A stretch of DNA of 37,507 nt from Deltaproteobacteria bacterium. GTDB taxonomy: Bacteria > Desulfobacterota > B13-G15 > RBG-16-54-18. A model generated the notes under the pieces. It had not been told where the DNA came from. It saw nothing but the letters and a program-made list of their open reading frames with translations, and made no database searches. This document shows, piece after piece, positions 1-37,507 of this stretch. Location of the stretch: contig DAOVGN010000057.1 of assembly GCA_030672385.1 (NCBI GenBank), positions 1 through 37,507 on the forward strand. Direction: 5' to 3'. How positions within the stretch are numbered: position 1 is the stretch's first letter; the number at the start of each line of letters is the position of its first letter. A program made the position numbers and the translations under genes.

Positions 1-201
1 TATATAAGTGGAGCGATAGAAAACTCTTTTATTAGCGAAAAGGCTAAAATTCCGATTGAAAGGCAAGGCATAAAAGAACACGGTATTGATATCTTAGAAG
101 GAGGTCCTGAAGCATTTGGGACGCGCGAAGATAGGTACGATATCAAGAGATTAAAAAAGTATGAGCTCCAACAAATCCCCGATAACCCGACAAAGCATTG
201 A
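1..201 (+). CDS. possible 3' end of a gene truncated by the window edge (unknown product)
   Basis: Frame 1 is open from base 1 to TGA at 199-201 (YISGAIENSFISEKAKIPIERQGIKEHGIDILEGGPEAFGTREDRYDIKRLKKYELQQIPDNPTKH); no recognisable motif. Confidence 0.3.
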   Translation, partial: YISGAIENSFISEKAKIPIERQGIKEHGIDILEGGPEAFGTREDRYDIKRLKKYELQQIPDNPTKH

Positions 202-349
202 AAGAATAGTTGAAATAGACGGAAATTAATATTTCCTTTTGCGGGAGAAATTGTGGGGACGTCCATTTGTAAATAAGTAACTCAATTGGGCAAGGAGGAA
301 AAAAGAATAACGTAAAGGGGACGATCATGAAATTATGCTTTTCTTTTGA

Positions 350-439
350 AATACAAATACAAAGACAAAGAAGGGTAATATTGTGGTTGTAGTAAAGGAT
401 TGTAAGCCGGGATTTATTATTACGGCGAATAGGAGGTGA
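350..439 (+). pseudogene. possible remnant of a small toxin gene (DUF4258-like position) upstream of the YgiT finger
   Basis: Start-less frame NTNTKTKKGNIVVVVKDCKPGFIITANRR* ends 5 bp before the YgiT ATG; the 'VVVV..GFIITA' tail resembles small RNase-toxin C-termini; the upstream part is broken by stops. Confidence 0.25.
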
Positions 440-444
440 TTATT

Positions 445-681
445 ATGGAGTGTCCAAATGGCTGTCCATCCCCCATGGAGGAAAGGAAGGAAGAGAAGAT
501 CTTCCATCGTAACAGCGAATCTGTCGTTATTTCGGACTTGACTATGTATGTGTGTCCAGACTGTGGGCAAGAATCAATGCCTTTGTCATCAGCAAGAATT
601 GTCGAGGATGTCTTAAATGGGAGGATCAAGCCATCAGGCAAGTTTACTGCTGAGTTGTACGAAATTAGTTCCATTGGATGA
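445..681 (+). CDS. YgiT-type zinc finger protein (MqsA-like N-terminal finger)
   Basis: RBS AGGAGG at 431-436, ATG at 445; CPNGC and CPDCG cysteine pairs with the typical spacing; 78 aa. Confidence 0.75.
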   Translation: MECPNGCPSPMEERKEEKIFHRNSESVVISDLTMYVCPDCGQESMPLSSARIVEDVLNGRIKPSGKFTAELYEISSIG

Positions 682-685
682 CGGC

Positions 686-763
686 TGGTAACACAGCATA
701 AGCGGTTTCGCTACGCTTCACCTAACTTGCTTCGCAAGTTCGCTTATGCTCAGAACATTACTC
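686..763 (+). other. integron attC-like recombination site (degenerate)
   Basis: TGGTAAC (686-692), AGCATAAGCG (695-704), internal hairpin AACTTGC-TTC-GCAAGTT, CGCTTATGCT (741-750), ATTACTC (757-763); begins just after the YgiT stop; the right core reads ATT instead of GTT. Confidence 0.5.
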
Positions 764-1074
764 GATAGATTACAAGATGAAGTAACCAAGGGGGTACCTT
801 TAACTATTCTGTTTATTTGCGTTTCAAATAAAAGGCGTAGATTTTTGTTATTATCTGTAATCAACAACCCTTCACAAATGCTTTGATATGGTTTTGATAT
901 CTTCAACCCGGGAAGGGTCTGGAGGCAAGCTTGATGCTCATGGAACACCACATCATGAGAGTTTCTTCGTCTGCTATCTCCAAGGAATTCAACAGTAATT
1001 AAAGAGAAAAATCGTGGGAGGTATCCATTTATCTTATCCTTCCACTCGCAAATCTACAGAGGTATGGGGAAATA

Positions 1075-3927
1075 TCACCTCTTGGATGGAACGCTTTTAC
1101 CTGACCGAGCAAGCTCCTCCAGTATCCTTTTCATTCTGTCGAGTGCCTTCCCATATCCTGCCCAGTCCCCTGCCTTCAGGCATTTCTGAGCCCTCTTGTA
1201 TTGGTCCAGGGCAGAGGTGACCAGATCCTGGATCGATCTCTTCTCTACCCTTTCCCCTGGCATGGTCTCTTTGGGAAGCTCTATTCCTTCAAAGATTGCG
1301 GCCAGTGCGCTAGCCAGATTCTCTCTCATGACTAATTCGTTTCCATAGGCCACAATCACCCGCTTCAACTCGGGAAGGGCAATGGAACGTGTGGGCCGTT
1401 CCGGTCGGCCCAGTGAGGATCTTGCTATCCTTCCAGTGGGTTCAACCTCTGGTTTTGATTCCTGGGTGGCCTGCAGGTAGACTGGCTCCGCATAGAGGAA
1501 GGACTGCTCGATGGGTATTGCCATGATGTTTCCCCGAATAACTCGTGAACCCTTCTGTCCCCAGAGGGTCAGCTCACGGGAGATTTCAGTCTGTTGATCT
1601 ATCCGGGCTTCCACCTGCATGGGGCCGAAGATAAGTTTATCCTTTGGAAGTTTGTAAACCAAGAGGTCACCATAGTTGGGCATATCGCTTCGTGCCGCAA
1701 GCCAGGCAATCATGTTGGCCTTCTTGGAAGGCGTAAAGGGAAGCATCAGGAGAAATTCCTCACGCTTCTCGCCCGGCGGCTTGATGATGATGTAATAAGG
1801 TACCATCTCTTGCTGGGTATCGGCGTACAGTTCATTGGGAACCTCCCATAGGTCTTCCTTATTGTAAAAAACCTGCACGTCCTGCATATGGTATGATCGG
1901 TACATGGCAACCTGAATATCAAACAGGTCTCTTGGGTAGCGAATATGAGATTTTAGAGACTCGGGCATTTCATCAATGGGTCGAAACAGATCCGGAAAGA
2001 TCTCCATAAAACTCTGAATGATCGGATCGGTCTCATCTATAACATAGAAGTCAACCTTGCCCGTGTAGGCATTGACAACGGCCTTGACCGAATTCCGTAT
2101 GTAGTTGATTTCCAAACCGAATTTTTTTGACATCCTGGCGGAATATGGATACATGGATGTTGTGGTGTAGCTATCCAACATCCAGAAAAGATGGCCGTCG
2201 GCAATAACCAGATAAGGGTCCCGGTCGAACTGGAGAAAAGGGGCAATCTTTTTCACGCGTTTGTCGATGGTTCGATAAAACATGATCCGGCTTTGCGGTG
2301 TGAGATAATGGGTAAAGAGAATATCCGTGCTCCTAAAAGTGAGCGCAAAGAGAAGCCTTCTCAGGAAAGAATTAACGAGAACCCCTCCATCGCCCTGATA
2401 AATCGTATAGACATTGCTGTCTCCTTTGGGGTAGTCAAACTCTTTTTCCTTTGTTTGAACGATGACATAGTTTTTCGTCTTCTCTCCATAATAGATCTCG
2501 GGTCGCTTGATTTCAATGCCCCGGATCCGGGTCACAGGGGGGAGATCCTTGATCAACAAATTTGGGAGCCCCTCCTGGGTGACCTGGTTGACAGGACTCA
2601 GAGTCAGTCCATAGCCGTGAGTAAACTTCAGGTGCCTGTTTACCCATGTTCTCGCCTGGAGAGGTAACTGATCTATAGAGATTTCACGGGCCGAGAGGGT
2701 AACCTGCCTGTACTGACCATTGAGAAAATAGCGGTCTACATCAATACCTGAAAAAAGATAGTATAGCCTAATCGACTGGAGTTGATCGTATGTTTCCTCC
2801 AGAGGCCGTTCGTCCCAGATCCGAATGTTTTCGATGGTCAACCTGTTTTTCACGATGTCGGCCATGGTGAGATTCTCGTTGATGATGAAATCCTTCTCCT
2901 GAATTCTATCGAGGTTATAAGCCCTGCGAGTATTTTCGATGTTATAGGCGATGTATGGCCTTTCCATATCGAGTTCATTTGGTCTCACGACGACCTTCTG
3001 CACGAGAGAAGGAATGATGAAGCCAGCCACCACCATTGCTCCCATGGTTCCTGCCAGGCCAACCAAAAGAAAGCCCCTCCTATGTCTGACCATGTTTATT
3101 GCCAGGCAGATGGCAAAGGCTCCAAGGACTACCATCAAAATTCTGTATGCTACCAATTGTACGTGAATATCTGTATAGCTCGCTCCAAAGGCTGGCCCCC
3201 CGGTTGAGTACAGAAGCCCGTAGGCTTTCAGCCAGTATCCCCATATCAAAAGGGCAACGATGATCATCCCCAGAATGGACAGGTGCTTCCTTGCGGGCGG
3301 ATCTATTCTCAGTTTAGTAGGTAGCTGCACCTTTTGGTCCTGGGCCTGGATGGTTCCTGCCTCCATGTTTATGAGGTTTCCCTTGGTATATAGCAGGGTA
3401 GCAACAACACCGGAAAGAACAACAAAGGCCATGATCCAGTTCTTCAGGAACAGGTAGAAAGGCAGGGAATAAACATAAAATGCCACATCCCGGCCGAAGA
3501 TGGGATCAGAGATCCCGAATGATTTGGGGTGAAAATAGAGCAGGATCATACTCCACTTTGTAGAGGCAGCGCTGCCTATCATCAGGACAACAATGATGAG
3601 AAAGGCTCCAATGGCCCAGCGGACCCCCCTTTCACTGATGGGAAGGCCCTCTACAGAAATCCCGCCCTCTCCACCACTTACAGGATGGGTCTTTTTTACG
3701 TAGAGTCGGGCAACATAATAATTGATCCCCACGACTAGGAGGAAAACCAGTGCGGCAGCCAGCCCAATCAGAATTTTTGAGATCACCATGGTAAGAAACA
3801 CTGAGGAAAACTGTAGATTCTGAAACCAAAGCCAAACCGTATAGAAGCTCAAGGCTAACGCGCCCAGCACAACGAGAATCACTATGGCTACAATAACCAC
3901 TCGGAAAAGTCCTGCCTGCTCTCTCAT
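1075..3927 (-). CDS. UPF0182 family integral membrane protein
   Basis: 950 aa; multiple N-terminal TM helices; family motifs DPIFGRDVAFYVYSLPF, GASYTD, NIRIWD, THGYG, INYIRNSVK, HIRYP, GPMQVEARIDQ, LPELKRVIV. Confidence 0.95.
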   Translation of the reverse strand: MREQAGLFRVVIVAIVILVVLGALALSFYTVWLWFQNLQFSSVFLTMVISKILIGLAAALVFLLVVGINYYVARLYVKKTHPVSGGEGGISVEGLPISERGVRWAIGAFLIIVVLMIGSAASTKWSMILLYFHPKSFGISDPIFGRDVAFYVYSLPFYLFLKNWIMAFVVLSGVVATLLYTKGNLINMEAGTIQAQDQKVQLPTKLRIDPPARKHLSILGMIIVALLIWGYWLKAYGLLYSTGGPAFGASYTDIHVQLVAYRILMVVLGAFAICLAINMVRHRRGFLLVGLAGTMGAMVVAGFIIPSLVQKVVVRPNELDMERPYIAYNIENTRRAYNLDRIQEKDFIINENLTMADIVKNRLTIENIRIWDERPLEETYDQLQSIRLYYLFSGIDVDRYFLNGQYRQVTLSAREISIDQLPLQARTWVNRHLKFTHGYGLTLSPVNQVTQEGLPNLLIKDLPPVTRIRGIEIKRPEIYYGEKTKNYVIVQTKEKEFDYPKGDSNVYTIYQGDGGVLVNSFLRRLLFALTFRSTDILFTHYLTPQSRIMFYRTIDKRVKKIAPFLQFDRDPYLVIADGHLFWMLDSYTTTSMYPYSARMSKKFGLEINYIRNSVKAVVNAYTGKVDFYVIDETDPIIQSFMEIFPDLFRPIDEMPESLKSHIRYPRDLFDIQVAMYRSYHMQDVQVFYNKEDLWEVPNELYADTQQEMVPYYIIIKPPGEKREEFLLMLPFTPSKKANMIAWLAARSDMPNYGDLLVYKLPKDKLIFGPMQVEARIDQQTEISRELTLWGQKGSRVIRGNIMAIPIEQSFLYAEPVYLQATQESKPEVEPTGRIARSSLGRPERPTRSIALPELKRVIVAYGNELVMRENLASALAAIFEGIELPKETMPGERVEKRSIQDLVTSALDQYKRAQKCLKAGDWAGYGKALDRMKRILEELARSGKSVPSKR

Positions 3928-3984
3928 TTTATCGTCTCCTTTTTAAAAGCCAACAATCCCGGAAAATGACAAGAACAATGAAGG

Positions 3985-4013
3985 AGTATATACAGGACAG
4001 GCCGGATTGGCAA
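3985..4013 (-). promoter_or_regulatory. sigma70-type promoter for the UPF0182 gene
   Basis: Minus strand TTGCCA-17 bp-TATACT, about 60 bp upstream of the start. Confidence 0.5.
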
Positions 4014-4279
4014 CATAAAAACATGCATAAAAAGGCCTCTCTAGATGGGAAGGGTGGGGTAGGGGGGTTAGATATCTTTTCAGCTTTCTTAAACAATTCT
4101 CCTCTCTGTCAATTATCGCCTCAGTTTACTAAATAATATCAGCATGTTTCTCCTACAAAGTTAATCCTACATCAAAGGTATGCTGAATCCGGGGCAATAA
4201 AAAGAGCCCCTCGTACGGAAGACAGAAGTCGAAAAAGTCCTGTTGAAATGTCCCATATATCCCCATAAGCTCCCTTCCC

Positions 4280-4308
4280 TTGAAATTATCGAAGAAGGAG
4301 GATATGAT
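4280..4308 (+). promoter_or_regulatory. sigma70-type promoter for the lipoprotein gene
   Basis: TTGAAA-17 bp-TATGAT, about 50 bp upstream of ATG 4357. Confidence 0.5.
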
Positions 4309-4356
4309 GTTTGCAAAGATTATTTCGTTACTGTCCTAACAAAAGGAGGCATTGCT

Positions 4357-4656
4357 ATGAAAAAAAGATCGTGGGTCAAAAAGGCTGGTATTTGTCTTTC
4401 CTCTCTGGTTCTTATCATGGCCCTTGGGGTGGGCTGTGCTACCAACCAACAGATCAAGGAGGACAGAGCGGCCACGGAGGCAGCCATGAAAAAGGCTCAG
4501 GATGCTGCTACAAAGGCTGAGGCCTCTGCTGACAGGACCGATGCTGCTGCCGACAGGATCGATGCTGCTGCCGACAGGATCGAGGCCTCTGCTGACAGGG
4601 CAGAAAAGGCTGCTGCGAAGTGCGAGAGGACCTTTGAGAAGGGATTGCGGAAGTAA
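4357..4656 (+). CDS. Lpp/OprI-like alanine-zipper lipoprotein
   Basis: RBS AAGGAGG then ATG at 4357; signal peptide with lipobox LGVGC; Ala-rich heptads; C-terminus FEKGLRK resembles the OprI/Lpp terminal ..RK. Confidence 0.85.
   Translation: MKKRSWVKKAGICLSSLVLIMALGVGCATNQQIKEDRAATEAAMKKAQDAATKAEASADRTDAAADRIDAAADRIEASADRAEKAAAKCERTFEKGLRK
4519..4602 (+). repeat. 4 x 21-bp imperfect tandem repeat in the lipoprotein gene
   Basis: Units encode EASADRT/DAAADRI/DAAADRI/EASADRA; units 2 and 3 are identical (gatgctgctgccgacaggatc). Confidence 0.9.
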
Positions 4657-4865
4657 GATCGTTTAAGGGTAGTAATTTCTTCGGTTGTCTCCCTTTCTTT
4701 TTTGCATGATATCAGTGAAGATCCACCTTTATCCCTATAGGGCTTGGACGGGGAGTCATGTTCTCCCGAGATCTTGAGGCAATAAAAAGCCCTGCTTGGG
4801 GGTGTAGAAGTCCCCTTGGCTTGACTCTCCATCCAACCTATTACTATCTTTCTCTTTGCCCTTCC

Positions 4866-4893
4866 TTGACAACGGTCAAACCCTCACTATACT
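4866..4893 (+). promoter_or_regulatory. sigma70 promoter of the GNAT gene with an overlapping TTGAC-N4-GTCAA palindrome
   Basis: TTGACA-16 bp-TATACT; the perfect inverted repeat TTGAC-AACG-GTCAA (4866-4879) has CRP/FNR-box geometry. Confidence 0.55.
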
Positions 4894-4945
4894 TATCTTT
4901 AAAAGGTTGGCGTCGCCAAAAATAAGAAGGAAGGGAAGAAAGGCA

Positions 4946-5392
4946 ATGGACCTAACAGAACCGATCAAGATAAGGGCTTTGGACTATGGCGATCTGGATG
5001 CCATTGTGGAGATAGATAAACTGGTATTAGGCAAGGAAAGGCCAGAGTATTGGAATATGAAGATAGAGCTCTCTGAGAACAGGTCGCCCATGTCCTCTAT
5101 AGTGGCTGAGTTAGATGGTAAAGTAGTAGGATTCATCATGGGGGATGCCAGTGGTTGGGAGTATGGTGTCCCTGATACGGTGGGTTGGATCGACACCATC
5201 GGGATCCACCCCGACTATCAGAAAAAGGGGATTGCCAGATTTTTGTTCAAGGAGATGGCAGCTAATTTGCAGAAGGTGGGGGTGGATACCATCTACACCT
5301 TTGTCAACTGGAAAGAATGGGATCTCCTGCACTTCTTTGACAAGATGGGTTTCAAAAAGGGGGATATGGTCCATATAGAGCTTAAATTGTAA
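4946..5392 (+). CDS. GNAT family N-acetyltransferase
   Basis: ATG at 4946 after a purine-rich RBS; motif A IGIHPDYQKKGIAR; FFDKMGF. Confidence 0.9.
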   Translation: MDLTEPIKIRALDYGDLDAIVEIDKLVLGKERPEYWNMKIELSENRSPMSSIVAELDGKVVGFIMGDASGWEYGVPDTVGWIDTIGIHPDYQKKGIARFLFKEMAANLQKVGVDTIYTFVNWKEWDLLHFFDKMGFKKGDMVHIELKL

Positions 5393-5420
5393 TAGCGTAT
5401 TTCTTGAGAGGAAAGAGGGA

Positions 5421-5461
5421 GAGTGGGGAGCCTTTTCTAAAAGAGGGGTGGCTCCCCACTC
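5421..5461. terminator. stem-loop between the convergent GNAT and oah genes (probable bidirectional terminator)
   Basis: GAGTGGGGAGCC ... GGCTCCCCACTC forms a perfect 12-bp stem. Confidence 0.7.
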
Positions 5462-5478
5462 TTTGTGGTGGGGAGGTA

Positions 5479-6618
5479 TTATTCTTTCTTTTTTGGAAAG
5501 ACCCTCTCCACGAGATCCGGGTACGGTGTAAGTTGAGCAAGTTGACGGCGGTATTCAGCATAATCGATCTCGCGTGTTTGAGATAGCTTCTGGCTACTGA
5601 CGTTAAAGGCGTTGAAGCCGAGGAAGGCCTCGGTATTCATGTTGGCAGCGAGCCAGTATAGCTGATACTGTTTTTCGAGATCCCAGAAGAATTTCTTCCT
5701 CATCCTGACGCTCTCTAAGGTGGTCATCAGGCAGAGGTAGGTGGTCTGATTCAGTGTCCAGACCATTTGATTGACATAATCGTCGAGGAGCGTCCAATCG
5801 GTCTCGAGCTGCTTGAGTGCCTCCTGAGCCTCTTTGTAGTCCGCGCCTTTTTTGAGCTCGCCGTAGACAATTTCGCCGTTTTCAACGTAGTTGTCAATGA
5901 TAACTCGGGGGTCACGGACCCATTCGCCCTTTGCGTTCTTCTTTATGGGAAGGGCCTTGGTAATGGCACCGAGGCGCTCCATCTTGTAAGCGCTCCACTG
6001 CTCATTGGAGGCGGACTGCCACATGGCGTGCTCCATAGACAGGTTCCAGGTCAAGAAGTTCGTTGAGCCACCAGTAGGTGTTGAACCATGTCTGGTGCCT
6101 GCCTGGCCGAAGGTTGCGGTGTCCGCTGCGACGGTAAAGTCACATGCCTGACCGATCTCCTGTCCACCCGCAATTCTCATTCCATTGGCGCGGCAGATGA
6201 CAGGCTTGCGAGCCTTGAGAATGGCATCGATCATCCCAGAAAAGAGGTCCATGTACTGCATGTACTCCATTGGCCTCAGGGTGTAGTACTCGGCGTACTC
6301 TTTGGTGTTTCCACCGGTGCAAAATGCGCGATCTCCCATACTGGTAAAAATGATCGCCACGACGTCTCGCTCCATGGAAGCCCTGTGCATCCCTGCAATA
6401 ACGCCCTTGATCATCTCGGTGGTGTAAGAGCCGTACTGAGCGGGGTTGTTGAGGGTAATCCATGCCGTATAGAGCCCATCAACCGGCTCCCCGGTTTTGG
6501 GGTCGATCATGGGTTTCTTTTCGTACATGGTGCACGGAGGTTCGGTCCCAAAAAATTCATCTCCCCATAAATTGTGATCCTTTTCTTCATTGTCTCTTGG
6601 CCACCAATCTAATAACAT
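5479..6618 (-). CDS. oah: 6-oxocyclohex-1-ene-1-carbonyl-CoA hydrolase (Oah/BamA)
   Basis: Crotonase-fold protein with family motifs GLYTAWITLNNPAQY.SYTTEM.KGVI, AFCTGGNTKEYAEYY, GMRIAGGQEIG.ACD, WLAANMNTEA.LGF.AF; adjacent to had. Confidence 0.95.
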   Translation of the reverse strand: MLLDWWPRDNEEKDHNLWGDEFFGTEPPCTMYEKKPMIDPKTGEPVDGLYTAWITLNNPAQYGSYTTEMIKGVIAGMHRASMERDVVAIIFTSMGDRAFCTGGNTKEYAEYYTLRPMEYMQYMDLFSGMIDAILKARKPVICRANGMRIAGGQEIGQACDFTVAADTATFGQAGTRHGSTPTGGSTNFLTWNLSMEHAMWQSASNEQWSAYKMERLGAITKALPIKKNAKGEWVRDPRVIIDNYVENGEIVYGELKKGADYKEAQEALKQLETDWTLLDDYVNQMVWTLNQTTYLCLMTTLESVRMRKKFFWDLEKQYQLYWLAANMNTEAFLGFNAFNVSSQKLSQTREIDYAEYRRQLAQLTPYPDLVERVFPKKKE

Positions 6619-6646
6619 AACTCTCTCCTTTTTTTGAATTTTTTGT

Positions 6647-7759
6647 TTAGAAATCTGGTGTTAAGACAATCCTTTTAGCAGGTGAGCCTGCCTTGTGCAC
6701 CTCCTCGTAGACCTCATTGATCTTGCTCATGGGCTTGGTTTCCACGAAAGGCTCGAGCTGGAGCTTACCAGTCAAGACCATGCCCAGAACAATAGGATAA
6801 TACTCAGGGAGGCAGCCCCAGGTACCGATGATCTCAGCGTCGAAGGCCATCAGTCGTGCAATGCTGTACTCGTTCTTGGCCATCCCAAAGCCTACCACAA
6901 TGAGCTTGCCGGTAAAGGATAAGAGTGTCAATGCCATATCCTGACCAGGCCTGGTTCCTGATACCTCAAATATCTTCCAGCCGTAGCCTGCCTCAATACC
7001 GTTTTCTTTGCATAAGCCCCTGAACTCTTTCTGAACATCGCGCGGTTCTTTGTCCACGGAGCTGATGACGAAATCAGCACCGTAATCAAGGGCCCTCTTG
7101 AGCTTTTCGGGATTCCTGGCGATACCGATGACGGTCTTGGCGCCCAGGGCCTTGGCAGTCTGTACCATATGGACACCGACACCACCGGTAGCCCCGATAA
7201 CGATGACATTATCCCCGGGCTGTAGGTCCGCCCTTTTGGCTGCCTGATAGGGGGTGGTCATGGCATCGGCGATAACTGAGAAGTGGGATAGGGGGAATTT
7301 ACCGCGGTCTTTTACCTCGCAGAGGTCTACCGAAGGAACAGGGATATGGCTTGAGTTGCCACCATAGATACCAATGCTATTTCCAGGCATCTTTTGAAAG
7401 AGACAGCGATTTCCTCTACCGGTCTTGCAGAGATAGCACTGCCTGCAGGGCATAACAGCCGGTATGATAACCTCTTTGCCGATCCATTTTTCATCCCCTG
7501 CCACCACCACTCCACTGATCTCATGGCCCAGGGTGAGGGGAGGTTTGGATACGGTGGGTACCCCGTCGAAGAAGAACCCGAGGTCAGTGTGGCAAACCCC
7601 GCATCCTGCTATCTCTACCAGGACCTCCCCTGGTTTCAGTTCCGGAACGGGGATAGTGGTTTTCTCGATCTTTCCCTCAGTGACCTTCCCCGTCTCTCTG
7701 TCCTTGCTCCATGGCTGTACCATCTGCCATGTCTGAATCTTATCGGGTATTGCTGACAT
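6647..7759 (-). CDS. had: 6-hydroxycyclohex-1-ene-1-carbonyl-CoA dehydrogenase (Had/BamQ)
   Basis: Zn-ADH motifs GCGVCHTD, GHEISG, CxxCxxCx7C; QKMPGN, LMAFDA, WGCLPEYYP; next to oah. Confidence 0.95.
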   Translation of the reverse strand: MSAIPDKIQTWQMVQPWSKDRETGKVTEGKIEKTTIPVPELKPGEVLVEIAGCGVCHTDLGFFFDGVPTVSKPPLTLGHEISGVVVAGDEKWIGKEVIIPAVMPCRQCYLCKTGRGNRCLFQKMPGNSIGIYGGNSSHIPVPSVDLCEVKDRGKFPLSHFSVIADAMTTPYQAAKRADLQPGDNVIVIGATGGVGVHMVQTAKALGAKTVIGIARNPEKLKRALDYGADFVISSVDKEPRDVQKEFRGLCKENGIEAGYGWKIFEVSGTRPGQDMALTLLSFTGKLIVVGFGMAKNEYSIARLMAFDAEIIGTWGCLPEYYPIVLGMVLTGKLQLEPFVETKPMSKINEVYEEVHKAGSPAKRIVLTPDF

Positions 7760-7785
7760 TTTTCACCTCCTTGAGTTATGATAAT

Positions 7786-8538
7786 TTAGGTCATTCCATA
7801 GCCACCATCTACGCAAAGGACCTGCCCTGTGATGTAACGGGCGTCGTCTGATGCGAAAAAGACAAAGGATGGGGCTATATCCTCTCCCTCGGCGAAGCGG
7901 TTCAGGAGGATGCGTCGCATGTAGATCTCTGCAAGTTTTGGATCAGTCCTGATTTTTTCCGTCATCTCGGTGGCTACGATCCCAAGTGAGATGCAATTGA
8001 CATTAATTTCATACCTAGCGAGTTCCCTTGCAGCAGATTTGGTCAAGGTTATTATCCCCCCCTTGGCGGCACTGTAGTTGATTTGACCGACCGTACCGAC
8101 AAGACCTGCGACGGAGGTAACATTGATGATGGAGCCCCTTTTTTGCTCCATCATATACTTACTTGCGTGTTTAATACAGAGCCACGGTCCCTTGAGGTGG
8201 ATACCCAGCACAGCTTCCCACTGTTCCTCTGTCATCTTGTGGAGCATGGACGGCCGGGTGAACCCAGCATTGTTGACCAGAATGTCAATCCTACCAAACT
8301 GATCAACCGCGGCCTGAATAACTGCCTCTGCCCCCTTGTCGGTTGCCACATCAGCTTGAACAGCTACCCCCTTGCGACCAATCTTCTGTATTGCTTCCAC
8401 CACCTCATTGGCTGTCTTGGGATTGGAAACATAGTTGACGACGACATCAGCCCCTTCTTTGGCGTAGGTCAGGGATATGGCTCTCCCAACCCCTCTTCCA
8501 CCCCCGGTAACTACAGCCGCCTTACCCTCCAGCTTCAT
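7786..8538 (-). CDS. SDR family oxidoreductase (FabG-like, probable 3-hydroxyacyl-CoA dehydrogenase)
   Basis: TGGGRGVG, NNAG, YSAAK, VDGG; GGAGG RBS before ATG at 8538. Confidence 0.9.
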   Translation of the reverse strand: MKLEGKAAVVTGGGRGVGRAISLTYAKEGADVVVNYVSNPKTANEVVEAIQKIGRKGVAVQADVATDKGAEAVIQAAVDQFGRIDILVNNAGFTRPSMLHKMTEEQWEAVLGIHLKGPWLCIKHASKYMMEQKRGSIINVTSVAGLVGTVGQINYSAAKGGIITLTKSAARELARYEINVNCISLGIVATEMTEKIRTDPKLAEIYMRRILLNRFAEGEDIAPSFVFFASDDARYITGQVLCVDGGYGMT

Positions 8539-8572
8539 CCTTCTTTCACCTCCCTTCCCCAAACCATAAAGC

Positions 8573-8782
8573 CTATTCGATGATCATGAGAACGGAATCA
8601 GACGTTACCTCATCGCCCGCTTTTACATTGATCTCCTTGACAGTACCTGATACCGGAGCAACAATCGGCATTTCCATCTTCATGGCTTCCAACGTGGCCA
8701 CCTGATCGTTCTCTCTGACCTGTTCTCCTGCTTGGACCAATACCTTAACTACTTTTCCAACCATAGGTACAGTTACTTCCAT
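8573..8782 (-). CDS. stand-alone biotin carboxyl carrier protein
   Basis: 69 aa biotinyl domain with the EAMKM attachment motif. Confidence 0.9.
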   Translation of the reverse strand: MEVTVPMVGKVVKVLVQAGEQVRENDQVATLEAMKMEMPIVAPVSGTVKEINVKAGDEVTSDSVLMIIE

Positions 8783-8784
8783 TT

Positions 8785-9945
8785 TTAATCCCTCTTTTCT
8801 ATGAAGTTTCTTGCAATAATGACCTTTTGGATGTTTGAGGTACCCTCAACACTCTGATAGGACTTGGCATCTCTGTAGTACCGCTCTATCGGATACTCGG
8901 TACCGTAACCATACGATGCATAGACCTTCATCGCCTCATTGGCAGCCATAACTGCGGCTTCTGCACAGTAGTATTTTGCGGTGGAAATAGCAAGTGTTGG
9001 TCTCCCTCCTGCTTGCTCTAGGTTGTCCATGGTCCAGGCAGCCTTCAAGACTAGGAGTTTTGCCGCCTCATGCTCGCACCACATCCTGGCCAACTGATCC
9101 TGAATCATCTGGAACTGGACAATCGGCTGACCGAACTGAGTCCTCTCGTTGGCGTACTGCTTGGCCAGTTCAAAGCACTTCTCAGCCACCCCAGCGGCAC
9201 GTGCTGCGCAGGAGAGGCGCGTTCTGTCAAGCATGTACATGGCGATCTTAAAACCATCCCCAGGCTTGCCCACTATGCTGTCCTTTGGAATTTTTACATC
9301 CTCAAAGATGATTTCGCCGGTGGGTGAACTGAAAAGGCCTAGCTTTTCAGTAATCGCCCGCTGTTCGATTCCAGGTGTCTTCATGTCAACCATAAAAGCG
9401 GATATCCCCCTGTGTTTCTTCTCACGATCGGTCATGGCAAAGATGATCCCAATAGTTGACACTGGTACACCGGAGATCCACATCTTGCTTCCGTTCAGGA
9501 CATAACCGTCATCTACTTCTTTGGCCGTGGTCCTCATAGAGGCCACATCCGACCCGGTGTCGGCCTCAGTCAGTGCGAAGCAACCGTATTCATCTGCGCT
9601 GATAAGAGGCGGAATATATTTTTCACGTTGTTCCTCATTCCCAAAGGCCAACAGGACACCCTGAACGGCGTTCATCTGGAGGTTAAAGGTGACTCCGTAG
9701 GAAGGGCTCTCCTTGGCAACCTCAATGGTCGCAAGGGTAGCGGCGAGATACCCCATTTCAGTACCGCCGTATTTCTCCGGTGCAATACAACCAAAAAAGC
9801 CGAGTTCTGCCATTTTTTTAACAATTTTCTCGTTGTAAACGTGATTCTTCTCGTCTTCCTCTACCGTAGGAGCGATTTCATTCTGGGCAAAGTCTTTGGC
9901 CATATCTTGTAGGATTCGTTGTTCCTCTGTTAAACCAAGTTCCAT
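8785..9945 (-). CDS. acyl-CoA dehydrogenase, related to non-decarboxylating glutaryl-CoA dehydrogenase
   Basis: FALTEADTGSD, LNGSKMWIS, ERTQFGQPI..FQ, YYRDAK, SVEGTSNIQ; located in the benzoyl-CoA operon. Confidence 0.85.
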   Translation of the reverse strand: MELGLTEEQRILQDMAKDFAQNEIAPTVEEDEKNHVYNEKIVKKMAELGFFGCIAPEKYGGTEMGYLAATLATIEVAKESPSYGVTFNLQMNAVQGVLLAFGNEEQREKYIPPLISADEYGCFALTEADTGSDVASMRTTAKEVDDGYVLNGSKMWISGVPVSTIGIIFAMTDREKKHRGISAFMVDMKTPGIEQRAITEKLGLFSSPTGEIIFEDVKIPKDSIVGKPGDGFKIAMYMLDRTRLSCAARAAGVAEKCFELAKQYANERTQFGQPIVQFQMIQDQLARMWCEHEAAKLLVLKAAWTMDNLEQAGGRPTLAISTAKYYCAEAAVMAANEAMKVYASYGYGTEYPIERYYRDAKSYQSVEGTSNIQKVIIARNFIEKRD

Positions 9946-10023
9946 GACATTCCTCCTTATTACTAAGTTAATAAAATAAAGCCTTTATGTCTCCAAACTT
10001 GATTGCCGCTGATGACGACAACT

Positions 10024-10060
10024 TTGTGCAATTTATAACAAACTCCTCCATTTTTGTCAA
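10024..10060 (-). promoter_or_regulatory. sigma70 promoter of the benzoyl-CoA operon with an overlapping Rex-like operator
   Basis: Minus strand TTGACA (10060-10055)-17 bp-TATAAA (10037-10032); the 18-bp imperfect palindrome TTGTGCAATTTATAACAA (10024-10041) covers the -10. Confidence 0.6.
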
Positions 10061-10138
10061 GCCCTTAAATTTAACCACTGGTAAAAGAGGGGATGAAATG
10101 GTATGTTACTGTACTGTAAAACCATCACGCAGGAGAAG

Positions 10139-10152
10139 ACCGTATATACGGT
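10139..10152. promoter_or_regulatory. perfect 14-bp palindrome, candidate transcription-factor site
   Basis: ACCGTATATACGGT in the divergent intergenic region. Confidence 0.4.
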
Positions 10153-10174
10153 TTAAGTAACCTTTTGGGGAAAT

Positions 10175-10187
10175 GGGGGGGGGGGGG
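10175..10187 (+). repeat. G13 homopolymer tract
   Basis: 13 consecutive G in the intergenic region, about 95 bp upstream of ruvX. Confidence 0.9.
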
Positions 10188-10281
10188 TTATCTCTTCAAC
10201 TAAAGGTGTGTAAAAGGATCGGGGTCTTTTAAACGTCCGAGGTCAGCACAATCTCTCATAAGCGATTAAAAAAGGAGTTTT

Positions 10282-10719
10282 ATGAAGGTCTTAGGGCTTG
10301 ACGTGGGAGAAAAGAGGATAGGTATCGCCATCAGCGATGAATTGGGATGGACCGCCCAGGGGCTGAAGGTGTTGAATAGGAAGGGTATAGGTGACGACCT
10401 ACAGGAGATAAAGGAACTGATCATGGACTCAGGGGTTTCTGGGGTAGTGGTGGGACTTCCCAAAAACATGAACGGTTCCTTGGGAGAGAGTGCACAGAGG
10501 GTATTATCCTTTGTGGAAAAGATGGAGGAATTCTTGTCTGTTCCCCTAATACTTTGGGATGAAAGATTAACTACATTAGAGGCCACCCGTATCCTTTTAG
10601 AGGCGGATCTCAGCAGAAAAAAAAGGCGCAAGGTGGTGGACAAACTGGCTGCTGTCCTTATTCTGCAGGGGTATCTCGATAGCTTGGCTCAAGTTGAAAA
10701 AGGGGAAGATCAGAAATGA
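10282..10719 (+). CDS. ruvX: YqgF/RuvX family nuclease (pre-16S rRNA maturation)
   Basis: LGLDVGEKRIGIAISD, VVGLPKNMNG, WDERLTT, VDKLAAVLILQGYLD. Confidence 0.97.
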   Translation: MKVLGLDVGEKRIGIAISDELGWTAQGLKVLNRKGIGDDLQEIKELIMDSGVSGVVVGLPKNMNGSLGESAQRVLSFVEKMEEFLSVPLILWDERLTTLEATRILLEADLSRKKRRKVVDKLAAVLILQGYLDSLAQVEKGEDQK

Positions 10720-11738
10720 CGGGTCGTCTTTGGAGGACATCTTCTATTGGGGTGCTCCTGCTTGCCTTTTACCTCTTCTTGGACGCCTTTTCGTTCCTCT
10801 TGCTTCCCCCGAAATTCACGGGTGAAGAGAGGGAGGTAGTGGTCCCCAAGGGTTCGACCTTTAAACAGGTAATGCGTATTCTGGAGGGGAAGGAACTGCT
10901 GCGCAGTCCGATGAGATTTTATCTCATGGCGAGGATAGTAGGCGCTACGGGGAGGGTAAAGGCGGGAGAATATAATCTGAGCACCTCCATGCTCCCTCAA
11001 AAGATCCTGTGGAAGCTTGTCAAAGGGGATGTGATAAAATATCAGATTACTATCCCAGAAGGATATAGTGTCCGACAGATCGCCTCCTATTTGGAAGAAA
11101 AGGGGATCATAGATAGGCAAGAGGAGTTTTTCAAGCTGGCCTTCTCTTCCGAATTTGCCGCCAGTTTGGGGATAGCAGGAGAGGGTATGGAGGGCTATCT
11201 GTTCCCTGATACCTATCTCTTCTCCAGAGGGCTTATCCCTGAGGAGGTGATCAAGACAATGGCCATAAGTTTTAAGAGGGTCTATAAACCGGATTTTTCC
11301 CTGAGGGCCGCTGAGTTGGGACTAACGGATAGGGAGATCGTCATCCTCGCCTCCATCATCGAGAAGGAAACAGGTCTGCCCGAGGAGCGCATCCTGATCT
11401 CCGCAGTCTTCCATAACCGCTTGAAGAAGGGTATCCCCCTCTGTAGTGACCCCACTGTAATCTATGGGCTTGAGGGATTTGATGGAAACCTCAGAAAAAA
11501 GGACCTGAAGAAGAAGACGCCCTACAACACCTATTTGTTCCGGGGGCTTCCCCCTGGCCCTATAGCCAATCCAGGGAGAGCATCCATCTGGGCGGCCTTG
11601 TATCCTGCCCCGGTCAAATACCTCTATTTTGTTTCCCGCAATGATGGATCTCATCATTTTTCCGTCAGCCTAAGAGAGCACAACAAGGCTGTATGGCGGT
11701 ATCAAAAAGGAGGCAGGAGGGGTCTTAAGTTGCAATGA
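10716..11738 (+). CDS. mltG: endolytic transglycosylase MltG
   Basis: N-terminal TM; ITIPEG, EGYLFPDTY, LASIIEKE, DPTVIYG, YNTY..GLPPGPIANPG. Confidence 0.97.
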   Translation: MTGRLWRTSSIGVLLLAFYLFLDAFSFLLLPPKFTGEEREVVVPKGSTFKQVMRILEGKELLRSPMRFYLMARIVGATGRVKAGEYNLSTSMLPQKILWKLVKGDVIKYQITIPEGYSVRQIASYLEEKGIIDRQEEFFKLAFSSEFAASLGIAGEGMEGYLFPDTYLFSRGLIPEEVIKTMAISFKRVYKPDFSLRAAELGLTDREIVILASIIEKETGLPEERILISAVFHNRLKKGIPLCSDPTVIYGLEGFDGNLRKKDLKKKTPYNTYLFRGLPPGPIANPGRASIWAALYPAPVKYLYFVSRNDGSHHFSVSLREHNKAVWRYQKGGRRGLKLQ

Positions 11739-11780
11739 TCCTTTTCGATGGTTAAATTTTGATAAAGGGGCGTTTTTGTT

Positions 11781-12938
11781 ATGGAGGCGGATAAACTCAT
11801 TTTTGAACAGGGACCGATAAGACCTCCTAGCGAGGCCTATAGCCTCTTGATAAGAGCCACCAGGAACTGTACGTGGAACAAGTGTGCCTTTTGTCATACT
11901 TATAAAGGGAAAAAGTTTGAAAAAAGATCGGTCAACGAGGTCAAAGCTGACATCCAGGCCGCCAAGGACATAGCTGATGAGATAAAGGCACTCTCCTGGA
12001 GATCTGGCTATGGTGGTGATGTAACGAGAGAGTTGGTGGAGACCGTCTTTCGATATCCACATCTCTATAATGACCACTTCCGCAGCATCGCCCTTTGGTT
12101 ATATGTCGGGGGAAAACACGTCTTCTTGCAGGACGCCAATTCCATCGTCCTCAAGACCACAGAACTAGTTGAGATCCTGACGTTTTTAAAGGATACATTC
12201 CCCCAGGTGGATAGGATTACCAGTTATGGTAGGTCCAGAACCATAGCTAAAAGAAAGAGTATCGAGGAATTGAAGGAGCTCAAAGAGGCAGGCCTGACAA
12301 GGCTACATATTGGCCTTGAGTCCGGATGGGACTTTTTATTGGAGTACATTAACAAGGGGGTTACCGCAGCGGAACATATCGAAGCCGGCAGGAAGGTGAT
12401 GGAATCCGGGATTGAGCTCTCGGAGTATGTGATCTTGGGTCTAGGGGGAAAGAAGTGGTGGAAGGAACATGCGCTGGAGACGGCTAAGGTATTAAACCAG
12501 ATCAGCCCCCACTTCATCCGCCTGCGTACCCTGAAGGTCCTCCCCCAAATGCCCTTGCAGAAAAAGATAGATGAGGGTGACTTCGTCCTCCAGACAGAAG
12601 AAGAGATGGTCAGAGAGGAGAGACTCTTGATAGAGAACTTCAACGGGATTGACAGCACTTTCTTGAGTGATCATATCCTCAACCTGTTAATGGAAGTAGA
12701 GGGCAAGCTTCCCGCGGAAAAAGAGAAGATGCTTAATATCATCGATGCCTTTCTTATCCTTCCCCCTGAGGAAAAACTCAATTTCAGGCTGGGAAAGAGG
12801 GCAGGGATCTATAATGTCATGGAGGATATGTCTGATCCTGTATTATATCGCCAAGTAGAAGATCTGGCAGAGAAACTCGAGGCTGAGCAGGGTGGGGTGG
12901 AAGCAGCCATATCTAAGATCAAGGAGGCCTTCCTCTAA
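11781..12938 (+). CDS. radical SAM protein of unknown function
   Basis: EQGPIRPPSEA; CTWNKCAFC cluster motif; FLQDAN; HIGLESG; SDHILN. Confidence 0.9.
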   Translation: MEADKLIFEQGPIRPPSEAYSLLIRATRNCTWNKCAFCHTYKGKKFEKRSVNEVKADIQAAKDIADEIKALSWRSGYGGDVTRELVETVFRYPHLYNDHFRSIALWLYVGGKHVFLQDANSIVLKTTELVEILTFLKDTFPQVDRITSYGRSRTIAKRKSIEELKELKEAGLTRLHIGLESGWDFLLEYINKGVTAAEHIEAGRKVMESGIELSEYVILGLGGKKWWKEHALETAKVLNQISPHFIRLRTLKVLPQMPLQKKIDEGDFVLQTEEEMVREERLLIENFNGIDSTFLSDHILNLLMEVEGKLPAEKEKMLNIIDAFLILPPEEKLNFRLGKRAGIYNVMEDMSDPVLYRQVEDLAEKLEAEQGGVEAAISKIKEAFL

Positions 12939-13081
12939 GTCTTCCCAAAGCTCTCACAGTTTTATTTCTCCCTGTCTCTTCCAGATGGATGCCGAGATCT
13001 GCCAAACCTTAAAAGTTCTTAAAATTTATTGACTTCTCACTATAATATGATTTAATAGTTAAAAAACATGGGGTAGGACAT

Positions 13082-13498
13082 GTGTTAAAGGGAATTTGGG
13101 GGAAGAAGGTAGTGGGGAAAGGAAGGTTCTTCAGGACTAAGGTCTTGATGTCGGTGAGGCTGAGGCTCATTGACCTCGTTAAAGGAAGAGGACTTACTTC
13201 TTGGATAGAAGGAAACACCAGGGAGTTGGCCGATGATGGGTTTGTAGTCGAAGTTGCTCGAGTTATGGTAGATGGCTTTCACATATTTACCGATGCCATG
13301 AAAGAGGGTAGGGGACTAGAGTTAGAGTTGGAACTTCCCTCAAATGGAGGAACATTGAGGGGAAGGGGGAAGGCCCTTTGGTTCAAGCAGTCAGCGGATG
13401 GTTCTTCGCGTCCCTTTGAAGCTGGTGTATTATTGACCGAGATAGGTGAAGAGGAGAAAGAGAGTTGGTTGGAGTTTACAAGGGGGTTGCCCGAATAA
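13082..13498 (+). CDS. PilZ-like domain protein with degenerate c-di-GMP motifs
   Basis: R..R.KV..SVRL, GNTRELADDG, LELELELP, GKALW, AGV pattern fits the PilZ beta-barrel; start codon uncertain. Confidence 0.65.
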   Translation: MLKGIWGKKVVGKGRFFRTKVLMSVRLRLIDLVKGRGLTSWIEGNTRELADDGFVVEVARVMVDGFHIFTDAMKEGRGLELELELPSNGGTLRGRGKALWFKQSADGSSRPFEAGVLLTEIGEEEKESWLEFTRGLPE

Positions 13499-13693
13499 TA
13501 ATAAAGTTAGCATGACCTCTGCATATTAGGTACAGCTAAACCTTCACTCCTAAAAAATAAGGTTTTTCGAATTCCATGATGGATGAAAGATAAAATGGTT
13601 TACCTTATACTGTGAGAGGGAAAAAGAAAATCCCAAGAGAATAGCCATGAAAACGTATTCTTTCCCTTCATGAAAAATCCATCCTAGAGCCAA

Positions 13694-13733
13694 CCCTGCT
13701 TCTCGCCGCTGGGTCCTCGCAGCGAGGGTAGGG
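13694..13733. other. GC-rich stem-loop in non-coding DNA
   Basis: CCCTGCTTCTCGC ... GCGAGGGTAGGG pair (with G-U pairs and one bulge) within an AT-rich gap. Confidence 0.4.
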
Positions 13734-13889
13734 CCCTTACCTTTTGTTGCAAATATTGGACATCCCCGAAATTACCCCATAGACCTGGCTTCAATAGCAG
13801 AGGGAGACAACTGCGCTTTTTTTGCGGACGTAGAAGCACATCCTAAAGATTCTAGCCATAAAAAGGCTTTAATTTTAACCAGTTATCAT

Positions 13890-13917
13890 TGAAAACATAA
13901 AGTATCGTATCAGATAA
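13890..13917 (-). other. degenerate second dif-like site
   Basis: + strand TGAAAACATAA-AGTATC-GTATCAGATAA aligns without gaps to the dif at 14033 (18/28 identical; 17/20 in the core). Confidence 0.45.
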
Positions 13918-14032
13918 GACATGCTTGCCAGTGTTCTTAAGAGCTCAACAAGTGGGGGATCACAGGAAATAGGCTTAAAAAACGTGCGTAAGACCCCAGA
14001 GACATACAGATATGTAGATTGATATCTAAATT

Positions 14033-14060
14033 AGTTTACATAATATATCTTATCAGACTC
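14033..14060 (-). other. dif: dif site (XerC/XerD chromosome dimer resolution site)
   Basis: Minus strand GAGTCTGATAA-GATATA-TTATGTAAACT has the 11-6-11 layout with ATAA/TTAT inner repeats and an XerD-type arm TTATGT.AA.T; intergenic. Confidence 0.8.
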
Positions 14061-14085
14061 AATATGACTCAAAAAATAAGGTCCT

Positions 14086-14607
14086 TTACGACCCGCTTTG
14101 GCTAGGGCCATTTGCTAGGGTGTCAACAGATACTATTTCTCCTTTGATTTCATCGCCTTCAATGGTCAAAAACCCAATGCTATTTGCTCTACTGTCAGTC
14201 GGAGAACCGGGATTAAAAAAGAGAGTATCACCACGTATATGATTTGCGCCATTATGGCTGTGCCCATAGATAATGCACTTCACATCCTCTCCCTGGAAGG
14301 CTTTTTCAATCCTCTCCTCCAAGTCATGCGGTGCGCCCCATCCATGGATTACTCCAATCATAATACCTTTTACCTTAAAAATCCTCTTCTCAGGGAGCAA
14401 GGAACGTAATTCAGGTGGATCCATGTTTCCATGTACAGCAACTAAATTGCCTGAAACCATTTCATTTAGATAATAATAGACCTCCGGACTGGTAAAATCG
14501 CCTGCATGGACCACCATTTGGCAGTCAATAAAACGATTTTTGACCAAATCCATAAATTCCTTCGTTAGATATGCCAGATGAGTATCTGAGATTACGCCTA
14601 TACGCAT
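14086..14607 (-). CDS. metallophosphoesterase, YfcE/MJ0936 family
   Basis: ISDTH, HAGD, GNMD, HG, GHSH, NPGS motifs; ATG at 14607 (alternative TTG at 14616). Confidence 0.92.
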   Translation of the reverse strand: MRIGVISDTHLAYLTKEFMDLVKNRFIDCQMVVHAGDFTSPEVYYYLNEMVSGNLVAVHGNMDPPELRSLLPEKRIFKVKGIMIGVIHGWGAPHDLEERIEKAFQGEDVKCIIYGHSHNGANHIRGDTLFFNPGSPTDSRANSIGFLTIEGDEIKGEIVSVDTLANGPSQSGS

Positions 14608-14830
14608 TTTTGTCAATAATTATATATTGTTAGGATTTATTCTTTAAAAAATTACCTTAAATATTTCCATTCTAGTGGTCAGCTCGTACATGTGAAAGGG
14701 CTCATACGCTAACTGTATGCTTCACGGAAATTGCCATCCAGTCCTCTTTATGTAAGGTAAAGGAGCTTTGTTGTCAACCCTTAATCCCTCCTTGATTAGA
14801 AGGGGGAATAGTGGTATTTTAAATATATCC

Positions 14831-15451
14831 ATGGGATGGGATGTAACTTGTGTCATCTTGGCAGGGGGAGAAAATCGCCGCATGGGGCAGGACAAGCTCT
14901 TCGTCCAAGTGGGAGATGTTCGCCTCTTTGATTGCGTCTATGGTAGATGTCAAGATCTATTTTCTGAGATCATCATCGTGACCAACCAACCCCAACACTT
15001 CGACGACTATCATGCCCTTATAGTTACGGATGAGATTCCAGGGGCTGGTTCCTTGGGAGGTCTTTACACGGGGCTGTTGCGGGCGAGCCATTATCATACA
15101 TTTTGTGTGGCCGGTGATATGCCCTTTCTCCAATCCAAACTCATCGCTCATCTTATCCAGATGAGGTTCAATTATGATGTGGTCATTCCCATTACAAGAA
15201 AAGGGTTAGAACCCCTTCACGCCCTCTACTCAAAGAGGTGTATTGAACCCATCTCAAAGCTTCTGGCAAGGGGGAAGTTCAAAATCGCCAAGTTTTTCCC
15301 CGATGTGCTGGTCAGGTATTGTGAGGAAGAAGAGATCGGAAAGCTCGATCCATCTCTTGCCTCTTTTACCAACATTAACACCAAAAAGGACCTCTTGAAG
15401 ATACAAGAGCTGTTAAAAGATAATGGATGGAGGGACAAATTAAAGGCTTAA
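14831..15451 (+). CDS. mobA: molybdenum cofactor guanylyltransferase
   Basis: ILAGGENRRMGQDK, GSLGGLYTGL, AGDMPFL, EPLHALY, NINT. Confidence 0.93.
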   Translation: MGWDVTCVILAGGENRRMGQDKLFVQVGDVRLFDCVYGRCQDLFSEIIIVTNQPQHFDDYHALIVTDEIPGAGSLGGLYTGLLRASHYHTFCVAGDMPFLQSKLIAHLIQMRFNYDVVIPITRKGLEPLHALYSKRCIEPISKLLARGKFKIAKFFPDVLVRYCEEEEIGKLDPSLASFTNINTKKDLLKIQELLKDNGWRDKLKA

Positions 15452-17352
15452 TAAAGAATATATATTTAGCCCTACTACTCGCTATCCTCCTTGCTCCCCT
15501 ACCCTCTTCCGGATCTTCTTCTAAAGAGCTTTTGCAGGTAGGAACTGGAGCCTTTAAAGACGGTTTTTATCAGGTAGCTGAGGCCCAATTTCGTGAGTTT
15601 CTACAGTTATATCCCGGACATCGTCAGGTTCCGAGGGTTATGTATCTCTTGGGGAAGGCGCTCTATGAGCAGAAGAAGTTTGCTGAAGCCAAGGGTGTCT
15701 TTGAGAAGTTACTTTACGCAAAAAAGAATTTTAAAGAAAGAGAGGCGGTATATTTCTGGCTGGCCCGCTCCTGCGAAGAGCTAAATGATCTCACCTGTGC
15801 TAAAAAGGGGTTTTTGGTCATCATCGAAAGGTATCCCAAAAGCCCTTGGTATCTTTCCTCCCTTTACCTGCTTGGTAAGATCTCATTTCAGGAAGACCAG
15901 TTCAAAAGGTCGGAGGAATACCTCAGGAAGGCCCTCGGAAAGGACTGCAAGATCGCTGCTCCTCTGTCCTGCCACGTCAAGTTTTGGCTTGGACTAACCC
16001 TCTATGAACAAGGGAAGTATAAGGAGGCAGAGGATTCATTCCATGAGGCAGTAAGCAGCGTATTTAAAGATGGTCCCCTCGAAGAGACCCTCTATTGGCT
16101 GGGAGAGACCAAAATTAAATTAAAAAAATATAAGGAAGGGGCAGAGACCTTTTCCTCCCTTCTGAGCGACTTCCCTCAATCTCCCCTTACCCCCAACGCC
16201 CTCTATGGGAAAAGTTGGTGTTTGTATATGTACGAAATGAAAGAGGAGGCCTTGAAGGGGCTTTTAACATTACAGAGGGGGTTTCCACATAGCCCGTTGT
16301 TCCCCCAAGTCTTGTCCCTCATGGGGGAGATATATATGGGCCTTGACAGATATCAGGAGGCCATAGAGGTCTTCAAAGAAGTCCTCAGCCGATTTCCTAA
16401 AGATCCTATAAAGGGACAAATCCTTTTGAACCTGGGTTGGTGTTACCTCCAAATAGGTGACCTCCACCGGCTCAAAGAGATAGCCTTTGAAATAGTTAAA
16501 CTCCCTCCGGGAGAGCGCGAAAGGGACTTGGCGCAGTATATCCTGGGTGAGCTCAATTCCTATGAGGGTAAGTGCCAAGAGGCCCTGCCCTACTGGTTCA
16601 ACCTCCTCAACGTCACTCCTTATCGTCAATATGCCCTATTTAACATCGCCCTCTGCTCCTTCAATGAAGGAAGGTTTAAGGAAAGCCTCGTTAACCTCGA
16701 CCTCCTGCAGCTGGAGTACCCAAATTTTAAAAAGATGGACGAAGCCCTATGGATTAAAGGGGAGTCCTTCCGGGAGCTTAGAAACCTGTCCGAAGCGAGC
16801 AGGGCCTACCAGAGTATCATAAAACAGTACAAGAGGTCCCCGTGGTATCCTTGGTGCGTTTACAGGATGATGCTTATTCTCTTGGATAAGGGGGATCTTG
16901 ATAGGGGTGAGAGATGGTTTCATATCCTGCATAGAAAGTTTCCCTACCATAAACTGTCTTATGAGGCGGCCCTAAAATTGGGCATACGGAAGGTGGAAAG
17001 TGTAAAATACGAATCCTCTCTCCGCTATCTAGATATCGCTGTCCGCTCTCCTGATAGAGGGGTAGCCCAAAATGCCCTTTGCTGGCAGGGTGAGATCTAC
17101 TTTAACCTCAAGGAGTATCAGAAGGCCTTGAGTTGTTATCAAAGGGCCATCGGTGAAAAACCCACCAAAGGGGATGCGTGCGCTGCCGTGGCATATTTGG
17201 AGACAGGAAACATCAAACACCTCTTGGGTGATCAAAAGGGGGCAAAAGAGGCCTATAAAAAGGCCTTGCATATCTCTGGGGATAAAGAATTTATAGACAA
17301 GGTAAAAGGGCTGTTAAAGGAGTTGACTGAGGCCATGGAGGAGGGCCATTGA
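15427..17352 (+). CDS. exported tetratricopeptide repeat protein
   Basis: N-terminal hydrophobic signal; many TPR units (Y.LG...Y....Y.EA...F......YP). Confidence 0.88.
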   Translation: MEGQIKGLIKNIYLALLLAILLAPLPSSGSSSKELLQVGTGAFKDGFYQVAEAQFREFLQLYPGHRQVPRVMYLLGKALYEQKKFAEAKGVFEKLLYAKKNFKEREAVYFWLARSCEELNDLTCAKKGFLVIIERYPKSPWYLSSLYLLGKISFQEDQFKRSEEYLRKALGKDCKIAAPLSCHVKFWLGLTLYEQGKYKEAEDSFHEAVSSVFKDGPLEETLYWLGETKIKLKKYKEGAETFSSLLSDFPQSPLTPNALYGKSWCLYMYEMKEEALKGLLTLQRGFPHSPLFPQVLSLMGEIYMGLDRYQEAIEVFKEVLSRFPKDPIKGQILLNLGWCYLQIGDLHRLKEIAFEIVKLPPGERERDLAQYILGELNSYEGKCQEALPYWFNLLNVTPYRQYALFNIALCSFNEGRFKESLVNLDLLQLEYPNFKKMDEALWIKGESFRELRNLSEASRAYQSIIKQYKRSPWYPWCVYRMMLILLDKGDLDRGERWFHILHRKFPYHKLSYEAALKLGIRKVESVKYESSLRYLDIAVRSPDRGVAQNALCWQGEIYFNLKEYQKALSCYQRAIGEKPTKGDACAAVAYLETGNIKHLLGDQKGAKEAYKKALHISGDKEFIDKVKGLLKELTEAMEEGH

Positions 17353-17855
17353 TGCTGCGGTGGGAGATCAAAGAGATGAGGAGGGATCACCTAAAACAGG
17401 TTATGGAAATTGAGAGAAAATCCTTCCCTACCCCTTGGACCAGGGGTATGTTCCTCTACGAGCTAACCTCTCCCAAATCCTTTAATTTCGTGGCCACCCC
17501 TCTGATGGAAGAGGAAAAATTGGTCTTAGGCTATATCATCTTTTGGATGGCCAAGGGGGAGGTTCATATATTAAATTTGGCCACCCATCCCTCCTTTTGC
17601 AGATTGGGGATTGCCTATTCCCTCATCCTTTTCGCCCTAGACTTTTCCTATAAAAAGGGGGGGATATTGTACATTCTAGAGGTCAGGCAGGGGAACCATG
17701 CTGCCCTCAACCTTTACCGGAAGGTGGGCTTTGCACCTTGGGGGATTAAAAAAAGATACTACCCCGATACCGGTGAAGATGCCATTATAATGAGGCTCTT
17801 TTTCGGGGATCGAACACATGGCCAAGATGCCGATGGGCAACCCCACCTACCTTAG
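17349..17855 (+). CDS. rimI: ribosomal protein S18 alanine N-acetyltransferase
   Basis: IERKSFPTPW, EVHILNLA, LEVR.GN.AA.NLY.K.GF, RYYPDTGEDAIIM. Confidence 0.92.
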   Translation: MMLRWEIKEMRRDHLKQVMEIERKSFPTPWTRGMFLYELTSPKSFNFVATPLMEEEKLVLGYIIFWMAKGEVHILNLATHPSFCRLGIAYSLILFALDFSYKKGGILYILEVRQGNHAALNLYRKVGFAPWGIKKRYYPDTGEDAIIMRLFFGDRTHGQDADGQPHLP

Positions 17856-18624
17856 GGGACAAATAAGGGAGAGGAAAAGGATAGGATCCCTTTATCATCG
17901 TTTGAGGATCTCACTTCCCCAACCCATTGGCCCTGTACTACCCGGGCAATTTGCCATGTTGAAAATAGAGGGCGGAGGGAGCATTATATTGCCCCGTCCC
18001 TTCTCCATCCATAACTTTGAGGAAGGGGAGAGAGTTCCTTGGCTGGACTTCCTCTTCAAGGTAGTGGGCAAAGGAACAGGTCTATTGGCCGAGATATCGG
18101 TTGGTTCGCCAATCATGGTTTTGGCCCCCTTGGGTAAGGGCTTCCCTGCCCCACCGCGGGGTTATAAACCCTTGTTCATTGCAGGAGGGATGGGTATTGC
18201 CCCACTCTTCCCCCTTATCATGAGGATGAAATCATCTTCCTCGCCCCTCTGCCTTCTCTATGGGGCGAAATCCCAAGGTGACCTCATCTGTCTGTCTGAG
18301 CTCCTCGATCTGAAGGAGATAACGATCAAGATCGCTACCGAGGATGGAACAGCGGGAACAAAGGGTATGGTGACAGAACTCCTGAAAGGAGATGATGACG
18401 ACGGAGGGGATCAGATAGTGATCTATGCCTGTGGTCCAGAGCCTATGTTAAGGGCTGTATCTAAATTTGCCGCTGAGCATAAGAAGCCCTGCTGGATCTC
18501 TTTAGAGAGGCGGATGGCCTGCGGGGTTGGCGCCTGCCTCGGTTGTGTGGTGGAGACCAAAAGAGGATATAAGAGGGTTTGTAGGGAAGGACCTATATTT
18601 GAGGCCCGAGAGATACTATGGTGA
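17818..18624 (+). CDS. pyrK: dihydroorotate dehydrogenase B electron transfer subunit
   Basis: PGQF, RPFSI, GGMGIAP, CGPEPML, MACGVGACLGC; upstream of pyrD. Confidence 0.95.
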   Translation: MAKMPMGNPTYLRGQIRERKRIGSLYHRLRISLPQPIGPVLPGQFAMLKIEGGGSIILPRPFSIHNFEEGERVPWLDFLFKVVGKGTGLLAEISVGSPIMVLAPLGKGFPAPPRGYKPLFIAGGMGIAPLFPLIMRMKSSSSPLCLLYGAKSQGDLICLSELLDLKEITIKIATEDGTAGTKGMVTELLKGDDDDGGDQIVIYACGPEPMLRAVSKFAAEHKKPCWISLERRMACGVGACLGCVVETKRGYKRVCREGPIFEAREILW

Positions 18625-18625
18625 G

Positions 18626-19540
18626 ATGATGCCTAGCTTGAAGGTAAAATTGGGGGAATTGGAGCTGCAAAACCCGGTAATGCCGGCTGCGGGGACCTTC
18701 GGTTATGGGGAGGAATACTCCTCTCTCATCGAACTTAATAGACTAGGGGCTATCGTAACAAAAGGGGTCTCTTTAGCACCCCAGGAGGGCAACCCTCCCC
18801 CCAGGATATGGGAGACCTGGGGAGGAATGTTGAACTCCATCGGGTTGCACAATGTGGGGCTGGAGATATTCGCCAAGGAAAAACTACCCTTTTTGCGTCG
18901 CTCGAAGACGCCTATCATCGTAAATTTTTTTGGACATACAATAGATGAGTATGCCGAGAGTGCCCGAAGACTGAGTGACTTAGAAGGGGTGGCCGCCCTA
19001 GAGGCGAACCTATCCTGTCCCAACATCAAGGAGGGTGGGATCCACTTTGGGGGCAAACCTCAAACAGTAGCTAAAACAACAAAAATGATAAGAAGATCAA
19101 CAAAATTGCCCATAATAATTAAACTATCTTCTAACGTATCAGATATCAAAGAGGTTGCCATAGCAGCCGAAGGAGAGGGGGCGGATGCCATCTCCTTGAT
19201 CAACTCGATCCCTGCCATGGCGATAGACTTGGAGACAAGGAAACCTGTATTGGGGGGCATAACCGGAGGCCTTTCTGGACCGGCCATTAAGCCCATTGCC
19301 TTAAAGGCCGTTTGGGAGGTGGCATCTAAGGCCAAAGTCCCACTAATTGGGGTCGGGGGAATAATGGACTACAGGGATGCCCTGGAATTTTTGATTGTGG
19401 GAGCTACGGCCGTTCAGGTGGGTACAGCCAATTTCATCAACCCCAAGGCGTTGCTGGAGATAATTGAGGGAATTGAGGCTTTTCTCAAGCGAAAAGGAAT
19501 TGAGGATATAACGGAGATGATCGGAAGCCTGGAATTATGA
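18626..19540 (+). CDS. pyrD: dihydroorotate dehydrogenase B catalytic subunit
   Basis: GTFGYG, GNPPPRI.ET, MLNSIGL, NLSCPN, GGLSGPAIKPIAL; ATG at 18626. Confidence 0.96.
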   Translation: MMPSLKVKLGELELQNPVMPAAGTFGYGEEYSSLIELNRLGAIVTKGVSLAPQEGNPPPRIWETWGGMLNSIGLHNVGLEIFAKEKLPFLRRSKTPIIVNFFGHTIDEYAESARRLSDLEGVAALEANLSCPNIKEGGIHFGGKPQTVAKTTKMIRRSTKLPIIIKLSSNVSDIKEVAIAAEGEGADAISLINSIPAMAIDLETRKPVLGGITGGLSGPAIKPIALKAVWEVASKAKVPLIGVGGIMDYRDALEFLIVGATAVQVGTANFINPKALLEIIEGIEAFLKRKGIEDITEMIGSLEL

Positions 19541-21255
19541 ATTTAAAGTGGAATATATTCCGCTGTCCTGCCGATTTGAGGGAGGAACTGGGCAAACAAC
19601 TGAACATACCCCCTGTGGTCGCCCAACTCCTTATCAAGCGTGGGATCACGGATCCTCGAGAAGGTGAGAGGTTCCTGTCGCCCTCTCTCAATCACCTCTA
19701 TGATCCCTTTGTCATGAAAGATATGGACAAGGCGGTGGCAAGGGTCATCCAGGCTATACAAGGGCAAGAGAATATTTTAATTTACGGGGACTATGATGTA
19801 GATGGTATAACTGCCTGTGCCCTCCTGGTGGATTTTTTGCGTTTATTAGGGATTCAAGCTTCTTATCATATCCCCCATAGATTGAAGGAGGGCTACAGTC
19901 TCAACCTAGAAGCCGTGAAGAAGTTTGCTGCCCAAGGAGTAGAACTCTTGATATGTGTCGATTGTGGGATCAGCGATCGAGAGGAGATAAAATTTGCCCA
20001 GCAATTAGGGATGGATACCATTGTAGTAGATCATCATGAGGTTCCAGCCCAACCCCCTCCAGCCAGTGCCATCCTCAATCCCCTACAGTTGGATTGCCCT
20101 TTCCCCTTTAAGGGGTTAGCCGGAGTGGGGGTGGCCTTCAATCTCGTTGTGGCGTTGCGCAGCAGGTTAAGGGAGTTAGGGTTCTGGCGGGACCGGGGGG
20201 AACCGAACCTTCGTCGCTACCTGGACCTTGTGGCCTTGGGGACTATAGCGGATATAGTCCCCCTGATGGATATGAATCGAGTCCTCGTGAAACATGGTCT
20301 GAAGGAATTGGAAAATAGCGCTCGACCAGGCCTCTCAGCCCTTAAAGAGGTGAGTCGTATAGGTGGGAGAGAGATCTCTACGGGGCAGGTGGCCTTTCGC
20401 CTTGCTCCCCGCCTCAATGCCGGGGGAAGGGTGGCCGATGGGCAGATGGGAGTAAAGCTCCTCCTGGCAAAAGAATATGCGGAGGCCAAAATGATCGCTG
20501 AAGAGCTGGATCGGGCCAATCGAGAACGCCAGGCCATTGAGGAGGGGATTTATAGAGAGGCCAAGGAGGTAATCCAACAAGAGGGGCTCATGCATCGGAG
20601 GAGTTTGGTTTTGAGCAGCGACAGCTGGCACCCCGGTGTCATCGGGATCGTCGCCTCCAAGCTCGCCGAAGAGTTCTGGCGGCCTACGATCTTGATCGCT
20701 ATGGATGGGGAGGAAGGGAAAGGGTCGGCGCGGAGCATAGTGGGATTCCACCTCTATGAGGGCCTCAAGGAGTGTGGCAAGCACCTGTTGGGGTTCGGTG
20801 GGCATAAATATGCTGCTGGCCTGAGGATCAGCCGCAATAAGCTCAAGGCTTTTAGTGATGGTTTTGAAAAGGCGGCAAAGGGGAAGGTAAAAGATGAAGA
20901 CCTCACCCCCACCATCTTTATCGACGCCGAGGTGCAGCTGAAAGAGATCACCCCCCAGCTCTTAGGCCACCTCGCCCTCTTTCCACCCTATGGAGCAGCT
21001 AATCCCAGGCCCCTCTTCTCCACAAGAGATAAACTCCCTCTATACGATGTCAGGACAGTGGGGAAGGACAGTCTAAAGTTTAAACTAAAGGAAGAAAAGG
21101 CGGCCTATGAGATCATCGGCTTTGGTATGGGATACCTCGCCCATCATCTCCCCCCCGAATTGAGGATAGCCTTTCATCCGCAGATGAACGACTGGAAGGG
21201 ATTAAAGAGGCTTCAATTAGAGCTGAGGGCTGTGGAAATAGACCGTGATGGTTAA
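19537..21255 (+). CDS. recJ: single-stranded-DNA exonuclease RecJ
   Basis: YGDYDVDG, VDCG, DHH, ALGTIAD, APRLNA, HPGVIGIVAS, GSARS, GGH. Confidence 0.97.
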   Translation: MNLKWNIFRCPADLREELGKQLNIPPVVAQLLIKRGITDPREGERFLSPSLNHLYDPFVMKDMDKAVARVIQAIQGQENILIYGDYDVDGITACALLVDFLRLLGIQASYHIPHRLKEGYSLNLEAVKKFAAQGVELLICVDCGISDREEIKFAQQLGMDTIVVDHHEVPAQPPPASAILNPLQLDCPFPFKGLAGVGVAFNLVVALRSRLRELGFWRDRGEPNLRRYLDLVALGTIADIVPLMDMNRVLVKHGLKELENSARPGLSALKEVSRIGGREISTGQVAFRLAPRLNAGGRVADGQMGVKLLLAKEYAEAKMIAEELDRANRERQAIEEGIYREAKEVIQQEGLMHRRSLVLSSDSWHPGVIGIVASKLAEEFWRPTILIAMDGEEGKGSARSIVGFHLYEGLKECGKHLLGFGGHKYAAGLRISRNKLKAFSDGFEKAAKGKVKDEDLTPTIFIDAEVQLKEITPQLLGHLALFPPYGAANPRPLFSTRDKLPLYDVRTVGKDSLKFKLKEEKAAYEIIGFGMGYLAHHLPPELRIAFHPQMNDWKGLKRLQLELRAVEIDRDG

Positions 21256-22445
21256 CCCCTCACCATCTTGGTATCCTGGGCATATCTCCTCAGTCCATCC
21301 AAGATAGCGGTAGCCAATTCATCGAGATACCTTTCGTCTCTAAGCCTTCTTTCCTCCATCGGGTTGCTGATGAAGGAGACCTCGATCAGTATAGAGGGCA
21401 TCTTTGCCCCGAACAGTACCACAAAGGGGGCCTGCTTCACACCGAGGTCTTTCACATCGCTATACCTCTCTTTAAGCCTACTTACCAAGGCCCCTTGTAC
21501 ATATTCGGCGAGTTGAGATGATTCATTCACTTTGGCATTAAGCATGAGGTCGTAGAGGATGAGCTGGAGGTCACTTATCTTCTCGGGTGATACCCCACTC
21601 TCTCTTGCTGCTAGGCGTAAGGCGTCCTCATCGGTGGTAAAGTTGAGAAAATAGGTCTCTATTCCATGAGCCTCTCTCTTCTTGGTGGCGTTGGCATGAA
21701 TGGAGACAAAGAGATCACCTCCCTTTGTATTGGCGATGGCTGTCCTTTCCTCCAAAGGTATGAAGCTATCATCCTGGCGAGTCATGACAACTTCCCACCT
21801 CAACTCTTTCCTGATCTTATCCCTCAACTTTTGGGCGATCTTTAAAACCACGTCTTTTTCCCTAAGACCTTTGGGCCCTATTGCCCCTGGATCTCCGGCC
21901 CCATGGCCAGGATCTATCACCACCCTGAAGGACCGGGGCCTCTGGAGAGGGGGGGGCTTGATGACCTTCGCCTTCACAGGCTTGCCCAAGACGTCTATCA
22001 CGATCCTAAAAGGATCGGTCAGGGAAAAGATCTTATAATCGATGAGACTCTCCAGATCCAGCACTACACGCACGGTATCGGGATTATATTGTCCGGCCCG
22101 AGCCCTCTTAAGGAGTCCATCCTCAATGGGGATCGGTTGAGTGAGCTGAGGGCTGAGTCTGGCAACCTTAAGGTCTATATAGAGTCGGTGGGGTTTTTTT
22201 AGCGTGGGGTCTTCTCTTAAGAGATGGTCCTTGTAGGTAACCTCTTGGTCGAGATCGATCACTATGCGGGTGTAAGCGGGATCGGACCAGTGCCTAATGC
22301 CCGTGACCAAGCTCTTTTTCTGAGATGTACCAGGAGGAATTATTTGAAATGCCAGAACCTGATCTTCACCAAAAAGGAGGGGATGTGAGGCTGAAACCCA
22401 CGACAAAAGACAGACAAACACTAATCCTGCAACCTTTTTTAGCAT
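21252..22445 (-). CDS. N-acetylmuramoyl-L-alanine amidase with AMIN domain (AmiC-like)
   Basis: Signal peptide, AMIN region, IDPGHG..DPGA, EKDV.L, FVSIHANA, LIEVSFISN. Confidence 0.95.
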   Translation of the reverse strand: MLKKVAGLVFVCLLSWVSASHPLLFGEDQVLAFQIIPPGTSQKKSLVTGIRHWSDPAYTRIVIDLDQEVTYKDHLLREDPTLKKPHRLYIDLKVARLSPQLTQPIPIEDGLLKRARAGQYNPDTVRVVLDLESLIDYKIFSLTDPFRIVIDVLGKPVKAKVIKPPPLQRPRSFRVVIDPGHGAGDPGAIGPKGLREKDVVLKIAQKLRDKIRKELRWEVVMTRQDDSFIPLEERTAIANTKGGDLFVSIHANATKKREAHGIETYFLNFTTDEDALRLAARESGVSPEKISDLQLILYDLMLNAKVNESSQLAEYVQGALVSRLKERYSDVKDLGVKQAPFVVLFGAKMPSILIEVSFISNPMEERRLRDERYLDELATAILDGLRRYAQDTKMVRG

Positions 22446-22522
22446 TCCTCAAGACATCCGTAGAACTCCCCCAAGGGAGGCCCTTCAGAAAAGGGGAGAT
22501 AGTAACGACGAAAGGTCCTTTG

Positions 22523-25189
22523 CTAAGAAGTCGTGATCCTCCTCGGCTGTACGATCCGGGGGGCTATAAAGATCAAGAGTTCCTTTTTGTCCCTATCCTT
22601 CTTCTTCTTTTTAAATAGCCAGCCCAATAACGGGATTTTGTAAAAGACGGGGACCCCATGCACACTACCGGACTTTTCATAGGTATAGATCCCACCGATC
22701 ACCACTACCTCTCCATCCTTGACCAGGACCTCTGTCTGGGCCTCTTTTTTGTCGATGGCTGGTACACCCAGTACCGTATTGCTCCAGTCAGGGGTATCTT
22801 TAGAGATCTTGATCTCCATCCTTATGTGCCCATCAGCAGTCACATGGGGGGTGACAGTCAGTTTCAGGTTGGCCTCTATGAACTCGGTGGAGATCGTACC
22901 CTCCTCTGTATACTTCGGGTAGGGTATACGCAGACCCTGTTCTATATATGCCTCAGTATGATCCAGGGTAGTAACCCTGGGACTTGAGATCACCTGTCCG
23001 TCCCCTGTCTCCTCCAGGGCTGAAATCTTTACCTGCAGATATTTGGTATTTTTTATATTCGCAATTATCATTTCTATGGCACCACCATGGCCGCTACTTG
23101 CCCCAGCAGGTAGGTCCACCACAAAGTCTCCACTGCTGGCCCCCTTAGTCTCTACATTGACATTTTCTTTGGGAAAATCCTCCGTGATTTTCCCACCCCA
23201 CGATATTCCCAGCTCCCTGGCGAAGTTAGTGCTGGCCTCTATGACCTTCGCCTGGATCAAGATCTGAGGGGTCTGGGCATCCAGTTTTTGCACCAGGTCC
23301 TTCGCCTTTTCCACATTGGTTAGAATGTCCTTTACGATAAGGGTATTGGTGCGCTCATCCACGGTTACGGTCCCCCTGCCGCTCAGGAGGTCTTTGACCT
23401 TAGGGGCGAGTTCCGTAGCCGTGCTGTAGTTCACCGGTATCAATTCGGTGACAAGGGGTGCCAGCTCTTCGCTGGCCTTGGTAGCCGCTGCCCTCGCCAG
23501 TTTATCTTTTTGCAACCTCTCCAGGGGGGCTATTCGGATGACGTTGCCTATCATCTCCATCCCCAAGTTGTTCGCCTGCAGGATGACATCTAGTGCCTGA
23601 TCCCAAGGGACATCTACCAATCTGATGGTGACCTTTCCCTTTACATCCTCGGTGGTGATGATATTCAGGTTGCTCACCTCTGCAAAGAGCCGCAGTATGT
23701 TATCGATGTCTGCGTCCTTGAAATCCAGGGTGACCTTCTTCCCTGTATAGACCTTTTGTGCCACCCTCTCAGGGAGGGTGGCAACCGGCACAACCTTCGG
23801 CACCGGCGCTGGAGGGGCAACCTCCTCCTTTTTCACCTCTGCAGGTTTCTCCACCACTTTTACCTCAGGGGGCTTTTTGACGGTGACCACCTCAACAGGT
23901 TTGGGTTTTTCTACCCTAAATTCTTCAGGCCTCGCAAAATCGAGATAGATCCTGCTGTCCTCCTGCTGGACATCAAAGGCCACCATCTTGCACAACTTCA
24001 CAAGGATTCGGGCACTCTTTTGGTCATCAAGCACAATATTACTGGGGGTGATCATCACCACAGGGCTGGCGAATTCATGGGTATCTAAAGGTCTGGTAAG
24101 CTTTGAGGGGACAATCATTCCCTTTACCTCTACCAGCACCGTATCCTCTGGTCCCTTCACCACATCATAGGGGGCCTTCGCCGAGGTGCAGATAATAATC
24201 CTCGATTTATCCTTCAGCTGCTTAAAGTCTATCCCGGTGATCTCTCCCGTCACAGGTACTGCAGGAGGAACCTTTTCCTCCTTGACAACCTCCTTTTGGG
24301 GCGCAGGAACAGGAGGAACAGGGACCTCTGCCTTCACCTCCTTCCCCAACACGACCCTCAACTCATCACCGACGCGATCGATCCTGTGGGCAGGGAGTGC
24401 CTTGGTTGGAATATCGAGGACCACTCTGACCTTCTTGGGGTGATCTCCTAAACGCACCTTTTTCAGAAAAGGGGAATCGACCAAGACCGCCCTCGAAGGA
24501 AATTTTCTCTTTATCTTCCACAGATCAATTACCAAACGTGTCGGCTTCTGCAGAGCAAAGGTATTGTAATCTCCCACCCTTCCGTCTGTCTTCAAACTCA
24601 AGATCACTTTATCTTTTTGGGACTTATCTGCATAGACGCCGACTAAACTCTGAGCAGGAGCCATTTCTTTTGGGACAACTTTCTCCTTTACTGGTGGAGG
24701 GGCCTCTTCAATGATCTCTATTTCCTTCTTTTTCTCCTCTTCCCTGGCAATAAGAGGGCCCCGTTTACCAACGTCTATGTAGAGGAGGGGGCCTTCCTTT
24801 TGGACTTGATATCTGACTAGTTTATTCAGACATATACAGATCTTGGCATTCCCTTCCTGTTGAGTGGCAACGATCTCCTTTATTACATCATCACCAACCG
24901 TTATGGGGGTGGAGACTCCTTCAGCCAACTCCGTTTGTGGGATATCGATCACCAGCTTCAACGGTTGGGGGATGAGCTTAAAGAACGTATACACCAGAGG
25001 GGATTCCCCCTCGATGATCACTCTCTTGCCCTCATCCCTGTCTACTACCTCTATATTCTTAATGAAATTTTGGGGGACGGCTTTCGGCAAGGGTTGTACC
25101 TTTTCACGGGGGGCACAACCCATTACCAATAAGATAATGGAGATCACCACTACTCCACAGCACCCCTTCTTCTTATTAAGGCTCTTCAT
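22523..25189 (-). CDS. pilQ: type IV pilus secretin PilQ (lipoprotein signal, AMIN repeats)
   Basis: Lipobox LVMGC; AMIN repeats; TLDFKDADI, VPWDQAL, VDERTN, ELGISWGG, KIPLLGWLFK, ELLIFIAPRI. Confidence 0.97.
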   Translation of the reverse strand: MKSLNKKKGCCGVVVISIILLVMGCAPREKVQPLPKAVPQNFIKNIEVVDRDEGKRVIIEGESPLVYTFFKLIPQPLKLVIDIPQTELAEGVSTPITVGDDVIKEIVATQQEGNAKICICLNKLVRYQVQKEGPLLYIDVGKRGPLIAREEEKKKEIEIIEEAPPPVKEKVVPKEMAPAQSLVGVYADKSQKDKVILSLKTDGRVGDYNTFALQKPTRLVIDLWKIKRKFPSRAVLVDSPFLKKVRLGDHPKKVRVVLDIPTKALPAHRIDRVGDELRVVLGKEVKAEVPVPPVPAPQKEVVKEEKVPPAVPVTGEITGIDFKQLKDKSRIIICTSAKAPYDVVKGPEDTVLVEVKGMIVPSKLTRPLDTHEFASPVVMITPSNIVLDDQKSARILVKLCKMVAFDVQQEDSRIYLDFARPEEFRVEKPKPVEVVTVKKPPEVKVVEKPAEVKKEEVAPPAPVPKVVPVATLPERVAQKVYTGKKVTLDFKDADIDNILRLFAEVSNLNIITTEDVKGKVTIRLVDVPWDQALDVILQANNLGMEMIGNVIRIAPLERLQKDKLARAAATKASEELAPLVTELIPVNYSTATELAPKVKDLLSGRGTVTVDERTNTLIVKDILTNVEKAKDLVQKLDAQTPQILIQAKVIEASTNFARELGISWGGKITEDFPKENVNVETKGASSGDFVVDLPAGASSGHGGAIEMIIANIKNTKYLQVKISALEETGDGQVISSPRVTTLDHTEAYIEQGLRIPYPKYTEEGTISTEFIEANLKLTVTPHVTADGHIRMEIKISKDTPDWSNTVLGVPAIDKKEAQTEVLVKDGEVVVIGGIYTYEKSGSVHGVPVFYKIPLLGWLFKKKKKDRDKKELLIFIAPRIVQPRRITTS

Positions 25190-25785
25190 AGTTTTTCCCC
25201 CTCCCCAGGGACATGTAATCTCAAAAGGATCTCCTTTGACCTGATATTGCCCAAATAATCTTTATACCGCTCCTCTATGATTACACTGTCTTTGAGGATT
25301 TTTTTCACTTTGCCGAAGTTTCTCCCGATATATGTCCCCTTCTCGACGATATAACCTTTCCCCTCAGAATCCTCCACCATCGCCCTTCCCTCTGTTTTTC
25401 CCACCAGGATGGCCACCAGTTTCAGTTGACTGAGGTCATATTTCTGCAGGGGGGTGAGGGATATCTGTTCCCCGGAGGGTTTTACAGGGGTTTGCATGGC
25501 GATGAATGGCTGAAAGGGGTCCCTCTTGCCTGTGGGATCGTAGACATAATGGCGCTTTTCCTCCTTTTGCTGCAAGGGCGATGTAGAGGTCGCCGGTGCC
25601 GGTGTGGGGACACTTGGTGAGGGTTTTCGGGATTTGGGTGCCAGCATAACCTTTTCCCGACCCTCTTCTTTTTTGCTATCGGTGCGGGGTGACCTGTCGC
25701 ATCCCCCCAGGATAAGGGCGATACCGATAATCAAGATGAGGGCGCAAGGCCCTTTTGACCTTCTTTCTCTAACCATTTTCACCAC
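25186..25785 (-). CDS. pilP: type IV pilus lipoprotein PilP
   Basis: Lipobox LGGC; YDPTGKRDPF, PLQKYDLSQLKLVAI; position in pilMNOPQ. Confidence 0.93.
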   Translation of the reverse strand: MVKMVRERRSKGPCALILIIGIALILGGCDRSPRTDSKKEEGREKVMLAPKSRKPSPSVPTPAPATSTSPLQQKEEKRHYVYDPTGKRDPFQPFIAMQTPVKPSGEQISLTPLQKYDLSQLKLVAILVGKTEGRAMVEDSEGKGYIVEKGTYIGRNFGKVKKILKDSVIIEERYKDYLGNIRSKEILLRLHVPGEGEKL

Positions 25786-25787
25786 GC

Positions 25788-26381
25788 CTATTTCTTCTTG
25801 GCTCCCTCAACCTTTTCCAAATATCTATAAGTTGTGGCAACGCATGAGGTACTCAACAGGATCTCCCCCTTTTTCTTTGCGGGGGCCTTTACGAGAGAGA
25901 ACTGCGCGATGTTTACTATGCGCGAAAGGGTGCCCACATGATAAAAGAACATCCCTATCTTGTGATACGACCCCACAAACTTTAATTCCACGGGGACCTT
26001 AGCATAAAATTGCCCAGGCTGCTCCCCCTGAGGTTTAAACAAAAGTAATTCCAAGCCAGCCTCTTTGCCCAGATTGGATATGTTCTTCAACAGGTTGGGA
26101 ATCTCCCTTTTGTCCGGCAACTTGCTTAAGGCCTCCCTTAGATCCTCGCTCATCCTCCCCAACTCCTCCTTAAACTTGTCAAAGTCCTTGGCGATGTTGC
26201 TCTTTATATTTTTTTCTCTAATAAGGTCATTCAACTTCGATTCCTTGGCTTCAATCCGCCTTGTCTGCGGAAGGTGAAAGGCGTACACGTAGGTCCCTAA
26301 GATGGCCGCTGAGATCAGCAAGAGGATACCTACTTTTTGCGGTGTAGGTAACTTGATGATGGTGTCCAGAGAGACTGCCAT
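25788..26381 (-). CDS. pilO: type IV pilus assembly protein PilO
   Basis: TM; LPDKREIPNLL, FYAKVPV, GSYH, RIVNI, TYRY. Confidence 0.95.
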   Translation of the reverse strand: MAVSLDTIIKLPTPQKVGILLLISAAILGTYVYAFHLPQTRRIEAKESKLNDLIREKNIKSNIAKDFDKFKEELGRMSEDLREALSKLPDKREIPNLLKNISNLGKEAGLELLLFKPQGEQPGQFYAKVPVELKFVGSYHKIGMFFYHVGTLSRIVNIAQFSLVKAPAKKKGEILLSTSCVATTYRYLEKVEGAKKK

Positions 26382-26391
26382 GGGATCCTCC

Positions 26392-26931
26392 TTAAAGGGA
26401 AGTTGAACAGAGCAAACTAAACTTTTTTAGCCTGAGACCTCCCCTCACAAATTGTTCTGTCACCTCCAGTTCTACCCCGCCGAAATATCTGGAGCGCTCT
26501 AATAGGGTCATGAAATTAGCGATAGTCTCATTGTCCAACGCTACACCTACAATCTTCAGCTTCTTTCCATTCTTATCCAAGCTCTCGATCCACATCTTCT
26601 CCGGTATACTCTGGCTCAGTTCGTCTAGTACACATACCGCACTTAACCTTCCCGCTTCCAAATTATTGATGATAGTTAACTTTTTCTGAAGCTTGGCCTT
26701 TTTCTCCTTTAACTTGTCTATCTCACCCACCACCTCATTTATCTTAGTTATCTCTTCCTTGACCAAGTGCAATTGGGCATCAACACGTTTCTCGCGCTGC
26801 TTTGTAGACCAGTTAAGATAAGCGACAGCCACAAAGGTCAAAAAGAGGACGAGGATTAAGATGGAGGTCTGAAATCGAAGGGTTTCCTTTTTCCTCGCCT
26901 CCCGTACAGGTAGTAAGTTTATCTCTATCAT
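26392..26931 (-). CDS. pilN: type IV pilus assembly protein PilN
   Basis: INLLP motif, TM, coiled coil. Confidence 0.95.
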   Translation of the reverse strand: MIEINLLPVREARKKETLRFQTSILILVLFLTFVAVAYLNWSTKQREKRVDAQLHLVKEEITKINEVVGEIDKLKEKKAKLQKKLTIINNLEAGRLSAVCVLDELSQSIPEKMWIESLDKNGKKLKIVGVALDNETIANFMTLLERSRYFGGVELEVTEQFVRGGLRLKKFSLLCSTSL

Positions 26932-26934
26932 TTC

Positions 26935-27993
26935 TTATATCTTCCTTAAGGCCAACCCTACACCTACGGCCATTAAGGGGCCGATATCCTTTAAATACTC
27001 AGGATCAAAGGCTCGCAGGTTGACCGCTATGTTTGCAAATGGATTGATGATCTCTACTGGCAAATTAAGCCTCTCTCCCACAATCTGTTTTAATCGGGGG
27101 ACCTTGGAGCAGCCACCACCAAGGTAGATGCGAGCTATCCTCTCTTCGGGGAAAGTTGCGGTAAAGAAATCCAAAGACTTGGCTATCTCCAAGGCAATGG
27201 TGGAAGAGGTCTTGTCAAGCACCCTATCGATGGTATGCGGCGTTCCTTTATCCGATACACCACCTAATTTCAAGCCTTCAGCCTCCTCAAAATTTACGCT
27301 TAGCTCCTTTTGGATCTCTTCTGTGTAAAGATTCCCCCCGGTGGAGATATCCCTTGTGAAGAGGGACCTCCCCCCCTTAACGATATTGAGGTTCATTATG
27401 CTGGCTCCAACGTCACATAAGACCACCAAATCTCCTATCTCCAAGGGATAATTTAGTTCGTACATATTCTCCAGGGCAAAAGAATCTATGTCAATAATCG
27501 TGGGACTCAACCCTGCTTCCTTGACGACGGCGACATAATCTTCGATAAAATCTTTCTTGGCGGCAACGAGAAGGACTTCCATATGTTCCCCCATCTCCTT
27601 TTCCGGGGTTGATAATATTTGAAAGTCAATGTTCACATCATTTATGTCAAAGGGGATATACCGCTCTGCTTCCACTAGGACATTCTCCTCTAGCTCCGAT
27701 TCCGTCATCTTGGTGAGGGTGATCTTCTTCACGATTACCGAATGGCCGGACACAGAGACGGCCACCTCCCGCTTTTGAATCTTATAATTAGAGGCCAATT
27801 CCCTTATCGCCTCCACCACTGTTGTGGAATCCATCAAGCTCCCATCCACGATGGTCTCTGGAGGCAGGGGGTTTAGGCCTATGTTGTTGAGTTGGTAGCC
27901 TTTCCCTGTATCCTTGATGTTCACAAATTTGATGGCGCTGGTACCTATGTCCAGCCCTAGTACCTGTTTCCCTTTACTTGTAAAGAGTCCCAT
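26935..27993 (-). CDS. pilM: type IV pilus actin-like protein PilM
   Basis: GLDIGTSAIK, YIPF, IDIDSFALEN, DVGA, AVGVGLALR. Confidence 0.97.
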   Translation of the reverse strand: MGLFTSKGKQVLGLDIGTSAIKFVNIKDTGKGYQLNNIGLNPLPPETIVDGSLMDSTTVVEAIRELASNYKIQKREVAVSVSGHSVIVKKITLTKMTESELEENVLVEAERYIPFDINDVNIDFQILSTPEKEMGEHMEVLLVAAKKDFIEDYVAVVKEAGLSPTIIDIDSFALENMYELNYPLEIGDLVVLCDVGASIMNLNIVKGGRSLFTRDISTGGNLYTEEIQKELSVNFEEAEGLKLGGVSDKGTPHTIDRVLDKTSSTIALEIAKSLDFFTATFPEERIARIYLGGGCSKVPRLKQIVGERLNLPVEIINPFANIAVNLRAFDPEYLKDIGPLMAVGVGLALRKI

Positions 27994-28084
27994 CGATCCA
28001 TCCCCAGAAACCTTTTAAATTGAAATACCAACTTTTTTCAATGTCAAGCATTTTTATAGAGATTTTTTAAAAAATTTGTCCCTA

Positions 28085-29473
28085 TCAAGGATTTAATCTA
28101 TAGCGGTTCAACTTCTCCCTCAAGGTTGAACGGGAGATCCCTAAAACCCTGGCCGTCTCCGATTTGTTCCCCCTTTTCTCTTGCAGCACCTTTAGGATGT
28201 ATCTGCGTTCCACTGCGGCCAGAGGGCTGAACCCATCCACATTATCCACCCATTTCTCTCCTAGGGAGGAGGCCCTTTCCACTTTATTCCTCCTCAATTC
28301 AAGGGGGAGGTCTTCAGGGGCAATTAGATCTCCTCTAGCCAAGATCATAGCCCTTTCAATGACATTTTTCAGTTCTCGCACATTTCCCGGCCAAGAATAG
28401 GCCAGTAGGAGATCGAGGGCCTCATCGGTAACACTTCTTATCTCCTTTCCTAATTCCCTTCCTATCTTCTTGTTGAAATACTGTGTGAAAGTGGGTATAT
28501 CCTCCTTCCTATCGCGTAGAGGAGGTAAATCTATCACCATTACCTTGATGCGGTAATAAAGATCTTTGCGAAATTCCCCTGTCTCCACCAATTGAGCCAG
28601 CTCCTTATTGGTAGAGGTAATTACCCTTACATCCATTTTAATGTCTCTTTCCCCCCCTACTCTCCTGAGAAGATAAGTTTCTAAAAATCTCAGTAATTTC
28701 GGCTGAAGGGAGGGTTTCATCTCTGAGATCTCATCCAAAAAGACCGTCCCCCCTTGAGCTAATTCTATGAGGCCCGGCCTGTTCTCCTTGGCATCGGTAA
28801 AGGCACCTTTCTCATAACCGAAGAGCTCGGATTCCAGCAAAGCCTCAGGGATAGCGCTACAATTTATCTTAATGATGGGCTTTTGTCTTCGTCGGCTTTG
28901 ATAGTGGATGGCGTTAGCCACCAATTCCTTTCCTGTACCACTTTCACCCTGAATTAAGACAGGAGTTCGTGGGGTCTGACTTATCAAGGAGATAAGTTCC
29001 CTCACCACGTCCATCTGAGGGCTTACCCCATAGATCTCTTCCTCCTCTTCTTTATCCCTGTGTTTATAACGCAATCTGAGGAGCTCCCCCCTTAGTTCCT
29101 TGGTCTCCAAGGCCTTCTTGACCGCCAACCGCAATTCGTCTATCTCAAATGGCTTATTTATATAATCATAGGCTCCGGCCTTCATGGCTGCAACCACCGT
29201 TTGCACATCGGCATAGGCAGTCATCATGATAACAAGGGGATCGCTATCTATTTCCCTAATCTCCTTCAGTATGTCAAAACCGTCCATATCCGGGAGCTTT
29301 ATATCCAACAGGATGAGATCGAAGACCATCTTCCGGAGGCAATAAAGGGCATCTTCACCCTTCTGGGCAGAGGCCACTTCACAAGACATCTTTTCCAAGA
29401 CCTCTGATAGGGTGCGACACATCACCTCGTCATCATCAACAATGAGTATATTAGGCTTGACTTCCATCATCAA
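28085..29473 (-). CDS. sigma54-dependent response regulator (NtrC/AtoC family)
   Basis: REC domain; GESGTGKE, ESELFG, GAFTDA, LDEI, WPGNVRELKN, Fis HTH. Confidence 0.95.
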   Translation of the reverse strand: MMMEVKPNILIVDDDEVMCRTLSEVLEKMSCEVASAQKGEDALYCLRKMVFDLILLDIKLPDMDGFDILKEIREIDSDPLVIMMTAYADVQTVVAAMKAGAYDYINKPFEIDELRLAVKKALETKELRGELLRLRYKHRDKEEEEEIYGVSPQMDVVRELISLISQTPRTPVLIQGESGTGKELVANAIHYQSRRRQKPIIKINCSAIPEALLESELFGYEKGAFTDAKENRPGLIELAQGGTVFLDEISEMKPSLQPKLLRFLETYLLRRVGGERDIKMDVRVITSTNKELAQLVETGEFRKDLYYRIKVMVIDLPPLRDRKEDIPTFTQYFNKKIGRELGKEIRSVTDEALDLLLAYSWPGNVRELKNVIERAMILARGDLIAPEDLPLELRRNKVERASSLGEKWVDNVDGFSPLAAVERRYILKVLQEKRGNKSETARVLGISRSTLREKLNRYRLNP

Positions 29474-30527
29474 TCTTTACCGGGAGGTCTAGAATGAACG
29501 TAGAACCATTCCCCTGGGAACTCTCCACTTCAATCTTCCCTCCATGTCCCTCTACTATCTTATGGGTTATGGAGAGGCCTAATCCTAATCCCTTACTCTT
29601 AGTGGTAAAGAAGGGATCAAAGATTTTGGGGAGATGTTCGGGCTTTATCCCCACACCAGTATCCTTAACCTTGACCTGAATCCATCCTCTTGGTAGATTC
29701 CTTCTTTTTATCTCCACTGTCAATTTCCCTCCAGCTGACATAGACTGGAGGGCGTTGAGGAAAAGATTCATAAATACCTGCTGCATCTGATTAAAATCCA
29801 GGGGGATGGGCGGCAAACCATTGCCATATATCTCTTTGATTTTAATCCCTCTATTTTCTGCCTCCTTCGCCAAAAGACCCTTTACCTCTTTAATAAGATC
29901 CTGGATCTGACAAGGAGCAAGGTTAAGGTGTTTGGGCTTGGCAAAGGAAAAAAAGGTGCGCAACAGATCGTTGAGCCTGTCGATTTCTTTAATGATCCTA
30001 TCGAGATACTCCTTCCTAGGGTCATCGTTACCCAACTCTTCATTTAAGGCTTGGGCGGTGGTCTTGATTCCAGCCAGAGGGTTTCTTATCTCGTGGGCCA
30101 AGGTGGAGGAGAACTCCCCCAAATATGCCAATCGATCCATCTTCACTATCTCTCCATGCATCTTATAGACATGGGTCATATCCTGCAAACTTGCCACCTT
30201 TCCCCTCTCTCTCCCCAGATAGTCGTGATATGGAAAGATCGATAGCTTTAAGGGGGTGTTTTCCTTTCCCTTTTGGAAAAATATTGTTCCATCTCCCCCT
30301 TTCCCTCCCAGACTTTCATTTCCTTGTGACAAAAGGCTTAGAAGACGTTTGCCCAAGAGGAGATCTCCTTTTTTCCCCAGGATCTCCTCTGATGCCTTAT
30401 TGGCAAAGATGATTTTTTCCCCCCTGTCCAACAGAATCACCCCTGTCTCAATTCCATCTAAGATCCCTTTTACAAAGGGGCCAGGTCTTTCTACACTCCT
30501 GGATTTCTCGTTACTTTTAACAACCAA
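29451..30527 (-). CDS. cytoplasmic PAS-domain histidine kinase
   Basis: N-terminal PAS-like region, H-box AHEIRNPL, N-box, DTGVGI, FDPFFTTK, GLGLGL; no TM; TTG start after GGAGGG. Confidence 0.92.
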   Translation of the reverse strand: MVVKSNEKSRSVERPGPFVKGILDGIETGVILLDRGEKIIFANKASEEILGKKGDLLLGKRLLSLLSQGNESLGGKGGDGTIFFQKGKENTPLKLSIFPYHDYLGRERGKVASLQDMTHVYKMHGEIVKMDRLAYLGEFSSTLAHEIRNPLAGIKTTAQALNEELGNDDPRKEYLDRIIKEIDRLNDLLRTFFSFAKPKHLNLAPCQIQDLIKEVKGLLAKEAENRGIKIKEIYGNGLPPIPLDFNQMQQVFMNLFLNALQSMSAGGKLTVEIKRRNLPRGWIQVKVKDTGVGIKPEHLPKIFDPFFTTKSKGLGLGLSITHKIVEGHGGKIEVESSQGNGSTFILDLPVKIDDGSQA

Positions 30528-30545
30528 GGAATCGGTCCCTCCGGT

Positions 30546-31823
30546 TTACAATGATATTTGCTCCACATCGAGAATCCATACCCCCCCCTTCCCTGATACC
30601 CCTTTCCCTAAAATGTAGGGTTTCCCCTCTATGGGGTGGTATTCGATCTCCTCTCGGGATATGGCTTGGTCTACGATAACTGCTGCCGTGCGGTCCTCTC
30701 TTCCCCTTACAATGAGTATAAGGGGTTTTTCTTCTGTCGATGGTCTAAGTTTGAACACCTGAAAGAGATTCAAAAGGGGTATTTCCATTTCCTTTAACTT
30801 AACTCTTCCGCTCTTGATGAAAAAATCAGCCACCCATTTTTTTACCAGGAAGCTCTTCAATATCTGGTTGTCGGGAAGACCAAAGACAACACCCGAGGCT
30901 CCGAAGAGTGAGACGGCCATCGTTGGTACCTTTGCGGGTTCCTGTATAGCGATATCTGATGGTGAATACGATCCCCTCTCTAACCTCCCATTTAAATCTG
31001 CTATCTCTTCTCCCCCCCCTTCCAGTTCCCCTCTAAATTCTTCCCCAGACCCAAATTGCCTCTGCAGCTCTGTCTTATAGGAGGTTATTGCCTGGTGGAT
31101 ATTCCCCAATCTCTTATTCTCCTCCTTGACCGCTTTTTCCAATTCCTCGATTCTGTCTATTAATCTCTTTATTCCTTCAAAAGATGTCTTTTTTTCCTCA
31201 GGAGGTTTCTGGGTTACTATCTCTTCCCCTCCCATCTCTCGTATCTCTACTTTCTTCTCCTTTGGAGCCTTTTCCTCTATTCCCAGTCTCTGAAACTCCG
31301 CCTTTAACTCCTTCACCAAGGCAACTTTATCGATCTCAAAAGAAAACCGCTCATCAGTCATCCCTTTAGCGACCTTCCAAGACTTTTGCAAGAACTTTAA
31401 GGCAGTGGGGTTAAGTTTGCTTTCATCTAAGAGGAGTTGATAAAGTACCTTTTGTATCAGAATTATAACAATCTCTAATTCATCAACCCCATGGGGAAGC
31501 CTTCTTAGATCTTGGAGGAGGGTTAAGGCCCTGTTTATGTGTTTGGAGCTGATATCCCATTCCAAGGTCAACAATTGTGCCTCTACTTCCTCCAGCTTTT
31601 CCTGAAGCGCACGGGAGGCCAACCCCCTCTCTTGTGTCGGAGGTGCTGTTGGGGAAGGATAATCTCTGTTCGCTGCCCTCACCTCTTTGTAAGGGGCATG
31701 AACTCCTTTAGGCTGGGTGACCGGATTTGCCTGACCTTCTTTTTCTACAAATAGAGTATCTACAGCGGCCTCTATATCTCTTTCTAGATCCGATAAGTCC
31801 CAACTATTATCTTTATCATTCAT
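30546..31823 (-). CDS. uncharacterised coiled-coil protein with a C-terminal CheW-like domain
   Basis: Acidic N-terminal helix, helical/coiled-coil middle, C-terminal VFGLP..QI, IPLLNL, AVIVDQ, ILDVEQI pattern typical of the CheW fold; start overlaps the mglA stop. Confidence 0.65.
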   Translation of the reverse strand: MNDKDNSWDLSDLERDIEAAVDTLFVEKEGQANPVTQPKGVHAPYKEVRAANRDYPSPTAPPTQERGLASRALQEKLEEVEAQLLTLEWDISSKHINRALTLLQDLRRLPHGVDELEIVIILIQKVLYQLLLDESKLNPTALKFLQKSWKVAKGMTDERFSFEIDKVALVKELKAEFQRLGIEEKAPKEKKVEIREMGGEEIVTQKPPEEKKTSFEGIKRLIDRIEELEKAVKEENKRLGNIHQAITSYKTELQRQFGSGEEFRGELEGGGEEIADLNGRLERGSYSPSDIAIQEPAKVPTMAVSLFGASGVVFGLPDNQILKSFLVKKWVADFFIKSGRVKLKEMEIPLLNLFQVFKLRPSTEEKPLILIVRGREDRTAAVIVDQAISREEIEYHPIEGKPYILGKGVSGKGGVWILDVEQISL

Positions 31824-32443
31824 TAAAATTGCCTATCTGCTAGTGTTTTTTTGCTCACATCCTTAACCACCAATTTGCTTATCTCCCTCAGGGTTTCAAA
31901 AACCCCTTGCCCCTTGAGGGCACTGGCAGGGAAAGAAGGTACCTTTAGATAAGAGTTGAGATCCCTCTCCATTTCTGCGATGGTTAGCACAGGTATATTA
32001 CTCCCCTCCAAGTCCCTTTTATTGTATTGCATGATCAAGGGTAGATTGGTGACGTCTAATCCCCTCTCTTTGAGATTATAGGCCAAATTTTCCAAGCTCT
32101 CAATGTTCTTTTCCCTCTGCACCCGCATAGAATCAGCCACAAATACCATTCCATCAACCCCTCTTAAGACCAGTTTTCTCGTAGCGTCGTAATGCACCTG
32201 TCCTGGTACAGTGTAAAGTTGCACTCTGATCGCAAAATCCCTGATTCTACCTAAATTAAGGGACAAAAAATCAAAAAATAGTGTTCTATCACCCTTTGTG
32301 TCTATAGAGACCAATTGCCCCCTTATATCATTATTAGTGCTGTCATAGACAAACCTCAAATTAGTGGTCTTTCCCCCGAGACCAGGACCATAATATACGA
32401 CTTTGCAGTGGATCTCTCCTGAACTAAAATTGATGAAGGCCAT
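31823..32443 (-). CDS. mglA: small Ras-like GTPase MglA
   Basis: MAFINFSSGEIHCKVVYYGPGLGGKTTNL, DRTLFFDF, LYTVPGQV, FVADS, QYNKRD, GVFETL. Confidence 0.95.
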   Translation of the reverse strand: MAFINFSSGEIHCKVVYYGPGLGGKTTNLRFVYDSTNNDIRGQLVSIDTKGDRTLFFDFLSLNLGRIRDFAIRVQLYTVPGQVHYDATRKLVLRGVDGMVFVADSMRVQREKNIESLENLAYNLKERGLDVTNLPLIMQYNKRDLEGSNIPVLTIAEMERDLNSYLKVPSFPASALKGQGVFETLREISKLVVKDVSKKTLADRQF

Positions 32444-32456
32444 TATTTATATTGAA

Positions 32457-32870
32457 CTACTCCCCTCTATTCCTCTCTAAGATCTCCCTGAAGATATTAC
32501 GCAATTCATGTATCACTTTTTCTGTTCTCAATCTTACCAGCCCTAAGGTGGTCCGGTCATCAAATAATGTCACCATGATAAATTCTGTGCCGATCTTAGA
32601 AAAATGTACATTCTCATTTTTCCCTTTGTGGAAGAGAAGGGCAAATTCGTCTTCTCCCAGAAGTCTCGCTATCTCTGAAGTGGCACCAAAATTGGCTGCG
32701 GTTAGGGCGGAAAGGGCGATGACATCCAACGTTGAGGGGTCACCGCTGGAGGCGATCAGCTGTCCCGACCTATCGATTAATAGGGCACAATGGGCCCCAG
32801 AACTGCTTAACATCTTGTCAAGGCACCTCTCAATCTTGACAAGATCTTGATCAGAAAGGATGAGATTCAT
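32457..32870 (-). CDS. mglB: roadblock/LC7 protein MglB (GAP of MglA)
   Basis: LLIDRSGQLI, LSALTAANFGAT..IARLLGEDEF..LFH.G, FDDRTTLGLVRL; directly upstream of mglA. Confidence 0.93.
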   Translation of the reverse strand: MNLILSDQDLVKIERCLDKMLSSSGAHCALLIDRSGQLIASSGDPSTLDVIALSALTAANFGATSEIARLLGEDEFALLFHKGKNENVHFSKIGTEFIMVTLFDDRTTLGLVRLRTEKVIHELRNIFREILERNRGE

Positions 32871-32929
32871 TTCCTACCTCGTTTGCTGGTTTATGGATGT
32901 ACAATTTTAGCCCATATATTTTTGTAATC

Positions 32930-32958
32930 TCTATAGCATTTTACATGCTTTATGTAAA
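32930..32958 (-). promoter_or_regulatory. internal promoter for mglB-mglA with an overlapping palindrome
   Basis: Minus strand TTTACA-17 bp-(TGn)TATAGA; inverted repeat TTTACAT-GCTTT-ATGTAAA (32940-32958). Confidence 0.45.
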
Positions 32959-32993
32959 GAAAGGATGTTCATAAATCAATCAGTGGTCAAAAA

Positions 32994-34016
32994 TCAAGGG
33001 CCGAAAATTTCCGGCATGCTCGATTTCAAGCCAAGATCTTCTATCCTCCCGCTATACTTTTCAATGGTAGATCGCAGTGTAAAGTTTATCCTTGTGTGCA
33101 ATTCATCCTTGGTGATCTTCAAGGGCGCCTTTTCCAAAGTCAGGTCTATACAATCCTTTATCCCTCGGAGAAACTCCTCCAAGGGCACCTTCCCCCAAAA
33201 TTTTATCTCTCCATTCTCATACTCAAATTCGGCTACAAATGGATCGAGGAACGGATAGTCCTCGGATTTTTCCACCTGAGCTCTTTTGAAACCCTCGCGG
33301 AAGGATCCTTTTTGTGTGGTCAGGCCATCCACCAAGCCCTCAATAATATCCATAACCTCTTGTATCACCTCTATGGCCCCTTGCAGGTCTCTGGTTTGAG
33401 CTATCTCCGTCCGTTCAGCCCCCCTCTCCAACAGGCCAGCGCGATATACATTAAAGCTTGCACCAATCTTTTGGGCGTCATCTATTACCTTGGACAATAT
33501 CTCCTTGCCATACATCGTTTTATTTCCTGCACCAGACATGGCAACCTCTAAAATCTCTCCTTCTTGTAAAAAAACAACCCCCTTGCCTTTGTCGCCAGTT
33601 AAAACTATATCGATGTATCCTGAATGTTTTTCCTTGCTCAGCTTTTCTACTAATTTATCCAAGCTGGTGAACTCCGTGGACAAATTTTTGTATATTGCTT
33701 CTTCCGTAGATGTGCTGGCCAAAATGGTCACCATCTCTGGGGCCAATCTATGGACATTGATCCTTCCATCCTTTTGCTTGGACATGAGGATGATATTCTC
33801 TACTGCATCTTCCCCTACCCTTCTCGTACCTTGCGTCTCTTCGATAGCATTCACTATCTCTCCAGCCTCCAAAAACAGGACCCCTTCATGATCCCAAGAG
33901 GAGAGTTGCACGTAACCGTCGAAGTCATCCTCTTTTAACGATTGGAGAAAACTGTTGAGATCGACAAAAGAGGTCCTCAGATTGTCATAAACCGCTTCTC
34001 CTTTTGGTAAGATCAT
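32994..34016 (-). CDS. protein with two tandem PATAN/DUF4388-DUF2226-like repeats
   Basis: Internal repeat: EAVYDNLRTSFVDLNSFLQSLKEDDFDGYVQL..GVLFLEAGEI vs EAIYKNLSTEFTSLDKLVEKLSKEKHSGYIDI..GVVFLQEGEI; followed by a helical C-terminal domain. Confidence 0.7.
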   Translation of the reverse strand: MILPKGEAVYDNLRTSFVDLNSFLQSLKEDDFDGYVQLSSWDHEGVLFLEAGEIVNAIEETQGTRRVGEDAVENIILMSKQKDGRINVHRLAPEMVTILASTSTEEAIYKNLSTEFTSLDKLVEKLSKEKHSGYIDIVLTGDKGKGVVFLQEGEILEVAMSGAGNKTMYGKEILSKVIDDAQKIGASFNVYRAGLLERGAERTEIAQTRDLQGAIEVIQEVMDIIEGLVDGLTTQKGSFREGFKRAQVEKSEDYPFLDPFVAEFEYENGEIKFWGKVPLEEFLRGIKDCIDLTLEKAPLKITKDELHTRINFTLRSTIEKYSGRIEDLGLKSSMPEIFGP

Positions 34017-34047
34017 ATGTAAAACCTCCTCTTTCTTTATTAGGACA

Positions 34048-35172
34048 TTAAACTTGGAACTTGGTTGGTTTCTGCTCTAAGATATTTCTGGCCCTAGAAT
34101 AAAACTCATCAGCGGTGGTATTATTCAACAGTGTGACCATCAGAAAGAGGTAATTGTACCTCATGATGATAGATTGATTATTTTTGTGCCCGAGATTTAT
34201 CCTCAATAGTTGATGGTTCCCCACGGATTTTTCCAACCTGGCAGCCATGGTGGACAATAGCGAGGGGATTAAGGCGTCCTTTTCGTTAAAATCTTGATCA
34301 TTGATGGTCAATACCCTTCCTTTTTCGTTGACCCACATCCCCTTTTCATAGCCGTTAATACTGGCCAACATCTTCAACAATCGTTCCAGCAATTCTTTCG
34401 TTTCGATCTTTTTGTCGAGATCCTCAAATGCCTTCTCTACCTCCTGCAGTAAGACCGAGCTATCTCTGTCTTCTGTGACAGTGCTTTCATCCCTTCTTCT
34501 CATACCCTCCAACAGGAGGTGTTCCCAACGGTCCGTTATAGTCTCTTTGGGGATTGGAACTCCCATCTGAGAGATGAACCTCCCATCTTTCCAGCTCAGC
34601 ATGGTGTACAGGGCTTCTTCTCCCTCCAGGTCCCCTATTTTCGCATGAACGATCTCGCCGTTCCTGAAATAGATCATACCCTCTTCATCACCCCTGGAGA
34701 CGGCGATTGACATGCTAAACCTGCCCAAACATCCCATCTGGATGACATCAACGAGTTGCAGGTCGAGGACTTGACCTACAAAACCACCCCTCTCCTCCTC
34801 AAGGGCCTTAAGGATAATGTTCCTGATATCAGATATCTCAAAAGGTTTCTCGATGTAATGGTATGAACCTCTCTTGGTAGCCTCTTCTTGGACTTCCGGT
34901 GATCCGTAGGCCGTCATGATGATTACCTTGGTCCACGGATACTCTTCCCTTATCTTTGACAGTAAATCGAGTCCATTGATGTCTGGCATCCTTATGTCTG
35001 TTACCACCACATCGATACGAGATTTTTGTAGGGTCTGAAGGGCCTCTGTTCCTGTATTGGTGCTGATGAGCTCATATTTATCTCTATCTTTGGCCAAGGT
35101 TTTGGTCATACTCCAAGTCAGGGTCTCTTCATCGTCCACTACGAGGACCTTCCTTGTCTCTTTTTCTGCCAT
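34048..35172 (-). CDS. response regulator: REC + DUF4388/PATAN + C-terminal roadblock-like domain
   Basis: VLVVDDE, TDIRMP, MTAYG, KPF; then GFVGQV..LQLVDVIQM..GMIYFRNGEIVHA..GEEALY.MLSW..G.F..LLLEGMRRRDE; ATG at 35172. Confidence 0.85.
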   Translation of the reverse strand: MAEKETRKVLVVDDEETLTWSMTKTLAKDRDKYELISTNTGTEALQTLQKSRIDVVVTDIRMPDINGLDLLSKIREEYPWTKVIIMTAYGSPEVQEEATKRGSYHYIEKPFEISDIRNIILKALEEERGGFVGQVLDLQLVDVIQMGCLGRFSMSIAVSRGDEEGMIYFRNGEIVHAKIGDLEGEEALYTMLSWKDGRFISQMGVPIPKETITDRWEHLLLEGMRRRDESTVTEDRDSSVLLQEVEKAFEDLDKKIETKELLERLLKMLASINGYEKGMWVNEKGRVLTINDQDFNEKDALIPSLLSTMAARLEKSVGNHQLLRINLGHKNNQSIIMRYNYLFLMVTLLNNTTADEFYSRARNILEQKPTKFQV

Positions 35173-35318
35173 TTCTTGTACCTCAGGAATCAAGGTTTTG
35201 CTTTTTCCTTCATTGAAAGGAAAAGAGTGTGTGACAGCAGCCAACGACTAATGAGTTTGCCAAATATTAAATCTCCCATTTTCCTTGTGCTAACCTTTGG
35301 ATAACTCGCCTTAAAAGG

Positions 35319-36188
35319 TCACCATCCCTTGACCTTTTTCTGATACTGCTCCAGGTAATTGGCCGGCACTGGAACAAAACGCCTTATATTGTTGGTCCTC
35401 AAGACTGGGTGGCCAACGGGAATATTCAACAGGGCTTCCTGAACCATCTTTTTTGCCTTTGCTGGCAATTTTTTATTTGCGCTGAAGACCCAGTTGGGGG
35501 TTCCCTCGGTATGGGCGATGATCTGTATATCCTTCGTTTCTCCTGGGGATAGTAAGCCCTTGCTCTCTATCCTCCCCAAGGTCTCTCCAGAAATAAAGCC
35601 TGCGTCAGCCTTTTTTTGTATCACATCGAAGACGACGCTCTCCGCTTTGTTCTCCTTCGCTTCAACAATAGTGAAGTCGACATATATAACCAGTCCTCTT
35701 TCTGCCAAGAAGATTCTTTGGGCGATGAATCCCCCCGCACTGTGCAGTGAGACGACGCTTATTTTCTTTCCCTTCAGGTCCTCTATTTTTTTTATTCCGC
35801 TGTCCTTCCTGGTGATAATTATCCCTCTGGACTCAACCCCCCCCTCTTTCCCTTTCTCGGTCAACGTAAGGGGGGAACTGGCCTCCCATACCTCAATAAA
35901 GACATAGGGATTTTGATATGAGAAGTCCACCTCCCCTCTTTTTACCATTTCAATATGTTGCTCAAAGGAACGTGGGATGACGAGCTCGAACCGAACACCC
36001 AAGGTATCCTCTAAATAAGTCATCAAGGGGTTTAGCCTCTGCCACATCTCAATGCGTAGATATTCAGGGACGACGGCAATCTTATAAGTTTCTTCTGCCA
36101 GCAGGGGCTGTTGAAAAACGACATGGGAAAATATCGAAAATATGAAAATTACAAGAACAATAAGGAGCCTTTTCCTCTCCTTAGTCAC
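35319..36188 (-). CDS. PhnD-like (phosphate/phosphonate-type) periplasmic substrate-binding protein
   Basis: Signal peptide; PL.TYL..TLG, G.VDF...NP, RGIIITRKDSGI..IEDLKGK, S.GG, V..DV....ADAGF. Confidence 0.85.
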   Translation of the reverse strand: MTKERKRLLIVLVIFIFSIFSHVVFQQPLLAEETYKIAVVPEYLRIEMWQRLNPLMTYLEDTLGVRFELVIPRSFEQHIEMVKRGEVDFSYQNPYVFIEVWEASSPLTLTEKGKEGGVESRGIIITRKDSGIKKIEDLKGKKISVVSLHSAGGFIAQRIFLAERGLVIYVDFTIVEAKENKAESVVFDVIQKKADAGFISGETLGRIESKGLLSPGETKDIQIIAHTEGTPNWVFSANKKLPAKAKKMVQEALLNIPVGHPVLRTNNIRRFVPVPANYLEQYQKKVKGW

Positions 36189-36193
36189 TGAAC

Positions 36194-37063
36194 TTATCTC
36201 CCTCTCAACCTCTCGATGGCGGCTTTGAGGCTTATCTGCATCCTCCGTAATGCCTCAGCCAACACCCTAATTTCGTCCTTCGTCTTCACCTCTATACTCG
36301 CCCCCAGATCCCCAACGCTTATCCGATCGGCTACCTTGGCCAAATGTAGAAGGGGCTTCGTAATCCGCCGTGAGAAAGAGATCGCCGCGATTAACGCCAC
36401 AAGCAGCGCAACGACGCCCACGATACCGATAGCTACCATTTGTCTTTGAGCTCCCTTCTTAAATGTTTCACTTAACCTCACGACAGGAGAACGAAATTCA
36501 TCTATATAAGTTGTGGCCGCAATGCCGTATCCGCTTCCCTCTACAGGGACACATACCATAAACTTGTCCCTTATCTTGCCATCAGGATCCTCCCATTTAT
36601 AATAACCCTTCGTAAAAGTACCCTCCAGATGGGGCTCTAGTATCCGCCAAAACTCAGGAAGCTTGGTGGCCAATTTGTGCAAATCCAGGTCCTCCACCTT
36701 GGGATTGATGTGAAAGCGGTTTATCCCTGTCTTCAGCTCATGAAGAGCCGTATAACCTGTCTGCCCTACCGGCTGTACTGCCAATTCCCTAAACTCGGGG
36801 TCCTCCCGCAGATCCTCCAAGGTGTAGTCGAGATGGGCCTCTAGATAAGCTGACACTTCCTCGGCCGCATCCTTGCCCACATCTTCTATGATCTGCTCTC
36901 CTACCTTTCCTAATACCTCATCTCCCTTTTGGGTGATCACCTCACTCATATCTTTTATTTCAGACAAAGAGACATACCCGACTATCCCCAAGGGGATAAC
37001 GGTGGCAATAATGGCCAAAATGGTCAATTTACCTAAGATCCCGAATCCGCCCATCTCTCTCAT
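36194..37063 (-). CDS. two-TM Cache-like/HAMP membrane receptor lacking an output domain
   Basis: TM1, extracytoplasmic region (QPVGQTGYTAL..RFHINP..GYYKWEDPDG..RDKFM), TM2, HAMP (ITKPLLHLAKVADRISVGDL..DEI..LAEALRRM), then stop after LKAAIERLRGR. Confidence 0.85.
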   Translation of the reverse strand: MREMGGFGILGKLTILAIIATVIPLGIVGYVSLSEIKDMSEVITQKGDEVLGKVGEQIIEDVGKDAAEEVSAYLEAHLDYTLEDLREDPEFRELAVQPVGQTGYTALHELKTGINRFHINPKVEDLDLHKLATKLPEFWRILEPHLEGTFTKGYYKWEDPDGKIRDKFMVCVPVEGSGYGIAATTYIDEFRSPVVRLSETFKKGAQRQMVAIGIVGVVALLVALIAAISFSRRITKPLLHLAKVADRISVGDLGASIEVKTKDEIRVLAEALRRMQISLKAAIERLRGR

Positions 37064-37507
37064 TCCCCCTTTTCTCTGATCTTTTAAGGTCTCCTCCTGA
37101 GCCTCTCGATGGCGGCTTTGAGGCTTGTCTGCATCCTCCGTACGGCCTCAGCCAACACTCCAATCTCATCCTTCGTCTTCACCTCTATACTTGCCCCCAG
37201 GTCCCCAACGCTTATCCGATCGGCCACCTTGGCTAGATGCAGAAGGGGCTTCGTAATCCGCCGTGAGAAAAATAAGCTGAGTCCCACAGCGAAAGGAACT
37301 GTGAAGATCAAGGTGATAAAAAATATCTTTACGGCCTTAATTTTAACAGAGTCAATATATCTGTAAATCCTGTCCCGGGGCAGGAGAAACTCATCTATAT
37401 AAGTTGTGGCCGCAATGCCGTATCCGCTTCCCTCTACAGGGACACATACCATAAACTTGTCCCTTATCTTGCCATCAGGATCCTCCCATTTATAATAACC
37501 CTTCGTA
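36498..37507. repeat. 117-bp exact direct repeat (36498-36614 = 37391-37507), part of an 893-bp-period tandem gene duplication
   Basis: Base-by-base identity from tcatctatataag to cttcgta; the HAMP-coding parts (about 36210-36378 and 37103-37271) are near-identical at the same 893-bp offset. Confidence 0.92.
37084..37507 (-). CDS. paralogous Cache-like/HAMP receptor (5'-truncated by the window edge)
   Basis: Frame is open to the window end (TKGYYKWEDPDGKIRDKFMVCVP...), with TM2 and HAMP, ending LKAAIERLRRRP. Confidence 0.85.
   Translation of the reverse strand, partial: TKGYYKWEDPDGKIRDKFMVCVPVEGSGYGIAATTYIDEFLLPRDRIYRYIDSVKIKAVKIFFITLIFTVPFAVGLSLFFSRRITKPLLHLAKVADRISVGDLGASIEVKTKDEIGVLAEAVRRMQTSLKAAIERLRRRP

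Follow-up and report, generated by a model that had tools for sequence, protein, structure and literature searches.

We read this gene cluster, with a probability of about 0.5, as the sensory part and the core of a supercluster for type IV pilus control, found repeatedly in Thermodesulfobacteriota, in which HAMP-only receptors would signal through PATAN adaptors to the GTPase MglA and thence to the pilus. Established here are the domain identities, a roadblock fold, the homology of the receptors to Af1503 and the conserved linkage of the genes. The proposed switch would comprise MglA and MglB, surrounded by two PATAN proteins, one with REC and roadblock domains and one with a double PATAN, by a coiled-coil CheW-like protein, by a PAS kinase and an NtrC-type activator, and by pilMNOPQ. 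Two tandem Af1503-type receptors, with HAMP as their only cytoplasmic part, stand in front of it.

The window analysed is an entire contig (C63; 37,507 bp) of the MAG of a sediment bacterium (1.58 Mb in 104 contigs). Its features are itemized in Table 1. As the original prediction had it, ten co-oriented genes with the domains then named are followed by pilMNOPQ, all on the minus strand (ORF calls and Pfam search of the window), with intergenic distances in the cluster from -23 to 123 nt. The Pfam search found neither an MCP signalling domain nor CheA among the cluster genes, in keeping with the predicted absence of a canonical MCP/CheA system, and no transporter gene in the cluster. Genes with DUF4388 (PATAN) are scarce, giving five Pfam matches across the whole source genome, and their clustering here is therefore far above chance.

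Table 1. Features of the receptor, MglAB and pil gene cluster, with Pfam scores where given
Feature	Position	Strand	Description
Rec1	37084..37507	-	Af1503-like receptor, C-terminal 140 aa: end of sensor domain, TM2, HAMP
Rec2	36194..37063	-	Complete Af1503-like receptor, 289 aa: TM1, Cache-like periplasmic domain, TM2, HAMP, stop
SBP	35319..36188	-	Orphan periplasmic binding protein, PhnD/PtxB type, N-terminal signal or anchor
REC-PATAN-roadblock	34048..35244	-	Response_reg 95 bits, DUF4388 77.3 bits
PATAN2	32994..34016	-	340 aa; PATAN repeats ~7-102 and ~109-192, conserved helical C-terminal domain 209-338
MglB	32457..32870	-	Roadblock/LC7 protein, candidate GAP of MglA; Robl_LC7 45.5 bits
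MglA	31823..32443	-	Ras-like GTPase
CheW-like/coiled-coil protein	30546..31823	-	CheW 27.4 bits, cut-off 23.5
Histidine kinase	29451..30527	-	PAS-HisKA-HATPase, soluble; HisKA 61.3, HATPase_c 98.9, PAS_8 28.9 bits
NtrC-type sigma54 activator	28085..29473	-	REC, AAA+, HTH_8; Sigma54_activat 219.2 bits
pilM, pilN, pilO, pilP, pilQ	22523..27993	-	Pfam matches; PilQ secretin with AMIN domains
AmiC-like amidase	21252..22445	-	Conserved neighbour downstream of pilQ

Judged by sequence, both receptors are members of the Af1503 family. The receptor family profile matches the engineered AF1503 (4cq4) over positions 39-288 (E 3e-25), and the sequence of Rec2 alone aligns with it (E 9e-12), including the sensor motifs. 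Af1503 is the prototype HAMP protein, known to be without an effector (PMC4834066, in excerpt). In Rec2 the stop codon immediately follows the HAMP domain (54.8 bits), and there is no output domain. The Cache_3-Cache_2 match of Rec2 (18.5 bits) is under the Pfam cut-off of 27.7, while its homologues exceed the Cache cut-offs (dCache_2 40.3 bits, sCache_2 32.6 bits). Rec1 is truncated by the contig end, so that its N-terminus is missing; its HAMP domain scores 58.7 bits (Pfam), and it is 73% identical to Rec2 across 142 aa, the two being tandem paralogues. Among 120 listed of the 749 homologues of Rec2, lengths range from 212 to 390 aa and the only Pfam domains are HAMP, Cache and zinc-ribbon. 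The most conserved part of the receptors is the periplasmic domain, with the invariant blocks AVQ.VG.TGYT, N.FH.NP, GYY.W.D and AATTY.DEF. Elsewhere a sensor of this type is fused to a SpoIIE output domain. The Rec1-Rec2 junction is spanned by contigs from two runs of one study (X1 and X3; records 7 and 22), and the tandem pair is therefore no binning artefact. The kinship of the receptors with Af1503 was absent from the original prediction.

The REC domain of the REC-PATAN-roadblock protein keeps every phospho-acceptor residue, with a conserved acidic pocket, D83, T111 and K133. From alignment of orthologues, translation likely starts at an ATG near 35172. Pfam did not detect a roadblock domain in the window copy. 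Residues 262-398 were modelled (pLDDT 75.5), and the model gave 154 Foldseek matches to roadblock structures at E<=0.001; the top match was 7yh1 (E 2e-7, TM 0.74/0.87), and LAMTOR2 and MglB were also matched. Together with the detection of Robl_LC7 in 3 of 11 orthologues, this bears out the C-terminal roadblock first proposed. PATAN2 has a single DUF4388 match (40.3 bits), but its two halves are internal repeats (29% identity over 87 aa, E 6e-12), as expected of the predicted double-PATAN protein. Its C-terminal domain bears the motif YPFLDPF, its model has a pLDDT of 86.1, and among 33 homologues DUF4388 was matched in 26 and DUF2226 in 16.

In relatives the gene directly upstream of the receptor encodes a PATAN/winged-helix/STAC-like protein, PATAN262. 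The motif [LIMV]GPx(x)A occupies one conserved position of its tail in 32 of the 35 proteins checked. A profile of the tail returned only four matches in the PDB; Af1502 ranked second (E 0.11), and its alignment takes in the ELKK.GPIA stretch. All 34 full-length proteins checked have the STAC-like segment fused to PATAN; the 35th (L068) has no Pfam-detectable PATAN domain. No PATAN262/STAC-like gene was found in the source genome (G000, 93% complete), where it probably lies just past the contig end. In the nearest relative (G008) a 145-aa gene, PATAN262 and a receptor N-terminus stand at the end of one contig, and another contig starts with a receptor C-terminus, continuing with SBP and then REC-PATAN onward.

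MglA aligns with the M. xanthus (5ymx, E 2e-67) and Thermus (3t12, E 2e-56) proteins, conserving the DRTLFFDF and YTVPGQ stretches. MglB is 82-92% identical to the copies of relatives and scores 70.3 bits against NCBIfam MglB, under the 200-bit cut-off. The CheW-like protein passes from a conserved N-terminal LE.EID.AVD.LFVEK through a Pro-rich linker and a helical/coiled-coil region to a C-terminal CheW-like domain, which scores 45 bits in the orthologue of L034; Atlas clusters contain CheW proteins of 430-465 aa from Thermodesulfobacteriota. Its gene is invariably found between mglA and either the pil genes or the two-component pair. The best NCBIfam match of the sigma54 activator is AtoC, under the AtoC cut-off. 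Eight loci of relatives were fetched; the pilMNOPQ synteny, and the order MglB-MglA-CheW-like-(HK-NtrC)-pilMNOPQ, are kept in all seven that reach that far. REC-PATAN is present in six of the eight and PATAN2 in all. The core retained across family and order comprises REC-PATAN, PATAN2, MglB, MglA, the CheW-like protein and pilMNOPQ. The amidase also follows pilQ in L017, L018, L019, L020, L021 and L023.

The receptor survey yielded 434 genome loci, of which the best 80 by similarity, mostly from Thermodesulfobacteriota, were examined; counts from these overstate independence, because the choice by similarity takes in many close kin. Both flanks are available for 71 of these 80, and 61 of the 71 have a PATAN gene directly adjacent to the receptor. 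Of the 76 loci with sequence upstream of the receptor, 63 have a PATAN262-type gene there at a distance of <=1.5 kb; PATAN2 or REC-PATAN lies directly downstream in 49 of 74. Four of the ten receptors without an adjacent PATAN gene carry their own SpoIIE output domain, and PATAN neighbours therefore accompany the output-less form. Receptor homologues of G015 (L025/L118, L041) had no PATAN match in the single flank available per locus. MglA is present in 21 of the 80 loci, and in only 8 of the 36 with >=9 kb on both sides; in an even sample of the phylum, 13 or more of the 37 genomes with a receptor have it within 5 kb. Receptor, PATAN proteins and MglAB are brought together in at least four gene orders (L031/L034; L068 and 15 similar; L032/L035; L121). 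In three genomes of one family (G173, G109, G260) the receptor module and the MglAB-pil module are on different contigs.

The binding protein has a Phosphonate-bd domain (170.6 bits, Pfam) and falls under the NCBIfam PhnD cut-offs. Its nearest solved structures are PtxB (E 6e-15) and ArrX (E 9e-14), and NCBIfam aligns it with the sensor region of TtrS (E 3e-10). No permease or ATPase for it is encoded among the window ORFs, as had been noted. Only G000, G008 and G009, out of 22 genomes of the order, have it, and it is missing from all of the best 80 of 434 receptor loci. The original prediction of a route from receptor to pilus is partly supported: the neighbourhood linkage of receptor, PATAN and mglAB genes, on which that prediction had staked its refutation, extends well beyond the source genome. 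The place given to the PhnD-like protein is not supported, the gene being a recent, clade-limited insertion that is not conserved. In four relatives (G001, G004, G010, G011) the MglAB-pil cluster is complete and PATAN262 is kept, with no receptor there, and a remnant of the binding protein is kept in G011. Receptor and binding protein were lost in sister genera that retain the MglAB-pil genes, and the receptor input is therefore modular and dispensable.

In the proposed mechanism the Cache-like domain would sense a periplasmic ligand, helped in the source clade by the orphan PtxB/ArrX-like protein, and the ligand would shift the HAMP bundle. The HAMP state would be read in trans by membrane-located PATAN-family adaptors, one of which in relatives may be PATAN262. 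Adaptors and a roadblock platform (REC-PATAN-roadblock with MglB) would then set the nucleotide state or location of MglA, which would act on the pilus machine, possibly via the CheW-like protein or PATAN-motor contacts. The REC domain may receive further input from the PAS kinase, which may also act on transcription via the sigma54 activator.

It is possible, if unlikely, that the PATAN adaptors act directly on PilB/PilC, with MglA/MglB a co-encoded, parallel polarity module uncoupled from the receptors. [quoted passage not shown] Yet one PATAN protein is fused to roadblock, the small-GTPase-binding fold of MglB and Ragulator, PATAN2 directly precedes mglA in L032 and L035, at the usual place of mglB, and the MglAB linkage recurs in four gene orders. 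That recurrence also argues against a more doubtful reading, in which receptors and binding protein are an independent module that merely adjoins MglAB-pil, controlling for example solute transport in the Af1503/STAC manner. Excerpts of PMC4834066 couple archaeal Af1503-like receptors to STAC proteins, the partner being Af1502, with transporters enriched nearby, and propose that they regulate solute transport via STAC; moreover the binding protein resembles those of transporters, and it and the receptor were lost where MglAB-pil was retained. Against this, the cluster has no transporter gene, the immediate neighbours in 61 of 71 loci are PATAN proteins rather than transporters, and the STAC-like segment is itself fused to PATAN.

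An improbable arrangement is that of a split sensor kinase, in which the HAMP-only receptor would control the PAS kinase in trans, the kinase would phosphorylate the NtrC-type activator and REC-PATAN-roadblock, and the signal would reach PATAN and MglA by phosphorylation alone. In its favour, the kinase lacks a sensor of its own in the membrane or periplasm, type I and type II clusters both contain the HK-NtrC pair, and the REC domain keeps its phospho-acceptor residues. However, the pair remains linked to MglAB rather than to the receptor where the modules split or the receptor is lost, it is missing from the clusters of the order-level relatives G014, G015 and G020, and HAMP-to-DHp signalling passes through a continuous helix. 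Least probable is that the receptors sense no ligand and are membrane or polar anchors recruiting PATAN and roadblock proteins. Synechocystis PatA-type regulators stay membrane-located even when PilB1 or PilC is absent and must therefore have a further partner there (bioRxiv 10.1101/2021.06.11.447907, in excerpt), and Af1503 is termed 'non-signaling' in the part of PMC3585426 seen. The invariant blocks of the periplasmic domain, the SpoIIE fusions and the recruitment of a binding protein beside the receptor in the source clade all speak against a mere anchor.

We read the arrangement as a variant of known MglAB/PATAN modules, Af1503/STAC pairs and the conservon. Like Af1503 of Archaeoglobus fulgidus, to which they are homologous over the full-length profile, the receptors have an extracellular sensor, TM and HAMP as sole cytosolic part, and as with Af1502 the adjacent gene of relatives bears a ~78 aa domain with an LGPx(x)A-type motif. 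Unlike that family, described as archaeal and transporter-linked in excerpts of PMC4834066, the loci here are bacterial, the STAC-like segment is fused to PATAN with no STAC gene visible in the window, and PATAN, roadblock, MglAB and pil genes take the place of transporters as neighbours. In Myxococcus MglA/MglB are accompanied by RomR, a REC-containing regulator, and MglC, an extra roadblock protein. The module here likewise sits beside type IV pilus genes, with MglB adjacent to a close MglA homologue and with a REC-containing regulator and extra roadblock proteins; it differs in its PATAN proteins, CheW-like coiled-coil protein and membrane receptors, and in uniting REC, PATAN and roadblock in one protein. 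M. xanthus MglA stimulates T4P via SgmX (PMC7519303, PMC7668184, abstracts); no homologues of RomR, RomX, SgmX or Frz were identified in the cluster.

PATAN genes have been found near mglA/mglB (PMC4316618, in excerpt). Cyanobacterial PatA-type regulators (PixG, PixE, LsiR) also combine PATAN and REC, and control type IV pili with PATAN as the output binding PilB1 and PilC (excerpt of bioRxiv 10.1101/2021.06.11.447907); here the order is reversed (REC-PATAN) with a roadblock domain in addition, neither MCP/CheA systems nor photoreceptors serve as inputs, and there is linkage to MglAB. The actinobacterial conservon likewise groups the gene for a membrane sensor with those for a roadblock protein and a GTPase of the MglA family (PMC4316618, in excerpt). 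The conservon comprises CvnA (sensor kinase), CvnB (roadblock), CvnC and CvnD (MglA-like GTPase). Komatsu in 2006 reportedly likened it to G-protein-coupled signalling. The conservon sensor, however, is a histidine kinase that carries its own output, and the GTPase falls in another MglA group; the PATAN proteins, HAMP-only receptor and pil genes of the source cluster are absent from it. The orphan binding protein beside a membrane receptor recalls LuxP/LuxQ and TorT/TorS, as well as the PhnD-like sensor domain of TtrS; unlike these, the receptor has no kinase, and the pairing is confined to three genera among the 22 genomes of the order.

The locus offers the Af1503-type receptor a testable output. 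The recurrence of the receptor/PATAN/MglA/pil grouping in related bacteria suggests what this long-puzzling type of receptor may signal to.

The two receptors at the head of the cluster, Rec1 and Rec2, end at their HAMP domains. Rec1 is truncated by the end of the contig, Rec2 has its full length of 289 aa, and nothing follows HAMP in either. The stop codon of Rec2 lies four residues past the HAMP match, with the next gene beginning 5 nt on, and Rec1 terminates alike. A profile of the receptor family (A1) matches the engineered full-length Af1503, a HAMP-only receptor of the archaeon A. fulgidus (PDB 4cq4), with E 3e-25 over profile positions 39-288. The match spans the sensor, membrane and HAMP parts, and Rec2 alone also aligns at the sensor motifs. 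By this comparison the receptors are Af1503-like, with homology extending beyond HAMP. The Cache domain expected from the original prediction scores under the Pfam cut-off in Rec2 and above it in homologues.

Af1503 provided the first HAMP structure and is still the reference for models of transmembrane signalling; we know of no effector for it, and of no cellular output other than the connection with transport that has been proposed. The Af1503-like receptors are described as an archaeal family without recognisable effector, in which HAMP is the sole cytosolic part, often coupled to short STAC proteins (e.g. Af1502) and set in transporter-enriched surroundings (PMC4834066, partial text); the genomic neighbourhood of Af1503 is given here after that source. 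Af1503 has also been termed ‘non-signaling’ (PMC3585426, partial text). The receptors recovered in the present analysis form a large bacterial family. Among its 749 protein clusters, a listed set of 120 have lengths of 212-390 aa and only HAMP, Cache or zinc-ribbon domains. At least 434 receptor loci are present in contigs taken from one genome per species, and the best 80 of these 434 come for the most part from records titled Thermodesulfobacteriota, Syntrophorhabdus, Syntrophales or Desulfobacterales.

The window covers contig C63 from end to end; the MAG to which it belongs amounts to 1.58 Mb in 104 contigs and is 93% complete. Fifteen of its genes form a tightly packed cluster with intergenic gaps of -23 to 123 nt (see Table). 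Every domain named in the original prediction is found by Pfam across the cluster genes, with roadblock, double PATAN and Cache drawing on further evidence given below and above. Neither an MCP signalling domain nor CheA is detected by Pfam in the 15 cluster ORFs, in line with the proposed steering without a canonical MCP/CheA; the only chemosensory-type domain among them is the CheW-like one. The remaining genes of the window are housekeeping (RecJ, PyrD/K, RuvX, MltG-like and acyl-CoA enzymes). In scans of the nucleotide sequence, matches to a sigma54 promoter pattern occur at chance (12 against 12.3 expected), as do sigma70-like sites (24 found, 20.7 expected) and terminator-like sites (19 found, 21.2 expected). 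Four DNA runs contain the window stretch, all from one marine-sediment study, and no RNA run is among the listed holders.

Features of the cluster and of related loci, with their positions (G, genomes, G000 being the present one and G008 its nearest relative; L, fetched loci; Rec, receptor; HK, PAS histidine kinase)
Feature	Location	Description
Gene cluster	window 37507 down to 22523, minus strand	Rec1, Rec2, PhnD-type binding protein (SBP), REC-PATAN, PATAN2, MglB, MglA, C-terminal CheW-like protein, soluble PAS histidine kinase, NtrC-type sigma54 activator, pilMNOPQ (Pfam)
Amidase gene	window 21252-22445	AmiC-like, after pilQ in the window and likewise in six loci from relatives
CheW-like N-terminus	window 31700-31823	conserved motif LE.EID.AVD.LFVEK
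CheW-like orthologue	L034:13381-14961	same motif repeated several times in tandem
CheW-like gene of G008	L022, G008:C80, ~1179-1275	stop ~40 codons before end of tblastn match
Order 1	L031, L034	145 aa, PATAN262, Rec, REC-PATAN, (PATAN2), MglB, MglA, CheW-like, HK, NtrC, pilMNOPQ
Order 2	L068 and 15 others	NtrC, HK, MglB, MglA, x, STAC-like, Rec, PATAN2, PAS, REC-PATAN, PilB-like
Order 3	L032, L035	PATAN262, Rec, PATAN2, MglA, CheW-like, pilMNOPQ
Order 4	L121	MglB, MglA, PATAN2, PATAN262, Rec
PATAN2-like gene with mglA	L032/L120:10588-12474, L035	mglA directly after the PATAN2-like gene; no mglB found in locus
ATPase gene	L068:14857-17244	795-aa TPR-MshEN-T2SSE protein at end of Desulfobacterales-type clusters; PilB-like, c-di-GMP-binding-type N-domain
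T2SSE frame	G000 contig C93	859 aa
TPR protein gene	L058:12289-13215	after PATAN262-Rec-PATAN2 trio, Syntrophorhabdus-type loci
145-190-aa protein	L106:1046-1483, L017:4990-5427, 10 others	encoded before PATAN262; weak roadblock signals
SpoIIE (PP2C) phosphatase fused to same Cache-like/HAMP sensor	L079:6065-8221, L092:9977-11659, L101:9959-11653, L102	Syntrophales; in L101 near an anti-sigma-type HATPase_c_2 kinase, with no PATAN neighbour
SBP remnant	L105 (G011:C125), ~1105-1452	118 aa, E 4e-12, between PATAN262 and REC-PATAN, receptor absent
SBP trace	G010	fainter, E 0.04
Duplicated receptor segments	window 36498-36848 and 37420-37507	in four runs, public contigs are interrupted within these segments
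Alternative path	window 36848	contigs of runs X1 and X3 depart from window sequence; X1 contig 1556 nt

The genes that follow the receptors encode two proteins with PATAN domains (PF14332/DUF4388; cut-off 25 bits), of which REC-PATAN, a response regulator, scores 77.3 bits and PATAN2, a protein of 340 aa, 40.3 bits. The last 137 residues of REC-PATAN, modelled from 11 orthologues (pLDDT 75.5), follow the secondary structure order of the roadblock fold, alpha-beta-beta-alpha-beta-beta-beta(-alpha). In Foldseek this model matches, with probability 1.00, an Asgard roadblock, the Ragulator subunit LAMTOR2 and MglB; the top match has E 2e-7 and TM 0.74/0.87, and there are 154 matches at E ≤ 0.001. 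Pfam finds Robl_LC7 in three of the 11 orthologues. The roadblock C-terminus that had been proposed is thus borne out by the fold model and its matches, which supersede an hhalign comparison of the REC-PATAN alignment with MglB alone (E 0.0054, probability only 6.7%). The acidic pocket, D83, T111 and K133 of the REC domain are kept in all 11 orthologues, making its phosphorylation plausible on sequence grounds.

The double PATAN claimed for PATAN2 is supported by an internal repeat, in which residues 1-105 and 106-200 are 29% identical (E 6e-12), and by a model (pLDDT 86.1) with two similar alpha/beta units followed by a helical domain. Among 33 homologues DUF4388 is matched in 26 and DUF2226 in 16, and the second repeat also carries DUF4388 matches in homologues. 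Compared with the PDB by Foldseek, the model gives a best E of 7e-3 with TM 0.10-0.16, so no known fold can be named, and the best Z of a wide VIA-align comparison (6.3) is inside the stated noise of the tool. A predicted complex of two copies of the Rec2 HAMP (residues 226-289) with PATAN2 scores 0.29 against a mark of 0.32, and is counted neither way.

Relatives encode a further PATAN protein of ~262 aa (PATAN262) upstream of the receptor. STAC proteins share an LGPx(x)A motif (PMC4834066, partial text), taken here as separating helices one and two in a domain of ~60-90 aa. In 32 of the 35 PATAN262 proteins compared, the ~78-aa tail carries the motif as [LIMV]GPx(x)A, always in the same column of the alignment. 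A profile of the tail gives four PDB matches at E ≤ 10; the second is Af1502 (5a1q; E 0.11, with ELKK.GPIA aligned), a weak match by itself but to a protein that evades sequence searches (PMC4834066, partial text). The tail is assigned to DUF8082 in the Atlas, a domain also found fused to PatA_N, and the region before it resembles a winged helix (E ~2e-3). The tail is, on this evidence, a likely candidate for a STAC domain. The 145-aa protein encoded before PATAN262 shows weak roadblock signals: Robl_LC7 is detected at E ≤ 0.1 in four of the 12 proteins of this type, and roadblock structures of the PDB match nearly the whole domain with E 0.05-0.09. Should these signals be genuine, the number of roadblock proteins in the complete system would be three.

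MglA aligns with that of M. xanthus over residues 1-198 (E 2e-67) and with that of T. thermophilus (E 2e-56). Two of its stretches, DRTLFFDF and YTVPGQ, show no difference from the M. xanthus protein in the alignment, and we take them to include the intrinsic arginine, the catalytic glutamine and the Thr that stands for Asp in the G3 motif. MglB, encoded 13 nt upstream of mglA, scores 45.5 bits on Robl_LC7 (cut-off 23) and 70.3 bits on the NCBIfam MglB model, under the 200-bit cut-off of the latter. The conserved N-terminal motif of the CheW-like protein may, from its sequence, be a short docking motif; the early stop in the gene of G008 may reflect a frameshift or faulty assembly, or the protein may simply be shorter there.

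Gene order was compared in eight loci of relatives belonging to the family or the order. MglB, MglA, CheW-like and pilMNOPQ are consecutive in all seven loci that reach that far. PATAN2 is present in 8/8 and REC-PATAN in 6/8, and within these eight the HK-NtrC pair is confined to the family. Among the best 80 of the 434 receptor loci, many from close kin, a PATAN262-like gene lies ≤1.5 kb upstream of the receptor in 63 of the 76 with an upstream flank, PATAN2 or REC-PATAN is directly downstream in 49 of 74, and either type of PATAN adjoins the receptor in 61 of the 71 with both flanks. The 10 exceptions are four SpoIIE phosphatase fusions of the same sensor and six output-less orphans. Since there are only ~5 PATAN matches per genome, the adjacency is far beyond chance, with the reservation that many loci are close kin. 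MglA occurs in 21 of these best 80 loci, and in eight of the 36 having ≥9 kb on each side. Across 301 genomes sampled evenly from the phylum, 37 have the receptor and 174 have MglA, and the two lie ≤5 kb apart in at least 13 of the 37 receptor-bearing genomes. At least four gene orders link receptor and MglA.

The set is sometimes divided. One family includes three genomes (G173, G109 and G260) whose receptor is on a different contig from the REC-PATAN/MglB/MglA/CheW-like/HK/NtrC/pilMNOPQ set. In four other genomes (G001, G004, G010 and G011) the 145-aa gene, PATAN262 and REC-PATAN are adjacent with no receptor there, so that the receptor input is optional. The SBP is less constant. It scores 77.6 bits against the PhnD equivalog cut-off of 261 (NCBIfam), and as anticipated no permease or ATPase partner is present in the window. 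It is found in three of the 22 genomes of the order (G000, G008 and G009), every time between receptor and REC-PATAN, and is absent from all of the best 80 receptor loci. The expectation that the genes stay together stands for the MglAB-CheW-like-pil core, the receptor-PATAN adjacency and the recurrent linkage to MglA; the receptor is optional, and the SBP is not a conserved member of the set.

The window stops inside Rec1, and a PATAN262/STAC-like gene is not detected in this 93%-complete genome. In G008 the 145-aa gene, PATAN262 with its STAC-like tail and a receptor N-terminus stand at the end of one contig, and another starts with a receptor C-terminus, the SBP and REC-PATAN. The missing upstream genes of G000 probably lie beyond a repeat that broke both assemblies, and at which public contigs are fragmented too. 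The alternative path in the sequencing runs may come from a strain in which the N-terminus of the receptor or the genes upstream are different.

For this cluster we propose, as the most likely account, a mechanism that draws on the observed domains, folds, homology and gene linkage. The state of HAMP would be read in trans by the PATAN/STAC-like adaptors, the roadblock platform would carry the signal to MglA, and the output of MglA would act on the pili; the PAS kinase would phosphorylate the REC domain. A more far-reaching reading, to which we give a probability of about 0.3, makes Af1503-type receptors the front end of a prokaryotic signalling route through STAC/PATAN adaptors and a roadblock platform to MglA, by which type IV pili would be positioned or activated. 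PATAN genes near mglA and mglB are noted in PMC4316618 (partial text), which cites Makarova 2006 for them, and a PATAN domain of Synechocystis binds PilB1 and PilC (bioRxiv 10.1101/2021.06.11.447907, partial text), which makes a link from PATAN to the pilus credible. The actinobacterial conservon is likewise a set of sensor, roadblock and GTPase (PMC4316618, partial text). Its sensor CvnA, a membrane histidine kinase, is encoded with CvnC beside the roadblock and GTPase genes, whereas the kinase of the present cluster is soluble.

Each component is already known, and what is new is that Af1503-type receptors are joined to PATAN, roadblock, MglAB and pilus genes. No publication on that junction is present in the literature searched, the full STAC paper (J Mol Biol 2015) being outside it, nor is anything that pairs a PATAN domain with HAMP, or MglA with Cache and HAMP, or that treats DUF2226. 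Some of these loci may be listed in the MglA-neighbourhood table of PMC4316618 (supplementary table S2).

The signals upstream of MglA outside Myxococcus are, to our knowledge, largely not known, and we are aware of little study of the surface behaviour of these Thermodesulfobacteriota. The analysis defines a widespread pilus-control gene set in this phylum, to which syntrophs and sulfate reducers from sediments and digesters belong. It offers a candidate for what feeds sensory input into the MglA polarity switch, and a testable candidate output for Af1503-type receptors in the PATAN/STAC-like adaptors, roadblock proteins and MglA. The far-reaching reading, if true, would amount to a receptor-adaptor-small-GTPase pathway separate from two-component and chemosensory signalling, resembling the Ragulator-Rag logic of eukaryotes, and would account for the missing output of a textbook HAMP protein.

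Follow-up and report, generated by a model that had tools for sequence, protein, structure and literature searches.

MglA and MglB make up the best-studied bacterial small-GTPase polarity system, in which both the role of MglB's C-terminal helix (Ct-helix) and the true exchange factor are currently disputed questions. In Myxococcus xanthus, the Ct-helix sits in a pocket between helix alpha5 and the beta2-beta3 loop of MglA (PDB 6IZW, PMC6785124), and its contacts there are given as L64, I67, K181 and K185 (PMC6785124). It is presented as an allosteric exchange helper in PMC6785124 and PMC11016934, whereas according to 10.1101/2024.10.31.621274 it is needed for binding of MglA-GDP, and MglBs devoid of it bind MglA-GTP and not MglA-GDP; the "GEF" label of the Ct-helix is disputed in the literature. 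According to PMC6785124, an MglB chimera with the C-terminal acidic helix of RomR is like the wild type, and the Glu-rich C-terminal helix of RomR was proposed to reach this pocket of MglA in trans, the GEF role of RomR/RomX being itself contested. Of the 343 coupled MglBs in the S3 Table of PMC6785124, only 66 have a C-terminal extension, and a tail-less MglB is by itself ordinary; in the same table, 14 of the 62 coupled MglAs with a basic alpha5 are unpaired with an acidic-tail MglB. As to the genes nearby, the neighbourhoods of Group 1 MglA "vary widely" according to PMC4316618, whose remarks on them note only PATAN genes.

The mglB-mglA locus and its third gene

We analyzed a stretch of 37,507 nucleotides from a Deltaproteobacteria bacterium (contig DAOVGN010000057.1), hereafter the window, in which mglB and mglA are followed by a gene for a protein of 425 residues, here called the scaffold. 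The features considered are as follows:

22523-30527 (-): downstream genes: PAS histidine kinase, sigma54 response regulator, pilM, pilN, pilO, pilP and pilQ
30546-31823 (-): scaffold gene, 425 aa, its start overlapping the mglA stop
30549-30932 (-): scaffold residues 298-425, CheW/CheA-P5-like beta domain (Pfam and fold match; pLDDT ~95)
31050-31181 (-): scaffold residues 215-258, long single helix (secondary structure of the model)
31287-31631 (-): scaffold residues 65-179, CheA P1/HPt-like helical bundle with the conserved ...LLTLEWDI... (pLDDT 84-92)
31632-31742 (-): scaffold residues 28-64, proline-rich variable linker (pLDDT <50 for residues 27-66)
31743-31799 (-): scaffold residues 9-27, acidic amphipathic helix motif DLSDLERDIEAAVDTLFVE, sharing the core [IV]-D-x-L-F with the MglB tail
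31823-32443 (-): mglA, Ras-like GTPase, 206 aa
31862-31906 (-): MglA residues 180-194, helix alpha5, GVFETLREISKLVVK (5ymx_A alignment)
32234-32266 (-): MglA residues 60-70, beta2-beta3 loop including L64 and I67 (alignment and published pocket)
32457-32870 (-): mglB, Roadblock/LC7 protein, 137 aa, without an acidic C-terminal helix
32994-35244 (-): two upstream PATAN (DUF4388) genes, the first also with a receiver domain (domain search)

The mglB gene lies 13 nt upstream of mglA, and the ATG of the scaffold gene (31823-31821) overlaps the mglA TAA (31825-31823) by one base, giving TAATG on the minus strand; in most loci the gap between mglA and the scaffold gene is -3 to +50 nt. The product of mglB was identified as MglB by its Roadblock/LC7 domain (Pfam Robl_LC7, E 6e-12, 45.5 bits against a cut-off of 23), its similarity to known MglB and the coupling of its gene to mglA. 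Its score against the NCBIfam equivalog NF052242 is 70.3 bits, below the cut-off of 200, which is no argument against this identity because that model was built on the Thermus type. Aligned with M. xanthus MglB (chain 6h5b_B, 160 residues; E 3e-28), this protein pairs its residues 3-133 with 6-136 of the chain and, since the alignment stops there, some 24 C-terminal residues have no counterpart in this MglB. It ends in ...IFREILERNRGE, with only 4 residues beyond the Roadblock fold where a Ct-helix would be a D/E-rich extension of more than 15 residues; the tail of M. xanthus MglB ends in ...PFAEISDDDIDNLFS, and chain 6h5b_B closes with ...gspfaeisdddidnlfs. The length of 137 residues is kept at all four related loci that hold the gene. 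Three statements of the original prediction are borne out here, namely that MglB lacks the acidic C-terminal helix, that the M. xanthus tail ends as stated there, and that the ATG of the 425-residue gene overlaps the mglA stop at 31823. As a Roadblock GAP without a functional Ct-helix, this MglB resembles that of Thermus thermophilus and M. xanthus MglB deprived of its Ct-helix, and differs from both in that a look-alike of the helix is encoded in a neighbouring gene.

MglA matches M. xanthus MglA 5ymx_A over residues 1-198 (E 2e-67; phmmer, PDB) and T. thermophilus 3t12_A (E 2e-56), and is the sole MglA match in the window's own genome. By translation count and by the 5ymx_A alignment it has R53, T78 and Q82, and we take an intrinsic Arg53, a Thr78 within the TxxGQ motif and the catalytic Gln82 to be hallmarks of MglA; R53 and Q82 are both named in papers on MglA/MglB. 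At the pocket, M. xanthus K181 and K185 correspond to R186 and K190 here, and L64 and I67 recur under the same numbers, so that the basic residues expected at the matching positions are retained.

Architecture and family of the scaffold protein

The 425-residue protein begins with MNDKDNSWDLSDLERDIEAAVDTLFVEKEG, its opening stretch being ...DLERDIEAAVDTLFVEK, and thus presents an acidic helix with an [IV]DxLF core at a flexible terminus, an anatomy (terminal position followed by a disordered linker) which supports a short linear motif. The single-chain model predicts the helix at residues 10-24 (pLDDT ~69); it is strongly acidic and has a heptad-like hydrophobic pattern. When sequences were anchored on the core, the 11 MglB tails of our survey read F-A-E-I-T-D-D-D-I-D-N-L-F-S, with the ending also seen in M. 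xanthus 6h5b_B, and the 48 downstream N-termini L-E-K-E-I-[ED]-x-A-[IV]-D-x-L-F-V. Like the M. xanthus Ct-helix, the scaffold helix is acidic and amphipathic, has its [IV]-D-x-L-F core after E-I and acidic residues, is chain-terminal on a disordered linker, and is accompanied by an MglA that keeps L64, I67 and two basic alpha5 residues. Unlike the Ct-helix, it lies N-terminally on a different protein, comes in several copies in some relatives and is a putative binder, and it measures about 17 residues as against the 11 ordered Ct-helix residues of the M. xanthus crystal. The likeness is short, the spacing from the upstream E-I to the core is off by one residue, and the tail aspartate triplet D150-D152, mutated in published work on M. 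xanthus MglB, is replaced by E/D-x-A. In the closest relatives of the window the core Phe is often Leu (e.g. VDTLLV).

Behind a linker whose length and sequence vary among aligned homologues, the helical bundle superimposes on CheA P1 (1i5n_C; Z 13.3, rmsd 3.1, 121 residues aligned), a score that is borderline for helical bundles. Across the broad family W89 is the sole invariant residue, and the columns that are invariant or nearly so in alignments A1 and A3 include no His for the P1-like bundle. The long helix is possibly a coiled coil or a dimerisation element, judging from the model. The C-terminal domain matches Pfam CheW PF01584 (27.4 bits; cut-off 23.5), CheA P5 (2ch4_A; Z 17.4, rmsd 1.9, 121 residues aligned) and the CheW fold (Z 14.6). 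No HATPase_c or H-kinase_dim match was obtained in the 425-residue protein at E<=0.01. The scaffold is therefore like CheA and CheW in the folds of its two domains and unlike CheA in lacking the P4 kinase and a conserved P1 His; it also differs from chemosensory arrays, since the window's own genome (93% complete) holds no match to MCP (PF00015) and no second CheW (PF01584) besides the scaffold gene. The designation "CheW-like protein", given to it originally, holds for the C-terminal domain and falls short of the remainder: the protein is a kinase-less CheA-like scaffold made of motif, disordered linker, P1/HPt-like bundle, long helix and P5/CheW-like domain.

For the 425-residue protein 74 homologues were found, and the motif, which is no product of chance, is nearly invariant across 39 aligned ones; three homologues bear a second motif copy inside the linker. 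The family comprises 145 representative clusters (E<=1e-3) among 1.84 billion proteins. The motif is present in 97 of the 106 full-length representatives under a relaxed pattern and in 72 of them under a strict one, and in some members it is repeated up to 8 times, in arrays with linkers of 50-90 residues between the copies. MglA and scaffold are fused in one protein, P0231, which, being a single metagenome sequence, could be an assembly or frameshift artefact. Of ten diverse family members looked up, one has a generic name in its source ("chemotaxis signal transduction protein") and the others none, and in the literature we did not find a description of a conserved motif-bearing gene after mglA, although table S2 of PMC4316618 may list such neighbours.

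Tail, motif and pocket across MglA loci

We surveyed 70 MglA loci (L006-L075), all from one phylum, of which L036-L075 were hand-picked from the locus table at about one per family, and called an MglB tailed when its tail had at least 15 aa. Tailed MglBs occur at 11 loci; all 11 tails end in an IDxLF-like sequence and none of these loci has the downstream motif. At the 51 loci with a short MglB, the gene after mglA has the canonical motif in 42 cases (40 called by pattern, and L033 and L051 by eye), a variant in 4 and none in 5, one of the latter being a truncated locus. The remaining 8 loci show no MglB in the fetched stretch, two of them with the motif (L014 and L025) and 6 without it. The pattern [IVL]D.[LI]F was found within the first 70 residues of 42 out of 338 ORFs of at least 200 aa (75 loci), and as every one of these carriers is the gene directly after mglA, the other 296 ORFs contribute no instance. 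The broad family profile A3 was used for whole genomes, as the narrow profile A1 gave nothing in five tailed-MglB genomes, a blank that is uninformative because A1 was also blank in five genomes holding distant members. With A3, a full-length member adjoins mglA in all of five further genomes of the short-MglB type, unused for building the profile, and there is no full-length member in five tailed-MglB genomes, all ~100% complete.

The MglA pocket was compared by column counts between these classes. An L stands at position 64 in 39 of 41 motif-class and 10 of 11 tail-class MglAs, and every MglA counted has I or V at position 67. R or K occupies position 186 in 40/41 motif-class MglAs, as K does in 11/11 of the tail class; a K at position 190 is shared by 40/41 and 11/11, respectively, and is found in only 2 of 7 MglAs with neither feature and in neither of the two of the variant class. 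The motif-class MglAs have additional basic residues beside the pocket, at position 66 (K/R in 32/41, versus E/D in 11/11 of the tail class) and position 194 (K/R in 40/41). These pocket residues may, on the other hand, persist through ancestry or for another partner.

Taken together, the co-occurrence of tail-less MglB with an N-terminal motif, which had been proposed as a test, came out as predicted over the 70 loci, and the motif is neither unconserved nor independent of mglA, either of which would have spoken against the original interpretation. That interpretation stands as far as motif conservation, complementarity to the tail and retention of the pocket residues are concerned; it has to be narrowed in that the complementarity is a single split. 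The MglAs that go with a tailed MglB all fall into one clade of the MglA tree (SH-aLRT 100, branch length 1.09), and one change suffices to explain the distribution of tail and motif. The complementarity can thus be one historical event and, mapping to a single split, does not amount to many independent replicates.

A docking model and its alternatives

A helix like the MglB tail, absent from MglB and heading the scaffold, suggests that the polarity switch has a third partner, one that has so far escaped description. We favor, with moderate confidence, a three-part MglA module consisting of tail-less MglB, MglA and the scaffold, whose motif helix would dock in the MglA pocket. In such a module MglB would be a bare Roadblock GAP without C-terminal helix, and the scaffold, presumably translated in step with MglA, would bring the equivalent N-terminal helix on a long flexible linker. 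The helix would most likely dock in the pocket of alpha5 and the beta2-beta3 loop, the site of the M. xanthus MglB Ct-helix. Docking would tether MglA to the scaffold whichever nucleotide is bound and might additionally ease nucleotide exchange, while the tail-less MglB would bind MglA-GTP only, leaving upon hydrolysis. In relatives whose scaffold carries 3 to 8 copies of the motif, several MglAs could be held at once. The adjoining pilMNOPQ genes lead us to suggest a role of the module in the positioning or regulation of type IV pili. A complex prediction of MglA (A2) with scaffold residues 1-32 (A1), run without controls, gave scores of 0.28 and 0.17 against a mark of 0.32, which bear on binding in neither direction. 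A precedent is M. xanthus RomR, a receiver-domain protein and not a CheA-like scaffold, which likewise offers an acidic helix from outside MglB.

All the evidence for pocket docking applies equally if the helix is an exchange-factor element acting in trans, with GAP and GEF functions split between MglB and the scaffold. Allosteric stimulation of exchange by the Ct-helix of one MglB protomer (PMC6785124, PMC11016934) would fit such a division of labor, which we nevertheless regard as possible though doubtful: 10.1101/2024.10.31.621274 reads the helix as a means of retention and not of GEF action, and according to PMC11016934 the N-terminal strand of MglB1 is also required for optimal exchange, so that a free helix on another protein would miss the contribution of the strand. 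The short-linear-motif anatomy of the helix does not specify the protein that it binds, and peptides of this kind are familiar from chemotaxis, where FliM and CheZ peptides bind CheY. The motif might accordingly dock on a different partner, be it the MglB dimer, an upstream PATAN or receiver-PATAN protein or a pilus component, its likeness to the MglB tail being convergent. The window and most of its closer relatives (L006-L031) do retain PATAN genes upstream of mglB, and MglB, found at 46 of the 48 loci that bear the motif in canonical or variant form, follows it about as closely as does MglA. We consider this unlikely, as PATAN or receiver-PATAN genes are mostly absent from the distant motif loci (L032-L050, in stretches of 1.5-2.2 kb on each side), the reason for which binding to a receiver domain is ranked lower as a main reading, and two motif loci (L014 and L025) have no MglB nearby. 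Furthermore, a different partner would leave unexplained both the absence of the motif exactly where MglB is tailed and the retention of K190 only in the company of either tail or motif.

The helix could also act inside the scaffold, as an autoinhibitory latch on the P1- or P5-like domain or in oligomerisation, with MglA merely a co-expressed neighbour. Its amphipathic nature, its heptad-like pattern and the moderate pLDDT in the single-chain model would suit such a role, which is nonetheless very improbable given that arrays of 3 to 8 copies on linkers of 50-90 residues are unfit for a one-to-one latch, that the helix is strongly acidic, and that its complementarity with the MglB tail would go unexplained. 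Docking of the motif helix in the MglA pocket remains our preferred reading. It can be extended, tentatively and with a low probability in our own estimate, to a view of the [IV]DxLF helix as a portable MglA-pocket handle moved between partners, with the scaffold as a polar recruiter and exchange helper replacing RomR/RomX, and with members of 3-8 copies clustering MglA into a polar hub beside the type IV pilus machine. Seen in that way, the helix would in one large clade have left MglB, or never have sat there.

A large natural group in which the helix lies on another protein offers a clean separation of the action of the GAP from that of the helix. The docking model may also account for the MglAs that have a basic alpha5 and no acidic-tail MglB (14/62). 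The gene defined here is a conserved third gene of the module, with a CheA-derived architecture, adjoining type IV pilus genes and represented by 145 clusters. If the model is true, the distal pocket of MglA would be a general docking site, and not a peculiarity of Myxococcus.

MglA, MglB and the disputed tail

The module lies in a run of tightly packed minus-strand genes, from the receiver-PATAN protein through the amidase:

34048-35244 (-), receiver-PATAN protein
32994-34016 (-), PATAN protein
32457-32870 (-), mglB, 137 aa
31823-32443 (-), mglA, 206 aa
30546-31823 (-), 425-aa gene, here called the scaffold
29451-30527 (-), PAS histidine kinase
28085-29473 (-), sigma54 response regulator
22523-27993 (-), pilM, pilN, pilO, pilP and pilQ
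21252-22445 (-), AMIN-domain N-acetylmuramoyl-L-alanine amidase

The mglA stop codon and the ATG of the 425-aa gene share one base (TAATG). The whole operon is kept in five named MAG loci, which were not counted again below because they partly overlap with genomes already counted there. The kinase/regulator pair, placed after the mgl module and before the pil genes, has a PilS/PilR look. Upstream of a phosphonate-binding-type periplasmic protein (35319-36188), two neighbouring ORFs of 289 and 122 aa (36194-37452, -) each carry a HAMP domain; they could be fragments of a single sensor.

Judging by its match to Myxococcus xanthus MglA (E 2e-67) and the presence of R53, T78 and Q82, the window MglA is a genuine MglA, and it is the sole MglA match in its own genome (1.58 Mb, 93% complete). 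Residues 3-133 of the window MglB align with residues 6-136 of the 160-residue M. xanthus MglB chain; the alignment spans the Roadblock fold only, and the M. xanthus chain continues past it to ...GSPFAEISDDDIDNLFS. The original observation that this MglB lacks an M. xanthus-type tail is therefore right in every detail, including the tail sequence given for comparison.

In M. xanthus, one MglB protomer contributes a helix (residues 147-157) that binds in an MglA pocket of alpha5, beta2 and the beta2-beta3 loop, the contacts named being D150-D152, D154 and F157 of MglB and K181, K185, L64 and I67 of MglA (PMC6785124). The aligned positions of the window MglA hold L64, I67, R186 (= K181) and K190 (= K185). 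An acidic RomR helix was proposed as a possible in-trans user of the pocket (PMC6785124). According to S3 Table of the same report, only 66 of 343 coupled MglBs carry an extension (acidic in 56), so an MglB without a tail is common; 48 of the 62 coupled MglAs with a basic alpha5 are partnered by an acidic-tail MglB, so a basic alpha5 without this partner is a minority situation, unexplained so far. The function of the C-terminal helix is a matter of debate: it is described as an allosteric stimulator of exchange (PMC11016934), and MglB devoid of it is reported to bind MglA-GTP and not MglA-GDP, in a work arguing against the name "GEF" for MglB (preprint 10.1101/2024.10.31.621274; also published, PMC13408092).

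Distribution of the tail and of the scaffold motif

MglA was found in 228 of the 401 genomes of the phylum searched. We analyzed 70 loci: the best 30 returned (L006-L035, L006 being the window) and 40 chosen by hand from that search, with roughly one locus for each family and identities reaching as low as about 52% (L036-L075). Genes were taken from our own ORF calls, and a tail was defined as 15 or more residues. The co-occurrence test proposed originally gave the outcome expected: the canonical motif, with an [IV]-D-x-L-F core, opens the gene after mglA in 42 of the 51 loci with a short MglB (40 matched the pattern, and L033 and L051 were recognized by eye) and in none of the 11 with a tailed MglB, whose tails all end ...EITDDDIDNLFS or close variants. 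A variant motif ([LM]D[DE]xF) takes its place in four short-MglB loci, and the motif is absent from five (L061, L064, L073, L075, and L029, which ends at the contig end). MglB is absent from the fetched stretch in eight loci, two with the motif and six without; five of these six have a PATAN gene downstream instead, and both downstream genes scanned with Pfam (L049, L055) combine PATAN with a cyclic-nucleotide-binding domain. The strict core occurs within the first 70 residues of 42 out of 338 ORFs of 200 aa or more, every one of them the gene after mglA. With a profile of the broad scaffold family (A3), a full-length member was found to adjoin mglA in five of five further genomes outside profile building, and no full-length member at all was found in any of five tailed-MglB genomes.

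Two other arrangements were observed. L049, L053, L054, L055 and L059 encode a different MglA-like GTPase, whose alpha5 has no K190 equivalent, with no MglB nearby and a PATAN (DUF4388) protein directly after. In L052, L058, L068 and L071, divergent MglA-like genes precede shorter proteins (231-439 aa) beginning with the variant motif R-L-D-[DE]-[LIF]-F; three of the four contain an L-x-[LI]-E-W-E-[IL] pattern, and that of L058 has a HAMP domain at its end.

Among 61 aligned MglAs, pocket position 190 is K in 40/41 of the motif class and 11/11 of the tail class, compared with 2/7 with neither feature and 0/2 of the variant class; at positions 64, 67 and 186 the motif and tail classes are similar. 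The motif class has two further basic positions, 66 and 194, which are acidic or hydrophobic in the tail class; the added basic residues would suit a longer acidic helix.

Maximum-likelihood analysis of these 61 MglAs (quick search) groups all 11 tailed systems into a single long-branched clade (SH-aLRT 100), and a nested clade of 7 takes in most of the systems that lack both features. The counts thus come down to one or two events in evolution, and common descent by itself can give this distribution. Descent does not explain why a feature of the tail-less clade shares its core with the tail, nor why it sits at a flexible terminus of the gene tightly coupled to mglA. The likeness spans few residues: the motif shares the core of the M. 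xanthus-type tail, but spacing and acidic triplet differ.

A CheA-derived scaffold family

Pfam recognizes in the 425-aa protein a C-terminal CheW-like domain alone (27.4 bits, cut-off 23.5). An AlphaFold2 model from 39 homologues (mean pLDDT 74) gave the following layout:

residues 10-24, helix
residues 27-66, disordered stretch
residues 65-179, helical bundle (pLDDT 84-92), then a disordered stretch
residues 215-258, long helix, with a disordered stretch after it
residues 301-425, beta domain (pLDDT about 95)

In structure comparisons, the beta domain superposes on CheA P5 (2ch4_A, Z 17.4, rmsd 1.9, 121 residues) and on CheW (2qdl_B, Z 14.6), and the bundle on CheA P1 (1i5n_C, Z 13.3, rmsd 3.1, 121 residues, a borderline value for helical bundles). 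Unlike CheA, the protein has no kinase domain by Pfam and no conserved His in the bundle in the family alignments; unlike an array CheW, it belongs to a genome (93% complete) in which neither an MCP signalling domain nor a further CheW-like domain was found. It therefore has a CheA-derived layout, yet is neither CheA nor a working array CheW, and the lack of these array components indicates that its CheW/P5-like domain probably has a partner other than a receptor.

The 39 homologues aligned, out of 74, share a near-invariant N-terminus (MNxKDGGWDLSDLEKEIDSAVDTLLV) followed by a freely variable linker, and in three members the motif recurs within this linker. Searching 1.84 billion representatives with a profile returned 145 clusters at E<=1e-3, of which 106 are full length (at least 300 aa, with an initial M). 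[IVL]D.[LI]F lies in the first 70 residues of 72 full-length representatives and a relaxed form is present in 97; most of the other nine have the motif further in or begin at the LLSLEWEI stretch, itself conserved, which points to wrongly called start codons. Distant members (430-660 aa) keep motif, LEWE bundle, long helix and C-terminal beta domain in the same order (A3).

The motif also occurs in arrays, which reach 8 copies and repeat about every 77 residues in P0134. Tandem-array members are P0134, P0127, P0147, P0167, P0155, P0158, P0163 and L036, with copies 50-90 residues apart, from 3 in L036 to 7-8 in P0127 and P0134; the L036 array gene (78-2054, -) lies directly after mglA, and a 137-aa MglB adjoins. 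In the metagenomic P0231 (523 aa), an MglA domain is fused to a motif and LEWE-bundle scaffold part, 32% identical to the L045 scaffold (E 4e-34); being one single sequence, it is a hint only. P0305 is a natural fusion of MglB (residues 5-136) and MglA (residues 168-360), and many other MglAs of 360-530 aa carry a long C-terminal extension in which the motif is missing.

Readings of the scaffold helix

In the literature searched, no description of the scaffold family or of the relocated motif was found. The motif helix might bind receiver or PATAN proteins rather than MglA; this reading is weakened because the distant loci have the motif but not the PATAN genes, although the flanks fetched there were short. 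It was originally proposed that the helix, supplied in trans, splits GAP and GEF roles between two genes. That the putative scaffold helix promotes nucleotide exchange is rather unlikely to be simply true, and the question rests on the disputed role of the helix in the model organism. We lean, by a modest degree of confidence, towards a docking role: in this clade, a CheA-like scaffold lacking a kinase would carry the counterpart of the helix with which MglB grips MglA, and this counterpart would dock in the same MglA pocket.
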